This document shows, piece after piece, positions 1 through 64,000 of a DNA stretch of 64,000 nucleotides (position 1 is its first letter; every line of letters starts with the position of its first letter). Where the stretch lies: the NCBI GenBank assembly GCA_049323435.1, contig JBMOMX010000032.1, positions 18,555 to 82,554 on the forward strand, read 5' to 3'. This DNA comes from Pseudomonadota bacterium. Lineage in GTDB: Bacteria; Pseudomonadota; Alphaproteobacteria; UBA11222. The notes under the pieces are model-generated. The model was given only the letters and a program-made list of their open reading frames with translations. It made no database searches and was not told where the DNA came from. The translations under genes and the position numbers were made by a program.

Positions 1-52
1 TGTTTCGGGCAAACTGATTCCGATAAGAAATCACCATCGGAAAGGAAGCCAC

Positions 53-622
53 ATGAAACTGTCAAAACCCCGCATTCAGCCGCTGCCGGAAAGCCAGTGG
101 AGCGCAGAACAGAGGCCCGCATTTGAAGCCGCCAAAAAGGGCAAGAGCGCGATCAGCGACGCGGTCGTGTTCAATGTCATGGGCACGCTTGGCAACCATC
201 CTGAAGCCGCCAAAAAATTCAATGTCTGGGCGTTTCATGTCATGGGCGACAGTTCCACGCTGGGGGCGCGCGAACGCGAAATCCTGATCCTGCGCATCGG
301 CTGGCTGTGCCAGGCGGAATATGAATGGGCGCAGCACGCCGTCATCGGCCGTAAATGCGGCCTGTCGGATGCGGAAATCGCGCGCATCAAGGAAGGGCCG
401 GACGCCAAGGGCTGGAGCGAACTGGACAGCCTGCTGCTGCGCGCAACAGATGAGTTGCACAAGGACGCCTGCATCTCGGACGCGACCTGGAACGGCCTTG
501 CCAAACATTACAACACCCAGCAACTGATGGATGTGGTGTTCGCCGTGGGCCAGTATAATCTGGTGTCGATGGCGCTGAATTCGTTCGGCGTGCAGCTGGA
601 TGAGGGGCTGAAAGGTTTCTGA
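53..622 (+). CDS. carboxymuconolactone decarboxylase (CMD)/AhpD-like family protein, paralog 1
   Basis: 189-aa ORF. Most positions are shared with the two downstream paralogs (MKLSKPRI..PE..W, EREILILRIGWLC.EYEW.QH.V.GR, SDATWNGLAK, QYNLVSMALNSFGVQLDEG.KGF). Size and the conserved Cys/His block fit the CMD/AhpD-like fold; family name is from memory. Confidence 0.65.
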   Translation: MKLSKPRIQPLPESQWSAEQRPAFEAAKKGKSAISDAVVFNVMGTLGNHPEAAKKFNVWAFHVMGDSSTLGAREREILILRIGWLCQAEYEWAQHAVIGRKCGLSDAEIARIKEGPDAKGWSELDSLLLRATDELHKDACISDATWNGLAKHYNTQQLMDVVFAVGQYNLVSMALNSFGVQLDEGLKGF

Positions 623-709
623 TCGCGGCGCAAAAAAGTGCTTTTACAAGTGCTGTGAAACAGGGCAGACTGATCTCTTATAATAAATAATAAGGGGGAG
701 GACGCCGTC

Positions 710-1282
710 ATGAAACTATCGAAGCCGCGCATCAAGCCGTTGGATGAAAGCGAGTGGACGCCGGAACAGGCCAAGACTTTAGGACGTCTCAAGGGCGGCA
801 GCACCGAGTTCGGCGCGAAAATGCATGTCTATAATGTGCTGGGCACGCTGTCGCGCCATCCGGAGGCCAACAAGAAATTCGGCGTCTGGGCCAATCATAT
901 CATGGGGCCGACAAATACGCTGCCGCCGCGCGAGCGTGAAATTCTGATCCTGCGCATCGGCTGGCTGTGCGAGGCGGAGTATGAATGGGGCCAGCATGTG
1001 GTGTTTGGCCGCGCCGTTGGCCTGACGGATGAGGAAATCGCCCGCATCAAGCTTGGCCCCGACGCGCCCGGCTGGAGCGAACATGACGCGCTGCTGCTGC
1101 GCGCCACAGACGAGCTGCGCAAGGACGCCTGTATATCGGATGCGACCTGGAACGGGCTGGCCAAACGCTATAACACGCATCAGCTGATGGATGTGGTGTT
1201 CACCGTGGGCCAGTATAATCTGGTGTCGATGGCGCTGAATTCATTCGGTGTGCAACTGGATGAGGGCGTGAAAGGCTTTTAG
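710..1282 (+). CDS. CMD/AhpD-like family protein, paralog 2
   Basis: 190-aa ORF with a GGGGAGG RBS upstream; collinear and nearly identical in the conserved blocks to the 53..622 product. Confidence 0.65.
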   Translation: MKLSKPRIKPLDESEWTPEQAKTLGRLKGGSTEFGAKMHVYNVLGTLSRHPEANKKFGVWANHIMGPTNTLPPREREILILRIGWLCEAEYEWGQHVVFGRAVGLTDEEIARIKLGPDAPGWSEHDALLLRATDELRKDACISDATWNGLAKRYNTHQLMDVVFTVGQYNLVSMALNSFGVQLDEGVKGF

Positions 1283-1358
1283 TCAGGCCGCCATGCGTCA
1301 TCTCATTCTGCGAAAGGCAGAGGGAAAAAAATAAAAATAAATTGCAGGGAGAAAAACC

Positions 1359-2054
1359 ATGTTGCATCTGTTTTTCACGCGCCTTAGCGCGCTGGCCATA
1401 GCGGGCTTGCTGCTGCTGGGCAGCCCGGCCCCCGCGCAAAGCGCGGACACGGCCGCATCGCAGCACAGCCAGCCGGTGAAAATCCGCCTCTCCGCGCCGC
1501 GCATTCCCCCATTGGCGGAAAGCAAATGGACGGAGGAACAGGCCAAGGTGCTGGGCCCGCTCAAGCAGGGCGCCCCGATGTTTGGCACAGTGTTGAAGGC
1601 GCATAATGTGCTGGCCACACTGGCGCAGCATGAAGAAGCGCGCAAAAAATTTGATGTCTGGGCCAATCATGTAATGGGCGCGACCAACACACTGCCGCCG
1701 CGCGAGCGCGAAATTCTGATCCTGCGCATTGGCTGGCTCTGCCAGTCTGAATATGAATGGGGTCAGCATGTGGTCATTGGCCGGGCCGTTGGCCTGACGG
1801 ATGAGGAAATCGCGCGCATCAAGCTGGGGGCCGAAGCAAAGGGCTGGAGTGCACATGACGCGCTGCTGATCCGCGCCGCCGATGAACTGGACAAGGACGC
1901 GTTTGTATCCGACGCCACCTGGAACGGGCTAGCCAAAACCTATAATACGCAACAGATGATGGATGTGGTGTTCACCGTGGGCCAGTATAATCTGGTGTCG
2001 ATGGCGCTGAATTCATTCGGCGTTCAGCTGGACGAAGGTGTGAAGGGATTCTAG
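1359..2054 (+). CDS. CMD/AhpD-like family protein, paralog 3, with N-terminal signal peptide (predicted periplasmic)
   Basis: 231 aa; N-terminal MLHLFFTRLSALAIAGLLLLGSPAPAQSA is a typical Sec signal (hydrophobic core plus AxA). The remainder is collinear with paralogs 1 and 2 starting at LSAPRIPPLAESKW. Confidence 0.65.
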   Translation: MLHLFFTRLSALAIAGLLLLGSPAPAQSADTAASQHSQPVKIRLSAPRIPPLAESKWTEEQAKVLGPLKQGAPMFGTVLKAHNVLATLAQHEEARKKFDVWANHVMGATNTLPPREREILILRIGWLCQSEYEWGQHVVIGRAVGLTDEEIARIKLGAEAKGWSAHDALLIRAADELDKDAFVSDATWNGLAKTYNTQQMMDVVFTVGQYNLVSMALNSFGVQLDEGVKGF

Positions 2055-2056
2055 CC

Positions 2057-2851
2057 ATGCGTCTGCAAGGCAAGAAGGCCATCGTCATTGGCGCCGGGCA
2101 AACGCCGGGCGAAACCATCGGTAATGGCCGCGCCACCGCCATCCTGTTCGCACGCGAAGGGGCCGAGGTGATGTGTGTCGATAAACGCCTGCAATCGGCG
2201 CAGGATACGGTGGATATGATTATAAATGAAGGCGGCAAGGCCTTTGCCTATGAGGCCGACATCACCAGCGAGCCGGCCAATGTGGCGCTGGTGCAGGCGG
2301 CGCGCGCCAAAATGGGCCGCATCGACATTCTGCATAATAATGTCGGCATCGGCGCGGGCGATGCGCCGCCGCATAAATTATCCGAAGATGTTTATGACCG
2401 GATCATGCTGGTCAATTTAAAGGCCATGTGGCTGACCTGCAAACATGTGATCCCGGTAATGCGGGAACAGAAATCGGGATCGATCATCAATATTTCCTCG
2501 GCTGCGGCGGTGTCATCTGGCGGCATCACGGCCTATGAAATTTCCAAGGCGGGGGTGAACAAGCTGACCCAATCCATCGCCATGACCAACGCCAAATATG
2601 GCGTGCGTTGCAATGTCATCATGCCCGGCCTGATGGATACGCCGATGGCGATCGAAGGCAATGTGGCGGCGCGCGGCATTTCACGCGAAGAGGTGCGCGC
2701 CATGCGCGACCGTATCGTGCCCTTGCGCGGCAAGATGGGAACCGGATGGGATGTGGCCTATGGCGCACTCTATCTGGCGTCGGACGAGGCCAATTTCGTC
2801 ACCGGCGTGGCGCTGCCGATAGATGGCGGCCATGCGGCGAAGGTGGGATAA
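2057..2851 (+). CDS. SDR family oxidoreductase (FabG-like classical SDR)
   Basis: 264 aa; Rossmann motif AIVIGAGQTPGETIG near the N-terminus, NNVG, a catalytic S..Y...K arrangement (YEISKAG), and a C-terminal PIDGGHAAKVG typical of SDRs. Confidence 0.8.
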   Translation: MRLQGKKAIVIGAGQTPGETIGNGRATAILFAREGAEVMCVDKRLQSAQDTVDMIINEGGKAFAYEADITSEPANVALVQAARAKMGRIDILHNNVGIGAGDAPPHKLSEDVYDRIMLVNLKAMWLTCKHVIPVMREQKSGSIINISSAAAVSSGGITAYEISKAGVNKLTQSIAMTNAKYGVRCNVIMPGLMDTPMAIEGNVAARGISREEVRAMRDRIVPLRGKMGTGWDVAYGALYLASDEANFVTGVALPIDGGHAAKVG

Positions 2852-2865
2852 TGCATTGGGAACGT

Positions 2866-2998
2866 CATACGACCCCTCTAATTCGTCATCGCGAGCCGCG
2901 AAGCGGCGTGGCGATCCAGAAGTCAAAAACTCAAGCTTTTCCTTGTGGTTTCTGGATTGCTTCGCCCCCAAAAGAACTGGGGGCTCGCAATGACGGAG
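2866..2998. repeat. MITE/REP-like imperfect palindromic element with termini cgtcat(c/t)gcgagc
   Basis: Left arm cgtcatcgcgagccgcgaagcggcgtggcgatccagaa and right arm ttctggattgcttcgcccccaaaagaactgggggctcgcaatgacgg are imperfect reverse complements. It sits in the 326-bp gap between two SDR genes. The six-frame ORFs across it (2608..3006, 2681..2971) are repeat-encoded artefacts. Confidence 0.55.
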
Positions 2999-3177
2999 AA
3001 AGGTGATTTTTCTTTTTCTTTGGAATGGTGTGATCGGGTTTTTTCAATTTTGACGCATACGGATTCTTGCGGGCCTTCATTTTAGACAAATTGTACTGTT
3101 CTTTCATGGCCGACCACCTAGGTAGCACGCTATTCTTTATAGCAAAAACTGGATAACACATAACAGGGAGAAGTGGC

Positions 3178-4035
3178 ATGAAAGACGTAAAGGGCAAGGT
3201 GGCGTTCATCACGGGTGCGGCCAGCGGCATGGGGCTGGGCATGGCGCGGGCCTTCGGCGCGGCGGGCATGAAGGTGATGCTCAGCGATATTGAGGACAAG
3301 GCGTTACAGGAACAGGTTAATGATCTGAAAGCCAAAGGTTATGACGTGGCCGGCGTCCAGGTGGATGTCACCAAGGAAGAAGCGCTGCATAATGCCGCCA
3401 AAAAAACCATCGAGACTTTCGGCAAGGTGCATGTGCTGTGCAATAATGCGGGCGTAGGCGTAGGCGGCAAAAGCGAGACCTGCGACATGCGCAACTGGCG
3501 CTGGTGCGTGGATGTCAATATGTGGGGTGTCGTCTATGGCTTGCAGGCGTTCGTGCCGCTGATCAAATCACATGGCGAAGAGGGCCATGTGGTCAGCACC
3601 GCTTCGATGGCCGGGATGTACGGGGTGCGCAATCTTGGCCCCTATAATGCGGCCAAGTTCGCCGTGGTCGGCATTATGGAAACCATGATGGCGGAAAACA
3701 AGAACACCAATATGGGCGTCTCTGTGTTGTGCCCCGGTGCGGTCGCCACCAATATCGGCAATTCCACCCGCAACCGGCAGCAGGAATATGGCGGCGCTGC
3801 GGCCCCCAGCACCATGGACATCACCAATGAGGCATTGGCGCAAGGCCTGCATCCCGATGTGGTCGGCAAACAGGTGCTGGAGGCGATCCTGAAAAACCAG
3901 CCCTATATTTTCACCGATCCCAATATGCGCAAAATGATTGAATCGCGCTTTCGCAAGATCCTGTCCGGCTATGACTGGGCCGATAGTTGCGATGCGCTGG
4001 CGGGCGTCAAGCAGGGCAGTTTGCAGCGGTCTTAA
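3178..4035 (+). CDS. SDR family oxidoreductase, LigD/LigL-like subfamily, tandem paralog 1 of 4
   Basis: 285 aa; MKDVKGKVAFITGAASGMGLG, NNAG, GPYNAAKFAV (Y-x3-K), and a C-terminal extension (PYIFTDP...GYDWA) shared by all four paralogs. CAGGGAG RBS upstream. Confidence 0.85.
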   Translation: MKDVKGKVAFITGAASGMGLGMARAFGAAGMKVMLSDIEDKALQEQVNDLKAKGYDVAGVQVDVTKEEALHNAAKKTIETFGKVHVLCNNAGVGVGGKSETCDMRNWRWCVDVNMWGVVYGLQAFVPLIKSHGEEGHVVSTASMAGMYGVRNLGPYNAAKFAVVGIMETMMAENKNTNMGVSVLCPGAVATNIGNSTRNRQQEYGGAAAPSTMDITNEALAQGLHPDVVGKQVLEAILKNQPYIFTDPNMRKMIESRFRKILSGYDWADSCDALAGVKQGSLQRS

Positions 4036-4079
4036 CATAAGCTCCGTCAACGGAGCAATCAGCGGGAGAAAGACAAAAA

Positions 4080-4952
4080 ATGAAGGACGTAAAAGGTAAA
4101 GTGGCGTTCGTCACGGGCGCCGCCAGCGGCATGGGGCTTGGCATGGCGCGCGCCTTTGCCGAGGCGGGCATGAAAGTGATGCTGGCCGATATTGAGGCGG
4201 GGCCGTTGCAGCGCGAAACCGGCGCGCTGAAGGCCAAAGGCTATGATGTGGATTGCGTGCAGCTGGATGTCACTAAAATGGCGGATGTTCATGCGGCTGC
4301 GAAAAAAACCGTGGACCGCTTCGGCAAGGTGCATGTGCTCTGCAATAATGCCGGCATTGGCGTGTTCGGAAAAAGCGAAACCGCCAATATCAAAAACTGG
4401 CAATGGGTGGTGGATGTCAATCTGTGGGGCGTCGTCTACGGGTTGCAGGCCTTTGTGCCGCTGATCCTCTCACATGGCGAAGGCGGGCATATTGTCAGCA
4501 CATCCTCCATGGCGGGCATGGTGGGCTTGAGCGGCGCGGGGCCCTACAATGCCACCAAATTCGCGGTAGTCGGCATTATGGAAACCATGATGGCGGAAAA
4601 CCGCAAGAGCAATCTGGGCATCTCTGTGCTGTGCCCGGGCGCGGTGGCGACCAATATTTCCACCTCCACCCGCAACCGGCAGGATGAATATGGCGGTGCC
4701 GCGCCGCCTAGCTCCAAGGAACGCATTGCCGATGTGCTGGCGCAGGGCCTGCATCCCGATGTGGTGGGCAAACAGGTGCTGGAGGCGATTATCGACAACC
4801 AGCCCTATATTTTCACCGATCCCGCCATGCGCAAAATGATTGAATCGCGTCATAAACGCCTGATGGCGGGCTATGACTGGGCCGACAGATGCAAGGCGCT
4901 GTCCGGCCAGAAACAGGCAGGCGGTATCCCCGGCGGCATCTTGAAGGAATAG
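4080..4952 (+). CDS. SDR family oxidoreductase, LigD/LigL-like, tandem paralog 2
   Basis: 290 aa; collinear with 3178..4035 and most residues identical. Confidence 0.85.
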   Translation: MKDVKGKVAFVTGAASGMGLGMARAFAEAGMKVMLADIEAGPLQRETGALKAKGYDVDCVQLDVTKMADVHAAAKKTVDRFGKVHVLCNNAGIGVFGKSETANIKNWQWVVDVNLWGVVYGLQAFVPLILSHGEGGHIVSTSSMAGMVGLSGAGPYNATKFAVVGIMETMMAENRKSNLGISVLCPGAVATNISTSTRNRQDEYGGAAPPSSKERIADVLAQGLHPDVVGKQVLEAIIDNQPYIFTDPAMRKMIESRHKRLMAGYDWADRCKALSGQKQAGGIPGGILKE

Positions 4953-5077
4953 CGGCGCGCTTGACCTGCTGTCAGGATTAGGCAAAGCTGCGGCAACAAT
5001 AATTGCGGGGCGTGAGCAAAAGCCCCGCTTCACATCAGCACAGGGAGGCGTCTGTAACAACAGGCGGCGCAATCAGC

Positions 5078-5950
5078 ATGAAAGACGTAAAGGGAAAAAC
5101 AGCCTTCATCACTGGCGGCGCCAGCGGTATGGGGCTTGGCATGGCGCGCGCCTTTGCCGAGGCGGGCATGAAAGTCATGGTCGCCGATATTGAAGCCGAA
5201 GCGGCCAAACGCGCGGCGGCTGAATTGACCGGCAAGGGCCATGAAGCCGCCTGGGTGCAGGTGGATGTCACCAGTCTGGACGCCATGAAGGCGGCCGCGC
5301 AGAAAACTGTGGATACTTTCGGCAATGTGCATGTGCTCTGCAACAATGCCGGCATCGGCGTGTTCGGGCACAGCGAAACCTGTGACATGCGTAACTGGCA
5401 CTGGGTGGTGGATGTCAATCTTTGGGGCGTGGTGCATGGGCTACAGGCCTTTGTGCCGCTGATGCTCGCGCATGGCGAACCCTCCCATGTCTCCAGTACG
5501 GCATCAATGGCCGGCATGGCGGGACTGCGCGGCGCGGGGCCATACAATGCCACCAAATTCGCCGTGGTGGGCATCATGGAAACCTTCGCGGCCGAACATC
5601 GCAAGGATAATATCAGCGCCTCGGTGCTGTGCCCGGGTCTGGTCGCCACCAATATCGCCAGCTCCACCCGCAACCGGCAGGACAAATATGGCGGCGCGGC
5701 AAAAGCCAGCGACAAGGGCATTTCCGCTGCCGAGCTGGCCAAGGGGTTGAACCCCGACGCGGTCGGGCGCGAGGTGCTGGAGGCCATTCTGGAAGATCAG
5801 TTCTATATTTTCACCGATCCCAGCCTGCGGCACATTGTCGAAACCCGCAGCAAGCGTATCCTTCAGGGCTATGACTGGGCGGCAAACTGTAAATCGCTGA
5901 AAGGCGAAAAGCAGGCCGATGGGTTGCCCGGCGGCCTGTTGACGAAATAA
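5078..5950 (+). CDS. SDR family oxidoreductase, LigD/LigL-like, tandem paralog 3
   Basis: The track ORF 5003..5950 has an N-terminal extension. I place the start at the ATG at 5078 because MKDVKGKTAFITGG aligns with the starts of the other paralogs and an RBS-like cagggagg lies upstream. Confidence 0.8.
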   Translation: MKDVKGKTAFITGGASGMGLGMARAFAEAGMKVMVADIEAEAAKRAAAELTGKGHEAAWVQVDVTSLDAMKAAAQKTVDTFGNVHVLCNNAGIGVFGHSETCDMRNWHWVVDVNLWGVVHGLQAFVPLMLAHGEPSHVSSTASMAGMAGLRGAGPYNATKFAVVGIMETFAAEHRKDNISASVLCPGLVATNIASSTRNRQDKYGGAAKASDKGISAAELAKGLNPDAVGREVLEAILEDQFYIFTDPSLRHIVETRSKRILQGYDWAANCKSLKGEKQADGLPGGLLTK

Positions 5951-6006
5951 GCAATAATCACAATCCAGCAAGGGAGGCGTCTGCTTTGGCGGGCGGTAAA
6001 AACAGT

Positions 6007-6864
6007 ATGAAAGACGTAAAAGGCAAAGTGGCGTTTATTACCGGGGCGGCCAGCGGCATGGGCCTGGGCATGGCCCGGTCCTTCGCTGCGGCAGGCATGA
6101 AAGTGATGATCGGCGATATTGAACTGGCCCCCGCCCAGCGCGCCGTGGACGAGTTGAAAGCCAAGGGGCTGGAGGCCGCCTGTGTGCAGGTCGATGTCAC
6201 CAGTCTGGAATCGGTGCAGAACGCCGCCAAAAAAACCGTGGACACGTTCGGCAAGGTGCATGTGATCAGCAATAATGCCGGTATCGCGGTCGGCGGATAC
6301 AGTGAAACATGCAGTATCCGCAACTGGAACTGGGTGGTGGATGTCAATTTGTGGGGCGTTGTGTACGGCTTGCAGGCTTTTGTGCCGCTGATCCTGTCAC
6401 ATGGCGAAGGCGGGCATGTGATCAGCACCGCCTCGATGGCGGGCATGGTCGGGTTGCGCGGCGCGGGCCCCTATAACGCCACCAAATTTGCGGTTGTCGG
6501 CATCATGGAAACTTTCGCAGCCGACCATCGCAAGGATAATATCGGCGCATCCGTGCTGTGCCCCGGCGTGGTGGCCACCAATATCGGCAATTCAGGCCGC
6601 AACCGGCCCGATCAATATGGCGGCGCGGTTGCGCCCAACCCGCGCGACCGGACGGCGGAAATGCTGGCGCAGGGCCTTAATCCCGATATTGTCGGCGATC
6701 TGGTGCTGGAAGCCATGCAGGCCGATCAATTATATATCTTCACCGATCCAGGCCTGAAACATCTGATCGAAACCCGCTGCAAGCGTATCACCGACGCCTA
6801 TGACTGGGCCGCCAACAGCAAATCACTGAAAGGCGTGAAACAGTCAGGCCTGCTGCCGGGATAG
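6007..6864 (+). CDS. SDR family oxidoreductase, LigD/LigL-like, tandem paralog 4
   Basis: Track ORF 5986..6864; start placed at the ATG at 6007 (MKDVKGKVAFITGAASGMGLG). The upstream leader agggaggcgtctg is shared with paralog 3. Confidence 0.8.
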   Translation: MKDVKGKVAFITGAASGMGLGMARSFAAAGMKVMIGDIELAPAQRAVDELKAKGLEAACVQVDVTSLESVQNAAKKTVDTFGKVHVISNNAGIAVGGYSETCSIRNWNWVVDVNLWGVVYGLQAFVPLILSHGEGGHVISTASMAGMVGLRGAGPYNATKFAVVGIMETFAADHRKDNIGASVLCPGVVATNIGNSGRNRPDQYGGAVAPNPRDRTAEMLAQGLNPDIVGDLVLEAMQADQLYIFTDPGLKHLIETRCKRITDAYDWAANSKSLKGVKQSGLLPG

Positions 6865-6924
6865 GGTGTATCGGCGCCGGATTTTTTCTTCTGAGCGCCG
6901 TCTGCCTTTGCTCTGCGAGCTAAG

Positions 6925-7022
6925 GGCTGACCCCCACCCCGGCCCTCCCCCTTTCAGGGGGAGGGAGTCCTTGCGTCTGGCGTCCCCTCCCCTTGAAAAG
7001 GGGAGGGACAGGGAGGGGATCA
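6925..7022. repeat. REP-like nested-hairpin element, family A (ccctcccc...ggggaggg)
   Basis: gacccccaccccggccctccccctttcagggggagggag ... tcccctccccttgaaaaggggagggacagggaggggatc, with two short perfect hairpins inside a larger imperfect palindrome. A second copy lies at 18713..18848. Confidence 0.7.
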
Positions 7023-7112
7023 ACGGGTTAACGTAAAATCATCACGCTATAGTTAGAAAAAATCCGTCTAAAGAAATTCCGTCCAGGGATCATTACGTAA
7101 CAGGAGAAGAGC

Positions 7113-8003
7113 ATGAAAGTCGGCTTTATCGGCATCGGCAATATGGGCGGCCCGATGTGCCGCAATATTATCAAGGGCGGCCATGATGTGACCGTGTTCG
7201 ATCTGAACCCGGCGGCGGTCAAAACATGCACCGATCTGGGCGCAAAGGCGGCGGCCTCACCCAAAGAGGTGGCGTCTCTGGTGGATGTGGTGATGACCTC
7301 GCTGCCGATGCCAAAGGATGTGGAGGCGGTGGCGCTCGGGCCAAACGGCATCATCGAGGGCATTCGTCAGGGGACGATATATATTGATCTGTCCACCAAT
7401 TCGCCGACCATGATCCGTAAAATCGCCGCCGCGTTTGCACCAAAGGGCGTGGTCACGCTGGATGCGCCGGTGTCGGGCGGCGCGATCGGCGCGGAAAAAA
7501 AGACCATCGCCATTATGGTGGGCGGCGACAAGGCGGCCTATGACCGCTGCATGCCCGTCTTTGAAAGTTTCGGGCAGAATATTTCGTTCCTGGGCGCGCT
7601 CGGCAGCGGCGCCATCGCCAAGATAGTCAATAATATGCTGGCTTTCAGCAATATGGCGTCGGCCGCCGAAGGGCTGATGCTGGGCGCTGCGGCGGGGATT
7701 GATCCCGAAGCCCTGAATGAGGTTATCCGCAACAGTTCCGGCAACAGCATGGCCTATCGCGGCGTCGCGCACAAAACGCTGAACGGCGACTGGTCGGCGA
7801 CCTTCACCATTGATCTGGCCTATAAGGATCTGCATCTGGCGCTGGAGCTGGGCGATGAGCTGGGCATCCCGCTGCCGCAGGGCGCGCAGACGCATAATCT
7901 GATGCGCATGGCGCGCGGCATGGGCTTTGGAGGTGATGACGCCACCGCGATCATGCGTGTCTATGAAAAAACACTGGGACGGGAAATACGCAAAAAAAAA
8001 TAA
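7113..8003 (+). CDS. NAD(P)-dependent oxidoreductase, 3-hydroxyisobutyrate dehydrogenase (HIBADH)/2-hydroxy-3-oxopropionate reductase family
   Basis: 296 aa; N-terminal MKVGFIGIGNMGGPM dinucleotide-binding motif, and the length and architecture of the 6PGDH-NAD-binding beta-hydroxyacid dehydrogenase family. Confidence 0.85.
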   Translation: MKVGFIGIGNMGGPMCRNIIKGGHDVTVFDLNPAAVKTCTDLGAKAAASPKEVASLVDVVMTSLPMPKDVEAVALGPNGIIEGIRQGTIYIDLSTNSPTMIRKIAAAFAPKGVVTLDAPVSGGAIGAEKKTIAIMVGGDKAAYDRCMPVFESFGQNISFLGALGSGAIAKIVNNMLAFSNMASAAEGLMLGAAAGIDPEALNEVIRNSSGNSMAYRGVAHKTLNGDWSATFTIDLAYKDLHLALELGDELGIPLPQGAQTHNLMRMARGMGFGGDDATAIMRVYEKTLGREIRKKK

Positions 8004-8018
8004 TCGCGGGGCACACAG

Positions 8019-9353
8019 GTGAACACTGATAATGGGCCGGAGAAAACCGGCCTGATCCCTGCGGATTTGCCGGTGGTGTATCGCACCGGCTATGTCCGGT
8101 ATGTCGTCGGCATACTGACCGTCGTATATGTTTTCAATTTCATGGACAGGCAGATCCTGTCGATCCTGATGCAGCCGATCAAGCAGGAAATGCAGCTTAG
8201 CGACACCGAGCTGGGCTTTCTTGGCGGGGTCGCCTTTGCCATATTTTACGCGACCCTGGGCGTGCCGATTGCACGGCTGGCGGATCAATATTCGCGGGTT
8301 AATCTGATCACCATCTGTCTGGGCCTGTGGAGCTGTATGACCGCGCTGTCGGGCCTGGCGGCGAATTTCATGCAATTGCTGGCGGCGCGCATCGGGGTGG
8401 GCATTGGCGAGGCGGGCGGCGGCCCATCATCGCATTCGCTGATTTCGGATTATGTGCCGGCCCAAAACCGCTCCACGGCGCTGGGCGTGTTTGCGCTGGG
8501 CGTGCCGATCGGGCTGATGGTGGGTTTTCTGGCGGGCGGCTGGCTCGAAGAAAATTATGGCTGGCGGGTGGCGTTTATGGCGGCGGGCATTCCGGGTCTG
8601 ATTCTCGCCGTCATTCTGCGGCTGACGGTGCGTGAACCCAAACGCGGCCATTCGTCGGGCGAGACGGACATCATCCATGCAGATCAACCCTCGATGAAGC
8701 AGGTGGCCAACCATATGCGCGCCATCCGCACCTTCCGGCTGCTGGCCATTGCCGCCGCGATGCAGGCCTTTGCGGGCTATGGCCTGATCCAGTGGCTGCC
8801 CAGCTTCCTCACCCGCAACCATCAGATGAGCAGCACGGATATCGGCTTCTGGCTGGCGATGACGATTGGCGCGGGCGGCGCGATCGGCACGATGGGCGGC
8901 GGTTATTTCGCCGATCTGCTGTCGCGTAAAAATCTGGCCTGGCAATTATGGCTGCCGGGCATAGGCAGCCTGTTGGGCGCCTTTATCTCGTTCGGCATAA
9001 TGCTTTCACCCGGCATACCGGTGCTGCTGTTTTTTGTGTTTCTGCATTCGGTGGCGGTCAATGCCTATCTCGGCCCGTCTTTTGCGGTGACGCAAACTTT
9101 GTCGCCTGTGCGGATGCGCGCGCTGGCCAGCGCGCTGCTGCTGTTCGCGATCAATATTGTTGGCCTCGGGCTTGGGCCGCAAATGGTGGGCGCGCTAAGC
9201 GATCTGCTGCGCCCGGCTTTAGGCGATGAATCGCTGCGTTACGCCATACTGGCGGGGTGCATGACCTATTTTGTGGCGGCGCTGTTTTTCGCTTTGGCGG
9301 GGCGTGCGGCGCGCGTGGATTTTGCAACTGCGGCGCGGCTGGCGGGGGATTAA
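8019..9353 (+). CDS. MFS transporter, tandem paralog 1 of 3
   Basis: 444 aa and highly hydrophobic; MFS signature around PIARLADQYSR and GVGIGEAGGGP. Collinear with the next two ORFs. Confidence 0.85.
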   Translation: MNTDNGPEKTGLIPADLPVVYRTGYVRYVVGILTVVYVFNFMDRQILSILMQPIKQEMQLSDTELGFLGGVAFAIFYATLGVPIARLADQYSRVNLITICLGLWSCMTALSGLAANFMQLLAARIGVGIGEAGGGPSSHSLISDYVPAQNRSTALGVFALGVPIGLMVGFLAGGWLEENYGWRVAFMAAGIPGLILAVILRLTVREPKRGHSSGETDIIHADQPSMKQVANHMRAIRTFRLLAIAAAMQAFAGYGLIQWLPSFLTRNHQMSSTDIGFWLAMTIGAGGAIGTMGGGYFADLLSRKNLAWQLWLPGIGSLLGAFISFGIMLSPGIPVLLFFVFLHSVAVNAYLGPSFAVTQTLSPVRMRALASALLLFAINIVGLGLGPQMVGALSDLLRPALGDESLRYAILAGCMTYFVAALFFALAGRAARVDFATAARLAGD

Positions 9354-9368
9354 CGGGGGATTGGATCA

Positions 9369-10670
9369 TTGATCAGCAAGGCGCAGACTGAATCCGGCAA
9401 TCCGGTGGTATATAGCCGGGGCTATGTCAATTATGTCATTGGCGCGCTGGCGATGGTCTATCTCGTCAATCTGACCGACCGTCAAATCCTTGCCATTCTG
9501 ATGCAGCCGATCAAGGAGGAAATGCAGCTTTCCGACACCGAGCTGGGTTTTCTGGGCGGCATCGCCTTCGCAATTTTTTATTCGACCCTCGGTCTGCCGA
9601 TTGCGCGGCTGGCGGATAAATATTCCCGCGTCAAAATTCTGTCTGTCTGTCTGGCCTTATGGAGCGTCATGACGGCGCTGTGCGGTCTGTCGTCGAATTT
9701 CTGGCAGTTGCTGGCGGCCCGCATCGGCGTGGGCGTCGGCGAGGCCGGCGGCAGCCCGCCATCGCATTCGCTGATCGCCGATTATGTTCCGGTGGAAAAG
9801 CGCGCCACCGCCATCGGTCTGTTCGCCGTCGGCGTGCCGCTTGGCCTTTTGTCGGGCTATCTGCTGGGCGGCTGGCTGGAGGAATTATATGGATGGCGGG
9901 CGGCGTTCATGGCCATCGGGCTGCCGGGCCTGATTGTGTCCCTGATTGTGTGGCTGACCGTGGAAGAGCCGCCGCGCGGAAATTCGCAGGGCGGCGTGAA
10001 GGTGCAGGCGGAAACACCGCGCATCATGGCGGTGGTGCGGCATATGTCGGCCGTGCCATCCTTTCTGCATCTATCGCTGGCGACCGCCATGCAGGGCTTC
10101 GCCACTTATGGCATCTATCAGTGGATACCCAGTTTCATGTCGCGCAGCTATCAGATGCAAAGCGGCGAAATAGGCAGCTGGCTGGCGCTGGTGATTGGCG
10201 TGAGCGGCTTTTTCGGGACTATCCTGGGCGGCTATTTCGCGGATGCCCTGTCGCGCCGCGACATGCGCTGGCAGATGTGGCTGCCGGGCCTGTGCATGTT
10301 GCTGGCGCTGCCCGCATGCCTTGGCATGTATCTTTCTTTCGGGCTGTATCTGTCCATGTTCTTTCTCGCGCTGGTGGTTTTTCTCGTGAATGTATGGCTT
10401 GGACCCGGACTGGCCATCACCCAGACGCTGGCGCCGGTGCGGATGCGCGCCATGGCCAGCGCACTGCTGCTGTTTGTGCTGAATATTATCGGCCTTGGCA
10501 TGGGGCCGCAGGCGGTCGGCATCATGAGTGATCTTCTCGCGCCCGCCTATGGCCAGGAATCGCTGCGTTATGCCCTGCTGATTTCCAGTTCTTTTTACCT
10601 TTGGTCGGCGTATCATTTCTGGAAAGCAGCTGTAACCCTGAAACCGGACCTGAAACAGGCGATAGAATAA
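9369..10670 (+). CDS. MFS transporter, tandem paralog 2
   Basis: 433 aa; the same conserved blocks (DRQILAILMQPIKEEMQLSDTELGFLGG, ARLADKYSR, GVGEAGGSPPSHSLIADYVP). The apparent start codon is TTG at 9369. Confidence 0.8.
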   Translation: MISKAQTESGNPVVYSRGYVNYVIGALAMVYLVNLTDRQILAILMQPIKEEMQLSDTELGFLGGIAFAIFYSTLGLPIARLADKYSRVKILSVCLALWSVMTALCGLSSNFWQLLAARIGVGVGEAGGSPPSHSLIADYVPVEKRATAIGLFAVGVPLGLLSGYLLGGWLEELYGWRAAFMAIGLPGLIVSLIVWLTVEEPPRGNSQGGVKVQAETPRIMAVVRHMSAVPSFLHLSLATAMQGFATYGIYQWIPSFMSRSYQMQSGEIGSWLALVIGVSGFFGTILGGYFADALSRRDMRWQMWLPGLCMLLALPACLGMYLSFGLYLSMFFLALVVFLVNVWLGPGLAITQTLAPVRMRAMASALLLFVLNIIGLGMGPQAVGIMSDLLAPAYGQESLRYALLISSSFYLWSAYHFWKAAVTLKPDLKQAIE

Positions 10671-10692
10671 ATATAATAACAAGGGGGAAAAC

Positions 10693-12021
10693 ATGACCAG
10701 CCTTGACGAGGACGGCGCCGCAACGGCCGCGCTGGTGCCCGCACATGAACCGGCGGCGCATTTCAGCAAACCCTATATCAATTATGTCATCGGCATGCTG
10801 ACGGTGGTTTATGCGGTCAATCTTATCGACCGGCAAATTCTGTCGATCCTGATGCAGCCGATCAAGCAGGAGATGCAGCTTTCCGACACGGCGCTGGGAT
10901 TTTTATCCGGCATCGCCTTTGCGATGTTTTACGCCACGCTTGGCATACCGATTGCCCGGCTGGCGGATAAAAGTTCGCGGGTGAATATTATTTCCATCAG
11001 CCTGGCGCTATGGAGCTTTATGACGGCGCTGTGCGGCGCAGCACAGAATTTCTGGCAATTGCTGGCGGCGCGCATTCTGGTCGGCGTGGGCGAGGCGGGC
11101 AGCGGGCCTTCCTCACATTCGCTGATCGCCGATTATGTGCCGCTGGAGACACGCAGCTCCGCGCTGGCGATTTATTCGCTGGGCATTCCCATCGGCATTA
11201 TGATTGGTTTTTCGGTTGGCGGCTGGCTGGAGCAGTTATATGGCTGGCGTATTGCGTTCATGGCCGTGGGTGTACCCGGTCTTATACTGGCGGTCATTGT
11301 CCGTCTGACATTGCGCGAGCCGCCGCGCGGCCATGCAGATGGCGTGGCGCGGGCGGATAAAGCCGAACAGCCGCCGCTGCGCGAAGTCGCCAGCACCATG
11401 TGGAAACGCAAATCCTTCCGTCATCTGGTGACGGCGATCGGCATTCAGGCCATTTCGGGCTATGGCGTTCTGATCTGGGTGCCAAGCTTTCTGCATCGCA
11501 GCTATCATATGACCAGCGCCGAGGTTGGCACGGCCTTGGCGCTTATTCTTGGCATTGGCGGCATCATCGGCACGGCGGCGGGCGGCTATCTGGCCGACCA
11601 TCTGGCAAAGCGCACGGTGCGCTGGCAATTATGGATACCGGCGCTGGGGGGCCTGGTGGCGGTGCCGTTTAGTTTCGGGACTTATCTTTCCGGCACAGCC
11701 TTTGCCACACTGGCCTGGTTTGCGGTGCCGATCATTTTCGCCAATCTGTATCATGGCCCGGTATTCGCCATGGCGCAGGCGCTGGCGCCGCTTAGAATGC
11801 GCGCCATGGCCGCGGCGATCCTGTTATTCATGAGCAGCTTTGTCGGCATGGGCATCGGACCGCAACTTGCGGGCATTATCAGCGATTTGCTCGCACCCGC
11901 CTATGGCGCGGATTCGCTGCGCTATGCGCTGCTGTGTATTTCCATGGCGCATATATGGTCGGCGGCGCATTTCTGGCTGGCGTCAAAAACCTTGCAGGAG
12001 GACTTGGCGATTGCGCAATAA
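10693..12021 (+). CDS. MFS transporter, tandem paralog 3
   Basis: 442 aa; same blocks, with a GGGG RBS upstream. Confidence 0.85.
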   Translation: MTSLDEDGAATAALVPAHEPAAHFSKPYINYVIGMLTVVYAVNLIDRQILSILMQPIKQEMQLSDTALGFLSGIAFAMFYATLGIPIARLADKSSRVNIISISLALWSFMTALCGAAQNFWQLLAARILVGVGEAGSGPSSHSLIADYVPLETRSSALAIYSLGIPIGIMIGFSVGGWLEQLYGWRIAFMAVGVPGLILAVIVRLTLREPPRGHADGVARADKAEQPPLREVASTMWKRKSFRHLVTAIGIQAISGYGVLIWVPSFLHRSYHMTSAEVGTALALILGIGGIIGTAAGGYLADHLAKRTVRWQLWIPALGGLVAVPFSFGTYLSGTAFATLAWFAVPIIFANLYHGPVFAMAQALAPLRMRAMAAAILLFMSSFVGMGIGPQLAGIISDLLAPAYGADSLRYALLCISMAHIWSAAHFWLASKTLQEDLAIAQ

Positions 12022-12063
12022 TAGGGGCATAATAGCAGCCCATAACCGCAGGGAGAAGAAACC

Positions 12064-12354
12064 ATGAGCCTCGGAGTCATCGCAAAGATCAAGATACAGC
12101 CCGGCAAGAATGCCGAGTTTGAACAGATATTTTCTGAACTGGCGGCAGCCGTGCGCAAGAACGAGCCGGGCAATAATTTTTATGCCCTGCACAAATCCAA
12201 AACCGATCCGCAACTTTATGTGGTGCTGGAAAATTACAAGGATGCGGCGGCCTTTGCCGCACACCGCGAATATCCGCATTTCAAGGAAGGCGGCAAGAAA
12301 ATGGGCGCCTGCATGGCCGGCGCGCCCGAAGTCGAATTGCTCGACGGCGTTTAA
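12064..12354 (+). CDS. antibiotic biosynthesis monooxygenase (ABM) domain protein, putative quinol monooxygenase, paralog 1
   Basis: 96 aa; ABM-like ferredoxin-fold size, with conserved NEPG...YALHKSKTDPQ.YVVLENY...AH..SPHF. Confidence 0.65.
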   Translation: MSLGVIAKIKIQPGKNAEFEQIFSELAAAVRKNEPGNNFYALHKSKTDPQLYVVLENYKDAAAFAAHREYPHFKEGGKKMGACMAGAPEVELLDGV

Positions 12355-12384
12355 ACCTCATCTAACACCAGCAAGGAAGCAAAA

Positions 12385-12675
12385 ATGACGATAGGAATCG
12401 TAGCGAAACTGAAAGTGGCGCCAGGCAAGAATGCCGAGTTTGAGGAGATTTTCTCCGTACTGGCGCGCGCCACCCGCAAGGATGAGCCGGGCAATAATTT
12501 TTATGCCCTGCACAAATCCAAAACCGATCCGCAAACCTATGTGGTTCTGGAAAATTACAGGGACCAGGCAGCGGTCGATGCGCATATGAGCTCGCCGCAT
12601 TTTCAGGCCGGTTTCAAACAAATGGGCGCATGTCTTGCGGGCGCGCCGGAAATCGAATTTCTCGACGGCGTCTGA
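12385..12675 (+). CDS. ABM domain protein, paralog 2
   Basis: 96 aa; collinear with and near-identical to 12064..12354 in its conserved blocks. Confidence 0.65.
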   Translation: MTIGIVAKLKVAPGKNAEFEEIFSVLARATRKDEPGNNFYALHKSKTDPQTYVVLENYRDQAAVDAHMSSPHFQAGFKQMGACLAGAPEIEFLDGV

Positions 12676-12685
12676 TCAGCCTGTT

Positions 12686-12740
12686 GACCGGTGACAGTAT
12701 AGTTTTAATTTCCCGTAATTGATAAATACCGTCACCGGTC
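12686..12740. terminator. 15-bp inverted repeat (1 mismatch) with a ~25-nt AT-rich spacer between convergent genes; candidate bidirectional terminator or protein-binding site
   Basis: gaccggtgacagtat ... ataccgtcaccggtc, located between the ABM gene (+) and the ubiH-like gene (-). Confidence 0.35.
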
Positions 12741-12771
12741 AGTCTCAAAAATCCTGCCTGTATAATGTTTT

Positions 12772-14010
12772 TTACAATGGCAGGCCGGTCAGCAGGCGCG
12801 GCAGGCTGCCCACCTCGCCCGCTGCGTGGCGCATGGCCAGACGGCGCAGCGGGCCGATCTGTCCAGTCAGGCCTATGCCAATATCCCGGGCCAGCCGCAC
12901 CCAGGGCGTATCATTGGAAAACAGCCGGTTGAGTATATCCGTCACCGCAGCCAGGCTGACATTGTCAAAGCGCCGCCACGCCTGATAGCGCGCCAGCACG
13001 CTAGCGGCGCCGATATCCAGCCCCAGCCGGTGCGCATCCACCAGCACCTCTGCCAATGCAGCCACGTCACGCAATCCCAGATTCAGCCCCTGTCCGGCGA
13101 TCGGATGGATCGTATGGGCTGCATCTCCCGCCAGCACCAGACGCTGCGCAACATAGTCACGGGCATGATGGAAGGATAAAGGATAGACCCAGCGCGGCCC
13201 TTCAACATGAATATCACCCCACTGGCTGCCGAAGCGGGCGCGCAATTCGGTCTCAAAATCCGCCTGCGCCAGCGCCATCAGGGCCTTGGCGCGCGCGCCG
13301 GGTTCGGTCCAGACCAGCGAGGATCGCTGTCCTGTCATGGGCAGAATTGCAAACGGCCCGCCGGGCAGAAAATATTCATGCGCCAGACCGCCATGCGGAC
13401 GGGCATGGTGCACCGTGGCCACGATGCCCGACTGGCCATAATCCCATGCGACGGACCTTATCCCAGCCCCCGCACGCAACAGGGAATCCCGGCCATCTGC
13501 GGCAATACACAAGCGTCCATAAAGCAGGCTGCCATCGGACAAACGCACGGCAATCCCGCCCGCATCCGGCACAGCCGATACGGCCCTGCTTTCGCCGCGC
13601 ACGCGAATGGCGGGCACATCGCTTATGCCCGCATGCAGGACGCTTCGAAAAAACCGGTTTTCCAGAATATAGCCGAGCGGCCCGCCGGAAATATCCCCTA
13701 CCCCGTCAAGATGATCGAAATGCAGGCTGAGCGGCGAGGCGCCCCGGCCCAGACGGCCATCACTTACCATGATATCCAGAATGGGTTGCGCCCCGCTGAC
13801 CAGTTGCGGCCAAATCCCCAGCGCGCTCATCAGCCGTACCGAGGCGCGGCCAAGCGCCGAAACCCGCCCGTCAAAAGCCGTGTCCAGCACGGTTTGCACA
13901 GGGGTTGCATCCAGCACCAGCACTGACAGTCCCGCCCGGCCCGCCGCAAGGGCAAAGCTCAGGCCAACCATGCCGCCGCCAACCAGAATGATGTCTGCAT
14001 CAAATTGCAT
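12772..14010 (-). CDS. ubiH: FAD-dependent ubiquinone biosynthesis hydroxylase, UbiH/UbiF/VisC/COQ6 family
   Basis: 412 aa; N-terminal DIILVGGGMVGLSFALA (GxGxxG FAD fold) and the full-length architecture of the aromatic-ring hydroxylase family. Confidence 0.8.
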   Translation of the reverse strand: MQFDADIILVGGGMVGLSFALAAGRAGLSVLVLDATPVQTVLDTAFDGRVSALGRASVRLMSALGIWPQLVSGAQPILDIMVSDGRLGRGASPLSLHFDHLDGVGDISGGPLGYILENRFFRSVLHAGISDVPAIRVRGESRAVSAVPDAGGIAVRLSDGSLLYGRLCIAADGRDSLLRAGAGIRSVAWDYGQSGIVATVHHARPHGGLAHEYFLPGGPFAILPMTGQRSSLVWTEPGARAKALMALAQADFETELRARFGSQWGDIHVEGPRWVYPLSFHHARDYVAQRLVLAGDAAHTIHPIAGQGLNLGLRDVAALAEVLVDAHRLGLDIGAASVLARYQAWRRFDNVSLAAVTDILNRLFSNDTPWVRLARDIGIGLTGQIGPLRRLAMRHAAGEVGSLPRLLTGLPL

Positions 14011-14162
14011 TATAATTATCTTTGCCTATTTTTTATGCTCTGTGCACTAAAATTAGCCGCCTATGGGCGTCACCCTTTCGTGCCCTGCCTGCCGCCGGGT
14101 TAATTCCGCCCGAATCGCGCCTGAATCGCCAGCCCCGGATAAAGTGTGATGGCTATTACAAA

Positions 14163-14179
14163 TCGGCACGTTTCTTGAA
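14163..14179 (+). promoter_or_regulatory. putative sigma-54 (-24/-12) promoter upstream of glnK-amtB
   Basis: cGGCACGtttcTTGAa: GG-N10-GA against the consensus TGGCAC-N5-TTGC (one mismatch at -12), about 48 bp upstream of the glnK ATG. glnK-amtB operons are commonly NtrC/sigma-54 dependent. Confidence 0.35.
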
Positions 14180-14195
14180 TTTAAGCTGTCAGTAA

Positions 14196-14564
<369 letters not shown>

Positions 14565-14571
14565 GCGGCTT

Positions 14572-15939
14572 ATGGAGACTCATATGCACATGTTTATCAA
14601 ATTTTCCGTTCTGGCCCTGGTTCTGGCACTATCCGGACTTGGCCTGGTTGACACTGCCCTGGCGCAGGATGCGGCCGCCGCGGCGCCCACTGTCGATTCC
14701 GGCGATACCGCCTGGATGCTGACATCCACCGCGCTGGTGCTGCTGATGACCCTGCCGGGTCTGGCGCTGTTTTACGGCGGTATGGTGCGCAAGATGAATG
14801 TGCTGGCGACCGTTACCCAGAGCTTTGCCATCTGCTGTCTGGTGGCCGTGCTCTGGGTGCTGATTGGCTATAGTCTGGCCTTTGGCAATGGTACGCCCTT
14901 TATCGGCGATATGAGCCGTGTTCTGCTGAAGGGCATGGATATGAGCGCGCCATTCCTGCTAGGAGCGGGCATGGAGACCGGTTCGCTGCAATTCACCATA
15001 CCCGAAAATGTGTTCATGATGTTCCAGATGACCTTTGCGATCATTACGCCCGCACTGATCACCGGCGCCTTTGTGGACCGGATGAAATTTTCATCGCTGC
15101 TGGTTTTCACTGCGCTATGGCTGCTGATTGTCTATGCGCCCGTCGCACATTGGGTCTGGCATCCGATGGGCGTGCTGTTTGGGGCCGGTGTGCTGGATTT
15201 TGCGGGCGGCACCGTGGTGCATATCAATGCCGGTGTGGCGGGGCTGGTAGCCGCGATCATTCTGGGCAAGCGTGCCGGCTATGGTGCGGGCGGCGGGCAT
15301 AATTTCGCCCCGCATAATCTGGTGCTGAGCATAATCGGCGCATCGCTGCTGTGGGTGGGCTGGTTCGGGTTCAATGCCGGTTCCGCCGCCGCCGCCAATG
15401 GCCGCGCCGGCATGGCCATGACGGTCACCATGGTGGCCGCTGCTGCGGCCGGCCTGTCCTGGATGTTGACGGAATGGTCGTTGCGCGGCAAACCCAGTGC
15501 GCTGGGCCTGATTTCAGGCGCCATATCGGGGCTTGTCGCCATTACGCCTGCATCCGGCTATGTCGATGCCTCAGGGGCCATTATTATCGGCCTGGTAGCG
15601 GGTATCCTGTGCTATTGGGGCGCCACCTGGCTGAAACATGCGGGCGGCTATGACGACAGTCTGGACGTGTTCGGCGTGCATGGCATTGGCGGCATTGTCG
15701 GCGCGGTGCTGACCGGTGTCTTCGCCATAAAGGGGATCGGCGGCGTTTCGGGCCTGATCGAAGGGAATAGCGCGCAGGTCCTGACCCAGATCATGGGCAT
15801 CGCCTATACCGTCGTCTGGTGTGCGCTGGCCACGGCGGGCATCCTGTATCTGATCAAATTCACCATGGGTCTGCGGGTTGAGCCGGAGCAGGAACGCGAC
15901 GGGCTGGATCTGTCATTGCATGGCGAAACCGTTCTTTAG
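14572..15939 (+). CDS. amtB: ammonium transporter
   Basis: Track ORF 14458..15939 overlaps glnK in another frame. The first in-frame ATG after the glnK stop is at 14572 (alternatives at 14584 and 14590). Signal-peptide-like N-terminus, about 11 TM segments, and Amt signature regions (DFAGGTVVH, GWFGFNAGS). Confidence 0.9.
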   Translation: METHMHMFIKFSVLALVLALSGLGLVDTALAQDAAAAAPTVDSGDTAWMLTSTALVLLMTLPGLALFYGGMVRKMNVLATVTQSFAICCLVAVLWVLIGYSLAFGNGTPFIGDMSRVLLKGMDMSAPFLLGAGMETGSLQFTIPENVFMMFQMTFAIITPALITGAFVDRMKFSSLLVFTALWLLIVYAPVAHWVWHPMGVLFGAGVLDFAGGTVVHINAGVAGLVAAIILGKRAGYGAGGGHNFAPHNLVLSIIGASLLWVGWFGFNAGSAAAANGRAGMAMTVTMVAAAAAGLSWMLTEWSLRGKPSALGLISGAISGLVAITPASGYVDASGAIIIGLVAGILCYWGATWLKHAGGYDDSLDVFGVHGIGGIVGAVLTGVFAIKGIGGVSGLIEGNSAQVLTQIMGIAYTVVWCALATAGILYLIKFTMGLRVEPEQERDGLDLSLHGETVL

Positions 15940-15950
15940 ATCGGTATGAT

Positions 15951-16087
15951 TATAAGTTTGACTATGCAACACACTCTAACCTGTCACCCCGGATTTATTC
16001 CGGGGTGACAGGGCCACATAGAAAGGCCTGAGTTTGGTTCCCTGGACCCCGCAACAAGTGCGGGGTGACACTGTGGATGGGCTGATT
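15951..16087. repeat. MITE/REP-like element, family B (two hairpins: gtcaccccgg...ccggggtgac and accccgca...tgcggggt)
   Basis: The same termini occur in inverted orientation at 40366..40528; that copy carries an extra ~50-bp internal segment. Confidence 0.7.
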
Positions 16088-16207
16088 CAATCTAAAATCA
16101 TTCCACTTTAGATAAACGGATAAACTGCCCCGGCCCTGCCTGCGGAAAATGTTCCGCCATCCCCGTAAGTGTTATACACTTGGACCCTATTTTACGGGCG
16201 AGGACAG

Positions 16208-17287
16208 ATGGCGGATGGTACAAAATTTCCGGAGCAGCAGGCGCGGACCCGGCGTGAGCGCAAAAAAGTGGCGGCTGTAAAATCCGTCAATCTGGCCCTT
16301 CAGGGCGGCGGGGCGCATGGGGCCTTCACCTGGGGGGTGCTTGACCGGCTGTGCGAAGCGCCGCAGCTTTCCATTGAAGGGATCAGCGCCACCAGCGCCG
16401 GGGCCATGAACGCCGCCGTATTTGTTTCCGGACTTGCCAAAGGGGGGCGCGAGGGGGCGCGCGCAGCGCTTGAAAATTACTGGCGGCTGGTGTCCGAGGC
16501 GGGCGCGGCCAGCCCCTTGCAGCAGAATTTTTTTAATAATTTATTTGGCTTTGGCGCACCCGATCAATCACCGGCTTTCCTGGCCTTTGACCTGATGACG
16601 CGGATTTTGTCGCCCTATCAGTTCAACCCGCTTAATCTCAATCCGTTGCGGGGCATCTTGCAGCGCAGTGTCAATTTCGAGGCGCTTCGTGCCGGCAACT
16701 GTCCGGTGAAGCTGTTTTTATCCGCCACCAATGTGCGCACCGGCAAGGTGAAGATTTTTGAAAATCCGGAAATCACCCCGGACGCTGTGCTGGCGTCAAG
16801 CTGCCTGCCATTTCTGTTTCAGGCGATCGAGATCGGCGGCGAAGCCTATTGGGATGGCGGCTATATGGGTAATCCCGCGATTTTTCCGCTGATTTACGGC
16901 TGTAACAGCCATGATGTGGTGATTGTACATATCAACCCCATCGAACGGGCCAGGCTGCCGCGCACCGCCAGCGAAATCATGAACCGCATCAATGAAATCA
17001 GTTTTAATTCATCGCTGATGCGGGAAATGCGGGCGGTCAGTTTCGTCACCCAGCTGATTGATGACGGCAAGCTGGTTGACCCGAAATTTTCACGCATGCT
17101 GATCCATGCCATTGCAGCGGATGATCTGATGAGCAGCCTGGGTGTGGCCAGCAAACTGAGCACCGACTGGGCGTTTCTGACGCGCTTGCGCGATGCGGGC
17201 CGGGACTGCGCCGCAACCTGGCTGGAGCAGCATTTCGACGCTCTGGGATCGCGATCCACGGTCGATATTGACGAGGTCTATTTATAA
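16208..17287 (+). CDS. patatin-like phospholipase family protein
   Basis: Glycine-rich oxyanion loop LQGGGAHGAF, a nucleophile-elbow variant ATSAG, and the catalytic-dyad DGG motif (YWDGGYMGNP). Start moved to the ATG at 16208 (MADGTKF). Confidence 0.8.
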   Translation: MADGTKFPEQQARTRRERKKVAAVKSVNLALQGGGAHGAFTWGVLDRLCEAPQLSIEGISATSAGAMNAAVFVSGLAKGGREGARAALENYWRLVSEAGAASPLQQNFFNNLFGFGAPDQSPAFLAFDLMTRILSPYQFNPLNLNPLRGILQRSVNFEALRAGNCPVKLFLSATNVRTGKVKIFENPEITPDAVLASSCLPFLFQAIEIGGEAYWDGGYMGNPAIFPLIYGCNSHDVVIVHINPIERARLPRTASEIMNRINEISFNSSLMREMRAVSFVTQLIDDGKLVDPKFSRMLIHAIAADDLMSSLGVASKLSTDWAFLTRLRDAGRDCAATWLEQHFDALGSRSTVDIDEVYL

Positions 17288-17971
17288 GCGCGCGCCGAAG
17301 ATCGCGCTGCCAACACGCACATGCGTGGCGCCATGCTGGATGGCCGTTTCGAAATCCTCGCTCATGCCCATGCTGAGCTGGCCGAGCGCATTGCGCGCCG
17401 CAATTTGCGCCAGCAGATCAAAATGCGCCGCTGCATTCTGCCCGGCGGGCGGAATGCACATCAGCCCGGATATGTGCAAGCCATATTCCTGACGGCACCT
17501 GGCAATAAACCCGTCCGCCTCCTCGGGGGTCACGCCGGATTTCTGCGGCTCCAGACCGGTATTTACCTGAATGAACAGCGCCGGAGATCTGCCGCTGGCG
17601 GAAATTTCCTCGGCAAGGCGCCGCGCCAGTTTTTCCCTGTCCAGCACATGGATGGCGTCAAACAGCGCGACGGCCTCGCGCACTTTATTGGACTGTAACG
17701 GGCCGATCAGATGCAGCCGGGCTTCGGGATGTTGCGCGCGCAAGGCGGGCCATTTGGCGCTGGCTTCCTGCACCCGGTTTTCAGCAAAATCCTTCTGGCC
17801 CGCCGCCAGCGCAACCGCAATGGCGGCAGCTGAATGAAATTTGCTGACCGCAATCAGCGTAACCGTTTGCGGATCGCGCCCGGCCGCCTGTGCCGCGTGT
17901 ATAATCTGCGCGCGCACCAGCGCAAGATTTGCGCTAATATCCACTGCTGGGGAAGAAGGCGTCCGGGTCAT
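17282..17971 (-). CDS. yggS: YggS-family pyridoxal-phosphate-binding protein (PLP homeostasis)
   Basis: 229 aa; N-terminal ...VTLIAVSKFHSAAAIAVA...FAENRVQE and a C-terminal HVRVGSAIFG, typical of the alanine-racemase-fold YggS/PLPBP family. Confidence 0.8.
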   Translation of the reverse strand: MTRTPSSPAVDISANLALVRAQIIHAAQAAGRDPQTVTLIAVSKFHSAAAIAVALAAGQKDFAENRVQEASAKWPALRAQHPEARLHLIGPLQSNKVREAVALFDAIHVLDREKLARRLAEEISASGRSPALFIQVNTGLEPQKSGVTPEEADGFIARCRQEYGLHISGLMCIPPAGQNAAAHFDLLAQIAARNALGQLSMGMSEDFETAIQHGATHVRVGSAIFGARL

Positions 17972-18027
17972 GACAGGATTACTATTGCCTCGTTCCGGAT
18001 GACATTAGGAAATGGCCGCACAGATTT

Positions 18028-18645
18028 ATGAGATCAGCACGGACGCTAGCAGGCTTTGCCGCTCAACTCAATTGCGCCGCACGGCCTGAGGACACGCGGC
18101 CTGCACTGCCGCGCCTGTGGCTGCTAAGCGATGCGCAGCGCCTGCCGGATCCCGGCAGCGCCATCCAGCGTCTGCCTGCCGGTGCGGGATTTATCTTTCG
18201 CCATTATGAATATCATGGCCGCGAAAGCCTGGCGCGGCAACTGCTGCTTCTATGCCGCAAACGCCGGATAATTTTTCTGCTGGCGGGTGACTGGCGTATG
18301 GCGCTACGGGTGGGCGCTGACGGGGTGCATCTGCCGGAACAGCTCGGCCATCAGGCGCGCGCCATACGCAATGTCAGGCCCAATGCACTGGTAATGGTAG
18401 CAGCCCATTCGGCGCGCGCTATATCCCGCGCCTGTCAGCAGGGCGCAGACGCCATATTGCTGTCGCCGGTATTCGCGACCGCAAGCCATCCCGGCGCGGC
18501 GGCGCTGGGTGCGGTGCGGTTTGCAAAACTGCGCCACGGCGCGCACCTGCCGGTGATTGCGCTGGGCGGGATTAACCCGCACACGGCGCGGCGTCTGCGC
18601 GGAAGCGGCGCGGCCGGCATTGCCGCCATTGGCGGGCTGGCTTAG
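18028..18645 (+). CDS. thiE: thiamine-phosphate synthase-like (TMP-TENI family) protein
   Basis: 205 aa; LWLLSD...then LSPVFATASHPGA...LPVIALGGIN resembles the ThiE C-terminal phosphate-binding region. The start codon is uncertain. Confidence 0.5.
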   Translation: MRSARTLAGFAAQLNCAARPEDTRPALPRLWLLSDAQRLPDPGSAIQRLPAGAGFIFRHYEYHGRESLARQLLLLCRKRRIIFLLAGDWRMALRVGADGVHLPEQLGHQARAIRNVRPNALVMVAAHSARAISRACQQGADAILLSPVFATASHPGAAALGAVRFAKLRHGAHLPVIALGGINPHTARRLRGSGAAGIAAIGGLA

Positions 18646-18712
18646 CCTGGCTTGTGGCGCATATTTACTAAATCAATTTGTAACCCGGCTGGATCAGTCC
18701 CTTTGACATCTC

Positions 18713-18848
18713 GCTGACCCCCACCCCGGCCCTCCCCCTTTCAAGGGGAGGGAGTCTCCCAACGCAGCTTTTATATATTTATAAAAACCATTGTCAGCCC
18801 CAGAATTCCCTCCCCTTGCAAAGGGGAGGGCCAGGGAGGGGATCAGGT
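18713..18848. repeat. REP-like nested-hairpin element, family A, second copy with an AT-rich internal insert
   Basis: ctgacccccaccccggccctccccctttcaaggggagggagtc ... tccctccccttgcaaaggggagggccagggaggggatca; same arms as 6925..7022. Confidence 0.7.
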
Positions 18849-18918
18849 GGCAGTGCAAAACAGACCGGGTAAAGACAAAGCGCATGTCAGCCATTATCGA
18901 GGCTGACCACAAAATCGC

Positions 18919-20820
18919 CTAACCCGCCTTGCGGCTCATGGCGCGGAGTGAAAAATTCGCTTCAATATAGGTGATCAGTTGCGCCATACATTCCTCGATG
19001 GAATGTTTGGCGGTATCGAGCACCAGTTCCGCAGCCGCAGGTTCTTCATAGGGGGCGGAGACGCCCGTGAATTCCTTGATCTCACCGCTGCGGGCTTTTT
19101 TATACAGACCCTTGGGATCGCGGCTTTCGCAGGTTTGCACATCCGCCTTGACATAGACTTCGTGAAAACAGCCGGGAGCAGCGGCGCGCGCCCGGTCCCG
19201 GTCGGAGCGATAGGGCGAAATAAAGGCGGTGAGCGCAATCATGCCCGCACGCGCAAACAGCGCCGCCACCTCGCCGACGCGGCGGATATTCTCGGAACGG
19301 TCTTCCGGCGAAAAGCCCAGATTGGCGTTCAAGCCGAAACGGATATTGTCGCCATCCAGCACATAGACCGAATAGCCTTTTTCAAACAGACGGCGTTCCA
19401 GCTCCACCGACAATGTGGACTTGCCCGCGCCCGACAGGCCGGTAAACCAGATTACGCCGCCGCGATGCCCGTTCATGCGGGCACGTTCCTCATCGCTGAT
19501 GCCCTGTTCAACCCGGACAATATTAGTGGCGCGCTGGGTGATCAGCTGCCGCTGATCGGCATAGCCTTCCATGGAAATGATGCCGCCTCCGGCAATGTCA
19601 TAACCATCAACCAGCACAAAGCGCCCCGTAGCGGGTTTGTCATTGAATGCATCCAGAGCCAGCATGCGCCGCGCGCGCAATATGACTTCCGCCACCTGAT
19701 TGCGTTCGACAGATACAGGTTGTGACAAAGACAGATCGCCGGTATCGATCACCGATTCGATTTTTTGCACCTGCACCTGCACTTCGCTGGTGTTCAGTTT
19801 TAGCTTGTAACTTTTTCCGGTGATCAGCGGATCATGGCCAAGCCAGAAAAGACGTGCACGGAATACATCGGTTTCAATCGGCGCATTGCGGACATGGCTG
19901 ATTGTATCGCCGCGTTCCACAAAAATCTGTTCATCAAGGGTCAGTCCAACGGAATAACCCGCCAGCGCGCGCGAGGGAGAAGCCAGCGTGTCAGGCCAGA
20001 CCTCCAGGCTTTTGACCCTGGCGGTTTTATTGGAGGGTGAAAACAGAATTTCATCGCCCACCGTAACGCGTCCCGATTCGATGCGCCCGGCAATGATCCG
20101 CCGCTCGTCGAATTTATAGACATCCTGCACCGGCAGGCGCAGCGGCAGATCGCTGGAAAGCGGTTCCGATACGAAACAGTCAAGCGCTTCCACGACTGCC
20201 GGACCCGTATACCAGTCCATCGCAGCAGAACGCCGGGTCAGATTTTCACCTTCGCGCGCCGACACCGGCAGGATAAAGGTCGGCACTACTCCCAGATCAT
20301 TCAGATAGGAGCGGAATTCCTGCGCCACTTCCTCAAAGCGCTGCTGGCTATAGCCCACCAGATCCATTTTATTGATGGCCACCGCCACCTGGCGGATGCC
20401 CAGCAGATGCAGCAGATAGCCATGCCGGCGCGACTGTTCGCGCACGCCTTCCACCGCGTCAATGATCAGCAGCGCCGCATCGCTTTGCGCCGCGCCGGTG
20501 ATCATGTTTTTCAGAAACTCCTTATGCCCCGGCGCGTCGATGATCACATAATTGCGCTTCTCGGTATTGAACCAGATTTGAGACGTGTCGATGGTAATGC
20601 CCTGATCGCGTTCGGCCTGGAGCGCGTCCATAAGAAAGGCATATTCGAACGGCATGCCGCGCCTGTCGGACATGGCCCTGATTTCTTCCACCTTGCCCTG
20701 CGGCAGCGAATTGGTGTCATGCAGCAGCCGGCCCACCAGGGTTGATTTACCATGATCCACATGCCCGACAATTACGATACGCAATAGATCGCGCACTGCG
20801 GATTGAGAAAGTTGCGTCAT
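18919..20820 (-). CDS. cysNC: bifunctional sulfate adenylyltransferase subunit 1 / adenylylsulfate kinase (CysN-CysC fusion, NodQ-like)
   Basis: 633 aa. The N-terminus is a GTPase ([28 protein letters not shown]). The C-terminus is an APS kinase ([16 protein letters not shown]...YVLDGDNIR). Confidence 0.9.
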
Positions 20821-20832
20821 TTTGCCTGGTCC

Positions 20833-21639
20833 CTACAAATAGCCGTCAGCGCGCAGGCGCTCGAAACTGTCCTCAGCCTCATGATCCATGGCGCGGCCTG
20901 CGCGTTCGGATATATTCGTCGTCTGAAGTTCTGCTATGATTTCATCAATCGTGGCGGCCTGGCTATCGACCGGGAAGGTGATGTCTTCATCGCCAAGCGA
21001 GCGATAGCGTTTGCCGTTCTTTGTATAATACAGCCCTATTGTGGGTATATTTTCGCGCTTGGTATATTGCCATATATCCAGTTCGGTCCAGTGCAGCAGC
21101 GGATGGATGCGGATATGTGTGCCAGGCGGATAATCTGTTTTGTACTGATCCCAGAATTCGGGCGGCTGATCGCGAAAATCCCATTGGCCTTCCTGCCCAC
21201 GCGGGCTGAACACCCGCTCCTTTGCCCGCGTCGCCTGTTCATCGCGCCTGATACCGGCAATCAGACCGCTGAATTGTTCGCGGTCCTGTACTTTTTTCAG
21301 ACCGGCGGTCTTACGCGCCGCCGATCGCGCAGCGGCAGGCAGGCTGGGATCCATATCCTCCAGCGGCGGGCAGGTGTCGCGGATCAGGGTCAGATTCCAT
21401 TCTTTTACATAGCGGTCGCGGAATTCATACATTTCCTTGAATTTTTTGCCCGTATCAACATGAATGACCGGAAACGGCACATGGCCGAAAAACGCCTTTT
21501 TGGCCAGCCAGATCATGACATTCGAATCCTTGCCGAGCGACCACAACATGCCGATCTTATCGAGCCGGTTGAACGCCTCGCGCAGGATGAATACGCTTTT
21601 ATTTTCCAGTTGATCCAAGTGGTTCATTTTATTTTCCAC
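20833..21639 (-). CDS. cysD: sulfate adenylyltransferase subunit 2
   Basis: 268 aa; PAPS-reductase-fold ATP-PPase motif region SLGKDSNVMIWLA and the architecture of CysD/NodP. Confidence 0.9.
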   Translation of the reverse strand: MENKMNHLDQLENKSVFILREAFNRLDKIGMLWSLGKDSNVMIWLAKKAFFGHVPFPVIHVDTGKKFKEMYEFRDRYVKEWNLTLIRDTCPPLEDMDPSLPAAARSAARKTAGLKKVQDREQFSGLIAGIRRDEQATRAKERVFSPRGQEGQWDFRDQPPEFWDQYKTDYPPGTHIRIHPLLHWTELDIWQYTKRENIPTIGLYYTKNGKRYRSLGDEDITFPVDSQAATIDEIIAELQTTNISERAGRAMDHEAEDSFERLRADGYL

Positions 21640-21751
21640 CGATTTACAGGGGTACTTTTTATATTACGCTAAATATATGCAGTATTTTGGCCGGCCGGGC
21701 AATCAAAAACCGCAAATTTCCAATCCCCGGCCGGGTTAATCGCGCAACCGC

Positions 21752-22582
21752 TCAGGGCAGATAGTCAAAACGCGCCATTTGTTCGTGATGGGCTGCAACA
21801 ATCCGGTCTATCTGCTGGCGCGACAAATGGGTTCGCCATTGCTGTTTGCGGCCCGAGCGGAAAAATGCCTGGGAAAATTCGCTGCGTTCCTTGAAGCTGG
21901 TTTTACGTTCCTGCGTCTTAAGCACATCGAATGAAGAAAATTTTATGGCCCGCCGCAAGCGGTCATTTGGCGGTGTCAATCCCAGAAAATCCGCCAGCCT
22001 GCGGAAGCTTTTATTCGGCTTGTCGAGCATATCCTCATAACGCATCAGATGCAGGCCGGGATTTTCATGCCCGGTCCAGCTTTTGACATGGGTGGACCAG
22101 TCGGAATGAAATTCAGCCGCATGGGCCGCGCTGGTTTCGGTTGCGGAACTGGGATCGCCCAGCCGCTCGATTGCCGCATCCAGACTGACGCCAAAATGAT
22201 CCGCCATGGAAATCACCACATCGAGCGGATTGCGCACCACATAGATGGCGCCCGCCGTCACTTCCATATTGTGCAGCGGAATGCCGCAGCATTCACCCAG
22301 AAAATTATGGGTTTTGACAAACACCGAATCCGGAAAGGCCTGGGTGAAATCACGGTGCACGGCGGGGCGCAGCGCCATGATTTGCGCCATTTCCAACCCC
22401 TCAAGCGGGCGGCCGGCACGTCTGGCATACCAGGCACCGGCGGATTCGCCGATGCAGAAGCGGTCAAGTTCGTTGATAGAGGCCGGCTCGGGCGGGTTGC
22501 GCAGCAGATTGAACAAAAAAGCGCGCAGCCATGTATTACCTGACTTGGGATAGGAGGCGAGCCAAATGAGAGCGCCCATCAA
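21752..22582 (-). CDS. PAPS-dependent sulfotransferase family protein (NodH-like)
   Basis: 276 aa; 5'-PSB loop YPKSGNTWLR near the N-terminus and a 3'-PB-like region. First gene of the apparent sulfotransferase-cysD-cysNC operon on the minus strand. Confidence 0.75.
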   Translation of the reverse strand: MMGALIWLASYPKSGNTWLRAFLFNLLRNPPEPASINELDRFCIGESAGAWYARRAGRPLEGLEMAQIMALRPAVHRDFTQAFPDSVFVKTHNFLGECCGIPLHNMEVTAGAIYVVRNPLDVVISMADHFGVSLDAAIERLGDPSSATETSAAHAAEFHSDWSTHVKSWTGHENPGLHLMRYEDMLDKPNKSFRRLADFLGLTPPNDRLRRAIKFSSFDVLKTQERKTSFKERSEFSQAFFRSGRKQQWRTHLSRQQIDRIVAAHHEQMARFDYLP

Positions 22583-22619
22583 CCAAACCTGTCTGACTGA
22601 AACGGATCATTTCCGCCAC

Positions 22620-22650
22620 GAAAAAGGGCAGGCCATAGCCTGCCCTTTCA
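22620..22650 (-). terminator. Rho-independent terminator downstream of the porin gene
   Basis: agggcaggc-cata-gcctgccct hairpin; on the minus-strand transcript it is followed by a U-run (the A-run at 22620..22625 on the + strand). Confidence 0.5.
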
Positions 22651-22670
22651 TAATCTATTGCAAGACCGGA

Positions 22671-23882
22671 TTAGAAATCCAGCATCAGGGTAAGGGCCAG
22701 CGCCTTGTCTTCAATGCTGGCCGGGCTGATATTGCTGGCCGGTCCGGCAGCTTCGTCATCAGCAAAAGTCAGATCCGCGCTGATGGCCACTCCGGGTCCC
22801 AATTTATACTGGGCGCCGATATCAACCAGTTTAAGCTGATTGTCTCCAGGTGCGCCGCGTGTGCCATCCTGTTCGGAATTCATATAGGCAATGCCCGCCT
22901 GCCAGGGGCCGGTCGCATAGGTCACGCCGACATTCCAGGCTTCTTCGTTGCGGTCATCCCGGAACAGCGTGCCCGGACGGCCCGGAACCAGGCCGTCTGA
23001 ACCATAATAGCCCGCGCCCAGGGTCCAGCCCATGCTGGTGAAATTGGCGCCCAGGTGCCAGGCTTCCGGATCGTCGGAAATCGGCGAGGCAATGCCACGC
23101 CCTGCGGCAGTCAGGCCGAAGGATTCATGATCGCCCCAGGCATATCCCGCAGACAGTTTGATGCCGATATTCGAGAATTCGCCGACATAGCTGCCGCCCA
23201 GTTCGATAATATCTTCAACACCGCCATTGGCGTCGCTGCGCACGCCGAACGTGTTAACCCAGCCGGTTCCTGTTGCCGGATCCGAAGTGCCAAGACCGGC
23301 AGTGCCGGCAGTCGTGCCGCCGGCGACAAAGCCTGCACCAGCGCTGTCATTTGACGGGGTGTAGGACATGCCAAGCTGGAAGCCCGTCATGCGCGGGGTG
23401 AAATAGGTCACCTTGTTGGCGTCGCCCGACATTCTGATGCGGGTGGTGGTACGCGCGCTGAAACGCGAAATGTGCCAGAAAATCGGGGTGTCTACGCCAT
23501 GGGCGTCCGTCACATAGGGCGCGGTATAGGCCATTTTGAATGGCGCGCTGTCGGTGGAGCCGATTTCGCCGCGGCCCATGCCGCCTTCGAGATAGGCGAA
23601 CACTTCTTCATTGCCGAGCGCGGAACCGCCGATCTGTTCCTTGAATTCGATATTGGCGCCAACCGTTACGCCATTATCCAGCACGGTCGAGCCATTGACA
23701 TTAATTTCGACATCCTGCTTGACAGAGCTGTCGCCCGTGCCTGCCGCATCGTCATCATGCAGCACAAAAGCCGCATCGTAAAAGCCATTGATCTTCATAG
23801 AGATCGGGTCAGCGGCCAAAGCCCCGCCCATCATCAAGCCAGAGGCCACCAGTGCGGTAGTGCCATAAAGGAACGTTTTCAT
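22671..23882 (-). CDS. outer-membrane porin (alphaproteobacterial Porin_2-type)
   Basis: 403 aa; signal peptide MKTFLYGTTALVASGLMMGGALA, Gly/Thr/Ser/Ala-rich beta-barrel composition, and a C-terminal ...LTLMLDF aromatic terminus. Confidence 0.75.
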   Translation of the reverse strand: MKTFLYGTTALVASGLMMGGALAADPISMKINGFYDAAFVLHDDDAAGTGDSSVKQDVEINVNGSTVLDNGVTVGANIEFKEQIGGSALGNEEVFAYLEGGMGRGEIGSTDSAPFKMAYTAPYVTDAHGVDTPIFWHISRFSARTTTRIRMSGDANKVTYFTPRMTGFQLGMSYTPSNDSAGAGFVAGGTTAGTAGLGTSDPATGTGWVNTFGVRSDANGGVEDIIELGGSYVGEFSNIGIKLSAGYAWGDHESFGLTAAGRGIASPISDDPEAWHLGANFTSMGWTLGAGYYGSDGLVPGRPGTLFRDDRNEEAWNVGVTYATGPWQAGIAYMNSEQDGTRGAPGDNQLKLVDIGAQYKLGPGVAISADLTFADDEAAGPASNISPASIEDKALALTLMLDF

Positions 23883-24383
23883 ACTTTACCTCGTATTAAT
23901 TGGGTTAACCGCCGCACCCCGGAGCAGAACGACCGCCCCCAAAACCTGGAGCCATCCCTGCTGAAATCCGAAACCGTCAGAACCGCCAACATGCGGGGCA
24001 CCCGCTGCACCCGCCATTTCGCGGCCAATCTCGCAAACTGCACTGACTGGGTCAAGCGCTAACGCCTAAACATTTCCGGGCGCCCGCACAAATAGTTTAA
24101 CCTGTTGCTTGAACATCACATAAGCCCGGACATAGCCTTGTTTTTTGGCGGATTTCTTAGCAAACTGCCTGTTTATAAGGCATTATGAACAGATGTTTCC
24201 TTGCTCTATCACAGCGGCGCATGCCTGTGCCGCAAATCAGCGCCGGCATAATTACGCCACACTTTCATCGCAGTTAATTAGAAGCTAATGCTGTGCAAAG
24301 GTTGCCGCCTTTGCGGCTTGTCTTTATAAAGCGGCATCAGGATGGCAGCCTTTTTCACGCACAGCGTTGGAACCTGATTAATA

Positions 24384-24989
24384 ATGCTGTTGATTTGGTT
24401 AAATTCCGGTTCAGATAAGGGGAAGATCTTGTTACAGGCGGCGCAGAATTTACGGATTACCCGCTTCATTGTCCTGCTTTGCGGCGCAGCACTGCTGGCG
24501 GCGTGCGGCGGCGGCGATCCCGAATCACGTTATCCCGAAAAAGTCGGCAAAAACCGCTATGACCCGGCGCCATCAGGGGCCAGGCAGACTGAGGCGGATG
24601 GCCTGTTCGGACCGGGCGGCATTTTCGGCCTGGGCGGAGACAAGGAAAAAGATGGCGGCGGCGGCATCGGGGTTAACAGCTTTTTATGGCGGGCCAGTCT
24701 GGACACGATATCCTTTATGCCAATGTCCTCGGCGGATCCGTTTGGCGGCGTGCTGATTACCGATTGGTATATCAATCCGGCACATCCCAATGAACGCTTT
24801 AAAATGACGGTTTATATTCTGGACAAACGCCTGCGCGCTGACGGGGTTAAAGTTTCCGTGTTCCGCCAGGAAATGGGCCCGGGCGGGAACTGGGTCGATG
24901 CACCCAGCAATCCGGAGACAGGGGTCCGCGTGGAAAATGCCATCCTGACACGTGCCCGCCAGCTGCGTATTGATAGCGAGGCGGGTTAA
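24384..24989 (+). CDS. lipoprotein of unknown function (DUF3576-like, commonly upstream of leuS in alphaproteobacteria)
   Basis: Lipobox LLAAC after a hydrophobic core (RFIVLLCGAALLAACGGGD). The true start is probably the TTG or ATG around 24429..24450, not 24384. Confidence 0.5.
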   Translation: MLLIWLNSGSDKGKILLQAAQNLRITRFIVLLCGAALLAACGGGDPESRYPEKVGKNRYDPAPSGARQTEADGLFGPGGIFGLGGDKEKDGGGGIGVNSFLWRASLDTISFMPMSSADPFGGVLITDWYINPAHPNERFKMTVYILDKRLRADGVKVSVFRQEMGPGGNWVDAPSNPETGVRVENAILTRARQLRIDSEAG

Positions 24990-25025
24990 AGCTGCCTGAT
25001 CACCCCTGCGCGCCCGGAAATTTTT

Positions 25026-27617
25026 ATGTCACGATATAATCCCAAGCAATCTGAACAGAAATGGCAGGACCGCTGGCATAAGGCGCAGGCCTTTCGCGCG
25101 GTGCCTGATGCCCGTGAAAAATATTATGTGCTGGAAATGTTTCCCTATCCGTCCGGGCGGATTCACATGGGCCATGTCCGCAATTACACCATGGGCGATA
25201 TTGTCGCGCGCTACAAACGCGCCCGCGGATTTAATGTGCTTCACCCGATGGGCTGGGACGCATTTGGCATGCCTGCTGAAAATGCCGCGCGTGAACGCGG
25301 CGTGCATCCCGCCATCTGGACCTATGAAAATATCGCCACCATGCGCAGCCAGTTAAAGGCGCTTGGCCTGTCGATAGACTGGACGCGCGAACTGGCGACC
25401 TGCGATGCGCAATATTACGGCCATGAACAGCGGATGTTTCTGGATTTTCTGGAGGCAGGCCTGGTGACCCGGAAAGAATCCTCGGTCAACTGGGATCCGG
25501 TGGATGGCACCGTGCTGGCCAATGAGCAGGTCATTGACGGGCGCGGCTGGCGTTCCGGCGCGCTGGTGGAACAGCGCCTTCTTACCCAGTGGTTTTTTAA
25601 AATCACCGCCTATGCGGATGAATTACTGCTATCGCTGGACACGCTGGAGCGCTGGCCCGAAAAAGTACGCCTGATGCAGAGCAACTGGATCGGGCGTTCC
25701 GAAGGGATGCGGATACGCTTTGCGCTTACGGGGGCGCACGCCGCAAGCCTGCCGGGAGATGGCGTGCTGGAAGTATACACCACGCGCCATGATACGATTT
25801 TCGGCATGAGCTTCTGCGCCATTTCGGCGGATCATCCGATTGCGCTGGCGCTGGCGTCACGCGATCCGGCCATCGCTGCCTTCTGCAAGCAATGCCGTGA
25901 GGGCGGCGGCACGGCGGAAGTGCTGGAACGCGCGGAAAAGCTTGGATATGACACGCAATTAAAGGTACGCCATCCCTTTGTTGCGGGACGCGAGGTTCCG
26001 GTTTATATCGCCAATTTTGTGCTGATGGGATATGGAACGGGCGCTATTTTCGGCTGCCCGGCGCATGATCAGCGCGATCTGGATTTCGCCCGCAAATATG
26101 CCCTGGAAGTTCTGCCGGTTGTCGCCCCTGTTGGAGAGACAGACATCCTTATCATTAATGATGCGTATACGGACAATCAGAACGGGCGTATGGTTAATTC
26201 CGCCTTTCTGAATGGCATGGCCATCGCCGAGGCGAAATCCGAAGTTTCAAAACGCCTGAGCGCAATGGGCGCCGGCGAAGCGGCGGTAAGTTTCCGGCTG
26301 CGCGACTGGGGCGTTTCACGCCAGCGCTATTGGGGCTGTCCGATTCCGGTTATTCATTGCGCGGAGTGCGGTGTTGTGCCGGTGCCGCGCGATCAGCTGC
26401 CGGTCACCCTTCCGGAAGATGTCACATTCGACAGGCCGGGAAATCCGCTGGCGCACCATCCATCATGGAAACATGCGCCCTGCCCGAAATGCGCCAAGCC
26501 GGCGATTCGCGAAACAGATACCTTTGATACCTTTGTTGATTCGTCCTGGTATTTTGCACGCTTTTGCAGCCCGCATGCCGCCGTGCCGGTTGACCGCGCC
26601 GAAGCCGATTACTGGATGCCCGTCGATCAATATATTGGCGGTGTCGAACATGCCATTCTGCATCTGCTTTATTCGCGCTTTTATACCAGGGCCATGAAGC
26701 AGACCGGCTATGCAAGGGACAGCGAACCATTCAGCGGACTGTTTACCCAGGGCATGGTGACGCACGAAACCTATAAGGACCAGACCGGCGCCTGGCTGTT
26801 TCCCGAGCAAATTATCAAGCGCGATGGCGCCGCTGTGCACAAAGATACCGGCGCGCCGGTGCAGATCGGCAAGATCGAATCCATGTCCAAATCAAAGCGC
26901 AATGTGGTTGATCCCGAAAATATTATTGCGCATTACGGGGCCGACACGGCGCGCTGGTTTGTGGTTTCCGACACGCCGCCCGAACGGGACATTGAATGGA
27001 CCGAAGCAGGCGTTGAAGGCGCCTGGCGCTTTACCCAGCGCGTCTGGCGTCTGGTCAATGACGCCTTGACGCTGGTGCCGCCGCCCGGCGATGCGGTGCA
27101 AGGCGGGACTTTTGGCCCGCTCGGCCAGGCGCTGCGGCAGGCTTCGCATCAGGCAATTGCCGCCGTGACCGAGGATATTGAGCGGTTTCACTTTAACCGT
27201 GCTGTGGCGCGGATTTATGAATTATCCAATCATATCAACAGCTTTATGTCGCAGGGGACGGAGGAACCAGGGGCAGGCCTTGCATTGCGTGAGGCGCTGG
27301 AAAGCCTGATTCTGCTGTCGGCACCCATGATGCCGCATCTGGCTGAGGAATGCTGGGCCCAGCTTGGGCATACACAGATGGCGGTGGATCAGCCCTGGCC
27401 TGTCGCGGACCCGGAGCTTACCCGCACCGATACGGTTCTGGTCATTGTTCAGGTGAATGGCAAGCGGCGCGGTGAACTGAATGTTCCGCCGCAGACGCCT
27501 GCTGCCGAGCTTGAGGCCAGGGCATTGGCCCTGGAGGGGATCACCCGCCATCTGGAGGGGAAACCGGTGCGCAAGGTGATTATCGTGCCGGACCGGATTG
27601 TCAATGTCGTGGCATAG
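25026..27617 (+). CDS. leuS: leucine--tRNA ligase
   Basis: 863 aa; HMGH motif ([15 protein letters not shown]), KMSKS motif (SMSKSKRN), and an editing-domain insert. Confidence 0.95.
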
Positions 27618-28125
27618 GCGCGACATTCTGACAGTGATTGGCGTCGGCCTGTTGGGCGGCTGCGGCTTTCAACCACTTTACGGGCAGCGCGCGCAAAGCA
27701 ATTCGGCGCCGGCGCAATTTTCCCAAATCGCGCTGAACCCGATTGACGGGCGTGCCGGTCACCATCTGCAAAACTATCTGATTGACCGTTTTTCGGCGCG
27801 TGGGGGTAATATCAAAAAAGCCTACCGGCTGGATATAGCCCTGACGGAGCGCAAGGATGGGCTGGCCATTCGGGAAGATGAATCCGTCACACGATTCAAC
27901 TATAGATTGTTGGGCACGGTGCGGTTAACCCGCATACAGGATCAGAAGATCCTGTATGAAACCAGCCTGCGGGCGACCTCTGCATTCAACGTCGTTGATT
28001 CCGAGTTTGCCACATTAAGCGCCGAGCGGGACGCGGAGGAACGCGCCGCCCGCGATCTGAGCGGAGAAGTGGTGACCCGTCTGGCGTTATATTTTCAGCG
28101 CAGCGCAGCGCAACCCCCGGCATAG
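27598..28125 (+). CDS. lptE: LPS-assembly lipoprotein LptE
   Basis: 175 aa; lipobox LLGGCGF. It lies immediately downstream of leuS and upstream of holA, the conserved leuS-lptE-holA arrangement. Confidence 0.7.
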
Positions 28126-28133
28126 GGCCCTGC

Positions 28134-29549
28134 ATGATTGTCAAAGGCGCAAGTTTGGAACAATTATTGAAGCGCCCGGCCAGCGCCCTTCGCGCCGTGC
28201 TGTTTTATGGACCCAATGAGGGGCGTGTCCGGGAACATGCCCAGCGCGTGACCCAGGCGATTGTCGCGGATATACATGACCCGTTTCGCATTGCCAATCT
28301 GACCGGAGCCGCGCTTAAGGAAGATCCTGCACTTCTGGGTGATGAGGCGGCTGCGATTGCCATGACCGGCGGGCGCCGGGTAATACGCCTGAGCGGGGCC
28401 GGGGATGCCCTGCTTCCGGCATTTCTGAATTTTCTGCAAGACCCCAAAGGCGATTCGCTGATCGTCATGGAGGCGGGAGCACTGACCAAAACCTCCAAAT
28501 TGCGCAAAACTTTTGAGGACAGTCCGTTATGCGCAATCGCTGCCTGTTATGAAGACAGTGCAGCCGATCTGTCGGCAATGGTCACTGATCACTTGGCGCA
28601 GAACGGGCTGAGGATTACTTCAGATGCTAAGGACTATCTGCTGCAATGTTTGGGCGAAGACCGCATGGCCAGCCGACAGGAACTGGACAAGCTGGTTTTA
28701 TATAAGGGATTTTGGACACGCCAACGGAACAGTAGAGATATCAAAGATGTCATGGCAGGCGTCGGTAGCCAGGATACCGGCGATATCCCAGGTATCGGAG
28801 ATATACCTGACACAATAGATAGCCATGATGGCGCAGATATCCTGGCTATCGCGGATAGCAGAGGTATCACCGGTACCAATACTATCCTGGATTGCACGGA
28901 TATCCATGATGCCATAGCTATCGCAGATGTCTTAGAGACCCCTGACATCAGGGGTATAAAAGATACCGGCGGTATCATGGATGTCCATGACCGCTCTGAT
29001 AGCCATGATAGCTCTGATAGCCATGATGGCCATGATGGCTATGATGGCCATGATCTCCGGCATGGCATGGCGTCCAAGGATAATCTGGTGCGCTTGCAGG
29101 ATGTGCAGGCCTGTATTGGCGATGGTGCCGTTCACAGTCTCGATGAAATTTGTGACTGCCTGTGTCTGGGCGATCCTGAAGCGCTGGATGCGCATATTCA
29201 GCGCGCTTTTGCGGGCGGGGTTTCCCCTATCACTATCTTGCGTGCGCTCAGCACCCATCTGATGAAACTGCAACTGGTACTCGCGGCGCAGGCGAAGGGC
29301 AGTTCTGCCGATATGGCGCTGCGGGTGCTGCGGCCGCCTTTGCATTTCTCAAGAATCACGGCATTCCGCCGCATGCTGCCTATGTGGAATACGCAGTTGG
29401 CCGCACATGCGCTGGAACAGGTGCTGCGGACCGAGGCGGCCTGTAAAACCACCGGCGCACCGGATTTCAGCCTGTGCAGCCAGGCCCTGCTTCAGCTGGC
29501 GCATCTGCCGCGCCGCGCCCGGACGGCCCCCCCGGCCGGGCTGAGTTAA
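28134..29549 (+). CDS. holA: DNA polymerase III subunit delta, carrying a ~120-aa low-complexity D/H/I/G-rich insertion
   Basis: The N-terminal ~195 aa and the C-terminal ~150 aa align with HolA architecture (LRAVLFYGPNEG..., C-terminal helical domain). The protein is 471 aa against a typical length of about 340 aa. The excess is a repeat-encoded segment at roughly 28725..29085. Confidence 0.75.
   Translation: MIVKGASLEQLLKRPASALRAVLFYGPNEGRVREHAQRVTQAIVADIHDPFRIANLTGAALKEDPALLGDEAAAIAMTGGRRVIRLSGAGDALLPAFLNFLQDPKGDSLIVMEAGALTKTSKLRKTFEDSPLCAIAACYEDSAADLSAMVTDHLAQNGLRITSDAKDYLLQCLGEDRMASRQELDKLVLYKGFWTRQRNSRDIKDVMAGVGSQDTGDIPGIGDIPDTIDSHDGADILAIADSRGITGTNTILDCTDIHDAIAIADVLETPDIRGIKDTGGIMDVHDRSDSHDSSDSHDGHDGYDGHDLRHGMASKDNLVRLQDVQACIGDGAVHSLDEICDCLCLGDPEALDAHIQRAFAGGVSPITILRALSTHLMKLQLVLAAQAKGSSADMALRVLRPPLHFSRITAFRRMLPMWNTQLAAHALEQVLRTEAACKTTGAPDFSLCSQALLQLAHLPRRARTAPPAGLS
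28725..29085. repeat. degenerate in-frame coding minisatellite inside holA (gatatc / gatagccat / gatggccat units)
   Basis: AT-richer than the flanks. Repeated GATATC and (gat[ag]gc[ct]atgat) units encode ...DIPGIGDIPDTIDSHD...SDSHDSSDSHDGHDGYDGHD. All six frames stay open across it, the usual signature of a simple repeat. Confidence 0.7.
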
Positions 29550-30433
29550 AACTGGCCCTGAGCCGGATTGGTCAGCAATCGCTGATAGACATCCTCAAGC
29601 TGTTCCAACGATTTATATTCGATGGAAATGACACCTTCCAGAAAGCCCCGTGGCGAGATGGTCACCTTAAGCCCAAGCCCGTCCGCGATCTGTTTTTCCA
29701 GCGCCAGCAGATTGGGATCTTTTATCAGCGGGGGTTTTTTAGCGCCGGAGGGTTTGCGTCCTTTTGCCAGCGCCTCGGCATCGCGCACCGACAGCTTGCC
29801 TTTGACAATCTGTTGCGCCAGCGCTTCGGGATCAGACGCTGTGATCAGGGTGCGTGCATGTCCCGCGGAAAGGCGGTTATCTTCCAGCATCGCCTGGATG
29901 GATTCAGGCAGCGCCAGCAGCCGCAGCATATTGGCGACATGGCTGCGGCTTTTGCCCACCACGCGGCCGACATCCTCCTGCGAATGATCAAATTCATCTA
30001 TCAGCCGGGCATAGCCGCGTGCCTCATCCATCGGGTTCAGATCTGCCCTTTGAATATTTTCAATCAGCGCCAGTTCCAGGCTTTCGGCATCGGTCAGATC
30101 CTTGACCAGAATCGGCACCTCATGCAGACGCGCCAATTGTGCCGCCCGCCAGCGCCGTTCCCCGGCAACAATTTCATAATGCTCGGCCAGATCGGGTACC
30201 GGACGCACCAGAATAGGTTGCAAGACGCCCTTTTCCCGAATGGAATCGGTTAATTCCTTCAAAGCGGCATCGTCAAATTTTTTGCGCGGCTGAAAATGAT
30301 TGGGGCGCAGATTGCCCACCGGGATATGTTGCGGGGTCCGCGAAGGCATGACGCGCCCAAAAGGTGAGCGTTCCTCGCCCAGCAACGCGGACAGTCCACG
30401 CCCCAGCTTCTGTCTTCTGATTTCGTCACTCAT
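29546..30433 (-). CDS. parB: chromosome partitioning protein ParB
   Basis: 295 aa; ParB box GERRWRAA, an HTH region, and the N-terminal KLGRGLSALL. Confidence 0.9.
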   Translation of the reverse strand: MSDEIRRQKLGRGLSALLGEERSPFGRVMPSRTPQHIPVGNLRPNHFQPRKKFDDAALKELTDSIREKGVLQPILVRPVPDLAEHYEIVAGERRWRAAQLARLHEVPILVKDLTDAESLELALIENIQRADLNPMDEARGYARLIDEFDHSQEDVGRVVGKSRSHVANMLRLLALPESIQAMLEDNRLSAGHARTLITASDPEALAQQIVKGKLSVRDAEALAKGRKPSGAKKPPLIKDPNLLALEKQIADGLGLKVTISPRGFLEGVISIEYKSLEQLEDVYQRLLTNPAQGQF

Positions 30434-30461
30434 GATTTATTCCGCACCCTTGCCGCAGGGG

Positions 30462-31313
30462 TCAGGCGGCTTTTGCCTGGCGCTCCTGCCGGAGAATTTC
30501 TCCAGCAAGTTTTATATAGGCCCGGCTGCCTGCGCAATGCATATCATAGATCAGCACAGGCTTTCCGTAAGAGGGCGCTTCTGAAACCCGCACATTTCTG
30601 GGTATCACCGTGTCATAAACTTTTTTACCCAAAAATCCGCGCACATCCAGGGCCACCTGATCCGAAAGATTATTGCGGGAATCAAACATGGTCAGGACAA
30701 TGCCCTGAATTTCCAGCAGCGGATTCAAAGTGTCACGTACCATATCGACGGTGCGTAATAATTGGCTCAACCCTTCCAGCGCGAAAAACTCACATTGCAA
30801 CGGCACCAGAATCGAATCTGCCGCCGCCAGCGCATTGATCGTGAGCAAAGAAAGTGCGGGCGGGCAATCAATCAGAATATAGCTAAAGGGAAGCTGCCCT
30901 GCTTGCGCCGATTGTAACAGCATATCCCGCAGGCGAAAATTCCGCCGGGGCAGGTTTATCAATTCCAGCTCCGCACCGGAAAGATCGACCGAAGATGGCA
31001 GCACGCTGAGACCCGGAATGGAAGAAGCCTGCACCGCCTGCACCAGATCGGCCTCACCCATCAGCACTTCATAGATGGAACATTCCCGTGCCTGCTGGCT
31101 GACCCCCAAACCCGTGCTGGCATTACCTTGCGGGTCCAAATCAATCACCAGCACCCGCTCGCCAACCGCCGCCAATGCGGTGCCCAGATTAATTGCGGTT
31201 GTGGTTTTCCCCACCCCGCCTTTCTGATTGGCAACCGCAATCAGACGTGCGCCGCCAAGGTTTAATGTTTCACGTGAAACAGGCAAAGGTCGCGATACAG
31301 GAAAATCAGACAC
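30462..31313 (-). CDS. parA: chromosome partitioning ATPase ParA (Soj)
   Basis: Deviant Walker A KGGVGKTTTAINL. The annotated 5' end overlaps a parS site, so the true start may be downstream of 31313. Confidence 0.9.
   Translation of the reverse strand: MSDFPVSRPLPVSRETLNLGGARLIAVANQKGGVGKTTTAINLGTALAAVGERVLVIDLDPQGNASTGLGVSQQARECSIYEVLMGEADLVQAVQASSIPGLSVLPSSVDLSGAELELINLPRRNFRLRDMLLQSAQAGQLPFSYILIDCPPALSLLTINALAAADSILVPLQCEFFALEGLSQLLRTVDMVRDTLNPLLEIQGIVLTMFDSRNNLSDQVALDVRGFLGKKVYDTVIPRNVRVSEAPSYGKPVLIYDMHCAGSRAYIKLAGEILRQERQAKAA
31266..31281. promoter_or_regulatory. parS centromere site (perfect 16-bp palindrome TGTTTCACGTGAAACA)
   Basis: Exact match to the canonical parS palindrome, inside the annotated 5' end of the parA ORF. 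Confidence 0.8.
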
Positions 31314-31977
31314 GGGCTACCTCCGTGATTATCAGCACCTTGCCTGCCGAATGAGTTCGGCTTGGGTGCTGTATCACCGTCATTTTTCTATATTTTGCGG
31401 CCAATGTCAATTCATCATCTACATCTTGTCCTTTTAAAAGTAAATAAATCGTATCCGGCCCGGCAATCGGCGCAGTCAATTCCAGGATCCGATGCAGCGG
31501 GGCCAGCGCACGCGCCGTGATCAGCCGCGCCGGACCGCCCAATTGCGGCGGTTGTAGCTGCTCGATACGCTGCGCATGGACCTGTGCGGAAATTCCGGTG
31601 GCGCGAATCACTTCCTGCAAAAAAATTGCCTTGCGCTGATCGCTTTCGACCAGATGCAGGCTGGCGGCATTGCCCGTATCCTCCTGAAGCAGCGCAAGCA
31701 CCAGACCCGGAAATCCGGCGCCACTGCCAATGTCCAGCCAGGGTGCGCGCTGTTCAGGCAGAAGATGTAAAAGCTGGGCGCTGTCACGCAGGTGGCGCTG
31801 CCACAAATCCGGCAGCGTGCTGGCGCTGACCAGATTGATCCTGGGCTGCCATTTTTGCAGCAATGCGACAAAGTGATTTACCCGCGCCAGTGCCGCCGGG
31901 CCAATATTGAATTCCCGTTGAAATTCCACCGGCCCATAAGGGCCGCTGCTGGCATTATCGCAATTGCCGCCGTTCAC
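31306..31977 (-). CDS. rsmG: 16S rRNA (guanine527-N7)-methyltransferase RsmG (GidB)
   Basis: 223 aa; SAM-MTase motif [12 protein letters not shown]. Conserved position between mnmG and parA. Confidence 0.85.
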
Positions 31978-33860
31978 GCCGTTCTGACAGCGGGCTGCTT
32001 TTTCACATGCACCAGCAGCGTGGTCAGGGCCGCGGGCGTAATACCCTCAAGCCGCGCGGCCTGTCCCAAAGTCGCCGGGGCAGCTGCGCGCAGCTTCTGA
32101 CGCGCCTCTATCGACAGGCCGGAAATCTTGTCATAATCGAGATCGGCTGGCAAATGCAGCGCCTCGTCTTTTCGATAGGCAATGATATCGGCTTCCTGAC
32201 GCAGCAGATAGGTCGCATATTGCGCATCTGTTTGCACCTGCTCCGCAATATCGGGGGCAATTTCCGCCAGCTGCGGCCATATGACGCTCAACCGGCTAAT
32301 ATCAATATCGCGATAGGCCAACAGATCCCAGGCACTGCGGGTCAGGCCATCCTGATTGACCTGAAGCGCGTGATTCGCCGCCTGTGCCGATGTCAGGCGC
32401 AATGCCTGGGTCATTGCGCGGGCCTGGGTCAGCGCCTGCTGCTTGTACTCAAAATGTGCCGCCCGCTGCGACGAGACACAGCCCCAGGCCATTCCCAGAC
32501 CGGTCAAGCGCTGGTCCGCATTATCCGCCCGCAGGCTTAGCCGATATTCAGCGCGGGAGGTAAACATCCGATAGGGTTCACTGACCCCCTTGCTGGTCAG
32601 ATCGTCTATCATGACGCCAATATAGGCGGTGGCCCGGTCCAGCATCACCCCTGGCTGGCCACCGGCCAGACGGGCGGCATTGATACCAGCCATTAATCCT
32701 TGCGCGGCCGCCTCTTCATAGCCGGTGGTGCCATTGATCTGTCCGGCCAGAAACAGGCCGCCCACCGCAATGGTTTCCAGCGTAGGCCGCAATTCGCGCG
32801 GGTCCACGAAATCATATTCAATGGCATAGCCGGGACGGAAAAACACCGCGCGCTCCAGGCCGTTTATGGCGCGAACCATTTCCAGCTGCACCGATTCCGG
32901 CAGCGATGTGGAAATGCCGTTCGGGTAAATCCAGTCACTCTCCAGCCCCTCCGGCTCCAGAAAAATCTGATGACCCTCTTTGCCGGCGAAACGTACCACC
33001 TTATCCTCTATTGAGGGGCAATAGCGCGGCCCCGTGCCCGCAATCTGACCCGAATAGATCGGCGCACGGTGCAGATTGGCCCGGATGATCGCATGCATTG
33101 CCGGGCTGGTATGGGTAATATAGCAACTGACCTGAGGCGTGCGCGTCTCTCTGTTCATAAACGAAAACAGGCTTGGGGGCGAATCACCCTTCTGTTCTTC
33201 CAGTCCGTACCAGTCAATGGTTCTGCCATCCAGCCGCGGCGGGGTACCGGTCTTTAACCGGCCCATGCGCAATTTCAGCCCATAAAGCGTCTTCGCAAGC
33301 GCCACAGTCGGCGCCTCCCCAACCCGGCCGGCCGGCTGCGTAAACTCGCCCATATGGATAAGGCCGTTCAGAAAAGTTCCGGTGGTGAGTATCAGCGCCT
33401 TGCAGGCAATGTGCTGGCCTGATTCGGTGATCACCGCACGGATGCTGCTGTCAGCCATTTCTATATCCCCGGCCGGGGACGCGAAAATATCAAGGCCCGA
33501 TGTTTGCGCCAGCGCTGCCCGCATATGCTGCCGGTACAAAGCCCGGTCCGCCTGCGCGCGCGGTCCCTGTACGGCAGCGCCCTTGCGCCGGTTCAACAGG
33601 CGGAACTGGATGCCCGCTGCATCCGCAACCCGCCCCATCAGCCCGTCCAGCGCGTCAATTTCACGCACCAGATGCCCTTTGCCCAATCCGCCAATGGCCG
33701 GATTACAGGACATTTCCCCGAGCGTGGAAAAATTATGGGTCAGCAACAGCGTTTCCGCACCCATGCGCGCGGCTGCGGCTGCGGCTTCGCAACCGGCATG
33801 GCCGCCGCCAACCACCACCACATCATAGGTTTTTGCAGACAATTTTTCCAATTCAGGCAT
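31974..33860 (-). CDS. mnmG: tRNA uridine 5-carboxymethylaminomethyl modification enzyme MnmG (GidA)
   Basis: 628 aa; N-terminal FAD motif [16 protein letters not shown] and full-length MnmG architecture. Confidence 0.95.
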
Positions 33861-33983
33861 AGCGCACTCTATGCTGCTTTGCAGTCTTTGTCAAAAATTC
33901 ACCTAAATTATCAGATCGACCCTATTTTACAGATCTACCGGGATCGTCTCTGGCTATTCCATCTGATCCGAATAGGGTCTAGC

Positions 33984-33999
33984 TGTTTCACGTGAAACA
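33984..33999. promoter_or_regulatory. parS centromere site (perfect TGTTTCACGTGAAACA)
   Basis: Second exact copy, in the mnmG-mnmE intergenic region, abutting the mnmE stop codon. Confidence 0.8.
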
Positions 34000-35364
34000 T
34001 TATTTTCCGATGCAGAATTCCCCAAACAGCACATCCAGCATATCCTCGACACCGGCCCGGCCGGTAATCCGCCCCAGGGCCCGCATCGCCAGACGTACAT
34101 CCTCGGCAATCAGTTCTGCCGCTTTATCTTCCGATTGCAGCGCACGCAGCAAGCTTTGCTGACACTGGCTGAGTTCCCGCCTGTGCCGCTCCCGGGTCAG
34201 GCCGGGGGTCTCGCTGCCGCCCAGCCGGGCCGCCACCGCCTGCTGTAACCGCTGCAGCAGCCTGTCCACACCCGCGCCGGTGTGAAGGGATACAGGGATA
34301 TATTCACTTATTCCGGATTCGAAATCTTTTTCGGGATGCAGGTCGATCTTGTTGACCAGTGTCAGGGCAGATCCATCCTGCCAGACCTCGGTCGCCGCAT
34401 GTTTTTCAGGCCATGCGCCCGCATCATAGACCAGAAGTTTCAAATCGGCTGCCGCCGCCTGACGTCCGGCACGCGCAATGCCTTCGGCCTCGATATCATC
34501 CTCGGTAATGCGCAAACCGGCCGTATCCGCAATACTGACCAGATAACCGCCCAAATCCAGATTGACTTCTATCACATCGCGGGTGGTTCCCGCCTGGGGT
34601 GTCACAATGGCTACGTCCCTTTGGGCTAATGCATTGATTAAACTGGATTTTCCAACATTTGGCGCCCCCAGTATGGCGATCCGGAAGCCGCGCCGCAATA
34701 TTTCCCCGCGCTGGCCGTCGGCCAGATGCGCCGAAATATCCGTTGCTAATCCCTGTAACGCCGCTTGCAGTTGTTCATTCAAATCATCGGGCAGTTCTTC
34801 ATCGGAAAAATCTATCTGCGCTTCCAGAATCGCCAGCGCCTGCAACAGGCGGGCCCGCCATGATTCGTAGATTGCGCCCAGACCGCCCTCCATCTGGCGC
34901 AGCGCCTGACGCCGTTGCGCTTGTGTTTCCGCAGCCACCAGATCCGCCAGCCCTTCCACTTCGGTCAGGTCCAGCTTGCCATGATCAAAGGCCCGCCGGG
35001 TAAATTCTCCGGCCAAGGCCGGACGTGTGCCCGGCAGGCCGGAAAGGGTTCGCAGCATTTGCTCAATCACCGCGCGTCCGCCATGCAGATGAAATTCCGC
35101 AACAGATTCGCCGGTAAAACTATTTGGTGCAGGAAACCAAAGCAACAATCCCTGATCAATTGCATGACCATTTTCATCGTAAAAAGTGCGTTTTGACGCC
35201 ATACGTGCCTTGGGTAGCGGTCCTGCCAGCCTTGCTGCAATATCCCCCGCCAGCGGCCCGGAGAGACGCAGCACCGCTACTCCGGCGCGGCCCGGCGCCG
35301 TCGCCATGGCAAATATCGTATCGGGCTCAACCCCCATCCAGGCTGCCGCCTCAACCGGCGCCAC
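34000..35364 (-). CDS. mnmE: tRNA modification GTPase MnmE (TrmE)
   Basis: 454 aa; G-domain motifs (GAPNVGKSSL, DTAG) and the C-terminal ...FCIGK characteristic of MnmE. Confidence 0.9.
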   Translation of the reverse strand: MAPVEAAAWMGVEPDTIFAMATAPGRAGVAVLRLSGPLAGDIAARLAGPLPKARMASKRTFYDENGHAIDQGLLLWFPAPNSFTGESVAEFHLHGGRAVIEQMLRTLSGLPGTRPALAGEFTRRAFDHGKLDLTEVEGLADLVAAETQAQRRQALRQMEGGLGAIYESWRARLLQALAILEAQIDFSDEELPDDLNEQLQAALQGLATDISAHLADGQRGEILRRGFRIAILGAPNVGKSSLINALAQRDVAIVTPQAGTTRDVIEVNLDLGGYLVSIADTAGLRITEDDIEAEGIARAGRQAAAADLKLLVYDAGAWPEKHAATEVWQDGSALTLVNKIDLHPEKDFESGISEYIPVSLHTGAGVDRLLQRLQQAVAARLGGSETPGLTRERHRRELSQCQQSLLRALQSEDKAAELIAEDVRLAMRALGRITGRAGVEDMLDVLFGEFCIGK

Positions 35365-35593
35365 TGCCGGTTTTCAGCGCGCTGCGAAAAAGTTCCTGCC
35401 AGCGTTCCATCGGATTGCCGGTTCCGGCAAGAAACCCCTTGAACAGCGCTTCACCATCCATGGACGCCATGGATTTACGAAACTGCGCCTCCATCTCCTT
35501 GAGCATTCTATCCTGCATCGGAGCCACCTTCGGCAGGCCAAAAAAGGACCGCGCCTCATCCGGGGTGCATTCAACGTTAAAGGTGATTTTCAT
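35351..35593 (-). CDS. small hypothetical protein (about 80 aa)
   Basis: ORF upstream of mnmE; the ATG at MKITFNVE... is preferred over the longer track ORF. No recognisable motif. Confidence 0.3.
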   Translation of the reverse strand: MKITFNVECTPDEARSFFGLPKVAPMQDRMLKEMEAQFRKSMASMDGEALFKGFLAGTGNPMERWQELFRSALKTGSGAG

Positions 35594-35673
35594 AGGGCTT
35601 CCTCGCTTGCTGGAAATGTGCGGCACAGCTATGTTGCCCCTATATCCTATCATAGAATTTAAAGGACCGCGCC

Positions 35674-37707
35674 ATGGAGCGAAACTTTCTGGACCGCGAA
35701 ACCAGCCCCTATCTGTTGCAGCATAAGGACAATCCGGTGCACTGGTATGGCTGGGGCCCGGAAGCGTTTCAGGCCGCGCGCAAATATGGCAAGCCGGTGC
35801 TGCTGTCGATCGGCTATGCCGCCTGCCACTGGTGCCATGTGATGGCGCATGAAAGTTTCGAAGACCCGCAAACTGCCGCGCTTATGAATGAGCTGTTCGT
35901 CAATATCAAGGTGGATCGCGAGGAGCGTCCAGATATAGACGCCATCTATATGCATGCGCTGGCGCTGCTAGGCCAGCCCGGCGGCTGGCCGCTGACCATG
36001 TTCCTGACCTCGGATGGCGAGCCGTTCTGGGGCGGTACCTATTTTCCGCCCCATTCTGCGCATGGCCGCCCTGCCTTTCGCGATATCTTGCGTGAGGTGC
36101 ATCAAGTCTATATGTCCGAACCAGAAAAAATCGCCAATAACAGGGACGCGCTGAAACAGGCGCTGGAGCAGATGAGTCAGACAAATACAGAAGGCCACCT
36201 CACATTTGACCTGCTGGACCAGGCCGTGCGCGGCCTCGCCAGGCAGATCGACCCCGCGCATGGCGGCCTCAAAGGCGCACCCAAATTTCCCCAGCCGGCA
36301 ATATTTGAAATGCTGTGGCGCGGCTATTTGCGCAGCCATGATGATGGCCAATTAAAATTATTGAACGCCACGCTGGAAAATATCTGCCAGGGGGGCATTT
36401 TTGATCATCTCGGCGGCGGCCTTTCGCGTTACGCCACCGATGAGCGCTGGCTGGTCCCGCATTTCGAAAAAATGTTGTATGACAATGCGCAATTCATTGA
36501 TCTGCTCACAATGGTCTGGCCCGGCACGCATTCCACTTTATATGCCTGGCGCCTGTTTGAGACGGTAGCCTGGGTGCAGCGTGAAATGGTGCTTCCCGAA
36601 GGCGGTTTTGCCGCCTCGCTGGACGCCGACAGCGAAGGGGTTGAGGGCAAATATTATGTCTGGGACGAATCCGAGATCGACCGGCTGCTGGGTCTCGACG
36701 CCAAATTCTTCAAACAGCATTATGATGTCACGCCCGCCGGCAACTGGGAGGGAATGAATATTCTCAACCGGCTGAAAGATTTCGGGCTCGCCTCTGACCC
36801 CGATGAACGCCGCCTGGCGCTGCTGCGCGCAAAATTATTACCGGTGCGCGACAGCCGCATTCCGCCCGGGCGTGATGACAAGGTGCTGGCCGACTGGAAC
36901 GGCATGATGATCGCAGCGCTCGCCAATGCTGCCGCTGTATTTGACCGGCCAAGCTGGTTTGAAATGGCGGCCCGCGCATTTGAATTCGTTACCACAGCCA
37001 TGACCGGTCCGGATGGCCGCATCGCCCATTCCTGGTGTGCGGGAAAAATCACCGGCGCGGAGATATTGGATGACTATGCCCATATGGCGCGCGCCGCCCT
37101 CAGCCTATATGAGCTGAGCGGGATCACGGACTATCTGCAATGGGCGCAACGCTGGACCCAACAGGTCAATGAACGTTTCTGGGACAGCGAGAATGGCGGC
37201 TATTTCTATACTCCGAAGGACGCCAGGGATCTGATCGTGCGCACCCGCCAGGGCGCCGATAACGCCACCCCCAGCGGCAATGGCGTGATGGCAAATGTCC
37301 TGGCCCGGCTGGCCTATCTGACCGGCGACATGACGCACCGTCAGCGCGCCACGGCGGTTATCGCGGCATTTGGCGGTGAAGTGCGCAAAAACTATCTGTC
37401 ACTGGCCAGCCTGCTCAACAGTTTCGAATTTCTCGAACGCGGCGTGCAGATCGTCATTCTGGGCGATCGCGCCGACAAACATACCCAGAAACTGTTGCAG
37501 GCGGTCTATTCCCAGCCTGTCCCCGACCGCACCGTCATGGTCATCGCACCTGGAAGCGAACTGCCCAAAAATCACCCGGCACGCAACAAGACCCAGCGCG
37601 ACAACCGCGCGACCGCCTATGTCTGCCGCGGGCCCAGCTGCTCCCTGCCGCTGACCGATCCGGGCATGCTGGCCGACGCGATTGATCCGCGTTTGGTCAA
37701 AGTTTAA
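35674..37707 (+). CDS. thioredoxin-domain (DUF255) protein with a C-terminal six-hairpin (N-acylglucosamine 2-epimerase-like) domain
   Basis: 677 aa; an N-terminal thioredoxin-like region ([20 protein letters not shown]) followed by a long alpha-alpha toroid-like region. This matches the YyaL/SPATA20-like architecture. Confidence 0.75.
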
Positions 37708-37718
37708 AGGCCGGTCCT

Positions 37719-38597
37719 ATGACAGCTGATCCGCAAAAGGCTATCTTTGCCGAGGGCAGCCAGTTTTATCTGGCGCTTGAATATCGCTGCGCGCCCTCGC
37801 CGCAATTGAAAACCGCGATCCGGCAGGCGCGCGCGGCGGCGGCGGCATCGGGCGCGCATGCCGTGTTCGCCTTTGGTAATAATTTGCTAGCGGCGATCAC
37901 GGACACGCTTCCCGAGGCCTTCAGCGCATTTACGCCAATCCAGGGCGCATCCGGCCTGCACGCACCGGCCACCCAGCGCGATCTGCTGATCTGGATTCAC
38001 GGGGCGCGCATGGATGCAAATTTCGACGCCGCCCGCGCCATGCATAACGCGCTGAAAGACCATGCGGAACTGCTGCTCGAGGTTCCCGGTTTCAATTATC
38101 ACGATAACCGCGACATGACCGGCTTCATTGACGGCACCGCCAATCCGCGCGACGCCGAGGCGCACGAAGCCGCGCTGGTTCCGCCGGGCCGCAATCTGGC
38201 GGGCGGCGCCTATGTCATGAGTATGCAATATCTGCATGATCTGGACGCTTTCAACAGGCTGTCCATCCCCGAACAGGAAAAAATCATCGGCCGCACCAGG
38301 AATGACAGCACCGAGCTGCAACGCGCGGCAAAGCCCAATGACGCCCATATTGCCCGCGCCGAGATTACAGTGGATGGCGAGGAACAGAAAATCTACCGGC
38401 GTTCATTTCCGTTTGGCGGCGTGCGCCAGCACGGGCTTTACTTTCTTGCTTTCGCCTGTGAACAGCGCCGCTTCGAACTGATTTTAAAAAGCATGTATGG
38501 CATTTCCGGTGACGGCGTGCATGATCATTTGCTACACTTTACCCGCGCCGTGACGGGCTCTTTCTGGTTCGCCCCGCCGCTGGGCGCGCTGGATTAA
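37719..38597 (+). CDS. Dyp-type peroxidase, class B (YfeX-like, cytoplasmic)
   Basis: 292 aa; DyP GXXDG motif in TGFIDGTANPRD and no signal peptide. Confidence 0.8.
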   Translation: MTADPQKAIFAEGSQFYLALEYRCAPSPQLKTAIRQARAAAAASGAHAVFAFGNNLLAAITDTLPEAFSAFTPIQGASGLHAPATQRDLLIWIHGARMDANFDAARAMHNALKDHAELLLEVPGFNYHDNRDMTGFIDGTANPRDAEAHEAALVPPGRNLAGGAYVMSMQYLHDLDAFNRLSIPEQEKIIGRTRNDSTELQRAAKPNDAHIARAEITVDGEEQKIYRRSFPFGGVRQHGLYFLAFACEQRRFELILKSMYGISGDGVHDHLLHFTRAVTGSFWFAPPLGALD

Positions 38598-38641
38598 ATG
38601 CCGGGCTTGAAAAATACCGGCCTGAACTGAAGGAGAAAGCA

Positions 38642-39340
38642 ATGAACGGAACAGATATAAATATTCCGTGTAAAGACGGTTCCATGACCGGCTATCTTTC
38701 CATGCCGAAATCTGGCACCGGGCCGGGCGTGGTGGTGATGCAGGAAATTTTTGGCGTCAATCAGGTGATGCGTGAAATCACCGATATGTTCGCCGCCGAA
38801 GGCTTTGTGGCGCTGTGCCCGGATCTGTTCTGGCGCATCGAACCTGGCGTTAACATCACCGACAAGTCAAAGGCCGAATGGGACAAGGCCTTTTCGCTAT
38901 TTGGCAAATTCAACCGCGACACCGGCATACAGGATGTCGCTTCCACAATTGACGCCTTACGCAAGACCAAAGGCTGTACCGGCAAGGCCGGAACAGTGGG
39001 ATTTTGTCTGGGTGGTTTGCTAGCCTATCTTTCGGCTGCGCGAACCGACGCGGACGCCGCCGTTGGATTTTACGGCGTCAGCATTCCCGATTTTCTAGGC
39101 GAAGCGCCGAATATTAAAAAGCCTCTGATGCTGCACATCGCAGGAAAAGACGGCTTTGTGCCGCCCGCCGCACAGGACGCCATGCATAAGGGCCTTGATG
39201 AAAACAAATTCTGCACCCTGTATGATTATCCCGAACAGGATCATGCCTTTGCCCGCATGGGAGGCGAACATTATGATGCAGCCGCCGCAAAACTGGCAAT
39301 GTCGCGCACGATCGGCTTTTTCAAGACTCACCTGGCATGA
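38642..39340 (+). CDS. dienelactone hydrolase family protein
   Basis: 232 aa; alpha/beta-hydrolase with a Cys nucleophile in VGFCLGG, the DLH-type G-x-C-x-G motif. Confidence 0.8.
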   Translation: MNGTDINIPCKDGSMTGYLSMPKSGTGPGVVVMQEIFGVNQVMREITDMFAAEGFVALCPDLFWRIEPGVNITDKSKAEWDKAFSLFGKFNRDTGIQDVASTIDALRKTKGCTGKAGTVGFCLGGLLAYLSAARTDADAAVGFYGVSIPDFLGEAPNIKKPLMLHIAGKDGFVPPAAQDAMHKGLDENKFCTLYDYPEQDHAFARMGGEHYDAAAAKLAMSRTIGFFKTHLA

Positions 39341-39345
39341 AATCT

Positions 39346-40325
39346 TGCCGGATATTTTGAAAAAACTGATCCGCGGCCAGATCCTGGCCTGCATGCTCTG
39401 CTATGCGGGCACGGCGCTTGCGCAGAACCAGAACGATCCCTCTTTGCCTTCCGAGGATTCCGCCCGCTTCGTGATTTCCAATGTGGAATTCACGCTGCTG
39501 CATGAATTGATCCATGTGCTTATTGATGAAGCCGGCATTCCGGTTCTGGCCCGCGAGGAGGATCTGTCCGACTATCTGACGGCCATTACGCTTCTTAGTC
39601 ATAAAACCGGTTTTCCGGTTCTGCCGGCCGAAAAAAAACTGCCCTCCATCAATGAATGGCCCCCCGATACCGCCCAGCTGACCCCCGCAAGCGTCAGGCG
39701 CATGCAGGACATTATTGATGCCTGGCGGATAGAATGGACCATTTCCGAACAGGACAATATGGTGCTGCCCTGGGCCGATCCGCATGCGCTGGAAATTCAG
39801 CGGCTATATGATCTGGTCTGCCTGACCTATGGCCGCGACCCGAATCATCTGGAAGATTTCCGCATCGAAAATGAATTGCCCGCAGACAGGGCAGAATTAT
39901 GCGAAGAAGATTTCGCCAAGGCCGAAAAGGGGCTGGAATTCGTCAAGACCACACTGAAAAATATCGCCAGAACACCGCTAAGCGCGGCCGGCCATATGCC
40001 GCCCGATTTCGCCATTCAGATAAAATTCGAGGAGGCGGTCTCTCCAGCCCATAAACAATATAAATTATGGCTGCAAAATGCCTCGATCATCTATCCGCTG
40101 ATCGATGCCTTGAACCGGGATTATTATCTGCCCCGCCCGATTAAGATACGCTTTCGCATCTGCGGCCAGCCCAATGCCTATTGGGAGCCGAAGGACGCCG
40201 AGGTGAATGTCTGTTACGAACTTCTCGACCGCTTCGTGCATCTCGACCGGTTCCGCAAGGAATATGCGATTGACCGGCGCAAGAATATGCTGGGCAAGGC
40301 CAAGGCAGAGCGGGCCTTCAAATAG
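39346..40325 (+). CDS. secreted hypothetical protein with an HExxH zinc-metallopeptidase-like motif (DUF4344-like)
   Basis: Track ORF 39156..40325 overlaps the DLH gene. A TTG at about 39346 gives a plausible signal peptide (KKLIRGQILACMLCYAGTALA/Q). The motif is HELIH in FTLLHELIHVLIDE. Start and family are uncertain. Confidence 0.4.
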
Positions 40326-40365
40326 CGATATGCTATCTTCCAGATCCGTATGCATTTAGGTTAAA

Positions 40366-40528
40366 TCGCCCCCCCACACGCAGTGTCACCCCGCACTTGG
40401 TGCGGGGTCCAGGGGGCCAAACTCAGGCTCTACTTTGCAGCACCTTTGCCATGCCGTAGCCAGCCTTCTTGCGAAGGCTGGTGGACCCCGGAATAAATCC
40501 GGGGTGACAGGTTAGAGTGTGTTGCATG
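40366..40528. repeat. MITE/REP-like element, family B, inverted relative to the copy at 15951..16087
   Basis: Its reverse complement begins ccatgcaacacactctaacctgtcaccccggatttattccgggg and ends ggaccccgcaccaagtgcggggtgacactg, matching the termini of copy 1. Confidence 0.7.
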
Positions 40529-40551
40529 GTCTAACTTAAAATCAGACCAAT

Positions 40552-41829
40552 CTATGTATTCATCGAGGCGAAAAATTCGGCATTGCTTTTGGTAGCGCGC
40601 AATTTATCCAGCAGAAATTCCATTGCATCGACTGTGCCCATGGGGCTGAGTATGCGGCGCAGCACAAACATTTTCGCCAGATCGCTCTGTGAAGCCAGCA
40701 GTTCTTCTTTGCGCGTGCCCGAACGGGTGATGTCGATGGCAGGGAAAATGCGCTTGTCGGACACTTTGCGGTCCAGGATGATTTCGCTGTTGCCGGTGCC
40801 TTTGAACTCTTCGAAAATCACTTCGTCCATGCGCGATCCGGTGTCGATCAGCGCAGTAGCGATAATGGTCAGCGAACCGCCTTCCTCAATATTGCGCGCT
40901 GCGCCGAAAAACCGTTTTGGCCGTTGCAACGCATTGGCGTCCACGCCGCCTGTCAGCACCTTGCCCGATGATGGCACCACCGCATTATAGGCGCGGCCCA
41001 GACGGGTGATGCTATCCAGCAGAATAACCACATCCCGGCCATGCTCGACCAGGCGCTTGGCCTTTTCCAGCACCATTTCAGTGACCGCGACATGGCGGGT
41101 GGCCGGTTCATCAAAGGTGGAACTGACAACCTCCCCCTTGACCGAACGCTGCATATCGGTGACTTCCTCCGGCCGCTCGTCAATCAGCAGCACGATCAGA
41201 TAGCATTCAGGATGGTTGGCGGCGATGGCATGGGCGATATTTTGCAGAATCATCGTCTTGCCGGTGCGCGGCGGCGCGGTAATCAGTGCGCGCTGGCCCT
41301 TGCCCAGAGGGGCCGCCAGATCAATGACGCGCGTCGTCAAATCCTTGCTGCCCGGCCCCATTTCCATGATCAGCCGTTCATCGGGATAAAGCGGCGTCAG
41401 ATTGTCAAAATGCACCTTCTGGCGGGTACGCTCGGGATCTTCAAAATTGATGGTATTGACCTTCAGCAGGGCAAAATAGCGCTCGCCATCCTTGGGGCTG
41501 CGAATACGGCCCTCCACCGTGTCGCCGGTGCGCAGTGAAAAACGCCGCAGCTGATTCGGGCTGACATAAATATCATCCGGCCCCGGCAGATAATTGGCCT
41601 CAGGCGAACGCAGAAAGCCAAACCCATCCTGCAATACTTCCAGCACGCCGACGCCGGTAATTTCTATTTCCCGGTCCGCCAATTGCTTGAGAATGGCAAA
41701 CAGCATGTCCTGCTTGCGCAGGGTGCTGGCATTTTCAACTTCCAGCTCCTCGGCATAGGCCAGCAATTCGGTGGGTGATTTAGCTTTTAAGTCAGCTAGT
41801 TTGACTTCTTCGACTTCCGTCAGGTCCAT
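40552..41829 (-). CDS. rho: transcription termination factor Rho
   Basis: 425 aa; N-terminal RNA-binding region, Walker A (APPRTGKT), and Q-/R-loop regions. Confidence 0.95.
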
Positions 41830-42021
41830 GGAAAATGGTTCCGGTTATAAGAATATTGGGGCTGGCGGCACCGGCCAGAAGGATGGGAATCGCAAAAACG
41901 GAGCGGGGGGGCATGCATGATGCAGGGTGCATTTGCACGAATCCTGGCGCAGCGCGCTGCACTGCTGTGCAGGCTGTGTAACCCGATTTGCGCCACTTTG
42001 CAAGATCTGATCGAAACGCGC

Positions 42022-42480
42022 CTATATTTTCCCGAAGGGGCGGACAATTACCAGAATTACGATCCCGATCAGCAGCAGGAAAGGAATTTCATTGGCGATA
42101 CGGTAGTACAGGCCAGGCCGTTTACGGATATCCGCCGCAAACTCCCGGCGCCAGCGGCTGTAAAGCCCATGAATTGCTGAGAGCAGCAGCACCAGCAGCA
42201 GTTTCAGCCAAATCCACCAGTCATTCCAGTCAATCAGCCCCGGGGTTAGCAATAACAGCCCCCCCAGCAGGAATGTAACGATCATCGCCGGATTTATTAT
42301 CCCGCGCAGCAGCCGCCCTTCCATCAATTTGAATTTTTCCGACTGCACCGAACCCACCGGCGCATCCGTATGATAGACATAGAGCCGGGGCAGATACATC
42401 ATCCCCGCCATCCAGGCGATAACCGCAATCAGATGAAAACTTTTGATCCAGAGATAATATGCGCTCAAAAATTCGTACAT
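42022..42480 (-). CDS. hemJ: protoporphyrinogen IX oxidase HemJ (CopD-like small membrane protein)
   Basis: 152 aa with four TM segments (WIKSFHLIAVIAWMAGMMYLPRLYVYH). It is adjacent to hemH and hemE, as is typical for hemJ. Confidence 0.65.
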   Translation of the reverse strand: MYEFLSAYYLWIKSFHLIAVIAWMAGMMYLPRLYVYHTDAPVGSVQSEKFKLMEGRLLRGIINPAMIVTFLLGGLLLLTPGLIDWNDWWIWLKLLLVLLLSAIHGLYSRWRREFAADIRKRPGLYYRIANEIPFLLLIGIVILVIVRPFGKI

Positions 42481-42481
42481 T

Positions 42482-43516
42482 CTATTTATCTACCGGGCAG
42501 CTGGAAGCTGTGCTGGAACAGTATGAGGATACTGCCAGCGCATCCTCAACAAGCTGTGACAAACCCTGGATAAACTGTTTTTCTACCCCCAGGGCGGCAA
42601 TACGCAGATAATAAGGCACACCCGCTGCTTCCGCCAGATGTCTGTATTCCATATCCAGCTCCACCAGAGTTTCGGAATGTTCCGAGACAAAGGCAATTGG
42701 GACTAGAATAACCCCCTGTTTTGCCGCCCCTGCCGCCCGCAGCCTGTCCTCGGTCGATGGCCCCAGCCATTTCAGCGGGCCTACCCGGCTTTGATAACAA
42801 ATCTCCCAGTCCTGTGCTGACAGCCCAAGCCTGGCAGCAATCGCCCCGGCGGTACGCGCAACCTGTTCCGGATAGGGATCACCGGCATTGACAATTTGCT
42901 GCGGCAATCCATGGGCTGAAAACAGAAGCCTGGCTTTACCGATGCTGCCGGGCCCGATGAAGCTGGCGGCCTGAGCCTGGATCAGCGCTGCATGTGCGGC
43001 AATGAAATCCGGCTGTTCCGGATAACAGCAAATTGTATGCACCTCGGCCGTTAAACCGGCCTGCTTGGCTGTGGCGCGCCATTCCTGCAATGAAGAGCGG
43101 GTCGTGGTTGTCGAGAATTGCGGATAGAGCGGCAACAGTACCACATGATCGGGTGCAAAATCTGTTACCTGCTGCACAATTTCCGCCGCCCTGGGTGTCC
43201 AGTAACGCATCACCGTGAAACAGCGTATAGCGCTGAAACCGGTGTTTTTGAGAACATTCTCCAGCGCCTCAGCCTGTTGCAGCGTCTCGGGCAATATTGG
43301 TGAACCACCACCGATTTTTGCATAGATTTCCTGCGCCGTGCCTGTACGGCGCCAGGCAATAAACCGCGCCAGCAACCAGCGGATTATCCCCGGAGCACGG
43401 ATAATGTTAGGATCAGAAAACAGATTGATCAGAAATGGCCGTACCGCCGACAGCTGATCAGGGCCGCCCAGATTGAACAGTATGACGGCAATCCGGCTGG
43501 ATTTCATGCCTGCCAT
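42482..43516 (-). CDS. hemH: ferrochelatase
   Basis: 344 aa; N-terminal IAVILFNLGGPD motif and ferrochelatase architecture. Confidence 0.9.
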   Translation of the reverse strand: MAGMKSSRIAVILFNLGGPDQLSAVRPFLINLFSDPNIIRAPGIIRWLLARFIAWRRTGTAQEIYAKIGGGSPILPETLQQAEALENVLKNTGFSAIRCFTVMRYWTPRAAEIVQQVTDFAPDHVVLLPLYPQFSTTTTRSSLQEWRATAKQAGLTAEVHTICCYPEQPDFIAAHAALIQAQAASFIGPGSIGKARLLFSAHGLPQQIVNAGDPYPEQVARTAGAIAARLGLSAQDWEICYQSRVGPLKWLGPSTEDRLRAAGAAKQGVILVPIAFVSEHSETLVELDMEYRHLAEAAGVPYYLRIAALGVEKQFIQGLSQLVEDALAVSSYCSSTASSCPVDK

Positions 43517-44541
43517 TGTTTCACAAACTGTACCAGTTGCGCTACATTTTCAGGCGGCGTCTGCGGGACAATGCCATGTCCCAGATTAAAGATAAACCGT
43601 TGCGGTCCCATCATTGTCAAAATCCGTTCCGCTTCCTGCAACATAGTTTTACCGCCGCACACCACTAACAATGGATCAAGATTACCCTGTACCGTCAGTT
43701 TCGGTTGCAGCCTTTCCCTCGCAAATTGCAGTGGTAATGTGCTATCCATACTGATCGCATCTATGCCTGTATGCAGGGCATAATCCTCATATAATAAACC
43801 CGCGCCTTTTGGAAAACCGATAATCGGAATTTCCGGAAAGACAGCACGTATCCGCGTAATAATTTTCTTTGCCGGTTCGATACACCAGCGCTGAAATTCT
43901 CCCTCCCGCAGCGCGCCTGCCCAGCTATCGAAAATCTGTAATATCTCAGCCCCGGCTTTAACCTGCCCGATAAGATATTCTGCCGTCACGTCTATCAGAA
44001 TATCCATCAACATCGCAAAAGCTTGGCGGTCCTGATAAGCCCAAAGCCTTGCTGCTGCCTGATCCCGGCTGCCTTCACCTGCAACCATATAGCTGGCAAC
44101 AGTCCAGGGAGCACCGGCAAAACCGATCAGACACACATCCTCCGGCAGACGTTGGCGCAATAATTTCACCGTTTCATAAACCGGCATCAGATGTGCGGCT
44201 GCACCTTCCGGCTTCAGTAATGCCAGGTCCTGGCGTGACTGAATCAGAGGCGACAGAAGCGGCCCCAGCTTTTCTTCAAACCGCACCTGCTGCGACAAGG
44301 CATCGGGTATCACCAGAATATCAGAAAACAAAATTGCCGCGTCAAAACCAAACCGCCGGATCGGTTGTAAGGTCACTTCAGCCGCCAGTTCAGGCGAATA
44401 GCATAAATCCAGAAATGATCCGCCCTTCGCCCGCACCGCTCGATATTCTGGCAAATAGCGCCCGGCCTGGCGCATCAACCAGACAGGCGGACGCTGCAAT
44501 TTCTCGCCGCGCAAGGCGCGTAATAATAATTTTTGGCTCAT
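43504..44541 (-). CDS. hemE: uroporphyrinogen decarboxylase
   Basis: 345 aa; N-terminal PPVWLMRQAGRYLPEYR signature. Confidence 0.9.
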   Translation of the reverse strand: MSQKLLLRALRGEKLQRPPVWLMRQAGRYLPEYRAVRAKGGSFLDLCYSPELAAEVTLQPIRRFGFDAAILFSDILVIPDALSQQVRFEEKLGPLLSPLIQSRQDLALLKPEGAAAHLMPVYETVKLLRQRLPEDVCLIGFAGAPWTVASYMVAGEGSRDQAAARLWAYQDRQAFAMLMDILIDVTAEYLIGQVKAGAEILQIFDSWAGALREGEFQRWCIEPAKKIITRIRAVFPEIPIIGFPKGAGLLYEDYALHTGIDAISMDSTLPLQFARERLQPKLTVQGNLDPLLVVCGGKTMLQEAERILTMMGPQRFIFNLGHGIVPQTPPENVAQLVQFVKQWQA

Positions 44542-44877
44542 TTACTGGATAATTCCTGCTGATGTCAGCTCACCCCGGTTTTCCACACTCTCTTTTAATC
44601 TATTTATATTTATAAAAAAGGATGAAGTGGTAGTAGATGGCCTGAATAGAAGGGATAAAATTATATCCCGCTTTTGTTCGTTTTTCCGCTCCTGAAAGTA
44701 TCAGGCCTGCAGCCGGGATTCCGCTTATCACCCGTGATTCACAGACTGGGAATTTAGTTATTCCTGATCTATTATCCCCCATGTGAAAAGTCCGCAAAGT
44801 CAGGATGTTTTTCCGATGCGCCGCATTAGGCCTGTTTATTCACTGGATTCACCTGATTCACAGCCTATGCTGGTTCA
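44542..44877. other. putative chromosomal replication origin (oriC), hemE-type as in Caulobacter Cori
   Basis: A 336-bp divergent intergenic region between hemE (-) and the DUF299 gene (+). DnaA-box-like 9-mers: TTTTCCACA (one mismatch to TTATCCACA), TGATTCACA twice, TTATCCCCC, TTATCACCC, TTATTCACT. AT-rich tract ttttaatctatttatatttataaaaaag. Gene-strand orientation flips at this point. Confidence 0.6.
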
Positions 44878-45741
44878 ATGACTGAAATGACCGCACCTTC
44901 ATCGCCCCGGCTGGCTACCTATTTTCACCTGCATTTGGTTTCCGATGCGACCGGTGAAACCCTGAATTCCGTTACCCGGGCGGCTGTAGCGCAATTTGAC
45001 AGCGGTATTCCCATTGAACATACCTATGCGCTGGTACGCACTACCCGCCATCTTGACCGTGTTTTAAGCCAGATCGAGGATATGCCGGGAATTGTGATTT
45101 ATACGCTGGTAAATTACGATCTGCGCGACATGCTGGAACAACGCTGTGCGGAATTACAGCTACCCTGTCTTTCCGTGCTGGATCCCGTTGTGCAGATCAT
45201 CGGCACTTATCTTGGTTCGGAAATTTCGCACCGGCCTGGCGGACAGCATAGCCTGACGCCGGAATATTTTCAGCGCATTGAAGCGCTGCAATATACTATG
45301 GCGCATGATGATGGCCAATCGCTGCATGATCTGCATTCTGCGGATATCATTCTGCTCGGCGTAAGCCGCACCTCCAAAACGCCAACCTGCATCTATCTGG
45401 CCAATCGCGGATTAAAAGCTGCGAATATTCCTATAGTCCCGAATATTGCCTTGCCGGCCTCACTGCCTGATTTGAAAAAACCGCTGATCATCGGCCTGAC
45501 AACCAATCCCGACAGGTTGATTCAGGTGCGCCGCAACCGGCTTTTATCCCTGAACGAGAATGACGAGACCAGCTACACGGATCTGGATATAGTGATGGAG
45601 GAAGTGCGCTATGCAAGACGCCTTTTCGCCCAGTATGGCTGGCCGGTCATTGATGTGACCCGCCGCTCCATAGAGGAAACGGCTGCGGCCATTCTGAATC
45701 TGTTTTCCAGCCGCGCCAGCGGTAAGACCGGTGCATTATGA
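44878..45741 (+). CDS. PEP synthetase / pyruvate,phosphate dikinase regulatory protein (DUF299 kinase/pyrophosphorylase)
   Basis: 287 aa; YFHLHLVSDATGET N-terminus and a P-loop GVSRTSKT. This gene family flanks Cori in Caulobacter. Confidence 0.8.
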   Translation: MTEMTAPSSPRLATYFHLHLVSDATGETLNSVTRAAVAQFDSGIPIEHTYALVRTTRHLDRVLSQIEDMPGIVIYTLVNYDLRDMLEQRCAELQLPCLSVLDPVVQIIGTYLGSEISHRPGGQHSLTPEYFQRIEALQYTMAHDDGQSLHDLHSADIILLGVSRTSKTPTCIYLANRGLKAANIPIVPNIALPASLPDLKKPLIIGLTTNPDRLIQVRRNRLLSLNENDETSYTDLDIVMEEVRYARRLFAQYGWPVIDVTRRSIEETAAAILNLFSSRASGKTGAL

Positions 45742-46589
45742 GCATTCCTGTGCTGCGTGCCGGAATTGTCGGCTGGCCGGTCAGCCATTCACGTTCACCT
45801 CTTCTGCATGGTTATTGGCTACGCAAATATGCCATTTCCGGAACTTATGAGCGCATACCGATCGCGCCGGAGAATTTTGCCGTCAATTTCCGCGCCCTTG
45901 CCGGTCAGGGTTTTAGCGGCGTCAATGTCACCATACCGCACAAGCAAGCTGCCCTGGCATGTTGCGATGCGCTGGACGCCAATGCAAAAAGACTGGGTGC
46001 GGTGAATACAGTGCGGATCAAGGATGGGCAATTTTACGGTTCCAACACGGATGGTTTTGGATTTATGGAAAATCTGCGCCTGGGCGCGCCGGACTGGAAG
46101 CCGCAGGCCGGACCGGCAGTGATCATCGGGGCTGGCGGTGCCGCCCGTGCTGTTATTGCCGCGCTCTGCGATGCCGGGGTTCAACGCCTGTACCTGTTCA
46201 ACCGCACCCGTGCACGCGCGGACCGGCTGGCCGCTGATCTTGGCGGCCCGATCATCACAGCGGACTGGGCGGAATTACCCGGCACGCTGCCCGATTGCGC
46301 TTTGCTGGTGAATTGTTCAAGCCTCGGCATGGCGGGGCAACCGCCGCTGGAAATTTCACTGGAGAATCTCCATCCGCGCGCCACTGTCACCGATCTGGTC
46401 TATACGCCGTTGATCACAGCTTTGCTGCGCATGGCGGCGGCACGTGGAAACCCCGTCATTGACGGGCTTGGCATGCTGATACACCAGGCGCGGCCCGGTT
46501 TTGCCGCATGGTTTGGGCGCATGCCCGAGGCAGATGACACGCTGCGCAATCTGCTGCTGGCGGATATTGAAGGGGCAAAAGGACTATAG
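45738..46589 (+). CDS. aroE: shikimate dehydrogenase
   Basis: 283 aa; GWPVSHSRSPLLH...VTIPHK...NTDG motifs. The start overlaps the upstream stop (ATGA). Confidence 0.85.
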   Translation: MSIPVLRAGIVGWPVSHSRSPLLHGYWLRKYAISGTYERIPIAPENFAVNFRALAGQGFSGVNVTIPHKQAALACCDALDANAKRLGAVNTVRIKDGQFYGSNTDGFGFMENLRLGAPDWKPQAGPAVIIGAGGAARAVIAALCDAGVQRLYLFNRTRARADRLAADLGGPIITADWAELPGTLPDCALLVNCSSLGMAGQPPLEISLENLHPRATVTDLVYTPLITALLRMAAARGNPVIDGLGMLIHQARPGFAAWFGRMPEADDTLRNLLLADIEGAKGL

Positions 46590-46699
46590 TCCTAGAGCCC
46601 ATATATTAAATGCAGATAATATATGCATTAAAATCAATTGTTTATGCCCAAAAAATCAAATAGACATATTGCTGTTTATCTATTTTAGAAAGCTCCGCG

Positions 46700-48175
46700 A
46701 TGCAGCCTATTGGCACTCCAGAAATCAGGCAGCGAATTGAACGGGATAACCCGTGGTGGGCCAACGCCGATTTAGAAATTTTGGAAGCCAAATATCAGCG
46801 GCGTGTTTATTTCCCCTCATTCAAAGCATTAGCGCTGAACTTTGACGTGCGGCGCGCGGCGATTCTTCTTGGCCCCCGGCGCGTAGGCAAGACTGTAATT
46901 ATTAAGCAATTAATTCACGAAGCAATACAGGACGGTATCGATCCAAAACAAATTCTCTATGCAAGCATTGACGCTCCTATTTATTCTGGAATCTCTCTCG
47001 ACAAATTTATGGAATTCCTGCCAACCGCATCAAGAGACAAGCGCAGCGTGGTGGTTTTTGACGAAATCCAATATTTAAGGGACTGGGAAATCCACATGAA
47101 AGACCTGGTGGATAACTATCCGAGAACCAAGTTTATCGCATCTGGATCAGCCGCTGCCGCGCTTCGTTTAAAGAGTCGAGAGTCCGGAGCAGGGCGATTT
47201 TCCGAGTTCATGTTGCCGCCTCTTACATTCTATGAGTTCTTAAAATTTATTGGAGATGACGAAAAACTGATTTCAGAAAATGGTCCGGGTCAATATGAGG
47301 CAAAAGATATAGAAGCGCTTAATTCCAGATTTGTAGATTATCTGAATTTTGGGGGCTATCCAGAGGCCGTACTCAATGAAGAAGTCAGACGGAATGCAGA
47401 ACAATTTATCAGAAGCGACATCATTGACAAAGTATTGCTCAAAGATTTGCCAAGCCTTTACGGAATAAGTGATATCCAGGGCCTCAATAAATTATTTTCA
47501 TTCCTGGCGTATAACGCGGGCTCGGAAGCAAACCTCGAAAACATATCCAAAGAGTCCGGCCTGGCAAAGCCGACTATAAAAAAATATATCGAATATCTGG
47601 AAAACGCATTCCTGATCCTCAAGGTGTCGACAGTGGATGAAAACTGCCGGACTATGAAGCGAGAGCGCAATTTTAAGATTTACCTGAATAATCCATCAAT
47701 GAGAGCGGCGCTTTTTAAGCCTGTCGGAATTGAAGAGCAGGAAAAAATTGGTCACCTCGCGGAATCAGCTATTTTCTCGCAATGGCAACACGCGCCGGGA
47801 TTTCAGAGATTAAGATATGCGCGTTGGCGCAATGAGGGCGAGGTGGATATTGTATACCTTAGGCCTTCCGATGAAAAACCGTTGTGGATTGGCGAAATTC
47901 GATGGTCAGACAGAGTGAAAAATCAATTTGGCGAACAAACAAAGTCGCTATCAACATTGCTGAAAAATCATCCAACCATAAATGCGGCAATTCTTACATC
48001 GAAAACAGTCCATTCATTGAACCGCGAGCTTGAAGGCAGACACTTTGAGATTTGGCCAAGTTCACTTTATTGTTACAGCGTAGGAAGAAATATCACAGTA
48101 GCTCTTGACCAATTAGGGAGCGGGCGTTCCAGGAACCAGGCATATCAAATAAAGTATAAGGAAAATAAACCATGA
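46700..48175 (+). CDS. AAA+ ATPase of the AAA_14/DUF4143 (COG1373-like) family; likely horizontally acquired
   Basis: 491 aa; N-terminal NPWW motif, Walker A GPRRVGKT, Walker B VVFDEIQ. The gene and its upstream 110 bp are visibly AT-richer with different codon usage (AAA, ATT, TTA frequent). It sits between aroE and coaE, which are usually adjacent or separated only by maf. Confidence 0.7.
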
Positions 48176-48840
48176 TCATCGCCGGCCTGACAGGTTCAAT
48201 TGGCATGGGGAAATCGGAAACGGCGAAAATGTTCCGCGCTCTCGGCATTCCCGTCTATGATGCCGATGCCGCCGTGCACGCGATCTATGCGCCGGGCGGT
48301 TCGGCCGTGGCGCCGGTCGAGGCGGCCTTTCCCGGCGTGACCAATGCCAATGGTGTGGACCGCGACGCGCTGGCTAAACGGGTGCTGAACGATCCCGCTG
48401 CTTTGAAAAAACTGGAAGCTATCGTGCATCCGCTTGTCGGGCTGGAACAGCAGAAATTTCTCGAACAGGCGGCGGCTGAAAATCGTGAATTGATTGTGAT
48501 TGATGTGCCATTGCTGTATGAAACCGGGGGACAGAAGCGTGTGGACTGTGTGGTGCTGGTCAGCGCACCCTATGAATTGCAGCGCGAACGGGTTTTGGCG
48601 CGCCCCGGCATGAGCGAGGAAAAATTTCAGTCCATACTCGCCAAGCAGGTGCCGGACGCGCAAAAACGTCAGCTGGCTGATTATATTATCGATTCAAGCC
48701 AGGGCCTGGAATCGGCCATGGCGCAGGTCGCGGCACTGATCCCGCTGCTGAAAAAAGTGCCGGCCAGGGCCTGGGCTTCGCGCTTGCGCGAAACCGGAGA
48801 CACAGGGGCCATGCGCAAACAACAGACGGAAAAAGGATAA
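48172..48840 (+). CDS. coaE: dephospho-CoA kinase
   Basis: 222 aa; [17 protein letters not shown]-loop. Its start overlaps the ATPase stop (ATGA). Confidence 0.85.
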
Positions 48841-48843
48841 AAT

Positions 48844-49533
48844 TTGCGCGAAATCGTTCTGGATACGGAAACCACCGGGCTGGATCCGCGCACCGACCGC
48901 GTTATCGAAATCGGCTGTGTCGAGCTGTTCAATCATGTGCCCACAGGTATCACCTTCCATACCTATCTCAATCCCAAACGCGACATTGCCGCCGAAGCCT
49001 TCAATGTGCATGGCCTCAGCGCCGAATTTCTCAGCGACAAGCCGCTGTTTGGTGATATTGCCGTAGCGTTCAGCGAATTTATTGGGGATACCCAGCTGGT
49101 TATTCACAATGCGGCGTTTGATCTGGGTTTTCTGAACAGCGAGTTTGACCGGATCGGATTTGGCAAATTGCCGCCCGGTCGTGCGATAGATACGCTGCTG
49201 ATTGCGCGGCGCAAATTTCCGGGCGGGCAGAACAGTCTGGATGGCCTGTGCCGGCGGTTTGAAATTGATATTTCCGGGCGTGAGCTGCATGGCGCGCTGA
49301 AAGATTCGCATCTGCTGGCGGCGGTCTATCTGGAATTGATCGGCGGCGCACAAAGCGGGCTGGCGCTGGAAGGCGTGCCGGCGCAACTGGGCCGGGCTAT
49401 GGACCCTACCGGTTTGCGGGCGCCATCTTCCCCGCGTCCCGTGCCGCTGGCGCCGCGTTTGACGCAGGCCGAACGCGCCGCGCATGCGGAATTTGTGGCG
49501 GGCCTGGGCGGCGATCCGATCTGGAAACGGTGA
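48844..49533 (+). CDS. dnaQ: DNA polymerase III subunit epsilon (3'-5' exonuclease)
   Basis: 229 aa; Exo I motif VLDTETTGL, plus Exo II and Exo III (H..KDS.LLA) regions. TTG start. Confidence 0.85.
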   Translation: MREIVLDTETTGLDPRTDRVIEIGCVELFNHVPTGITFHTYLNPKRDIAAEAFNVHGLSAEFLSDKPLFGDIAVAFSEFIGDTQLVIHNAAFDLGFLNSEFDRIGFGKLPPGRAIDTLLIARRKFPGGQNSLDGLCRRFEIDISGRELHGALKDSHLLAAVYLELIGGAQSGLALEGVPAQLGRAMDPTGLRAPSSPRPVPLAPRLTQAERAAHAEFVAGLGGDPIWKR

Positions 49534-50028
49534 TTATTGCGATTTTGCCGCTTCGGCCTCGGCCTGTAACTGCATCATGCGCTGCCGGTAGAGCGTGGCA
49601 AAGTCGATATTATCCAGCATCAGCGGCGGATAACCGCCATCGCGGGTCATATCGGCGATAATGCGGCGCGCAAAGGGAAACAGCAGTCTGGGACATTCAA
49701 TCAGCAGCACCGGCTGCAAGGACTCGGCCGGGATATTAATGAGTTGAAACACCCCCCCATAGAGCAATTCGGCCAGAAAGACGGTGCTTTCCTCCTGTTT
49801 GGCGCTGACGGAGATTTTCAGTTCCACTTCGTAATTCGGCTCGGCCCCGCGGCGGACCTGAACATCTATGGCTACATTGATGCTGGGCGGTTTGGCGGAT
49901 TTGGTCAGGCTGCCGGGGGCGCCTGGATTTTCAAAAGACTGGTCCTTGATATATTGCGCGGCGATGGACAGGCGCGGCGCGTTCTCCGCGGATGGGTCTT
50001 GGGTGTCGGTGGCGTTATTATCCGTCAT
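49534..50028 (-). CDS. secB: protein-export chaperone SecB
   Basis: Start placed at the ATG giving MTDNNATD... (the track ORF begins at an upstream GVG-type alternative codon). The SecB core is LSIAAQYIKDQSFENP...VFLAELLYGGVFQL. Confidence 0.85.
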   Translation of the reverse strand: MTDNNATDTQDPSAENAPRLSIAAQYIKDQSFENPGAPGSLTKSAKPPSINVAIDVQVRRGAEPNYEVELKISVSAKQEESTVFLAELLYGGVFQLINIPAESLQPVLLIECPRLLFPFARRIIADMTRDGGYPPLMLDNIDFATLYRQRMMQLQAEAEAAKSQ

Positions 50029-50156
50029 ATCGGCCTGCTTTGATTTAACATGATTATATAGCGTGGGTAGCACGGATTATGATATGCGCCAAGGCCCGCT
50101 TTATGGATGTGGTGAAGCTTGCGCAGATACGCTAATATCATATTTGGCTGGCCAAA

Positions 50157-50912
50157 TTGGGCCATATAGCGGATTGCAGGATGAGTCAGGGTTTTCAATT
50201 TTTCGATCTGATCCTTTTGGGAATGATTGCGGCTTTTATTCTGCTGCGGTTGCGCAGTGTGCTGGGCACGCGCACGGGCCATGAAAAACCGCCCGAAGAT
50301 ATGCGTCCGGGCCGGACCGGGCCGCAGAAGGGATCGAATGAAGGCGCAAAGGAAGGCAAGGTTATACAATTGCCGCGCCGGACATCGGCCGATGGCAATG
50401 ATAAGGCGCTATCCCCGGCAGAGATCCGCCTGCGCCAGTCGCTGACCGAAATCACGCTGGCCGATCCGCATTTCGATGCCGATGATTTCTGTGATGGCGC
50501 GCGCCAGGCCTATGAAATGATCATTCTGGCATTCGCCCAGGGCAATCGCGATTTGCTGCGCGATTGTGTCGGCGAGGAAGTCTATGCCAATTTCAATGCA
50601 GCCATCACCGCACGCGAAGCCGCCGGACAGCGCATGGAAACCCGCCTTGCCGCCATTCAGGATGCGCGCATTACGCAGGCCAGCCTGCGCGGAAAAATGG
50701 CGGAGGTTACGGTAAAATTCACCGCGGATCTGATTTCCAGCGTGCAAAATGCTGAAGGCGAACTGGTGCAGGGCCATCCCACCTTGCCGCAACAGGTTTG
50801 CGAACTCTGGACCTTTGCCCGCGCTACGGATTCCAGCGATCCAAACTGGAGCCTGATTGCGACGGCGGCAGATACTGCAAATGACACCCCTGCCACCACC
50901 CCGAAAGATTAA
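50157..50912 (+). CDS. Tim44-like domain protein
   Basis: 251 aa; an N-terminal TM helix followed by a Tim44-like C-terminal domain. This is the conserved neighbour of secB in alphaproteobacteria. Confidence 0.65.
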   Translation: MGHIADCRMSQGFQFFDLILLGMIAAFILLRLRSVLGTRTGHEKPPEDMRPGRTGPQKGSNEGAKEGKVIQLPRRTSADGNDKALSPAEIRLRQSLTEITLADPHFDADDFCDGARQAYEMIILAFAQGNRDLLRDCVGEEVYANFNAAITAREAAGQRMETRLAAIQDARITQASLRGKMAEVTVKFTADLISSVQNAEGELVQGHPTLPQQVCELWTFARATDSSDPNWSLIATAADTANDTPATTPKD

Positions 50913-52152
50913 TCCGGTCCTGGCCCTGTCCGCAGCGCTGCTGGCCGGCATGCTGATCGGCCTGTTTGCCGGGCCTGATCTGCGCCGGATGGTTGCGGGC
51001 CTGACGGCACCGCGTCCTGACCGGCTGGTGCTGCGCCAGGTCAGCTATGACGCATTGCCGGGATGGCGCCAGGATTCGCTTCAGGGCTTTATGGCGGCGC
51101 TGAACCGTTCCTGCGGCATTTTTCTTGCGCAAAAACCGGACAGGCCGGTAGGCCCGGATGGGCGGATGGGCAGGGCCGCGGACTGGAAAGCGCCCTGTGC
51201 GGCGCTGGCGCAATGGATGGTGTTGCACGGCTCCGGCCCGGACCGGTCCGGCAATCGCGAACGCGATTTTATCATGCAGCATTTTCTACCGCTTCAGGCG
51301 CTGAATAATGAGCAGAACCAGGGCCGGTTTACCGGCTATTATGAACCTGAACTGCGCGGCAGCCTGGTCAGGCAGGGCCCCTATCAGGTGGCGCTACTGC
51401 GCGCACCGGAAAATCTGGTTGCGGTCAATCTGGGGGAGTTCAATCCGAAATGGCGCGGCCAGCGCATTGCCGGGCGGGTGCAGGATGGCAGGCTGCGCCC
51501 TTTGCAGCCGCGCGCTGAAATTGTTGCCGGCGCGCTCGATGCTGAAAAGCTTGAACTGCTCTATGTCGATGATCCGGTCGATGCGTTTTTTCTGCATATT
51601 CAGGGTTCGGGCCGGGTTCGGCTGCAGGATGGCCGGGTCATCCGTGTGGGTTATGCCGGGCAGAATGGTCATCCTTACGCGGCGATCGGCAAAAATCTGG
51701 TGAAATCCGGCGCGATCCGGCGCGAAGATGTTTCCATGCAGTCGATCCGCGCCTGGCTTGAGGCGAATCCGGATGAACGCGACGCGGTCATGAACGCCAA
51801 TCCGTCCTATATTTTCTTTCAGGAACTGGCAGTGCGTGACCCCGGTCAGGGCCCCCCCGGCGCGCAGAATGTGCCGCTGACGCCGGGCCGCAGTCTGGCG
51901 GTCGATCCTGATTTTCACGCATTGGGAACGCCGGTCTGGCTGGACAGTGCGACCCCCGATGGCGAAATTTTGCAGCGCCTGATGGTGGCGCAGGACACCG
52001 GCGGCGCCATTCGCGGTCCCGTGCGCGGCGATGTGTTCTGGGGCGCGGGCGCGAAGGCTGCGCAAACCGCCGGACACATGAACAGCGAAGGGCGTATGTA
52101 TATTCTCGTGCCGCGCGCGGTGGCGGCACGTGCGATTGATGGCACATCTTAA
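50881..52152 (+). CDS. mltA: membrane-bound lytic murein transglycosylase A
   Basis: Start placed at the ATG giving MTPLPPP... (signal/anchor LALSAALLAGMLIGLFA). The MltA and 3D domain regions are recognisable (YYEPELRGS..., ...DTGGAIRG). Confidence 0.75.
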   Translation: MTPLPPPRKINPVLALSAALLAGMLIGLFAGPDLRRMVAGLTAPRPDRLVLRQVSYDALPGWRQDSLQGFMAALNRSCGIFLAQKPDRPVGPDGRMGRAADWKAPCAALAQWMVLHGSGPDRSGNRERDFIMQHFLPLQALNNEQNQGRFTGYYEPELRGSLVRQGPYQVALLRAPENLVAVNLGEFNPKWRGQRIAGRVQDGRLRPLQPRAEIVAGALDAEKLELLYVDDPVDAFFLHIQGSGRVRLQDGRVIRVGYAGQNGHPYAAIGKNLVKSGAIRREDVSMQSIRAWLEANPDERDAVMNANPSYIFFQELAVRDPGQGPPGAQNVPLTPGRSLAVDPDFHALGTPVWLDSATPDGEILQRLMVAQDTGGAIRGPVRGDVFWGAGAKAAQTAGHMNSEGRMYILVPRAVAARAIDGTS

Positions 52153-52354
52153 AATAATGACCAACGCTATTTTAATAAAGTCTCGCTTATTAAAATAGTG
52201 ATCATTGTTATTTAAAATTATATGCCTTTACTAAAATAATGTCCTGGGCTATTTTAGTAGACGGTGAAGATACACGTTATAAGTGAATCAATCGCTATAT
52301 TCACTACCATGCATTGGATCTGGCTGGTCCGGTCGATACACTGAAAGCTGATCG

Positions 52355-53488
52355 ATGAAATTTGAGTCATTCAGCGCTGGCGAATGGAAAAAGCAATATC
52401 AGTATAAAAGCTTTTCTCCTGCATTGATAAATCATGAATGGGGCTGGGATGACCCGCGCATTAATGTTTTGCTTGAACAGGCAATGCGGGCGCTTGGTGA
52501 ATTGAACGCTTTTTCTTTTATTGTCCCAAATGTAGACATTTTTATACAAATGCATATCGCCAAAGAGGCACACACTTCAAATCGCATTGAAGGGACGAAA
52601 ACAGCCTTTGAAACGGAACTGATGCCGGAAGAAGCGATACCACCAGAAAATCGTGACGATTGGCATGAGGTGCAGAATTATATGGCCGCCATGAATATGG
52701 CGGTTCAGGAATTACAGCGCCTGCCGGTCTCAACCCGGTTATTGTGTCAAACACATGCAATTGTGATGCAGGGGGTCAGAGGTCAACATAAAACTCCCGG
52801 AGAACTACGCCGGGCGCAAAACTGGATCGGTGGTTCAGGGCCAATGGATGCAGCCTTTGTGCCGCCGCATCCAGATGAGGTATCCGGTCTGATGGGCGAT
52901 CTGGAAAAATTTCTGCATAATGAGGAAATAATGGTGCCCGATCTGGTGCGGGCCGCCATTGCGCATTATCAGTTCGAGACTATCCACCCCTTTAATGACG
53001 GTAATGGTCGGGTCGGGCGGCTGTTGATTACACTTTATCTCGTGAGCAAGGGGATTCTGCAAAAGCCCTCGCTTTATCTTTCGGATTTTTTTGAACGCAA
53101 CCGGTCTTCCTATATTGACGCTCTGATGCGGGTGCGCACTGCAAACGATATCGGACATTGGGTGCGATTTTTCCTTGCCGGGGTTTTGGAAATTTCAAAA
53201 AAAGGACGCGACACGTTCAAGGCTATTCAGGTGTTACGCGAAGAAGCGGAGAATCAATGTTTGAGCCTTGGAAGGCGGGCGCCAATGGCGAAGCGTGCGT
53301 TGACCTTGCTTTACCGCCGTGTTGTTGTATCGGCCAAAGATATAGAAATAGAGCTTGGCGTAACCAGCGCGACAGCAAACGCAATCATTCGCGATTTTAT
53401 AAAAATGCAGATATTACGCGAAACTACTGGAAAGAGCCGGCGCCGGTTATATGTGTTTGACCGGTATTTACAGCTGTTCATGGACTGA
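52355..53488 (+). CDS. Fic family protein, class II (intramolecular inhibitory helix); likely horizontally acquired
   Basis: 377 aa; Fic motif HPFNDGNGRVGR. An inhibitory S-x3-E-G motif (SNRIEG) lies N-terminal to it. There is a C-terminal winged-helix-like tail. The gene and its 200-bp upstream region are strongly AT-rich. Confidence 0.85.
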   Translation: MKFESFSAGEWKKQYQYKSFSPALINHEWGWDDPRINVLLEQAMRALGELNAFSFIVPNVDIFIQMHIAKEAHTSNRIEGTKTAFETELMPEEAIPPENRDDWHEVQNYMAAMNMAVQELQRLPVSTRLLCQTHAIVMQGVRGQHKTPGELRRAQNWIGGSGPMDAAFVPPHPDEVSGLMGDLEKFLHNEEIMVPDLVRAAIAHYQFETIHPFNDGNGRVGRLLITLYLVSKGILQKPSLYLSDFFERNRSSYIDALMRVRTANDIGHWVRFFLAGVLEISKKGRDTFKAIQVLREEAENQCLSLGRRAPMAKRALTLLYRRVVVSAKDIEIELGVTSATANAIIRDFIKMQILRETTGKSRRRLYVFDRYLQLFMD

Positions 53489-53496
53489 AATAAATA

Positions 53497-54246
53497 ATGA
53501 CTACCAGTCACACTGTCGCGCTGTTCGTAACCTGTCTGGTGGATTTGTTCCGCCCGTCGGCGGCGTTTGCGGCGGTGAAACTGTTACAGGATGCGGGATG
53601 CACAGTCAGCGTGCCGCAGGCGCAGACCTGTTGCGGCCAGCCTGCCTATAATTCCGGCGATAAAAAAAATGCCTCGGCATTGGCGGCGCAAACCATCCGT
53701 AGCCTGATGGATTATGACTATGTGGTGGTGCCGGGCGGCTCCTGCGCCGCGATGATCAAACATCATTATCCCGAACTGCTGGCGGGCGATGCGGCATTGG
53801 CGGGCGCGGCGCGTGCGCTTGCGGGAAAAACGCATGAGCTGACGCAGTTTCTGCATGAGGTCATGCACTATAAACCGGCCGTATCTGGCGGGGAAAAAAT
53901 CACTTATCTGGATAGCTGTTCCGGCCTGCGCGAGCTGACTATAAAGGACCAGCCGCGCGCCATGCTGGGATCGCGCATCGTGGAAAATCAGGATAGCGAA
54001 ACCTGTTGCGGTTTTGGCGGCACCTTCTGCGTCAAATATACGTCTGTTTCCACCGCGATGGCCGACAAGAAGCTGTACAGGCTCGCCGCCACTGGCGCGG
54101 TCCTGGTAGCGGGCGGCGATCTGGGCTGTCTGATGCATCTGGCCGGGCGCGCGGCGCGCCGCGATATGAAATTGCAGTTCCGGCATGTTGCGGAAATTCT
54201 GGCGGGCGATGACCAAACGCCCGCCATCGCGGCAGAGGAAAAATAA
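53497..54246 (+). CDS. lutA: lactate utilization protein A (CCG-domain Fe-S oxidoreductase)
   Basis: 249 aa; two cysteine-rich CCG-like regions (TCCGQP..., ETCCGFGG). Confidence 0.8.
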   Translation: MTTSHTVALFVTCLVDLFRPSAAFAAVKLLQDAGCTVSVPQAQTCCGQPAYNSGDKKNASALAAQTIRSLMDYDYVVVPGGSCAAMIKHHYPELLAGDAALAGAARALAGKTHELTQFLHEVMHYKPAVSGGEKITYLDSCSGLRELTIKDQPRAMLGSRIVENQDSETCCGFGGTFCVKYTSVSTAMADKKLYRLAATGAVLVAGGDLGCLMHLAGRAARRDMKLQFRHVAEILAGDDQTPAIAAEEK

Positions 54247-55670
54247 TGCAGCGCCATCCCGCCGCCTTTAACGCCAATGCCGCCGAGGCGCTGCTGGATG
54301 CGGATTTGCAGGCGGCGCTGGGCGCGGCCGAAGCGGGCTTTGGCGTCAAGCGCCGCAAGGCCATTCAGGGCCTGCCGGAGTTCGAGGCGCTCTGTGATCA
54401 GGCGGCGGCGATCAAGGACCATGTGCTGGATCATCTGGATGTGTATCTGCAACGTTTTGAGGCGCAGGTCTTCGCCGCCGGCGGCATGGTGCACTGGTGC
54501 GAGGATGCGCAGCAGGCGCGCGAGGTCATTCTGAAAATCTGCCGCTCGGTGAACGCCAAAACCGTGACCAAGGGTAAAAGCATGGTGGCCGAGGAAGTGG
54601 GACTCAACCCGTTTCTGGAGGCCCATAATATCCGCCCGATCGAAACCGATCTGGGCGAATATATTATTCAGTTGGCGGAAGAACCCCCCAGCCACATTAT
54701 CGGCCCGGCCCTGCACAAAACCAAGGATCAGGTGTCGGATCTGTTTCATGCGCATCATGCGCCGCTTGGCTTTACCGAGCGCCAATCTTCGGGCGAGGCG
54801 CTGGTCGGCGAGGCGCGCGCTATTTTGCGCCAGAAATATCTGGTGGCCGATGTGGGCGTAACGGGCGCGAATTTCCTGATCGCGGAAACCGGCAGCACCG
54901 TCATCGTCACCAATGAAGGCAATGGCGATATGACGCAGATTTTCCCGCGCGTGCATATTGTTATCGCCAGCATCGAAAAAATCGTCCCGACGCTGGAGGA
55001 TACGGCCACCTTGTTGCGCGTGCTGGCGCGTTCCGCTACCGGACAGGAAATGTCCGTATACACCACATTTTCGACGGGGCCAAAGCGGCGCGGCGATGCC
55101 GATGGCCCGGAACAGTTTCATGTGGTGTTGCTGGATAATGGGCGCAGCGCCATGCTGGGCGGCGCGCAACGCGATATGCTGCGCTGTATCCGCTGCGGCG
55201 CCTGCATGAATAATTGCCCGGTCTATATGGCGGCGGGCGGCCATGCCTATGGCGCGACCTATATGGGGCCGATGGGCGCCGTGCTGACCCCCAATCTTGA
55301 AGGCGTGAAACGCGCCCAGGCGCTGCCCTTCGCCTCAACCTTCTGCGGCAAATGCGAAACGGTCTGCCCGGTGCGCATTCCGCTTCCCAAACTGATGCGG
55401 GAATTGCGCAGCGCGGCGCATATGGCGCGGCTGACGCCTGCGCGCGAACGGCTATGGCTGGCGCTCTGGTCGTGGGTGGCGCAACGGCCCGAACTCTATC
55501 ATCGGCTTGGCGGCGCGGGGATGCGTATCCTCGCCATGCTGGCCCGTGGAAAGGGGCGCTTTGGCTGGCTGCCGCTGGCGGGCGGCTGGACAGGCACGCG
55601 CGATTTCCCAGCGCCCCAGGGCGAAAATTTCATGGCGCAATGGGCGCGGGGCGAAAAGGATACGCCATGA
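54246..55670 (+). CDS. lutB: lactate utilization protein B (4Fe-4S ferredoxin-type)
   Basis: 474 aa; two CxxCxxCxxxCP clusters (CIRCGACMNNCPV; CGKCETVCPV) and a DUF162 region. Confidence 0.85.
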   Translation: MQRHPAAFNANAAEALLDADLQAALGAAEAGFGVKRRKAIQGLPEFEALCDQAAAIKDHVLDHLDVYLQRFEAQVFAAGGMVHWCEDAQQAREVILKICRSVNAKTVTKGKSMVAEEVGLNPFLEAHNIRPIETDLGEYIIQLAEEPPSHIIGPALHKTKDQVSDLFHAHHAPLGFTERQSSGEALVGEARAILRQKYLVADVGVTGANFLIAETGSTVIVTNEGNGDMTQIFPRVHIVIASIEKIVPTLEDTATLLRVLARSATGQEMSVYTTFSTGPKRRGDADGPEQFHVVLLDNGRSAMLGGAQRDMLRCIRCGACMNNCPVYMAAGGHAYGATYMGPMGAVLTPNLEGVKRAQALPFASTFCGKCETVCPVRIPLPKLMRELRSAAHMARLTPARERLWLALWSWVAQRPELYHRLGGAGMRILAMLARGKGRFGWLPLAGGWTGTRDFPAPQGENFMAQWARGEKDTP

Positions 55671-56344
55671 GCCAGCAACGCATGGCCATAATGGATAAAA
55701 TTCGGGCCTCGCATCGGGCGCGCGGCATTGGCTCTTCGCAACAGGCGGTGGATGCGCGGCTGAATGCGCGGGCGCAAAATCTTGTTCCTGCGCGCGGGCG
55801 GCTGACTGGCGATGCGCTGCGCGCCCGGTTAGAACAGTTTGCCGTGAAATCCCAGGCCAGCATTGTCTCGGTGGCGGCCCCGCGCGACGTGCCGCAGGCC
55901 ATTGGCGCTTATCTGACGGCGCATCATCTGCCTGGCCCGGTGCGGCTTTGCGGCGACGGCTTTCTGGCCGCAATGCCCTGGGATCTGATTGCCAGATTTA
56001 ATCCCGCTACCGGCGCGGTGCAGGAAACAGATGGTGTTGGGGTTTCTGTGGCGCTGTGCGCTATTGGCGAAACCGGCACGCTGATGTTGATCTCCGGCCC
56101 CAATGCCGCCAGCGGGCTGAATTTTCTTCCGCCCGCGCATATTATTGTGCTGCGCGCGGGTGATATAGTGGGCGCGCTCGAAGATGGCTGGGCGCGCCTG
56201 CGCCAGGCAGGAAACGGCCAGATGCCGCGCACCGTCAATCTGATCACCGGCCCCTCGCGCACCGCCGACATTGCCCAGACCATGTATATGGGCGCGCATG
56301 GGCCAAAGCATCTACATGTGATTATTGTGGATAACCATGCCTAG
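55667..56344 (+). CDS. lutC: lactate utilization protein C
   Basis: Track ORF 55352..56344 is an N-terminal over-extension. The in-frame ATG at 55667 overlaps the lutB stop (ATGA) and gives about 226 aa with a LUD-domain-like architecture. Confidence 0.7.
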   Translation: MSQQRMAIMDKIRASHRARGIGSSQQAVDARLNARAQNLVPARGRLTGDALRARLEQFAVKSQASIVSVAAPRDVPQAIGAYLTAHHLPGPVRLCGDGFLAAMPWDLIARFNPATGAVQETDGVGVSVALCAIGETGTLMLISGPNAASGLNFLPPAHIIVLRAGDIVGALEDGWARLRQAGNGQMPRTVNLITGPSRTADIAQTMYMGAHGPKHLHVIIVDNHA

Positions 56345-56933
56345 GCCCCGTAAACCGCGTCCGCCTACGGGCGATGAAACCGATCTGTTCGCAAGCGCGG
56401 TGGCCGGCGCCAAACCCCTGCGCCAACGCCCCAGCGTCCCGGAAATTTTTTTCGCGCCGCGTAAAAAACCCGGTTTGATCCGGCCGATCACCCATCCCCC
56501 GATCGAGGATCGCCCTTCGCCCCCCATTCACGCGAAAAACCGCGCCGCCGTCAGCGGGATGGATGGCAAAAATGCGGAACGCCTGATCCGGGGCAGGCTG
56601 GAAATCGAGGGGCGGCTGGATCTGCACGGCCATCGCCTGGACACCGCGCAGCGCGAACTGGCGGATTTTATCCGCCGCAATCATTCTTACGGCAAACGCT
56701 GTGTGCTGGTGATCACCGGCAAGGGCCGATCACTGAAAAATGCGGCGCCTGAAGAACCTTCCATAGGCGGACGTTACAGCATCCCCGAACGCAAGGGCGT
56801 GCTGTTCGATCTGGTGCCCGAATGGCTCAGCGCCCCCGAGCTCACCCCCTATGTGGTGGCATTTTCGCCTGCCCAGCCCAAACATGGCGGCAGCGGCGCG
56901 CTCTATGTGTATCTGCGGCGGGAGCGGTCTTGA
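56325..56933 (+). CDS. Smr/MutS2-family domain protein
   Basis: C-terminal Smr domain (LDLHGHRLDTAQRELADFI...CVLVITGKG). This is the conserved neighbour of mltA in alphaproteobacteria. Confidence 0.75.
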   Translation: MWITMPRPRKPRPPTGDETDLFASAVAGAKPLRQRPSVPEIFFAPRKKPGLIRPITHPPIEDRPSPPIHAKNRAAVSGMDGKNAERLIRGRLEIEGRLDLHGHRLDTAQRELADFIRRNHSYGKRCVLVITGKGRSLKNAAPEEPSIGGRYSIPERKGVLFDLVPEWLSAPELTPYVVAFSPAQPKHGGSGALYVYLRRERS

Positions 56934-57012
56934 GCAATTCCTGCTTGGAGTGACGCAGATAATTCAATCCCCATCACGCAGACAAAGTTCAGTAGCAGGG
57001 AGAATTTTCGCG

Positions 57013-58203
57013 ATGGGGCACGGCGCTAAATTATCTGCGCTTATTCTGCTGGCAATGCTGACGGCGGCGCCAGCAATATCAAAGCAAATAACGGTTGCTG
57101 ACACGCAACAGCTGCATGCGGCGCTTCAGTCGCTCAGTCTGGGAGACAAGATTATTCTTGCGCCTGCACGATACCGGACACATTTACTGTTTACCGCGCG
57201 GCATTCCGGAACCCAGGCGCTGCCTGTCCGGCTGACGGCCAGAGATGGCGCGGGCAGCGCGATTATAGATGGCGCGGGCGCGGACATCACCGTCAAATTT
57301 GCTGGCGCGGCCTATATCCATCTTGAAGGGCTGGACATTACCGGCGGCGGTTATCATGGGGTGTTTTTCTCCGATGGCGCGCACCATATCAGGGTCGCAG
57401 GCAGCCGGATTTACGATAATTACGCCGCGCGGCCCCTGGACAGCCATGCCGAATTGAAAGGCACGGGGCCGGCGGATAACCGGCCGCATCATATTGCCAT
57501 CCTTGATAATGAGATATTTCATTCATCGCATCCGCCGGGCGGAAATTTTCAGGGCATAGATTGTAATTTCTGCGATGATTTTCTGATTTCCGGAAATTAT
57601 CTGCATGATATCCGTCAGCCCGTGTCAGAGCCCTATTCGCATTATGACCGGGGCAGCTGCATTCAGATGAAAAGCTCCAGCCGGAATGTTGTAATCGAGC
57701 GCAATAAAATTGCACATTGCCATATCGGCATTGTTTATGGCGGCGAAGGATTGGCCAGCCCGGAACATATTGGCGGCATGGTGCGCAACAATCTGATTTA
57801 TGCATCAGGTGAAATCGCCATTGCCGTAGTGAATGTCCATGATGGCAAAATACTGCATAACACCCTGTATGCAAATGCCGGGGCCATTCGCGTGGCGCGC
57901 GATCAGCGCAATCCGGAAAGCCGCAACATGGTACTGATCGCTAATAATATTCTGGATGGGCCGGTGCGCATATATTCGAACGGCGACAATGTGATGCAGC
58001 AGGCGAACCATGTGCTGACCCGGGAAGAAACTGCCTCACTGTTCATAAATGCGGCTGAATATGACTTCCGGCTTTTGCCAACCGCAACACAGATCATTGA
58101 CAAGGGCGCAATGTCCGGCGGGCAGGTTGCTGACGATTTCGCAGGCACGCTCCGGCCAAAAGGCGCCGCCGCCGATATTGGCGCCTATGAATATCAGCCA
58201 TGA
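57013..58203 (+). CDS. secreted right-handed parallel beta-helix repeat protein (pectate-lyase-fold; polysaccharide lyase or modifying enzyme candidate)
   Basis: Start placed at MGHGAKLSALILLAMLTAAPAISK (signal peptide). Repeated I/V-x-N and GG-x-H-I motifs typical of PbH1 repeats. C-terminal ...DFRLLP...DIGAYEY. Confidence 0.6.
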   Translation: MGHGAKLSALILLAMLTAAPAISKQITVADTQQLHAALQSLSLGDKIILAPARYRTHLLFTARHSGTQALPVRLTARDGAGSAIIDGAGADITVKFAGAAYIHLEGLDITGGGYHGVFFSDGAHHIRVAGSRIYDNYAARPLDSHAELKGTGPADNRPHHIAILDNEIFHSSHPPGGNFQGIDCNFCDDFLISGNYLHDIRQPVSEPYSHYDRGSCIQMKSSSRNVVIERNKIAHCHIGIVYGGEGLASPEHIGGMVRNNLIYASGEIAIAVVNVHDGKILHNTLYANAGAIRVARDQRNPESRNMVLIANNILDGPVRIYSNGDNVMQQANHVLTREETASLFINAAEYDFRLLPTATQIIDKGAMSGGQVADDFAGTLRPKGAAADIGAYEYQP

Positions 58204-58278
58204 TCTCTCTCTAACCGGCGAGACCGTTTTTGGTTCATATTGAATCGCCTCGCCCTCATTTGGCGGGGCGAAAAATTC

Positions 58279-59613
58279 CTACAAAATAAATTTCGACAGG
58301 TCGCGGTTCCGCGCCAGATCGCCAATGTGTTTTTCGACATAGGCCGCGTCGATGACGAGCCGCTCGCCCTCTCTGTCGGTGGCGGCGAAGCTGATCTCGT
58401 CAAGGATACGCTCCATCACGGTATGCAGACGCCGCGCGCCGATATTTTCGACATTGCTGTTGATCTCGACCGCGATATCGGCAATAGCGTCGATGCCGTC
58501 CTCGCTGAAGGACAGTTGCACCTGTTCGGTCGCCATCAGCGCGATATATTGCTTAATTAGGCTGGCTTCGGGTTCGGTCAGGATGCGGCGGATATCCTCG
58601 CGGCTGAGCGGTTTCAGTTCCACGCGAATGGGCAGGCGCCCCTGCAATTCCGGCAGCAGATCGGACGGTTTGGCGATGTGAAACGCGCCGGATGCGATGA
58701 ACAGAATATGGTCTGTGCGCACCGGGCCGTGCTTGGTGCTGACACTGGTGCCCTCGATCAGCGGCAGCAGATCGCGCTGCACGCCTTCGCGCGAAACATC
58801 CGCACCCTGACGTTCGGACCGGGCGCAGATCTTGTCGATCTCGTCCAGAAACACGATGCCGTTATTTTCCACCGCGCTGACAGCCTCGCGGACCAGCTGA
58901 TCCTGATCCAGCAGCTTGTCGCTTTCTTCCGCGATTAGCACCGCATAGGAATCCTTCACCAGCATGCGCTTTTCGGTGGTCTGTCCGCCGCCCATGGCCT
59001 TGCCCAGCATGTCGCCGATATTGATCATGCCAATATTGGCGCCGGGCATGCCGGGGATTTCAAAACTGGGAAATCCGCCGCCGCCGGCGCTGACGCGAAT
59101 GGCGATTTCCTTGTCATCCAGATCGCCCGCATGCAGCCGCTTGCGGAAACTTTCGCGGGTGGCGGCGCTGGCATTTTCACCCACCAGCCCGTCCAGCACC
59201 CGTTCCTCGGCGGCAAGATGGGCGCGGGCCTCAACTTCTTTGCGCCGGCGCGTGCGCACCAGGGTGATGGCGACCTCCACCAGATCGCGGATGATCTGTT
59301 CGACATCGCGCCCGACATAGCCAACCTCGGTGAATTTGGTGGCTTCGATCTTGATGAACGGGGCCTGCGCCAGTTTGGCCAGACGCCGTGAAATTTCGGT
59401 CTTGCCGACACCGGTCGGCCCGATCATCAGAATATTTTTCGGCAGCACTTCCTCGCGCAGTTCCGCTGGTAATTGCTGGCGGCGCCAGCGGTTGCGCAGC
59501 GCAATGGCGACGGCCCGCTTGGCGTCATTCTGGCCGACAATATAGCGGTCCAGTTCCGAGACGATCTCACGCGGCGTAAATGCCGATCCAGATTCAATGC
59601 CAAGCGCATCCAT
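58279..59613 (-). CDS. hslU: ATP-dependent protease ATPase subunit HslU
   Basis: Start at [28 protein letters not shown]. Walker [13 protein letters not shown]. The track ORF has a 60-codon over-extension. Confidence 0.95.
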
Positions 59614-59614
59614 A

Positions 59615-60187
59615 TTATTTACCGGCCAGTTTGGGGAGGGTTTCAAGGGTGATGCTGGAATTAGTGTAGATACAGATCTGTGCGGCAATCGCCATTGAAC
59701 GGCGCACAATTTCCTCGGCCGGCAGGTCCATATCCAGCAGCGCCAGCGCCGCCGCCTGGGCATAGGCCCCGCCGGAGCCAATGCCCACCACACCTCGTTC
59801 CGGTTCCAGAACGTCTCCGGTGCCGGTCAGCACCAGGCTGACATCCGCGTCGGCGACGATCATCATGGCTTCCAGACGGCGTAAATAGCGGTCCATGCGC
59901 CAATCCTTGGCCATTTCCACCGCGGCGCGGGTCAATTGGCCAGGAAATTGCTCCAATTTGCCTTCCAGACGCTCAAACAGGGTCATGGCATCGGCAGTGG
60001 CGCCCGCAAAACCCGCAATCACCCCGCCCGCGCCCAGCGGCCGCACCTTGCGGGCATTGGATTTGATGACAATATTGCCAAGGGTGACCTGGCCATCCCC
60101 GGCAATGGCGACCAGGCCGTTCTTGCGCACCGACAGGATGGTGGTGCCGTGCCAGCCGGTGGGGTCGGCCTGTCTGGGGTGGGTCAT
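59615..60187 (-). CDS. hslV: ATP-dependent protease subunit HslV
   Basis: 190 aa; N-terminal ...HGTTILSVR (catalytic Thr after processing). Immediately upstream of hslU. Confidence 0.9.
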
Positions 60188-60307
60188 GGAGAAAATAATC
60201 CGGTTTTGTTAATGCAGTGCTGACATAACCTTGCAAGCGGCATTGTACAATAGCCTGCAACACCTGCTAAAAGGACGCCGCACCCATCAAGCCGTCAGGA
60301 GACATAT

Positions 60308-60907
60308 ATGCGTACCGCCAGCGTTGCGCGCAAGACCAAGGAAACCCAGATCGCGGTGACCGTCAATCTGGACGGGACCGGGCGCTATAATGTGGCCACC
60401 GGCATCGGCTTTCTGGATCATATGCTGGAACAGCTTTCGCGCCATTCCCTGATCGATATGGAAGTGCAGGCCACGGGCGATCTGCATATTGATTTTCACC
60501 ACACCACGGAAGATACCGGCATCGCCATTGGCGAAGCGGTGGCAAAGGCGCTGGGCGCGCGGCTGGGCATCCGGCGCTATGGCGCGGCTGTCATTCCGAT
60601 GGATGAAACCTGCACCGAAGTATCGCTGGATCTGTCCAACCGGCCGTATCTGGTCTGGAAAGTGGCGTTCTCTAGGCCCAAATTGGGGGAAATGGATACG
60701 GAATTGTTTAAGGAATGGTTCCAGGCCTTTGCCTTTGCTGCAGGCGCGACGCTGCATGTGGAAAACCGCTATGGCGAGAATAATCACCATATTGTGGAAT
60801 CCTGTTACAAGGGTCTGGCGCGGGCATTGCGCGCGGCTGTCGAAATTGACCCGCGCAGCGACGCCACCGCCCCGTCCACCAAAGGCACTTTAAGCGGCAG
60901 CCTTTGA
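60308..60907 (+). CDS. hisB: imidazoleglycerol-phosphate dehydratase
   Basis: 199 aa; RKTKETQI...GIGFLDHML...DxHHxxED motifs. Confidence 0.9.
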
Positions 60908-61422
60908 TGCGGATCTATTCCATATTTGAGCCTGCAAGCGGCCCCGCCCGCCCGGACGATCCGCGCAGCGTGATTTTCCTGAAAGAGGGATTTAGCTGGC
61001 CCGCGCTGCTGGTCCCATTGCTGTGGCTGCTTTATCACCGCATGTGGATGCTGGCGGCTGCCTATATTGGCGTGTCACTGCTGGTGTCACTGCCCGGTTA
61101 CTGGCTGGGCCCGCAAGGTGTGGCCGCCGCCCTGATCGGGCTGGGTTCCGGACAGATTATGGCCTGCGAAGCGAATGGCTTGCGGCGCTGGCATCTGTCG
61201 CGCAACGGCTACCGCCAGGTGGCCACTATTGCTGCGCCGGATCTGCCGGAGGCCGAGCTGCGTTATTTTTCCGCACGCCCGGCCGCAGCGCCCGCACCTG
61301 CACCCGCAGCATCCATGCGTTTGATGCCAGGCGCAGAGCGCCGCCAGTCAGCGGGCGGTTGGGGTTTCATGCCTGTCCGCCCTGGCCCTGGTGCAGGCGG
61401 AGCGCCGGAAACACGCACATGA
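60904..61422 (+). CDS. DUF2628-like small membrane protein (conserved hisB-hisH spacer gene of alphaproteobacteria)
   Basis: 172 aa; two TM helices and a Pro/Ala-rich tail. Start and stop overlap the flanking his genes. Confidence 0.55.
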
Positions 61423-62066
61423 ATCTGGTTATTATCAATTATGGCTCCGGCAATCTGCGCTCGGTCGCCAAGGCCTTTGAGCGCGCCAGTTTGGACAGCG
61501 GCTGGCATGGCCGCATTCTGGTCAGTGATAAAGCGCGGGAAGTGCAGGACGCCGATTATATTGTATTGCCCGGCGTGGGCGCATATGGCGATTGTGCGCG
61601 CGGGCTTCAGTCTGTTGCTGGAATGCAGGACGCGCTAGGCCGCGCCGTGCAGGAAAAGCAGCGTCCGTTTCTGGGTATTTGCGTGGGCATGCAGCTTATG
61701 GCGGATCGCGGCCTGGAACATGGCCTGCATAAGGGGCTTGGCTGGATAGCGGGCGAAGCGCGCCTGCTGGCGCCCTCTGATCCGGGCCTGAAAATTCCGC
61801 ATATGGGCTGGAACAGTCTTATGCTACAGGCGCCAGGGCGCGCGCATCCAGCGCTGCAAGGCATGGATGCGGCGGAATGTTATTTTCTGCATTCCTACGA
61901 ATTTGTTGCGCGTCAAAGCGAGGATATTCTGGCGCTGAGTGATTATGGCGGGCCGGTTGTGGCGGTTGTAGGGCGCAAGAATATGCTGGGCGTGCAGTTT
62001 CACCCGGAAAAAAGTCAGGCGTCCGGGTTGCGTCTGCTGGCGAATTTCCTGCACTGGAAACCATAA
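61419..62066 (+). CDS. hisH: imidazole glycerol phosphate synthase, glutamine amidotransferase subunit
   Basis: Track ORF 61023..62066 is over-extended. The ATG at 61419 gives [16 protein letters not shown], a class I GATase with catalytic Cys (GICVGMQ) and HPE (QFHPEKS). Confidence 0.85.
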   Translation: MNLVIINYGSGNLRSVAKAFERASLDSGWHGRILVSDKAREVQDADYIVLPGVGAYGDCARGLQSVAGMQDALGRAVQEKQRPFLGICVGMQLMADRGLEHGLHKGLGWIAGEARLLAPSDPGLKIPHMGWNSLMLQAPGRAHPALQGMDAAECYFLHSYEFVARQSEDILALSDYGGPVVAVVGRKNMLGVQFHPEKSQASGLRLLANFLHWKP

Positions 62067-62194
62067 ATCATGACGCAATCAGCTCAAACCGTCCGGGCGC
62101 GCCTTGATGTCATTCCCCGGCCTGTGCGGTTAGTGTCATTGCGAGAATTAGATGTAATCGAATCTGATTGGCTCACATGCTGGGATAAAATCAA

Positions 62195-62758
62195 ATGACA
62201 GAAGACAGCGCCCGGGATGCTTTGAAAGCCACCCGCATCGAAGAGATCGAAAGCTTTGCCGGCAATGATCTGGCGGAACTGTGCGATCTGGCCACAGATG
62301 CAATTGTCGATGGGGACGGTTTTCTGTGGATAAAGCCGCCGCCGGTGCGGATTCTGGAAAATTACTGGAACGGGGTTTTGCTGGTGCCCGAGCGCACCTT
62401 GTTTCTGGCGCGGCTGGATGGCCGCATTGCCGGTACAGCGCAATTATTGCGCCCATCCGTCAATAATGAATCCGGGGCCTTTGCGGCGCAGATCACGACT
62501 TTCATCATAGCGCCCTGGGCGCGCCGGCATGGTCTGGGGCGGGAACTGATGCTGCAATTGCAGGAGGTGGCGAAAGCCCGGAACTACACCACGCTCGATC
62601 TTGATGTGCGCGCCGACCGCACCGCGGCGATACGCCTGTTCGAAGGTCTTGGTTTTGAACGATGGGGCGTCAAGCAGCGCTATGCGCGCATTCACGGGCG
62701 CTATCTCAGCGGTTATTATTACAGCAAATATCTGGATACGGACGGCGCTGCGGCATGA
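62195..62758 (+). CDS. GNAT family N-acetyltransferase
   Basis: 187 aa; acetyl-CoA-binding motif region [10 protein letters not shown]. Inserted between hisH and hisA; its stop overlaps the hisA start (ATGA). Confidence 0.7.
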
Positions 62759-63480
62759 TTTTATTTCCTGCGATAGATTTGAAGGATGGCGCCTGTGTGC
62801 GCCTGCTGCGCGGCGATATGCATGCCGTAACCAAATTCAATGACGATCCGGCCGCCCAGGCCCTGACATTCGAACGTCAGGGCTTTTCATGGCTGCATCT
62901 GGTCGATCTGAATGGCGCCTTTGCAGGAAGGCCGGTCAATGGCGCCAGCGTGTCGGCGATTTTGGCGGCGGTGAAAATCCCGGTGCAACTGGGTGGCGGC
63001 ATCCGCGATCTGGCAACCATTGAAGACTGGCTGGAACGCGGTATCCGCCGGGTCATTCTTGGCACCGCAGCCGTGCGCAATCCGGATCTGGTGCGCGCCG
63101 CCTGCCGCGCTTTTCCAGGCTGCATAGCTGTCGGCATTGATGCGCGCGGCGGCAAGGTTGCGGTTGAAGGCTGGGCCGAGGCCACGGAAATATCCGTACA
63201 CGAACTGGCGGCGCAATTTGAAGACGCCGGCGTAAGCGCGATCATCTATACCGATATTGACCGTGATGGCGCAATGCAGGGCGTCAATATTCCAGCCACG
63301 GTGGCGCTGGCGCGGGCGGTGAAAATTCCTGTTATCGCCAGCGGCGGCGTGTCCTCGCTGGATGATCTGCATGCCTTGAAGGCTGCCGCCTGCCCGGGCA
63401 TTGAAGGGGTTATCTCGGGGCGCGCGCTTTATGACGGGCGGCTGGATCCGGCCGCTGCGCTAAAGGTGCTGGCATGCTGA
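62755..63480 (+). CDS. hisA: 1-(5-phosphoribosyl)-5-[(5-phosphoribosylamino)methylideneamino]imidazole-4-carboxamide isomerase
   Basis: Start at [12 protein letters not shown] and (beta/alpha)8 HisA architecture. The track ORF 62662..63480 has an extension. Confidence 0.85.
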
Positions 63481-64000
63481 AAGTGCGCATCATTCCCTGT
63501 CTGGATGTCGATAAGGGCCGGGTGGTCAAGGGAATTTCCTTCGTCAATCTTGTGGATGCAGGCGATCCGGTGGAACAGGCGCGCCGCTATGACGCCGAGG
63601 GCGCGGATGAATTGTGCTTTCTCGATATTACCGCCTCGCATGAGGCGCGCGATACGCTCTATGACATTGTGGCGCAGACGGCCTCACAATGTTTCATGCC
63701 GCTGACGGTGGGCGGCGGTGTGCGCAAGGTGGAAGATGTGCGGTATCTGCTGCTGGCTGGCGCGGACAAGGTGGCGATCAATACAGCGGCGGTGTCGCGG
63801 CGCGAACTGGTCAGCGAGGCGGCGGAAAAATTCGGCAGTCAATGCATTGTTGTGGCCATCGACGCCAAGCAGGTCCGGCCCGGAAAATGGGAAATCTGGA
63901 CGCATGGCGGGCGCACGCCAACCGGCATTGACGCAATTGAATATGCGCGCGACGTGGTGCGGCTTGGCGCGGGCGAAATTCTGCTGACCTCGATGGACCG
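63474..64000 (+). CDS. hisF: imidazole glycerol phosphate synthase cyclase subunit (5' partial, runs off the window end)
   Basis: ATG at 63474 overlapping the hisA stop; the sequence translates to [20 protein letters not shown]... Not in the ORF track because there is no stop within the window. Confidence 0.8.

Follow-up and report, generated by a model that had tools for sequence, protein, structure and literature searches.

The holA gene analysed here, which encodes the delta subunit of DNA polymerase III, carries an array of 9-bp units in the hinge of the protein that is probably a long-lived, hypervariable and slippage-driven coding minisatellite, tolerated as a polyanionic tether that may have become entrenched. 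The delta subunit opens the sliding clamp, and the hinge between its domains II and III transmits movement between the collar and AAA+ modules. To judge from the sequences compared, the segment is a clade-wide inherited feature of an uncultured alphaproteobacterial lineage and not a recent or isolated insertion.

Results

HolA contains a long insert in the domain II/III hinge

The holA gene (28134-29549, + strand, as are all features given below) lies in the 64-kb stretch of DNA that was analysed as a whole (the window) and encodes a protein of 471 aa. The open reading frame was matched by the holA profile TIGR01128 at 1.3e-40, scoring 139.7 bits where the cut-off is 80, in two stretches that flank the insert and cover both the N- and C-terminal parts, and NF004165 matched the C-terminal stretch 337-456. 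Among delta chains in the PDB, 3zh9_B (9.9e-12) and 1jqj_C (1.7e-10) were recovered. An AlphaFold2 model has pLDDT >90 outside the insert, and its best Foldseek matches are the B. subtilis and E. coli delta subunits (3zh9, 8giy_A, 1jr3_D, 1jqj_C), in agreement with the three-domain clamp-loader fold. The genomic context is likewise that of an alphaproteobacterial HolA, with a conserved leuS-lptE-holA cluster convergent with parB-parA, a synteny also found in relatives. The original prediction, made from the DNA alone, had pointed to a HolA above the usual length, and canonical relatives are indeed 339-372 aa long, mostly ~345 aa.

Alignment to canonical HolA assigns domains I-II to 28134-28709 (aa 1-192, pLDDT >90), ending in the conserved LDKLVLYKG. 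Domain III, the collar domain, occupies 29085-29546, begins LVRLQDVQACIGD and is defined by the C-terminal stretch of TIGR01128/NF004165 and by alignment with 3zh9, with pLDDT mostly >90. The clade-specific insert lies between them at 28710-29084 (aa 193-317), in the domain II/III hinge loop of delta and close to the limits of 28725-29085 proposed at the outset. This loop is naturally variable among canonical HolA proteins, with only 3-10 residues in canonical relatives and rarely up to ~27. In the literature we found nothing specific on HolA inserts or on acidic linkers in delta.

The insert is an in-register array of nonamers

The codon table, nonamer logo and slot codon counts reveal a core array at 28737-29060 of 36 uninterrupted nonamer units, each encoding a tripeptide. 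The consensus is GAT-ATC-NNN, or [D/G/A]-[I/T/V/S/G/A]-x, without a register break in the 36 units, and three further, degenerate units extend the array to 29087. These 36 in-register nonamers bear out the proposal of a contiguous, in-frame surplus, derived from repeats, that separates the N- from the C-terminal domain of HolA. In the main repeat families (D1-D3) the distance from one unit start to another is always a multiple of 9, and Tandem Repeats Finder (TRF) reports a period of 9, as for a coding minisatellite with head-to-tail units of constant period. The pattern GATAGCCATGATRGC, allowing up to two mismatches, occurs 10 times in the window, 9 of these in the array, against a chance expectation of 0.59. 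The insert is also AT-richer than its surroundings, as had been suggested (GC content of 0.50 vs 0.586 across the remaining holA). Counted over 117 aa, with the three trailing units included, there are 26 D, 1 E, 3 K and 4 R residues, giving a strongly negative net charge.

It had further been claimed that all six frames are open across the segment, and this is incorrect. Between 28725 and 29085, the sense +2 frame alone has 20 stops and the +1 frame 4, with 8, 1 and 1 in the antisense frames; the claim fails likewise in the ten relatives examined. A conserved antisense ORF was rejected, as the codon-mirrored antisense frame has between 0 and 3 stops in each array and is not open in the window.

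TRF picks up only a near-perfect tract at the 3' end of the array (28997-29054). The tract proper, DSH DSS DSH DGH DGY DGH, is located at 28998-29054 and comprises 6.4 copies of period 9 with 85% matches. Direct k-mer repeats are in excess in this tract (p <= 0.004), which is apparently the young, currently active VNTR segment of the array. In most arrays direct repeats do not exceed column shuffles, and their units are therefore likely to be old.

The sequence of this tract bears on the initial description of the insert as His/Asp-rich, with a possible metal-binding or regulatory role. Asp is periodic throughout, in line with the description, but the array is His-rich only at its species-specific 3' tip. 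All 8 His residues of the window array occupy the variable slot 3, with 6/8 in the 3' part (28980-29051), where the tract reads DSHDSSDSHDGHDGYDGHD. This reading speaks for a His/Asp module. Relatives have other residues in slot 3, however, with His in only 19/206 slots across 10 sequences, and a 91%-identical allele has DGKDRMDIHDIQATYAVADTSDTSD in place of part of the tract. The tract is moreover the youngest part of the array and itself polymorphic in copy number. As it depends on a segment that is not conserved in relatives, the metal-binding idea is largely refuted, and we regard such a module as highly improbable.

The insert is predicted to be a disordered loop: across most of residues 214-312 the AlphaFold model lacks DSSP elements and has pLDDT <50. 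The structure prediction that had been proposed as a check thus returned the expected outcome, and both the low pLDDT and the low-complexity, charged composition are those of an intrinsically disordered linker, as far as prediction goes.

The array was inherited vertically within one clade

A total of 38 HolA protein clusters carry an insert at the same site. In a tree based on flank-only columns these are monophyletic, and the sister group (P0040-42) comprises proteins of 345-348 aa without the insert. Describing the segment as 'inserted' into this holA is consequently misleading, since it belongs to the clade formed by these 38 clusters. The suggestion that orthologs with a conserved segment of the same length would make it lineage-typical proved half right: it is lineage-typical, but its length is not conserved. 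LeuS proteins of nine clade genomes (L001-L009) are 71-82% identical to that of the window vs 57-62% for outgroups; the leuS-lptE-holA-parB synteny is conserved in the clade, and synonymous sites are near saturation across it (~50% third-position mismatch).

The assembly of repeats from short-read metagenomes is error-prone, and an assembly artefact or a mis-called, fused ORF had to be considered. The same array, within 0-2 units, is nevertheless present in 12 members of the window's cluster drawn from NCBI, JGI, ENA, Logan and MetaClust, and the two HolA halves share one frame in all 38 clusters. An artefact, which the original prediction had asked to be checked, is thus extremely improbable.

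A selfish expansion had also been envisaged, and could take the form of a dispersed palindromic coding element, similar to a Rickettsia palindromic element (RPE) or MITE, that entered holA. The palindromic core of the unit and its in-frame position in an unstructured loop of an alphaproteobacterial housekeeping gene recall RPEs as summarised in PMC2996958. We detected no other such array in the 64-kb window nor in nine orthologous loci of 7-9 kb, so that the multiple dispersed copies typical of RPEs were not found there and selfish spread as a dispersed element is unsupported. The holA array is furthermore built from tandem 9-bp units as opposed to stand-alone elements of 100-150 bp, and is monophyletic and vertically inherited. 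Membership of the RPE family is implausible for a 9-bp unit vs ~100-150 bp, and we consider a dispersed element of any such kind very unlikely. Two broader searches were made. A phmmer search with the insert alone against 1.84 billion representatives returned one unrelated (D-I-K/R)n protein and missed the HolA relatives, indicating that it is insensitive and uninformative. A metagenome scan for GATAYC-N3 x3-GAT gave at least 120 matches, of which those listed are all generic, perfect 9-mer microsatellites (DTSDTS..., DTPDTP...); holA is absent among the matches listed, and the scan is uninformative with respect to other genes of the lineage.

Array length turns over rapidly

The inserts of the clade measure 40 to 146 aa (3.6-fold), with length differences that are mostly multiples of 3 aa; these values derive from short-read metagenome assemblies, in which repeats may collapse. 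The sequences P0014 and P0028 have flanks that are 99.4% identical and inserts of 96 and 45 aa. In the near-perfect tract, members of the window's own cluster that share at least 98% identity (P0124, P0126, P0127, P0128, P0129 and P0130) have three alleles, of 0, -1 and -2 units. Compared with the window, 5 units (+45 nt) are added in L081 and one unit (+9 nt), among other gaps, in L084. Such whole-unit copy-number polymorphism between close strains is the hallmark of a VNTR, with the caveat that the assemblies are from short reads. The array of the window differs from that of L081 at 48/351 positions (13.7%), vs 16/333 flank third codon positions (4.8%). These comparisons show that length varies between strains, as the original prediction had anticipated, with whole-unit differences even between near-identical ones. 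The array grows and shrinks in multiples of 9 nt, and it outpaces the synonymous sites of its flanks in divergence.

The comparison with L081 and L082 also uncovered a divergent patch of 1.08 kb centred on the array (28307-29384). In a sliding comparison, these sequences are otherwise virtually identical to the window, with 3 mismatches in ~5 kb upstream and 0 downstream. Across the holA patch the mismatches per 250 nt are 5, 12, 27, 27 (with the 45-nt gap) and 5. Outside the array and insert, 16/24 patch substitutions fall at third codon positions, and 23/29 non-array patch substitutions are transitions. The patch looks like a recombinational allele replacement, and shows that two genomes identical elsewhere can differ in the array as one block.

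The persistence of the insert in the face of this turnover raises the question of function. Retention in 38/38 clusters despite frequent deletions, with a minimum of 40 aa, argues for some function. A proposal that partly overlaps with our main explanation is that the Asp-periodic tether is a functional acidic disordered module under selection for some clamp-loader role. It might act as a DNA-mimicking or auto-inhibitory polyanion, as an entropic spacer tuning the reach of the beta-clamp 'wrench' domains from the collar, or as a docking site for SSB or another partner. Retention over LeuS identities down to 71% under a high indel rate is consistent with this, as is the composition of the units: of 351 units, 97% have Asp (or Gly/Ala) in slot 1, and slot 3 is seldom acidic. 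The array-centred divergent allele in an otherwise identical genome may likewise reflect selection on array variants. Against this stand the 3.6-fold length range, the lack of information in slot 3 and the differing unit numbers in strains that are at least 98% identical. In addition, no conserved linear motif is present in the insert, and a search of the full protein against Pfam and NCBIfam gave no domain matching it. An acidic module, whichever of these roles it might have, is therefore possible but doubtful.

Silent positions 3 and 6 of the array are conserved

In a logo of 206 Asp-initiated units from 10 sequences, positions 3 and 6 carry 1.28 and 1.34 bits respectively, and positions 7-9 only 0.01-0.14 bits. 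Overall, position 3 is T in 75% and position 6 is C in 91% of units, with positions 7-9 random. The preference holds in every species (T3 64-85%, C6 85-96%), compared with 21-26% T and 25-31% C at flank third positions. With T kept at position 3 and C at position 6, the core of the unit becomes the palindrome GAT|ATC. Synonymous codons are accordingly chosen by slot, the ratio of the Gly codons GGT:GGC being 43:10 in slot 1 and 3:37 in slot 2 (p = 3e-13). Ile is encoded by ATC in 93/98 cases in the arrays vs 54/169 in the flanks (p = 2e-26). This slot-specific choice is conserved in 11/11 species examined, over divergences at which synonymous sites of the flanks near saturation.

Pure slippage combined with filtering at the protein level does not explain conserved positions 3 and 6 beside random positions 7-9. 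A general codon-pair or context bias was rejected, as D-I and D-T dipeptides in 79 other clade ORFs are encoded with ATC 35% and with ACC 32% of the time. The pattern shows that something besides the peptide or general codon usage is likely to shape the array DNA. The strand-symmetric GNT|ANC pattern might have arisen through inversions or template switching, but inverted k-mers do not exceed column-shuffled nulls in 10/11 arrays; segment inversion is also ruled out by slot-1 and slot-3 codon frequencies that are not reverse-complement symmetric. Mini-hairpins between adjacent units (core-N3 loop-core) with quasi-palindrome correction are unsupported: position 5 of unit i does not covary with position 2 of unit i+1 (0.421 against a null of 0.422), nor does position 4 of unit i with position 3 of unit i+1.

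One explanation for the codon rule is that the array is selected as DNA or RNA in addition to its peptide. A self-complementary mRNA could slow ribosomes between domains II and III, assisting co-translational folding or assembly, or could stabilise the transcript. Alternatively, the dyad-symmetric GAT|ATC array, with a period of 9 bp, could be bound by a protein in the proximity of parS/ParB, or form a self-sustaining substrate for slippage. The codon choice itself, being present in all species examined and absent from the same dipeptides elsewhere, speaks for such an element, and perfect parS sites are located 2.2 and 4.9 kb from the array. The array RNA of the window folds at z = -6.8 relative to dinucleotide shuffles, with all 11 arrays between -3.4 and -8.3 and 5' flanks at ~0. 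When the arrays are recoded synonymously with the codon usage of the flanks, folding becomes weaker (z <= -1.9 in 10/11 arrays, reaching -6.4). The generic self-complementarity of the array RNA is real. However, column-shuffled arrays fold equally well (z -2.2 to +1.2) and an Rfam search of the window gave no match to a structured RNA family, and a specific conserved RNA structure was thus rejected. Adjacent units show no base-pair covariation, and local ssDNA hairpins in the array are weak (z -1.0 to -2.8). No known binding motif was matched, and searches for DnaA boxes and parS had no hit inside the array, excluding an array of either kind. Selection at the level of the nucleic acid is, on balance, an unlikely account of the array as a whole.

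Discussion

We return to the coding minisatellite as the preferred explanation. The 9-bp-unit array would have expanded once, in the variable loop that links the AAA+ lid (domain II) to the collar (domain III), at the base of the uncultured alphaproteobacterial clade, with vertical inheritance since. Replication slippage between units would change its length. Since holA is an essential gene, survival would be limited to variants that stay in frame, contain no stop and preserve the Asp periodicity. The product would be a normal delta subunit with its two halves joined by a disordered polyanionic tether of 40-146 residues, tolerated at a surface hinge and with a sequence that is probably largely irrelevant. 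No sampled member of the clade lacks the tether, which suggests that it has become entrenched. On top of protein selection, a constraint or drive at the nucleotide level may keep T3 and C6.

A whole lineage tolerates or needs a polyanionic insert at the hinge, offering a natural experiment on the slack permitted there. The locus is also well suited to telling mutational drive and selection apart in coding repeats, and the array could be used as a strain-typing marker for these uncultured bacteria in metagenomes. If selection on the nucleic acid proved true, a function or drive at the DNA or RNA level would reside within the hinge-coding part of an essential replisome gene, and the 1.1-kb divergent allele would reflect selection for array variants.

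Comparison with known repeat systems

Hypervariable linkers are known from other essential proteins, such as the FtsZ C-terminal linker, which is long in Alphaproteobacteria, and the disordered linker of SSB. The HolA insert resembles these as a variable linker between folded modules in which composition and length seem to outweigh sequence. To our knowledge, the FtsZ and SSB linkers are not regular tandem arrays and no slot-specific synonymous-codon rule is known for them; the holA insert differs on both counts. The SD repeats of staphylococcal Clf/Sdr proteins have dipeptide units with an 18-bp DNA consensus and form a flexible stalk in secreted adhesins. They share with the holA array the short Asp-periodic coding units, a consensus at the codon level, variable copy number and a flexible stalk, but the holA array is part of a cytoplasmic replication protein.

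PMC2996958, citing Ogata et al. (2000, 2005) and Claverie & Ogata (2003), summarises Rickettsia palindromic elements and the protein-coding palindromic repeats of Wolbachia as stand-alone elements, several dozen codons long, that occur in multiple dispersed copies. As far as that summary describes them, they too represent palindromic DNA placed in-frame in alphaproteobacterial housekeeping genes, in non-structured surface segments that the host tolerates, in contrast to the tandem 9-bp units at a single locus observed here. PARCELs consist of 25-residue amphipathic units (DUF285/TIGR02167) in surface and membrane proteins and spread horizontally (2010, PMC2996958). The holA array has in common with them variable-number tandem coding repeats, dyad-symmetric DNA and partly open antisense frames. 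Unlike PARCELs, it has a tripeptide unit and vertical inheritance, and the Pfam and NCBIfam scans of whole HolA returned neither DUF285 nor TIGR02167.

Persi et al. (2023, PMC10120016) describe prokaryotic low-complexity regions born from slippage of short repeats as transient for the most part and as characteristic of families that are young and evolve quickly. The holA array is similar to these and to bacterial coding VNTRs in its short in-frame unit, its expansion and contraction, probably by slippage, its fast evolution and its probable disorder. It departs from the regions described in PMC10120016 by residing in an old, essential, single-copy replisome gene, where it has been persistent yet hypervariable. 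It provides a clean case of a repeat-derived low-complexity region, of a type usually called transient, that is both ancient and hypervariable.

A nonamer array within the HolA delta subunit

The holA gene of the window (28134-29549, plus strand) encodes a delta subunit of 471 aa. The curated HolA equivalog TIGR01128 scored 139.7 bits against a cut-off of 80, in two stretches either side of an unmatched middle. A profile of the window HolA family matched delta of B. subtilis (3zh9_B, 9.9e-12) and E. coli (1jqj_C, 1.7e-10), and the same chains ranked top in a Foldseek search with the AlphaFold model. NCBI entry MFZ5835974.1 is the same protein except for a later called start.

Canonical relatives have 339-372 aa, mostly about 345. 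Alignment to these places the insert at aa 193-317 (nt 28710-29084, plus strand), between LDKLVLYKG, which closes domain II, and LVRLQDVQACIGD, which opens domain III. In ordinary HolA the same loop is 3-10 residues, occasionally 17-27, and the site is thus naturally permissive. As the original prediction had it, the surplus between the N- and C-terminal domains is repeat-derived: the codon table reveals a core array of 36 consecutive nonamers in unbroken register (28737-29060, plus strand), followed by 3 further degenerate units to 29087. Slot 1, the first codon of each unit, is Asp, less often Gly/Ala; slot 2 is Ile/Thr/Val/Ser/Gly/Ala and slot 3 can be anything. Every spacing within the main repeat families D1-D3 is a multiple of 9, and TRF detects only the near-perfect 3' tract (28997-29054, period 9, 6.4 copies). 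GC content is 0.50 in the insert and 0.586 in the remainder of holA. The expected His/Asp-rich character holds for Asp, periodic in slot 1, but not array-wide for His, with all eight residues in slot 3 and six of them in the 3' part. The six frames are not all open, as had been thought: two sense frames are interrupted by 20 and 4 stops and the antisense frames by 8, 1 and 1; relatives likewise show stop-interrupted frames across the array.

Distribution and descent

A search of 5.8 billion proteins listed about 39 clusters (377-497 aa) whose insert occupies this site; next in the list came canonical proteins about 345 aa long. In a tree built from 342 flank-only columns, 38 insert-bearing sequences form one clade without any insert-free member, and P0040-42 (345-348 aa), its sister sequences, have no insert. 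Judged from the ortholog alignment and this tree, the insert is a clade character and not a recent insertion into holA. It is present in nine GTDB species genomes with conserved synteny, all of them uncultured MAGs labelled 'Alphaproteobacteria' or 'Pseudomonadota', whose LeuS is 71-82% identical to that of the window, compared with 57-62% in outgroups (e.g. Zavarzinia, Haematospirillum).

Length turnover and a divergent allele

Across carriers, the insert is between 40 and 146 aa long. Whole-unit differences separate near-identical proteins, the comparisons resting on short-read metagenome assemblies, which are prone to repeat collapse: P0014 and P0028, with flanks 99.4% identical, carry 96- and 45-aa inserts, P0004/5 and P0007 lie 24 aa apart at 98-99% identity, and P0024 and P0025 24 aa apart at 97.9%. 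The cluster to which the window protein belongs has 12 members, at least 98% identical. In these the older array portion is constant in length with isolated point substitutions only, and the near-perfect 3' tract has three alleles (0, -1 and -2 units), bearing out the suspected length polymorphism between strains. As these members come from different sources (NCBI, JGI, ENA, Logan, MetaClust) and all carry the array, an assembly artefact is ruled out. An excess of direct repeats over column shuffles was clear in the window and L007 (p <= 0.004), weaker in L002 (p = 0.03-0.05) and not found in the other arrays; most units are therefore old.

Two further loci, L081 and L082 (from GCA_036732665.1 and an ENA contig), match the window at all but 3 of about 5,000 nt upstream and at every position downstream (at least 5 kb left and about 500 bp right of the patch compared), with LeuS 99.9% and LptE and ParB 100% identical. 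Between these flanks lies a divergent patch of 1.08 kb (28307-29384), confined to holA; it holds 76 substitutions plus an insertion of 45 nt (5 units). Third codon positions account for 16 of the 24 non-array substitutions outside the insert; transitions make up 23 of all 29 non-array substitutions of the patch and 23 of the 47 inside the array. The third-position and transition bias indicates an old, selection-filtered allele as opposed to a fresh mutation shower, and the patch looks like an array-centred homologous replacement of about 1.1 kb. Within it, divergence is 13.7% in the array against 4.8% at flank third positions, about three times as high.

A silent-site rule

Arrays are strongly biased towards T at unit position 3 (T3) and C at position 6 (C6). 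The logo of 206 Asp-initiated units from 10 sequences reads G-A-T(80%)-R-N-C(89%)-N-N-N; the silent positions 3 and 6 carry 1.28 and 1.34 bits, positions 7-9 between 0.01 and 0.14. In every species T3 is 64-85% and C6 85-96% (351 in-register units), compared with 21-26% T and 25-31% C at flank third positions. Ile is ATC in 93/98 array codons versus 54/169 in the flanks (p = 2e-26), and Val is GTC in 44/47 versus 47/199 (p = 1e-19). For Gly, GGT:GGC is 43:10 in slot 1 and 3:37 in slot 2 (p = 3e-13), a slot dependence beyond amino acid or tRNA preference. D-I and D-T dipeptides in 79 other clade ORFs lacked such codon bias. Summed over eight species pairs, the mismatch rate at flank third positions was 0.34; within the unit it was 0.13 at position 6, 0.32 at position 3 and 0.45-0.50 at positions 7-9.

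The GAT|ATC consensus core is a perfect palindrome. Self-complementarity of the window array is far above shuffles (z = -6.8); arrays of all 11 species have folding z of -3.4 to -8.3, with flanks near 0, and synonymous recoding weakened folding in 10/11 arrays (z -1.9 or lower). Column-shuffled arrays fold as well as the real ones, adjacent units showed no covariation, inverted repeats were not in excess within arrays, and an Rfam search gave no match. Generic dyad symmetry is therefore real and a specific structure is not. Local ssDNA hairpins were weak. T3/C6 may be kept by slippage-related drive or by selection, whether for a more compact mRNA, for a binding array or for another property.

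Predicted effect on the protein

The AlphaFold model (84-sequence alignment) has pLDDT >90 in all three delta domains, and residues 214-312 are mostly <50 without secondary structure, in keeping with the disordered loop anticipated, as far as prediction goes. The 117-residue span including the three trailing units contains 26 Asp, 1 Glu, 3 Lys and 4 Arg. The low pLDDT and Asp-rich composition thus predict a normal delta with a long, polyanionic disordered tether, which would join the N-terminal half (including beta-binding domain I) to the collar domain. Whole-protein scans found no Pfam or NCBIfam family covering the insert.

Genomic surroundings

The order leuS-lptE-holA, convergent with parB-parA, is the alphaproteobacterial arrangement. 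The lptE-like ORF starts at a TTG overlapping the final 20 nt of leuS (27598-27617), which suggests translational coupling along leuS-lptE-holA. Its product matched no NCBIfam model; PF04390 was found in its relatives. The holA stop (29547-29549) overlaps that of the convergent parB ORF (29546-30433, minus strand) within TTAA; in the locus L083 the genes do not overlap. Comparison of 29500-29549 with L083 and cluster members gave two population variants of the C-terminus, ...RTAPPAGLS (471 aa) and ...RTARPG (468 aa), owing to a small indel near the holA 3' end.

Two perfect 16-bp parS consensus sites (TGTTTCACGTGAAACA) were located at 31266-31281, inside the parA 5' end, and at 33984-33999 (chance expectation about 0.19 matches at <=3 mismatches); these centromere-like sites of the chromosome thus lie about 2-5 kb from holA and its array. 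Around 44000-48000, GC falls to about 0.50, GC skew passes from negative to positive and cumulative skew reaches its minimum; this region, about 16 kb from holA, may be a replication origin. DnaA-box matches across the whole window number 13 versus 8.8 expected.

Proposed origin and comparison with known systems

We consider it likely that the array is a coding minisatellite, propagated by replication slippage in a 9-nt register, with an occasional exchange by recombination. Since the gene is essential, survival would be limited to variants that stay in frame, free of stops and Asp-periodic. The surface hinge would tolerate the encoded tether, whose exact sequence may be dispensable and which is probably entrenched.

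A literature search returned nothing informative on the HolA insert. The array behaves like prokaryotic slippage-generated low-complexity regions (PMC10120016), but it has persisted for long, in a gene that is old and essential. In-frame palindromic DNA is a likeness to PARCELs and to the palindromic coding repeats of Rickettsia and Wolbachia (PMC2996958). Assignment to either group was rejected, as the array does not share their defining unit size or family HMM, nor their dispersed copies, with none found elsewhere in the 64-kb window or in nine orthologous loci.

The sole match of an insert-only phmmer search, too insensitive to recover even the HolA relatives, was P0121, an unrelated metagenomic protein of 660 aa in which residues ~260-460 form a long array of tripeptides, (Asp - Ile/Val/Tyr/Ser - Arg/Lys)n; Asp-periodic tripeptide repeats therefore arise independently elsewhere. 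Perfect (GATAYC-NNN)n microsatellites, with products such as DTS, DTP, DTG and DIK runs, are common in metagenome contigs (L085-L204) that differ widely in GC content and probably belong to different domains of life; among the matches listed, none lies in holA. Functional parallels to the tether are the disordered linkers in FtsZ and SSB, which are hypervariable, and the stalks of SD-repeat proteins, which are likewise Asp-periodic.

Follow-up and report, generated by a model that had tools for sequence, protein, structure and literature searches.

We analyzed a 64-kb stretch of DNA from an uncultured alphaproteobacterium (referred to here as the window) and propose that the 336-bp intergenic spacer between its divergent genes hemE and DUF299 (44542..44877, with no strand assigned) is most likely the chromosomal replication origin (oriC), of the hemE-linked type. 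The spacer carries a cluster of DnaA-box-like motifs that are conserved in related genomes, it lies within a conserved gene order, and a local switch in skew coincides with it; we infer that it would bind DnaA, contain an unwinding site, and act as an origin. The initial annotation, which had placed a putative oriC between these two genes, is supported by the position, the box cluster, its conservation, a switch in skew at third codon positions (GC3), and nearby parS sites, and it is both sound and unsurprising because alphaproteobacteria usually keep their origin at the hemE position. Very probably, the spacer is a further case of the well-known class of hemE-linked alphaproteobacterial origins, and it leaves unchanged what is known of how alphaproteobacterial chromosomes start replication. 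A well-supported annotation of the origin in this uncultured lineage, which turns up in many metagenomes, helps to orient assemblies and to estimate growth by peak-to-trough read depth. Further, the comparison with related genomes gives a testable map of the constrained boxes and of the probable start of unwinding and points to a conserved box/trinucleotide-repeat/AT-tract module in hemE-type origins.

Gene neighborhood of the spacer and clustering of DnaA boxes

The spacer is bounded on the left by hemE (uroporphyrinogen decarboxylase; 43504..44541, minus strand; Pfam URO-D, E = 5.5e-122) and on the right by the gene for the DUF299/COG1806 kinase-pyrophosphorylase (44878..45741, plus strand; Pfam Kinase-PPPase, E = 3.6e-93). 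Pfam assignments identified rho, hemJ, hemH, and hemE, each on the minus strand, to the left of the spacer and DUF299, aroE, coaE, and dnaQ, each on the plus strand, to the right. Beyond dnaQ lie secB (minus strand, 49.5 kb) and then Tim44 and MltA, and mnmE, gidA, gidB, parA, and parB are found at 29.5-35.4 kb, to the left of the rho-hemE group, giving the order parB-parA-gidB-gidA-mnmE...rho-hemJ-hemH-hemE / DUF299-aroE-coaE-dnaQ-secB. The arrangement of hemE next to DUF299-aroE-coaE-dnaQ had been taken for the context of the Caulobacter-type origin (Cori), and this assignment is borne out by the Pfam identities of the genes and by the agreement of the position with the literature. All genes of the DUF299-aroE-coaE-dnaQ run are present, but the annotation had overlooked a gene for a 491-aa AAA_14/DUF4143 ATPase (46700-48175; GC 0.44), which is inserted between aroE and coaE, 1.8 kb from the spacer. 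The switch in gene orientation described at the spacer holds locally but not farther out, where plus-strand genes occur at 35.7-40.3 kb and secB, at 49.5 kb, is on the minus strand. We note that maf is absent between DUF299 and aroE in this clade, which we take to be a difference from the Caulobacter Cori region. A Pfam search of all ORFs of at least 200 aa found no dnaA in the 64-kb window (44 kb to the left of the spacer and 19 kb to the right), and an Rfam scan of the entire window returned no match. An ORF of 471 aa (28134-29549) is without a Pfam match and, judged from its position, is probably holA.

The GC content of the spacer is 0.43, compared with 0.57 for the window, and is the second lowest among the 17 intergenic regions of at least 150 bp in the window. 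The spacer contains six matches to TTATCCACA with at most 2 mismatches, compared with 1.16 in dinucleotide-preserving shuffles of the spacer (P ∼0.001), and only 0.1% of 336-bp windows reach six such matches. With TTATNCACA, the alphaproteobacterial DnaA-box consensus used by Ioannidis et al. (PMC1914354), there are four matches with at most 1 mismatch compared with 0.19 expected (Poisson P = 4.6e-5); across the window, this consensus has 36 matches at that stringency and is overall not enriched. Expressed as density (1.79 boxes per 100 bp), the spacer ranks at the top of the 17 intergenic regions. None of the boxes in the spacer is perfect, the best match having 1 mismatch. The low-GC ATPase gene (46.7-48.2 kb) also holds 5-6 boxes per 336 bp (12 in the gene compared with 4.15 in shuffles), and TTATCCACA at 2 mismatches or fewer is matched 172 times across the window. 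Because the ATPase gene reaches a similar density, box density alone cannot single out the spacer.

Conserved elements and a putative unwinding module

A scan of one genome per species gave 16 loci with a hemE<>DUF299 pair, all from alphaproteobacteria (uncultured or named MAGs), of which seven are close relatives (DUF299 85-88% identical, hemE 72-78%) and nine are distant (50-59%). In all 16 loci, hemE is divergent from DUF299, and the order rho-hemJ-hemH-hemE / DUF299-aroE-coaE-dnaQ-secB-Tim44 is kept in most of them as far as the contig reaches; in L008, only hemE and DUF299 are visible. Every one of the 16 spacers has a GC content below that of its flanks and holds between 2 and 8 box-like 9-mers, compared with 0.3-1.6 expected. 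Column identities were determined from an alignment of the eight close spacers (that of the window and those of its seven close relatives). Across these eight genomes, the mean column identity of the whole spacer is 0.72, compared with 0.56 at fourfold-degenerate sites of DUF299, and four boxes (TTTTCCACA at 44579, GGGATAAAA at 44652, TGATTCACA at 44735, and TGATTCACA at 44854) have column identities of 0.92-0.97 (95th-99.7th percentile). The core of the AT-rich tract described below is likewise among the sharply bounded conserved blocks of the alignment. As a neutral benchmark, we drew nine fourfold-degenerate DUF299 columns 100,000 times, and no draw reached 0.92. Pooled, the six boxes listed in the initial annotation gave P = 0.026 (circular shift). 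With identities of 0.92-0.97 set against a neutral 0.56, the four boxes and the AT tract are under purifying selection in the relatives. Further, at the strain level, six copies of the spacer in other metagenomes show five positions of difference to the window, all of them outside the AT tract and the four conserved boxes.

All six 9-mers that had been listed as DnaA boxes were located (44579-44587, 44735-44743, 44854-44862, 44772-44780, 44725-44733, and 44836-44844). The box cluster of the spacer goes beyond chance, but TTATCCCCC, TTATCACCC, and TTATTCACT are not conserved, and a conserved minus-strand box at 44650-44660 had been overlooked. Reading from the hemE side, the plus-strand box TTTTCCACA (44579..44587; 1 mismatch; column identity 0.96, 99th percentile) points toward the AT tract and is unchanged in six of the eight genomes of the alignment; L004 departs from it by one substitution and L007 by two. 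The 28-bp AT-rich tract, which had been suggested as a DNA-unwinding element, is present at 44592..44619 (no strand assigned; 26/28 A/T) and surpasses all other 28-mers of the window in AT content; its core, TATATATTTTTATAAAAAA, is kept in the relatives. A sigma-70-like match overlaps the TTTTCCACA box and the AT tract; the tract probably also overlaps the hemE promoter, and the conserved AT block could equally be that promoter. Next come, on the minus strand, a trinucleotide-periodic element resembling DnaA-trios (44622..44636; minus strand 5'-CTA CTA CCA CTT CAT-3', complement 3'-GAT GAT GGT GAA GTA-5'), a 13-nt spacer that is GC-rich at its trio end (CTATTCAGGCCAT; 44637..44649), and the degenerate DnaA box TTATCCCTT (44650..44658; 3 mismatches), which resembles the Caulobacter W-box TCCCCA. 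The conserved block GGGATAAAA at 44652-44660, i.e. the minus-strand TTATCCCC box, has the identity of 0.97 (99.7th percentile). In the relatives, the version of the 44650 box is TTATCCCCG in five of the seven, TTATCCCCA in L007, and GTGTCCCCG in L004; taken as TTATCCCCG/A, it is present in six of the seven close relatives with 1-2 mismatches, compared with 3 in the window.

On the DUF299 side, the 9-mer TTATCACCC (44725-44733; 3 mismatches to TTATCCACA) is not conserved and is followed by the plus-strand box TGATTCACA (44735..44743; column identity 0.93, 97th percentile), which has a G at position 2, contains a GANTC site, and is replaced by TTATTCACA in three relatives. The plus-strand 9-mer TTATCCCCC (44772..44780) is not conserved (column identity 0.71, 44th percentile) and is polymorphic at 44778/44779 among strains of the same species. 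Three abutting plus-strand 9-mers, TTATTCACT-GGATTCACC-TGATTCACA (44836..44862), end 15 nt before the DUF299 start codon; the last of them, TGATTCACA at 44854-44862, has an identity of 0.92 (95th percentile), and TTATTCACT (44836-44844) aligns with a TTATCCAC-type box across a 9-bp indel. In the relatives, this array has two or three units, e.g. TTATCCACA-TGATTCACT-TAATTCACA in L004 and CTATCCACC-TGATTCACA in L001. The spacer holds four GANTC sites, three of them within box-like 9-mers; a count this high is found in only 0.65% of 336-bp windows. The relatives have one to four sites in their spacers, which are not strictly conserved. The annotation had found no full CtrA site, and indeed TTAA-N7-TTAA is absent from the entire 64-kb window and from all 16 related spacers. 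A consensus scan of the spacer for the IHF site WATCAANNNNTTR, or looser forms of it, gave no match.

The elements next to hemE form an ordered module. On the minus strand and in the direction of hemE, the order is the same in each of the eight close genomes: box, 13-nt spacer, trinucleotide repeat, CC, T/AT tract, purine run, and TGTGGAAAA, the latter being the plus-strand TTTTCCACA box, which points back into the AT tract. The repeat in the close genomes reads CTA CTA nnn CTA/CTT CAA (complement 3'-GAT GAT NNN GAT/GAA GTT-5'), its 13-nt distance from the box is constant in all eight, and trios 1, 2, and 4 are kept as GAT/GAA/GAC. This order resembles that of the B. subtilis BUS, given in Table S1 of Pelliciari et al. 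(PMC8287927) as 3'-AATAGGTGT TTAGGTGT CCGG GAT GAT AAT GAA GAT GAT...-5', in the succession of a box, a short spacer, a 3'-GAT-5' repeat, and AT-rich DNA, in the relative orientation of the box, and in the 13-nt spacing, which is the commonest box-to-trio spacing in BUS (PMC8287927). It differs in that the box of the window has 3 mismatches and that its third trio is GGT and its fifth GTA. When the published BUS rules were applied, the AT tract was found to begin two bases past the repeat, in keeping with the adjoining AT-rich DNA that they describe, and the orientation and 13-nt spacing of the window agree with a box within 0-16 nt, although TTATCCCTT has 3 mismatches where at most 2 are allowed. 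Further, GAT GAT GGT GAA GTA has only two consecutive NAN trios, compared with the published minimum of at least three (PMC8287927). Applied strictly, these rules (the Pelliciari rules) did not recover the minus-strand module in a scan of the window but recovered it in L001-L003: L002 (GAT GAT AAT GAT) and L003 (GAT GAT GAT GAA) satisfy them, as does L001 (GAT AAT GAT, 16-nt spacer). We note that the alphaproteobacterial BUS predictions in the literature score low, at 3-8 (PMC6669920, PMC8287927). Lenient, A-rich BUS matches beside TTTTCCACA were distrusted, as the DNA there is AT-rich.

A comparable arrangement is found at the same place in the distant lineages, where one or two minus-strand TCCCC/TCCAC-type boxes are followed by a trinucleotide run: CTA CTA CAA CAA CAA CAA in L015, CAA CTA CCA CTA CCA CCA in L013, CAA CTA CAA CAA CTA in L010, and CTA CTA CTA in L016. 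A T/AT tract comes after the run in L010, L014, L015, and L016, and the corresponding stretch of L013 is only weakly AT-rich. The distance between the hemE start and the minus-strand (CNA)>=3 runs is 77-99 bp in the window and in L003, L004, L010, L011, L013, L014, and L015; in L016, it is 48 bp. By background, 0.135 such runs are expected per spacer on both strands. The CAA units of the distant relatives (complement GTT) do not have the central adenine of the published trio pattern. It is conceivable, albeit doubtful, that the hemE-linked origins of several alphaproteobacterial lineages share an undescribed hemE-proximal unwinding module composed of one or two TCCCC-type (W-box-like) boxes, a CTA/CAA repeat (3'-GAT/GTT-5'), and a T/AT tract, i.e. 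a BUS variant that tolerates a non-adenine trio center. If so, the shared module would locate the still unmapped unwinding site of Cori-type origins.

For the spacer of the window, we propose that DnaA would hold several moderate or weak boxes, namely TTTTCCACA at 44579, TGATTCACA at 44735, the array at 44836-44862, and the minus-strand TTATCCC at 44650. The latter faces hemE and is followed by the 13-nt spacer, the CTA-CTA-type repeat, and the AT tract, which is the order and orientation of a BUS. From this box/repeat/AT-tract architecture, we infer that unwinding may begin at 44592-44636, driven from the 44650 box: starting at this box, a DnaA-ATP filament would grow along one strand of the repeat and thereby open the tract at 44592-44619, with TTTTCCACA on the other side of the tract likewise pointing inward.

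Replication polarity and parS sites

The cumulative raw GC skew of the window has its minimum at 44-47 kb. Raw skew mostly tracks gene orientation (orientation effect ∼0.06), and we therefore used the GC3 skew of each gene with an orientation term. At 29.5-44.5 kb, the GC3 skew takes negative values in the minus-strand genes (-0.01 to -0.45) and in the four plus-strand genes (-0.04 to -0.19) alike. At 44.9-64 kb, the values are positive in the two minus-strand genes (+0.07 and +0.08) and in the majority of plus-strand genes. Thus, over 29-64 kb, the skew switches from negative to positive, the polarity of an origin, at the spacer and independently of gene orientation. The related loci display the same side effect once the orientation term is included: it amounts to +0.096 (95% CI 0.065-0.131) in the close relatives and to +0.051 (0.032-0.071) in the distant ones, despite an orientation effect of opposite sign in the latter. 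From 1 to 29 kb, the GC3 skew is about zero to positive, where a left replichore is expected to be negative, and because of this discordant stretch, a model with one breakpoint, placed at 44.7 kb, does not give the best fit to the window as a whole. The discordance might stem from a rearrangement in the recent past, from acquired DNA, or from a join in the assembly. We regard the skew evidence for an origin at the spacer as supportive, not decisive. The KOPS-like motif GGGCAGGG occurs twice in the window (26478, minus strand; 51168, plus strand), and both occurrences agree with replication starting at 44.7 kb, but their number is too small. For the 7-mer GGCAGGG, 9 of 11 occurrences agree, but this motif was picked after the data were seen.

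Two perfect copies of parS, TGTTTCACGTGAAACA, lie to the left of the spacer, neither assigned to a strand: one at 31266..31281, 13.3 kb away and beside parA and parB, and one at 33984..33999, 10.6 kb away and next to parAB. If replication starts at the spacer as proposed, then, after helicase loading, one fork would move left through hemE-hemH-hemJ-rho and the other right through DUF299-aroE-coaE-dnaQ, so that both flanking gene groups would be co-oriented with their fork, and the origin region would be segregated by ParB bound at the pair of parS sites that lies 10.6-13.3 kb to its left.

Alternative readings and comparison with known origins

Several observations run counter to an oriC in the spacer: it contains no perfect box, the module of the window departs from the BUS rules, the skew at 1-29 kb is discordant, dnaA is missing from the 64 kb, and the AT block is a possible hemE promoter. 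The main rival to the oriC reading, which we nevertheless consider unlikely, is that the spacer is only a divergent promoter or regulatory region for hemE and the DUF299-aroE-coaE-dnaQ operon, with the 9-mers being transcription-factor sites (possibly for DnaA as a regulator), the AT tract being a promoter -10/UP element, and replication starting elsewhere, e.g. beside dnaA. Both flanking operons do need promoters within the 336 bp, and the sigma-70-like match over the TTTTCCACA box and AT tract, the abutting array that stops 15 nt short of the DUF299 start codon, the lack of dnaA in the window, and the discordant skew at 1-29 kb would all fit. However, such a reading leaves unaccounted for the orientation-independent change of sign in GC3 skew at the spacer, in the window and 16 related loci, and it is difficult to reconcile with a position that matches the experimentally mapped Cori, with parS sites close by, and with a succession of box, 13-nt spacer, trinucleotide repeat, and AT tract that is not a promoter architecture. 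Moreover, being a promoter region and being an origin do not exclude each other: Caulobacter has its hemE promoter within Cori, where replication depends on it (PMC6393856).

A relic origin, in which the ancestral hemE-linked elements were kept and the active origin moved after a rearrangement, appears very unlikely. The boxes of the window are weaker than those of the relatives (TTATCCCTT for TTATCCCCG and TTATTCCTG for TTATCCATG) and one trio is broken, the skew in the left 29 kb has the wrong sign, and the ATPase gene has been inserted 1.8 kb from the spacer, all of which would fit such a relic; yet neither the AT tract nor any of the four best boxes is disrupted, same-species strains from several metagenomes show no variation in them, the local skew switch is sharp, and the synteny is undisturbed on either side. 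Least credible of all is that the 9-mers are functionless chance matches in an AT-rich spacer. Although loose matching (2 mismatches) yields the 172 matches in the window and the low-GC ATPase gene has a similar match density, shuffles of the spacer give P ∼0.001, and the box positions are conserved in eight genomes whose neutral sites are saturated; the conservation analysis of these eight genomes effectively refutes it.

An active origin in the spacer, which we favor, can be compared with known and predicted origins. Caulobacter Cori sits between hemE and duf299/COG1806 (PMC6393856, PMC1914354), a boundary that is common to other alphaproteobacteria (Ioannidis et al., PMC1914354), and comprises two G-boxes (TGATCCACA), five weak W-boxes (TCCCCA), an AT-rich region, and five GANTC sites (PMC6393856, PMC4285127). 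The spacer resembles Cori in its hemE-duf299 position, the divergent flanking genes, the AT-rich region, and several weak or moderate boxes, none of which is perfect. Further, TGATTCACA of the window has the G-box-like G at position 2, TTATCCCC contains TCCCC, and GANTC (CcrM) sites are present, some overlapping boxes. Unlike Cori, it lacks both a TTAA-N7-TTAA CtrA site and an IHF consensus site; it also differs in its length (336 bp compared with >400 bp; PMC1914354) and in that dnaA is found neither within 19 kb to the right nor within 44 kb to the left. Thus, of the marks of the strict, CtrA-regulated Cori class, the spacer has the concentration of GANTC sites and lacks the multiple CtrA sites. 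Most of the other origins in alphaproteobacteria show no CtrA sites (Marczynski and co-authors, PMC4468827), and their lack here and in the 16 relatives is therefore unremarkable and no argument against an origin. Judged by the criteria for hemE-linked origins (Brassinga 2001/2002 and Ioannidis 2007, PMC1914354), the spacer has the hemE/COG1806 bounds, the top box cluster among the intergenic regions of the window, the AT content, and the conserved sites, and lacks an IHF binding site by consensus scan.

The origins predicted for the Rickettsiales (Wolbachia, Rickettsia, and Ehrlichia; PMC1914354) share with the spacer the hemE boundary, the small number of DnaA boxes, an AT-rich spacer (300-600 bp), and CtrA sites that are variable or absent; they differ in carrying IHF consensus sites, and the partner gene in Wolbachia is COG1253, not DUF299. 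The chromosomal oriC of Azospirillum lies between yqfL (DUF299) and hemE and has six DnaA boxes of mixed orientation (bioRxiv 10.64898/2026.09.14.751567; DoriC ORI97017823); parAB is ∼12.4 kb from it, and two palindromic 16-nt parS sites are ∼9.9 and 11.8 kb away (bioRxiv 10.64898/2026.09.14.751567). This oriC is itself a prediction (Ori-Finder/DoriC). Its layout is essentially that of the window, where the parS sites are at 10.6 and 13.3 kb.

GANTC sites and DnaA boxes

The 336-bp spacer between hemE and the DUF299 gene (window 44542-44877), which is the putative oriC, contains four GANTC (CcrM-type) sites, at positions 44717, 44736, 44846, and 44855. Three of the four lie inside DnaA-box-like 9-mers (TGATTCACA twice and GGATTCACC once), and this overlap is conserved only in part among the relatives. 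Perfect TTATCCACA boxes occur only twice in the whole window, both on the minus strand. The box at 56326-56334 is at the junction of the LUD-domain and Smr genes, and the one at 62325-62333 is within the 595-bp intergenic stretch (62067-62661) that precedes a His_biosynth gene. These two boxes may be isolated DnaA regulatory sites.

Gene content to the right of the spacer

In the distant relatives L009-L016, a gap of ~650-1170 bp separates aroE from DUF299 and probably holds maf, as in Caulobacter. In the window's clade, DUF299 and aroE are adjacent or overlapping, indicating that maf is absent from that position. Further along, we note a plus-strand AAA_14/DUF4143 ATPase gene (46700-48175; GC 0.44) between aroE and coaE. 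None of the seven close relatives has this gene, and in them aroE sits immediately next to coaE. The gene is carried by strain-level copies of the locus, i.e. same-species versions from other metagenomes. It appears to have been inserted in this lineage specifically, at a distance of 1.8 kb from the putative origin. The ATPase gene contains 12 loose DnaA-box-like 9-mers versus 4.15 in shuffles, an excess that probably reflects coding bias. At 52153-53488 we note a Fic/DOC gene (GC3 0.49), found among the close relatives in L001 only. The 202-bp spacer ahead of it has a GC content of 0.35, and no 40-mer in the window is more AT-rich than one within this spacer. The Fic/DOC gene may have come in as a small insertion of mobile or accessory type.

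Skew and the left part of the window

Across window 1-29000, genes of either orientation have a third-position GC skew that is close to zero or positive, whereas an origin at 44.7 kb predicts negative values, i.e. the opposite, on its left side. The change in skew sits near the convergence of the putative holA and parB, at ~29 kb, and the discordance could stem from a rearrangement, from DNA acquired elsewhere, or from a join made in the assembly. Between leuS and parB lies a plus-strand ORF of 471 amino acids (28134-29549), which, by its position, is expected to be holA. A Pfam search of this ORF gave no match at E <= 1e-4, implying that either holA is divergent or the ORF is over-extended.

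Also in this part, two intergenic regions (6943-7007 and 18730-18830) each carry two copies of a paired inverted repeat (CCCTCCCC...GGGGAGGG), which may represent a REP-like repeated hairpin element. Four short-chain dehydrogenase paralogs are arranged in tandem on the plus strand (3178-6864), and one gene separates this array from three tandem MFS transporter paralogs downstream, likewise on the plus strand (8019-12021).

Follow-up and report, generated by a model that had tools for sequence, protein, structure and literature searches.

A foreign single-gene cassette encoding a predicted ATPase–nuclease of the candidate defence family PDC-S01 between aroE and coaE

The window considered here is the whole stretch of DNA that was analysed, 64,000 nucleotides in length. 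The upstream host gene of the locus under study is aroE (shikimate dehydrogenase, positions 45738..46589, + strand; assigned by Pfam and by junction comparison), whose last codon and stop now come from inserted DNA. The downstream host genes coaE and dnaQ (48172..49533, + strand; assigned by Pfam) are now parted from aroE by an open reading frame of 491 amino acids (46700..48175, + strand), a member of the PDC-S01/COG1373 family. The preliminary description of this DNA proposed that the gene interrupts the aroE-coaE-dnaQ synteny, and the empty sites of related genomes (L016–L022) demonstrate this directly: aroE is followed by coaE, the ATPase gene is absent, and only 3–12 nt separate the aroE stop from the coaE ATG. 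In four related lineages, with AroE 78–87% identical, aroE abuts coaE. These empty sites prove that the ATPase gene is a foreign single-gene insertion. The gene maf, which had been suggested as a possible neighbour between aroE and coaE, does not occur in this lineage, where the order is PPDK-regulator, aroE, coaE, dnaQ.

Comparison with the empty sites of L016, L017, L018, L020, L021 and L022 delimits the inserted DNA to 1574 bp (46584..48157, + strand), comprising junction filler, a leader, the ATPase–nuclease reading frame and, at the 3' side, some 40 nt that lack homology. The pentanucleotide AAGGA, present in a single copy at empty sites (in L018, ...GCGAAAGGAAATTAAACCATG), is found in the window at each junction. 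The left copy (46579..46583, + strand) is where the coding sequence of the ancestral aroE ends, and the right copy (48158..48162, + strand) is the ancestral coaE Shine-Dalgarno sequence, kept 9 nt upstream of the coaE ATG. The right junction, which reads ...AAAGTAT followed by AAGGAAAATAAACCATGATC, agrees with the empty site of L016 (...TATAAGGAAAATAAACCATGATC). The AAGGA repeat is too short to tell a target-site duplication from an att-like core or from microhomology. The insert carries no integrase or transposase according to the survey of reading frames and Pfam domains, no tRNA lies in the 64-kb window, and neither terminal inverted repeats nor long direct repeats were found to bound the insert. 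It thus does not fit an integrative island, prophage, insertion sequence or transposon, having only the 5-bp repeat at its junctions and ends that differ between copies. We suppose that the cassette of about 1.57 kb would have entered the genome of an uncultured alphaproteobacterium by illegitimate recombination at AAGGA, in the exact interval that separates the aroE stop from the ribosome-binding site of coaE. The cassette is minimal and free of accessory genes, its ends are mapped and sister lineages provide the empty-site control, which makes the locus a very clean natural example.

The insert is compositionally alien to its host. Its GC content is 0.433, compared with 0.57 over the window as a whole, and falls to 0.30 in the 110-bp leader. 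The ATPase gene itself has a GC content of 0.441 and a GC3 of 0.445, compared with GC3 values of 0.51–0.69 in nine neighbouring host genes, and its codon adaptation index of 0.49, calculated with the neighbours as reference, is the lowest in the region (neighbours 0.60–0.73). GC, GC3 and codon adaptation are thus in agreement with the AT-richness and non-native codon usage initially ascribed to the gene and its upstream region. Together with the empty sites in relatives, they bear out the description of the locus as a foreign single-gene island.

A perfect 14-bp palindrome, AGGACTATAGTCCT (46580–46593), lies over the aroE stop codon, as originally reported. It forms the core of a longer imperfect palindrome, GGGCaaaAGGACTA followed by TAGTCCTagaGCCC (46573..46600, no strand). 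This longer palindrome combines host flank in one half with the initial ~17 nt of the insert in the other, and supplies the new aroE stop codon TAG (46587–46589). The existence of such a palindrome is in itself unremarkable, since the window contains nine perfect 14-bp palindromes and about 3.75 are expected from shuffled sequences; what is notable is that it sits precisely on the junction. The RNA fold of the region has a z-score of −2.9. The junction palindrome was rejected as a part of the mobile unit, since homologous cassettes in other hosts lack it at their left ends.

At the right end, the reading frame has been extended into host sequence. Homologs end at ...LDKAGQ followed by a stop, and DNA homology ceases at their stop codon, while the window copy continues into a predicted disordered tail (residues 474–491; 48119..48172, + strand; model pLDDT below 50 at residues 475–491), of which the last five codons and the stop are old host junction sequence. 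In the strain variant P0001, the protein ends ten residues earlier. The ATGA overlap between the stop of the reading frame and the start of coaE (48172), previously taken as translational coupling to essential genes, is real, but arose because the reading frame lost its native stop and runs on into the old aroE/coaE junction; the coupling is an accident of the lost stop codon and not a design feature. No terminator-like site was found within 46400–48400. With the coaE Shine-Dalgarno sequence preserved and a terminator absent, the insertion would be tolerated by the operon.

The locus is origin-proximal, as had been stated: the genes mnmE-mnmG-rsmG-parA-parB and two perfect parS sites lie 13–15 kb upstream. 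DnaA boxes are not enriched in the window, so that oriC could not be placed, and GC skew at the scale of the window is ambiguous.

All sequence motifs initially listed for the 491-residue protein are present, namely NPWW, the Walker A motif GPRRVGKT and the Walker B motif VVFDEIQ. Both Pfam domains of the AAA_14/DUF4143 (COG1373) family exceed their gathering thresholds: AAA_14 at residues 51–181 (E = 3e-29, 102 bits against a cut-off of 27) and DUF4143 at residues 248–390 (E = 3e-19, 69.6 bits against a cut-off of 28.1). Seven PADLOC HMMs of PDC-S01 also match, the best with E = 6.6e-54 (residues 48–390), followed by 5.1e-48, 2.6e-35 and weaker values; these significant matches and the stand-alone gene place the protein in PDC-S01. 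The Walker A and B motifs, R166, E355, D383 and E399 are invariant among 119 homologs.

In the AlphaFold model (pLDDT 88.5), an Orc1/Cdc6-like AAA+ domain and a lid are followed by a winged helix and, as the last of the four predicted parts, a domain resembling restriction endonucleases. The AAA_14 P-loop domain (residues 51–181; 46850..47242, + strand), with Walker A at G58–T65 and Walker B at D121–E122, is assigned by Pfam, homolog invariance and fold matches, and the invariant R166 is possibly its arginine finger. A Foldseek search retrieved Orc1/Cdc6, RFC, DnaA and STAND proteins at a probability of 1.0. The predicted winged helix-turn-helix (residues about 259–330; 47474..47689, + strand) follows from the order helix–strand–helix–helix–hairpin in the model; its supporting fold matches, which are whole-chain and not per-domain alignments, include Orc1/Cdc6 initiators, proteins with a winged helix of their own, and helix-turn-helix hits are weak.

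The C-terminal part (residues about 345–470; 47732..48109, + strand) is predicted to be a restriction-endonuclease-like PD-(D/E)XK domain, with an alpha-beta-beta-beta-alpha-beta topology in the models, the invariant acidic residues E355, D383 and E399, and an arginine at position 401. Foldseek matches of the isolated domain are weak (best E = 0.04, none reaching 0.001) and consist mostly of nucleases of the restriction-endonuclease fold, among them Can2, DdmD, the Avs4 nuclease, BpuSI and NucS. DUF4143 has been placed in the PD-(D/E)XK superfamily (PMC3424549). A search of PDB sequences with the family profile gave nothing meaningful. The nuclease-type domain and the winged helix that the preliminary description had proposed to look for are both predicted by the model. 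Position 401, where the (D/E)xK motif has its lysine, is K in 87, S in 25, R in 5, G in 1 and A in 1 of the 119 homologs. Because this lysine is replaced here and in 27% of close homologs, catalysis may be atypical or absent. We rejected R401 as a sign of nuclease decay, since the same 27%, with S, R, G or A at this position, are intact.

Upstream of the gene lies a leader (46599..46699, + strand; GC about 0.30) that travels with it, as revealed by upstream alignments of L012, L015, L024, L104–L107 and others, and that is conserved with the cassettes in unrelated host contexts. Some homolog leaders contain a −35 box resembling TTGACA; in the window this box is degenerate, and a simple consensus scan detected no strong sigma-70 promoter on the + strand. 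The leader contains an operator-like inverted repeat (46658..46685, no strand) with arms TAGACATA (46661–46668) and TTTATCTA (46675–46682) separated by a 6-bp spacer; the 22-bp repeat is flanked by AAA/TTT and ends 17 nt before the ATG. The pattern ATAGA-N12-16-TCTAT occurs once in the whole window, at this repeat. Members across the family have an inverted repeat at the corresponding position: at least nine matched arm positions were observed there in 32 of 74 loci, compared with 3 of 74 in-gene controls (p = 6e-8). A role of the leader as an RNA hairpin or riboregulator was rejected, as the arms are unpaired in the minimum-free-energy structure (z = −1.2).

The half-sites differ between homologs. 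The recognition helix KPTIKKY pairs with TAGAGAAA-N6-TTTCTCTA, KNTIK(R/K)Y with arms of the TAAGATCA/TAGAGTCA type, and KNTI(S/T)(R/K)Y with TAGCATCA...TGATACTA. The half-site classes track protein clade and recognition helix, a correlation that is confounded by shared ancestry. Since nothing else co-travels with the repeat and the half-sites change with clade and recognition helix, the protein's own winged helix would probably bind the inverted repeat as a dimer and thereby autoregulate the gene.

An identical protein is encoded in about 40 metagenome assembly blocks, in every case at the aroE/coaE site, and homologs at 47–85% identity stand alone in unrelated neighbourhoods, mostly among housekeeping genes rather than in classical defence islands. 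When contigs were searched with the single protein, one partial locus was all that emerged, a fragment with 82% identity from a Gammaproteobacteria MAG. Comparison with flanking DNA showed a lower GC content of the gene in 62 of 66 loci (mean difference −9.6 points). Family members are found on 283 plasmids, and carriage by phages is limited to 16 distant matches with 22–29% identity. No recurrent partner gene was detected across 83 homolog loci, and neither a recombinase nor terminal repeats accompany the homologs; an apparent neighbour cluster at 22 loci proved to be an artefact of antisense reading frames inside GC-rich copies of the gene. Homology between copies extends from the leader to the stop codon and no further, their ends being unconserved. 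Taken together, these comparisons show that the mobile unit consists of the reading frame and its AT-rich leader of about 110 bp.

In published surveys, PDC-S01 is among the most abundant candidate defences and is unvalidated; it ranks fourth among candidate defences across prokaryotes, and no single locus is more frequent in rumen MAGs. The PDC systems comprised 145 untested candidates at release, and a 2026 survey, which describes PDC-S01 as an ATPase fused to PD-(D/E)XK, notes that validation is pending for most of them. We found no experimental characterisation of defence, DNA cleavage or autoregulation in the literature on DUF4143, AAA_14, COG1373 and DUF234. The view of the gene as a member of a poorly characterised, defence-associated ATPase family is supported by the match to the PADLOC candidate PDC-S01, and the novelty implied by that view was overstated, the family being already catalogued.

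Overall, we lean with moderate confidence towards a horizontally acquired, self-contained single-gene cassette encoding an autoregulated, ATP-gated, DNA-binding nuclease directed against invading DNA and tolerated within the operon. Because of its architecture and its membership of a family of defence candidates, the protein would most likely act as an ATP-gated nuclease on phage or plasmid DNA. A defence role is plausible. The addiction function that had also been suggested is unsupported, because no partner gene co-travels: the insert contains a single reading frame, and a partner recurs in none of the 83 homolog loci. Neither the insert nor these loci have the co-transferred antitoxin or the bicistronic organisation of a toxin–antitoxin system.

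The movement of a bare gene and leader, unaccompanied by a recombinase, tRNA site or terminal repeats, could also be expected of a selfish gene-sized element that spreads itself by nuclease-driven insertion, homing or post-segregational killing, gives the host no benefit and uses the repeat as its own recognition or recombination site, not as an operator for transcription. The AT-richness of the gene in nearly all hosts, the 5-bp repeat and palindromic scar at the junctions, and the clade-specific palindrome in the cassette agree with such an element. However, homology ends at the leader and stop codon with no conservation of the ends, the inverted repeat lies inside the cassette by the ribosome-binding site and not at the termini, and the 83 loci contain no antitoxin-like partner. 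Moreover, we know of no strand-transfer chemistry of a PD-(D/E)XK nuclease with an AAA+ domain, and we consider this explanation unlikely.

Rather improbable is a non-defence cellular role, in which the protein would be an ATP-dependent DNA-binding regulator or an Orc1/Cdc6- or DnaA-like chromosome or replication factor recruited to a site beside the origin. Its best structural matches are indeed Orc1/Cdc6 and DnaA initiators and clamp loaders, it combines a predicted winged helix with a cognate palindrome, parS and parAB are 13–15 kb away, and the annotation of one homolog names an ArsR-family regulator. Against this stand the absence of the gene from the aroE/coaE site of the closest relatives, the unrelated positions of homologs in other genomes and the foreign composition, and a pure regulator would not need the conserved acidic triad of the nuclease domain. 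The idea that the gene is a neutral or decaying passenger, a recent functionless hitch-hiker tolerated because coaE-dnaQ expression is undisturbed, appeals to the lost native stop codon and the disordered 18-residue tail, the arginine at the usual lysine position, the degenerate −35 box and the unameliorated composition, but is improbable in view of the intact 491-codon reading frame with all invariant family residues, its identity across about 40 independent assemblies, the common replacement of the lysine by R, S, G or A in intact homologs and the retained operator-like repeat.

Returning to the autoregulated nuclease cassette, the cross-locus comparison provides two testable handles: the mobile unit is the reading frame plus leader, and variation of the palindrome parallels that of the recognition helix, from which self-binding and autoregulation are predicted. 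The family thereby becomes easier to clone and test, with a native leader, a defined candidate operator and the candidate catalytic residues K64, D383 and E399. A more speculative and rather doubtful extension is that PDC-S01 may be an autonomous one-gene system, in which a single polypeptide would serve as sensor, regulator and effector and the winged helix of its Orc1/Cdc6-like ATPase would read the clade-specific 22-bp palindrome of its own leader. The palindrome would then be more than an operator, acting as a 'self' or assembly site by which the fused nuclease is licensed or held back, or as a mediator of recombinase-free movement. The biology of the window is otherwise ordinary, that of a laterally acquired accessory gene tolerated in an essential operon, and as an instance of a mobile defence-candidate gene the cassette is clean but rather ordinary.

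Among known systems, PDC-S01 is the closest, with the same two Pfam domains, the same single-gene organisation and strong HMM matches. The published fusion of an ATPase to PD-(D/E)XK fits the protein and nothing structural differs, although in the window copy the C terminus continues into the read-through tail and arginine replaces the usual lysine. As no function has been demonstrated for the family, belonging to it reveals little about mechanism.

The best structural matches to the first ~330 residues (AAA+, lid and winged helix) are the archaeal Orc1/Cdc6 proteins (PDB 2qby and 2v1u), with an identity of 12–14% and a TM-score of about 0.3 over the whole chain. The orc1/cdc6 genes adjoin their origin recognition boxes, and the gene described here likewise adjoins its cognate inverted repeat. 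Orc1/Cdc6 proteins, in contrast, have no nuclease domain, and a function as a chromosomal replication initiator was rejected, as the gene is absent from close relatives, dispensable, mobile and predicted to encode this extra domain.

Avs/STAND, DdmD, Can2 and McrBC-type systems combine an NTPase module with an effector of the restriction-endonuclease fold, as predicted here. For the C-terminal domain, matches with the best geometry include the Avs4 nuclease domain, DdmD and Can2, at TM-scores of up to 0.48 that are too weak to establish homology, and Avs5 and CED-4/Apaf-1 are among the fold matches of the ATPase part. Unlike these systems, the protein has no large sensor (TPR or similar), helicase, CARF domain or partner subunit. 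Finally, autoregulation of defence or toxin cassettes of the BrxR/CapW type relies on a winged-helix regulator that acts on a palindromic operator. The cassette resembles them in having a palindromic candidate operator between promoter and ribosome-binding site and a predicted winged helix within the cassette, and differs in that the putative regulator would be a domain of the effector protein and not a separate gene.

The 491-aa ATPase ORF (46700–48175, +) carries the motifs NPWW, GPRRVGKT (Walker A) and VVFDEIQ (Walker B) listed in the preliminary description, and matches the Pfam families AAA_14 (residues 51–181) and DUF4143 (residues 248–390), both well over the gathering scores. Its composition is clearly foreign, as had been claimed: GC is 0.441 and GC3 0.445, against a GC3 of 0.51–0.69 in nine neighbouring genes, the codon adaptation index relative to these neighbours is 0.49 (0.60–0.73 for the neighbours themselves), and the 110-bp region upstream of the ORF has a GC of 0.30.

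The gene does interrupt the aroE-coaE-dnaQ order. In relatives with AroE 78–87% identical the ATPase is missing, the coaE ATG follows the aroE stop by 3–12 nt, and the neighbourhood of rho, hemH, hemE, the PPDK-regulator gene, aroE, coaE, dnaQ, secB, tim44 and mltA is kept; the exact protein was found in ~40 metagenome assembly blocks, in every one between aroE and coaE. Alignment against the empty sites of two related loci, L018 (...GCGAAAGGAAATTAAACCATGATC) and L016 (...GGGATATAAGGAAAATAAACCATGATC), places the left junction between ...GGGGCAAAAGGA and CTATAGTCCTAG... and the right junction between ...CAAATAAAGTAT and AAGGAAAATAAACCATGATC, so that the insert comprises 46584–48157 (1574 bp) with the 5-bp AAGGA at either side. 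The final codon and stop of aroE (CTA TAG) come from the insert, and the Shine–Dalgarno sequence of coaE is the ancestral AAGGA, which was retained. Searches of the insert gave no terminator-like site, tRNA, recombinase, terminal inverted repeat or long direct repeat. The gene was thus acquired horizontally, at a site that is mapped exactly. That it entered an essential origin-proximal operon is borne out, though mechanistically this is unremarkable.

The perfect 14-bp palindrome AGGACTATAGTCCT reported over the aroE stop lies at 46580–46593. Its mere existence is unremarkable, because the window contains 9 perfect 14-mer palindromes against ~3.75 expected; what is notable is its position exactly on the insertion junction. 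An imperfect extension, GGGCaaaAGGACTA followed by TAGTCCTagaGCCC, spans 46573–46600 (RNA fold z = −2.9). The left half is host flank and the right half is the insert's first ~17 nt, which precede the start of homology to other cassettes, and therefore the palindrome lies outside the mobile unit. It is probably a scar of insertion, for example of fold-back or template-switch synthesis joined at the AGGA microhomology, although it could also be a fortuitous 3′ stem-loop of aroE. Two cassettes in other hosts, L015 (5989–6756) and L106 (2679–4100), of which one comes from a Gammaproteobacteria MAG, share an identical left host flank, and L106 has ~95 bp extra between flank and cassette, so the sequence adjoining cassettes is labile.

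At the right end, the ATPase stop overlaps the coaE start as ATGA. The overlap, which had been read as translational coupling to essential genes, is real; it is a by-product, since the ORF reads past the stop of its homologs into the host junction. Close homologs have ~473 aa and end in ...GRNITxxLDKAGQ, and DNA homology among cassettes of different hosts ends at their native stop codon, which is AGC in the window ORF. Beyond this codon the ORF crosses ~40 nt of non-homologous sequence into the former aroE/coaE junction, so that the last five codons, K-E-N-K-P, and the stop are host DNA. Residues 475–491 of this tail are predicted to be disordered (pLDDT <50 in the AlphaFold model). The strain variant P0001 (481 aa, 99% identical) ends in ...GRSRNQA, ten residues short of the window copy, indicating that the tail is polymorphic and unconstrained; its tail also differs from the window copy (48119–48172) at two residues.

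The origin-proximal location is supported by two perfect copies of TGTTTCACGTGAAACA (31266–31281 and 33984–33999; 0 expected by chance), a sequence equal to the canonical parS centromere consensus; they flank mnmG-rsmG in the Pfam-confirmed mnmE-mnmG-rsmG-parA-parB cluster (29546–35364, − strand). By analogy with alphaproteobacterial origins that adjoin hemE, the divergent hemE/PPDK-regulator intergenic region (44542–44877, 336 bp, GC ~0.42) is a candidate oriC, and local GC skew changes sign near 45–46 kb. However, the region holds a single near-consensus DnaA box (44579), the window shows no enrichment of such boxes, and the skew at window scale is ambiguous.

A second AT-rich single-gene island (52153–53496, GC ~0.36–0.48) lies between mltA and a CCG-domain (lutA-like) gene. 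Its Fic ORF (52355–53488; PADLOC SoFic match, E 2e-113) encodes a protein with a weak C-terminal HTH_13 match and is preceded by a perfect inverted repeat with 12-bp arms, CTATTTTAATAA-N8-TTATTAAAATAG (52167–52178 and 52187–52198), which looks operator-like. The related locus L020 has this island at the identical site (Fic 80% identical, MltA 74%); L018 and L022 lack it, mltA there being directly adjacent to the following gene.

The ATPase has over 8000 matching proteins, of which 120 are 63–99% identical to it. Homologs at 47–85% identity occupy unrelated, mostly housekeeping contexts (HAD/TctC genes, leucine-catabolism genes, hemX/hemY and a PIN/RHH pair are examples), and clustering of every flanking ORF of 83 homolog loci gave no recurrent neighbour. 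Among the 66 loci with enough flank (L011, L012, L023–L102), the gene is lower in GC than its flanks in 62, by 9.6 points on average; in the closest clade gene GC stays at 0.41–0.50 and host GC is 0.55–0.68, and a gene GC of ~0.41–0.50 is kept even where the host reaches 0.64–0.68. This persistence suggests that the gene turns over rapidly or is under selection for AT-richness, e.g., by xenogeneic silencing. The family was found on 283 plasmids, with the closest copies (50% identity) on small Acinetobacter plasmids; in phage records its members are rare and distant only. Together these features characterise an accessory gene that is often transferred and that moves as a single-gene unit.

Cassettes in different hosts share the ORF and ~110 bp upstream. 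Directly before the ribosome-binding site this leader contains an inverted repeat, its two 8-bp arms separated by 6 bp, which in the window reads TAGACATA-TTGCTG-TTTATCTA with AAA/TTT flanks (46661–46682) and is the single occurrence of ATAGA-N12-16-TCTAT in 64 kb. The palindrome is conserved: a repeat whose arms match at 9 or more positions was found within 80 bp upstream in 32 of 74 loci, compared with 3 of 74 in-gene controls (Wilcoxon p = 6e-8). Several homologs have a TTGACA box directly upstream of it, and in many loci (e.g., L083, L060, L059 and L080) the site is present in two copies, often ~40 bp apart. The half-site is clade-specific yet symmetric, and in the upstream 80–110 bp of loci L024–L103 it co-varies with the start of the recognition helix, a correlation confounded by shared descent: KPTIKKY accompanies TAGAGAAA...TTTCTCTA, KNTIK(R/K)Y accompanies TAAGATCA...TGATCTTA or TAGAGTCA...TGACTCTA, and KNTI(S/T)(R/K)Y accompanies TAGCATCA...TGATACTA. 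The predicted RNA fold shows no pairing between the arms. The repeat is not accompanied by any other gene, so that, on the simplest reading, the winged helix of the ATPase itself would bind it as a dimer and autoregulate the gene.

The AlphaFold model, built on 119 homologs and of high confidence (pLDDT 88.5, pTM 0.88), establishes a predicted domain architecture; sequence comparison relates no solved structure to the protein, and NCBIfam has no specific model for it. The best whole-chain PDB matches are archaeal Orc1/Cdc6 in complex with origin DNA, RFC clamp-loader subunits, DnaA, CED-4/Apaf-1 and the STAND protein Avs5, with probability 1.0 each, yet TM ~0.3. These matches indicate an AAA+ module of the initiator or clamp-loader kind that has a lid and a winged helix, the latter modelled at ~259–330 as helix-strand-helix-helix-hairpin. 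Residues 345–470 are modelled as alpha-beta-beta-beta-alpha-beta, the order of the restriction-endonuclease fold. Modelled alone (pLDDT 77), they gave weak Foldseek scores (best E 0.04), and the low-rmsd matches, all weak-scoring, are nearly all nucleases of this fold, including Can2, DdmD, the Avs4 nuclease domain, BpuSI, BspD6I, NucS, MUS81 and 3ijm. Steczkiewicz et al. 2012 (PMC3424549) assigned DUF4143 to the PD-(D/E)XK superfamily. The homolog alignment shows conservation of both the ATPase residues and the acidic triad, with Walker A, Walker B, R166, E355, D383 and E399 invariant among the 119. At position 401, usually lysine, the residues are K (87 homologs), S (25), R (5) and G or A (2), so the arginine of the window copy is normal variation; the nuclease chemistry may be atypical.

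We infer that the protein would bind and cleave DNA in an ATP-gated manner, acting against phage or plasmid. The putative defence role derives from membership of a candidate list: the protein matches the PADLOC phage-defence-candidate family PDC-S01 (E 6.6e-54), as it does another six models of that family, from the 'guilt by embedding' study that released 145 explicitly untested candidates (bioRxiv 10.1101/2024.01.29.577857). Three rival readings have a lower probability, namely a selfish element of gene size, a DNA-binding or regulatory role outside defence, and a neutral passenger. The proposed addiction function, in the toxin–antitoxin sense, is unsupported because no partner gene accompanies the ATPase.

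Taken together, the preliminary observation is confirmed and its interpretation partly supported. What the analysis adds most usefully is a map of the cassette at base level, together with the putative clade-specific operator; both open concrete experiments on the family. The gene joins a family that is already catalogued and abundant, with defence as its candidate function.

Follow-up and report, generated by a model that had tools for sequence, protein, structure and literature searches.

The locus described here raises the question of how a single fic gene came to lie between the housekeeping genes mltA and lutA of a Pseudomonadota bacterium, and whether the 10-bp repeat that flanks it records its arrival. 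In the window, by which we mean the whole stretch of 64,000 nucleotides that was analysed (GCA_049323435.1, JBMOMX010000032.1:18555-82554), the interval between mltA and lutA holds no convincing gene other than fic (Table 1); downstream of lutA follow lutB (54246–55670), lutC (to 56344) and then smr. The GC content of fic is 0.479 (GC3 0.489) and that of the 202-nt spacer upstream of it is 0.35, versus 0.57–0.63 (GC3 0.62–0.74) for the neighbouring genes, in agreement with a preliminary description of this DNA, according to which the gene and about 200 bp upstream are far more AT-rich than their flanks. The surroundings consist of housekeeping genes and do not form a defence island; a candidate defence ATPase is located 4 kb away. 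For mltA, the ORF list also offers an upstream TTG start at 50857.

Table 1. Positions of the genes, repeat copies and predicted control elements at the fic locus (counted from the first nucleotide of the window).
Feature	Position	Strand	Basis or remark
mltA, lytic murein transglycosylase A	50881..52152	+	Pfam MltA and 3D; 423 aa as called in identical contigs
Operator-like unit 1, TAAAATA-ATGACCAACGC-TATTTTA	52150..52174	.	Palindrome; 31/41 identical to unit A of the L091 cassette; holds the left 10-mer copy
10-mer AAATAATGAC, left copy	52152..52161	+	Sequence; base 52160 is A here
Operator-like unit 2, TAAAATA-GTGATCATTGT-TATTTAA	52191..52215	.	Palindrome; starts 41 nt after unit 1
Operator-like unit 3, TAAAATA-ATGTCCTGGGC-TATTTTA	52232..52256	.	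Palindrome at −123 from the fic ATG
Presumed fic 5' untranslated leader, weak ribosome-binding region GAAAG at its end	52257..52354	+	Alignment of relatives
fic, class II Fic AMP-transferase of the SoFic family, 377 aa	52355..53488	+	Intact ORF, Pfam, PADLOC, SoFic alignment
10-mer AAATAATGAC, right copy	53492..53501	+	5 nt before the lutA start plus ATGAC (Met-Thr)
lutA	53497..54246	+	Pfam CCG and LUD domains; synteny in relatives

Judging from its motifs and domains, the fic product is a class II Fic AMPylase of the SoFic family with an intramolecular inhibitory glutamate, and we regard its family membership as established. The chain comprises an N-terminal helical region, the inhibitory motif, the catalytic motif and a C-terminal winged-helix domain (residues ~290 to 377). 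The catalytic motif HxFx(D/E)GNGRxxR is present as H211-PFNDGNGRVGR-222, in which H211, P212, D215, G216, N217, G218, R219, G221 and R222 are invariant across 17 Fic homologues and F213 is nearly so. The inhibitory-helix motif (S/T)xxxE(G/N) reads S75-NRIEG-80 and is located in the same chain, N-terminal to the Fic core; it is aligned to SSEIEN of SoFic, and S75, I78, E79 and G80 are invariant in 17 homologues. Together with the Pfam domains Fic_N (E = 7e-21) and Fic (E = 6e-20), these motifs bear out the earlier assignment to the class II Fic proteins with an SNRIEG inhibitory helix. The PADLOC SoFic model PDLC03963 matches with E = 2e-113 (residues 16–375 on profile positions 5–358 of 361), and the SoFic chains 3EQX and 3ZCN align end to end with the protein (residues 10–374, E ~6e-28). 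However, the NCBIfam SoFic equivalog NF046030 scores 147.9 bits with a cut-off of 550, which falls short of the score required for orthology to S. oneidensis SoFic, and on these scores the protein represents a distinct subfamily relative to that equivalog. The structure prediction (mean pLDDT 59, shallow alignment) is taken as weak support only; the best fold matches of this low-confidence model are SoFic, M. marinum Fic and C. burnetii Fic2, and its C-terminal part (~290–370, block pLDDT 78–93, overall model confidence low) has a winged-helix-like arrangement of helices and strands that matches MarR/ArsR regulators. Matches to HTH_13, MarR_2 or HTH_24 are found in Fic homologues.

Homologues with 63–85% identity occur in a type I restriction-modification (R-M) operon (L108, L109), in helicase/methylase loci (L091, L195, L107) and beside AAA_13 and a type ISP enzyme (L096). 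Compared to these R-M- and defence-embedded genes, the window copy is solitary apart from the candidate ATPase mentioned above. The fic gene within the type I R-M operon of L108 has neither a palindrome array of the kind described below nor a promoter region of its own. A metagenome scan with Fic recovered seven loci, mostly from the same organism. Homologues on viral contigs are distant (at most 66% identity, and 64% for the best full-length match), with the palindrome array absent in all six viral fic loci checked, and plasmid homologues are distant as well (~41%).

Comparison with relatives indicates that the gene was added to this site. In the close relatives L002, L003 and L004 the site is empty, with 1–11 nt between the mltA stop and the lutA ATG, and mltA is directly followed by lutA in >25 distant alphaproteobacterial genomes; the AT-rich single-gene insertion postulated previously thus has its empty counterparts. 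Filled sites are found in L001, L106 and L197, which together with the window lineage make four related lineages with fic at exactly the same spot; the junctions of the filled relatives measure 9 or 56 nt on the left and 18–21 nt on the right. From these sequence comparisons we regard it as established that the fic cassette was inserted between mltA and lutA, probably long ago. The Fic proteins of the four lineages filled at this site form a monophyletic group (bootstrap 77) inside a 99% clade, and therefore the insertion should be older than the divergence of the four lineages. Since the fourfold-site identity of fic (0.44–0.54) is not above that of the flanking genes (0.50–0.68; three lineages compared), there is no sign of recent transfer, and the 80–85% amino-acid identity of the same-site proteins versus ~50% identity at fourfold sites points to purifying selection. 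The host tree, which was calculated from MltA, LutA and LutB, is star-like with bootstraps of 13–48 and does not separate one gain, gain plus loss, or spread of fic by homologous recombination. Despite its inferred age, fic still has a GC3 near 0.5 in hosts with a GC3 near 0.7, and this needs either selection or an age younger than assumed. We propose a single insertion, in an ancestor shared by at least four related lineages of uncultured alphaproteobacteria, into the 1–11-nt mltA-lutA gap of a conserved tim44-mltA-lutABC-smr array, after which the cassette would have co-diverged with its flanks. The gap was also considered as an insertion hot spot; the larger gaps in L007, L017, L037, L051 and L061 hold host-like GC-rich genes, not defence genes.

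The region upstream of fic contains the palindromic pattern TAAAATA-N11-TATTTTA, for which three matches occur in the 64 kb versus 0.04 expected, all of them upstream of fic; the first unit is overlapped by the mltA stop codon (TAA, 52150–52152). Six lineages have the same 41-nt spacing of the units, and in two of them fic lies at an unrelated locus, namely in L091 (helicase/methylase locus) and in L094 (adjoining tRNA-Ala). The window lineage has three units and its relatives have two; the position of unit 3 is also that of unit B in L106 and L094, and the corresponding position in L001 is −118. Information content is highest on the two 7-nt half-sites, the spacers being variable. We consider this conserved architecture of predicted operators as established from the alignments. 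Unit 3 probably overlaps the fic core promoter (−35 TTTACT, 52227–52232; −10 TATTTT, 52250–52255), a pair that scores 8/12 by our count with the threshold of the scan tool at 9/12; the promoter-like matches of the tool itself (52190–52218 and 52211–52240) both lie inside the array. In the leader, the alignment of relatives has conserved blocks solely near the start codon.

The island (~52150–53488) is probably a promoter-plus-gene cassette with its own control region, for which two characterized proteins provide models. SoFic is a single-gene anti-phage system (10.1101/2022.05.11.491447; PMC12249575), and as a dimer it binds its own AT-rich promoter and AMPylates EF-Tu, the target shown for this protein (bioRxiv 10.64898/2026.07.09.737422). 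CccR represses its own promoter via a palindrome near −35/−10 (PMC9755527). By analogy, a Fic dimer would bind the palindromes via its winged-helix domains and repress its own transcription, which would keep a potentially toxic AMPylase low; upon activation, for example by phage infection, it might AMPylate a cellular target and cause growth arrest. The characterized relatives thus suggest DNA binding and autorepression as well as the target of AMPylation and a role against phages, and the function as toxin, regulator or abortive-infection factor considered previously is compatible with the SoFic family. Overall, it appears reasonably probable to us that the locus carries an anciently inserted, self-repressed SoFic-family class II Fic AMPylase module in line with lutABC, with a flanking repeat that is no footprint.

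The similarities to the known systems have their limits. Like SoFic (S. oneidensis SO_4266; the system of Millman et al. as in PADLOC), the present protein belongs to the same length class, has an N-terminal helix, a class II Fic core and a C-terminal winged helix, and its gene is preceded by an AT-rich region. However, it is only ~30% identical and far under the NCBIfam equivalog cut-off (148 vs 550 bits), it contains an extra NWIGGSGPMDAAF segment that it has in common with M. marinum Fic 7CB8, neither its operator sequence nor the 41-nt phased array has been described for SoFic, and it resides in a housekeeping operon. CccR (Y. pseudotuberculosis YPK_0951), a Fic-HTH toxin and autorepressor, likewise belongs to the class II Fic proteins and carries a DNA-binding domain at its C terminus, and its dimer, which recognizes a palindrome overlapping its own promoter and represses, could serve as the mechanistic model for the present palindromes. 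The sequence similarity is only distant, though, and the CccR operator is one AGATAATCAT-N26-ATGATAATCT site as opposed to two to three TAAAATA-N11-TATTTTA units 41 nt apart. Moreover, CccR is secreted as an effector by the T6SS, and its gene adjoins T6SS effector genes, whereas no T6SS-related Pfam matches were obtained among the genes called within ~6 kb either side of fic. EcSofic-AS1 of E. coli H397 comprises a SoFic-family toxin whose basal activity also needs restraint, and a 47-aa downstream antitoxin, AS1. As stated in the preliminary description, the present locus has no partner antitoxin gene; there is no adjacent small gene beside fic, and the 8-nt gap to lutA leaves no room for one. 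Restraint would here rest on the inhibitory helix and autorepression. Finally, the class I modules VbhT/VbhA and FicT/FicA share the Fic-fold AMP-transferase toxin held by an inhibitory glutamate, but carry the inhibitory helix on a separate antitoxin and not in the same chain.

Alternatively, fic could have been domesticated and be mainly regulatory instead of anti-phage, tuning translation by reversible AMPylation of EF-Tu and/or providing a promoter and repressor that now control lutABC. Such a role would be in line with the fact that four diverged lineages have retained the gene intact, under purifying selection, at a single housekeeping locus, and with SoFic being an efficient deAMPylase and a proposed dual transcriptional and translational regulator. 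The arrangement of the genes points in the same direction: 8 nt separate the fic stop codon from the start of lutA, and this spacer has no Shine-Dalgarno sequence (the fic-lutA spacers of the relatives are 18–21 nt long with purine-rich Shine-Dalgarno-like stretches), and the scan detected no terminator-like site after the fic stop codon, the nearest match being inside the fic coding region. Nevertheless, we consider domestication unlikely, as close homologues reside in R-M and other defence loci, the PADLOC SoFic model is matched over its full length, empty relatives run lutABC without fic, and no pair of operator half-sites was found near lutA.

The 10-bp repeat requires separate consideration. 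AAATAATGAC occurs exactly twice in the 64 kb, with a 9/10 near-copy at 52234. The preliminary description had placed its copies at 52152..52161 and 53493..53502; the repeat is real and the left copy correctly located, but the right one lies one base lower (53492–53501), and it does hold the real lutA start codon (ATG at 53497). The same description regarded the repeat as a target-site duplication marking the boundaries of the island. This interpretation did not withstand comparison: the lack of conservation of the repeat is established from the aligned junctions, and on this evidence a footprint of the insertion is very improbable. In relatives the same site is occupied by fic, and the match does not lie at conserved boundaries, findings that had been named beforehand as speaking against the proposal, although the third of these, a host-like composition of fic in the relatives, was not observed either.

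If the repeat were a genuine footprint, it could stem from target-site duplication; more plausible would be an integration of the Campbell type, or guided by microhomology, whose core was duplicated, and in this latter case the operator half-site of the cassette (TAAAATAATGAC) would have paired with a similar mltA-stop/lutA-start junction. In favor of this, a 10-nt exact match between the junction zones arises in only 0.1–0.8% of shuffles (P = 0.001–0.008), the positions of the copies match the mltA stop and the lutA start exactly, and deletion of one copy yields TAA-AATA-ATG, a junction resembling empty sites such as that of L003, which reads GAAAATAATATGCC. The microhomology form would also account for the likeness of the left copy to unit A of L091. 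However, no comparable repeat flanks fic in L106, L001 or L197, although the four Fic proteins form one clade, and the divergence of the same-site lineages is old; a neutral 10-mer pair would not stay perfect over this time, because the fourfold sites of fic are only ~44–54% identical. Furthermore, position 52160 is polymorphic with G in 12 of 16 conspecific contigs, so that the perfect repeat is the minority allele; with the majority G the exact repeat shrinks to 8 nt, for which the shuffle probability (≥8 nt) is 0.02–0.04. The left copy is part of the first palindromic unit (within the left half of TAAAATA-N11-TATTTTA) and has its homologue in operator unit A of fic cassettes from unrelated loci (31/41 identities with L091), and unit B of L197 likewise reads TAAAATAATG. 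The window junctions look derived compared to those of the other three lineages, with spacers 12–13 nt shorter on each side and an extra operator unit, and exact-protein look-ups of Fic and LutA revealed no empty-site alleles among the conspecific contigs examined. The search for integrase remnants that had been suggested was negative, as the island contains no integrase, transposase or other recombinase and no terminal inverted repeats joining its ends. A 10-nt perfect inverted repeat (52077–52086/53473–53482) was rejected as element ends because both arms lie within coding sequence. The left junction of L106, TAA-TT-ATGAC, might be taken as a relic of the lutA start after the mltA stop, but L197 has the same 9-nt spacing with unrelated sequence and we treat the resemblance as chance. 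Taking both sides together, we assign the footprint only a small probability. The repeat would instead be a strain-level coincidence, with the left copy consisting of an operator half-site and spacer, and the right copy of AT-rich spacer and the lutA start codon brought together by junction remodelling specific to the window lineage.

To a similar degree we doubt that the palindromic array is an RNA element, be it a terminator or attenuator for mltA read-through or a leader structure, and not a set of protein-binding operators. A 136-nt stretch folds at −31.8 kcal/mol (z = −4.4), and an inter-unit helix formed by the right half of A and the left half of B is 89% paired across lineages, with two flanking pairs that change on both sides. 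Yet any palindrome array must fold in silico, and the covariation score was reached in 43 of 500 shuffles. The half-sites are conserved in sequence beyond pairing, and departures from them, including those in the L106 units, are uncompensated, with no compensatory changes in intra-unit pairing. The hairpins lack a U-tract, the scan found no terminator-like site at the array, and no Rfam family matched the fic upstream region and leader. A promoter inside the array would in addition leave units 1 and 2 untranscribed from that promoter, and related Fic-wHTH proteins bind their own promoters, which again favors operators.

Very improbable, in our opinion, is a scenario in which the fic cassette is a mobile unit that needs no integrase and uses its phased operator array also as recombination site, the flanking repeat and the extra 41-nt unit being a scar left when the operators guided an event of the microhomology or Campbell type, and in which landing in line with lutABC put lactate utilisation under toxin-repressor control. 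That fic is ancestral at the locus and was never inserted but deleted in the relatives lacking it is hardly credible, since, for all the star-like host tree and the interleaving of the empty lineages L002 and L003 with filled ones in single-gene identities, mltA and lutA adjoin without fic in L004 and >25 distant alphaproteobacterial genomes, fic and its leader are foreign in composition, the closest Fic relatives sit at unrelated loci, and secondary loss in L002 or L003, although possible, would leave the origin by insertion unchanged.

In itself, the locus represents an ordinary case of a known defence/toxin gene, and beyond the two points that follow it leaves the current understanding unchanged. 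Firstly, it is a clean natural case of a SoFic-family gene entering a compact operon of housekeeping genes, where it was kept intact and with its foreign composition while several lineages diverged. Secondly, it allows a concrete prediction of the operator in this Fic-wHTH subfamily, namely TAAAATA-N11-TATTTTA units spaced at a constant 41 nt, which, if true, would extend the findings on autoregulation by CccR and SoFic.

The fic gene, which encodes a SoFic-type class II AMP-transferase, lies in the window between mltA and lutA (table). Its GC content is 0.479 (GC3 0.489), and that of the 202-nt upstream spacer is 0.35, versus 0.57–0.63 (GC3 0.62–0.74) in the adjoining genes and 0.572 in the entire window; in a 1-kb profile across the window, the fic region is one of only two bins with a GC content below 0.50. 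The encoded protein contains the Pfam domains Fic_N and Fic, with the catalytic motif H211-PFNDGNGRVGR-222 and, N-terminal to it in the same polypeptide, the inhibitory-helix motif S75-NRIEG-80. The preliminary description, which had reported both the AT-rich gene at this position and the inhibitory SNRIEG helix, was mostly right.

Coordinates of the fic region and of related features in other loci
Feature	Locus	Position	Strand	Remark
fic	window	52355-53488	+	uninterrupted 377-codon ORF
mltA stop codon (TAA)	window	52150-52152		left neighbor
lutA start codon (ATG)	window	53497		right neighbor
TAAAATA-N11-TATTTTA units	window	starts 52150, 52191, 52232		upstream spacer of fic
AAATAATGAC, exact copies	window	52152-52161; 53492-53501		
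AAATAATGAC, 9/10 copy	window	52234		
Mini-ORF MTNAILIKSRLLK	window	52158-52199	+	13 codons
fic-lutA spacer	window	53489-53496		
fic-lutA spacer	L001	10625-10645		
fic-lutA spacer	L106	6135-6152		
fic-lutA spacer	L197	1420-1440		
ATPase gene	window	46700-48175	+	between aroE and coaE
Setting of off-site fic cassette	L091	6157-6372		
Setting of off-site fic cassette	L195	2323-4655		
Setting of off-site fic cassette	L196	1943-3072		
tRNA-Ala	L094	4608-4683		~320 nt upstream of fic homolog
tRNA-Met	L096	4145-4221		~780 nt upstream of fic homolog
mltA-lutA gap genes	L007	9251-9745		
mltA-lutA gap genes	L017	3628-4209; 4452-4949		
mltA-lutA gap genes	L037	4713-5270		

The insertion of fic at this site is real. 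The closest genomes retrieved with MltA are uncultured alphaproteobacteria, and comparison with relatives confirmed the expected empty site: in L002, L003, and L004 lutA begins 2, 1, and 11 nt, respectively, past the mltA stop, in each case with nothing in between. Furthermore, more than 25 loci from distant alphaproteobacteria show the gene order tim44-mltA-lutABC-smr without fic. Three further related lineages (L001, L106, and L197) carry fic at precisely the mltA-lutA position. The preliminary description had held that a shared site with the same flanks and a host-like composition would speak against an insertion; the site is indeed shared, but in L001 and L106 the gene again has a low GC content (0.49; GC3 0.50–0.52) compared with flanks of 0.58–0.64. 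All 16 contigs of the window species examined carry fic, and exact-protein look-ups revealed no empty allele in this species. Samples containing the organism include ERZ27235096 and JGI 3300026902. In some distant alphaproteobacteria the same gap is occupied by a single gene or a pair of genes, GC-rich like the host, whose small, glycine-rich products begin with a hydrophobic, lipoprotein-like segment (L007, L017, L037), or by other small ORFs of host GC content (L051, L061), and therefore it took up genes more than once. A second AT-rich single-gene insertion is found in the same housekeeping array, where a gene encoding a 491-aa AAA_14/DUF4143 ATPase marks the GC minimum of the window (0.435 over 1 kb). 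This protein matches the PADLOC candidate defense family PDC-S01 (E = 7e-54). Its gene is missing from L106, where 2 nt separate the aroE stop from the coaE ATG, and from L001, where the gap between these ORFs is 3 nt.

In phylogenetic analyses the four same-site Fic proteins form one clade (bootstrap 77), nested in a group with 99% support whose remaining members, L091 and L094, are encoded at unrelated loci. Among the window, L001, and L106, the proteins share 80–85% identity, while fourfold sites are merely 44–54% identical, so that fic is no more alike than its flanking genes (50–68%). Judged from these sequences, the data fit a single old insertion after which fic and its flanks diverged together; nothing points to recent transfer. 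L002 and L003, which have the empty site, either fall outside the fic-bearing group or have lost the gene secondarily; the host tree (MltA + LutA + LutB) is star-like, with bootstraps of 13–48, and ranks neither option.

The window Fic joins the known SoFic family as a new member. The PADLOC SoFic model matches it along the entire length (E = 2e-113), and it aligns end-to-end with the solved SoFic structures 3EQX/3ZCN (E about 6e-28); further matches are 9VJC and, from M. marinum, the Fic protein 7CB8. In a low-confidence structure prediction, the best fold matches are SoFic, 7CB8, 7XUX, and C. burnetii Fic2, and the C-terminal domain, about residues 285 to 377, resembles MarR/ArsR winged-helix regulators. 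With 148 bits, the protein scores well below the cut-off (550) of the NCBIfam SoFic equivalog and so represents a separate subfamily, which is large and strikingly conserved (63–85% identity in Devosia, Prosthecomicrobium, Magnetospirillum, Sulfuritalea, and Desulfomicrobium). Its members often occur in defense contexts: within a type I R-M operon (L108, L109), flanked by helicase and methylase genes (L091, L195, L107), or followed by an AAA_13 ATPase and a type ISP restriction enzyme, with tRNA-Met beside (L096). The L094 and L096 loci, each with a tRNA gene upstream of fic, look like tRNA-associated defense islands. The closest off-site cassettes (84% identical; L091, L195, L196) follow the 3′ end of a large gene and precede the apparent start of a DNA methylase gene. 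DUF3800 and N6_N4_Mtase genes are nearby, as is an IS3-type transposase in L196, and this setting looks like a decaying R-M or defense locus.

A partner antitoxin gene had been reported as lacking, and this holds true on the downstream side, since lutA begins 8 nt past the fic stop and leaves no space for an AS1-like gene. This spacer contains no Shine-Dalgarno sequence, and no terminator-like site was found past the fic stop (the nearest match is inside the coding region); therefore, lutABC is probably transcribed together with fic, and is perhaps translationally coupled to it. A regulatory or domesticated role of fic is thus a fair rival to a function in defense, although we consider it unlikely. 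In the empty-site relatives, lutA starts 1–11 nt past the mltA stop, with a Shine-Dalgarno-like stretch at the mltA end in L002 and L003 (AAGGA and AGGAAAG). The LutA N-terminus reads Met-Thr in the window as well as in L106 and L001, Met-Ile in L197, and either Met-Pro or Met-Ser in the relatives that have an empty site.

Less probable still is that the 10-bp direct repeat AAATAATGAC represents the footprint of the insertion. Both copies of this presumed target-site duplication exist, the right one displaced by one base from its reported position, and no other exact copy is present in the window. An exact 10-nt match of the two junction zones arose in only 0.1–0.8% of shuffles, and removal of one copy would restore a junction like that of the empty site. 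However, L106, L197, and L001 have no comparable repeat. In these lineages, 9, 9, and 56 nt separate the mltA stop from the first palindrome, and 18–21 nt with a purine-rich, Shine-Dalgarno-like stretch separate the fic stop from the lutA ATG. In the window, the palindrome abuts the mltA stop and the short right spacer lacks such a stretch, and therefore its junctions look derived. Moreover, of the three palindromic units, the first has the left copy as its left half. The 41-nt unit holding it is identical at 31 of 41 positions to unit A of the L091 cassette in a helicase/methylase locus, and unit B of L197 likewise starts with TAAAATAATG; by sequence, this copy is part of the fic cassette. 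Position 52160 is G in 12 of 16 conspecific contigs and A in the others, which makes the perfect repeat a minority allele and reduces the exact match to 8 nt (shuffle probability 0.02–0.04). Given the silent-site divergence of fic, a neutral 10-mer pair would not be expected to stay identical. Neither terminal inverted repeats nor a recombinase gene were found in the island, whose right end is only a few bases from the fic stop. The footprint reading is thus not supported, and even its most viable form, a microhomology-guided event via an operator half-site, appears quite improbable. Besides 52160, located in operator unit 1, only the leader positions 52300 and 52303 vary in island and leader among the 16 contigs; the fic coding sequence showed no variation. 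The left ATG, 5 nt past the mltA stop, opens a mini-ORF spanning units 1 and 2, which is probably meaningless because its counterpart has only 6 codons in L106 and none exists in L197.

The palindrome pattern (up to two mismatches) has three matches in 64 kb versus 0.04 expected, all of them upstream of fic. L106, L001, and L197, as well as the cassettes of L091 and L094 at unrelated loci (the latter adjoining tRNA-Ala), possess two units each, always spaced by exactly 41 nt and typically at −164 and −123 relative to the fic ATG. Homology between the cassettes extends from the first unit to the stop codon. Over 13 units, the most conserved columns are the two 7-nt half-sites, the 11-nt spacer and 16-nt linker being variable, and departures from the palindrome within units are uncompensated, a pattern expected of protein-binding sites. 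An RNA structure is the weaker explanation: the stretch folds (z = −4.4), but any palindrome array must do so; at the flanks of the inter-unit helix two pairs are changed on both sides, yet the covariation score of this helix was equaled in 43 of 500 shuffles, and neither a terminator-like site nor an Rfam match backing this reading was found. The gene-nearest unit overlaps plausible yet weak −35/−10 hexamers. Its right half-site is degenerate in relatives (TATTTC, TAATTT, or TAATAT) and could double as the −10 box.

SoFic, a stand-alone Fic protein, is among newly reported anti-phage defense systems (10.1101/2022.05.11.491447); it protects against T5, and the wild-type protein is toxic (PMC12249575). 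The related Fic-HTH protein CccR represses its own promoter via a palindrome near the −35/−10 region (PMC9755527). By analogy, a Fic dimer might use its winged-helix domains to bind the phased palindromes, thereby repressing its own promoter, and this autorepression together with the intramolecular Glu79 would keep activity low. Once activated, Fic would arrest growth by AMPylating a cellular target, which may be EF-Tu. The locus makes one modest addition, an operator-like array that is sharply defined, conserved, and phased at 41 nt.
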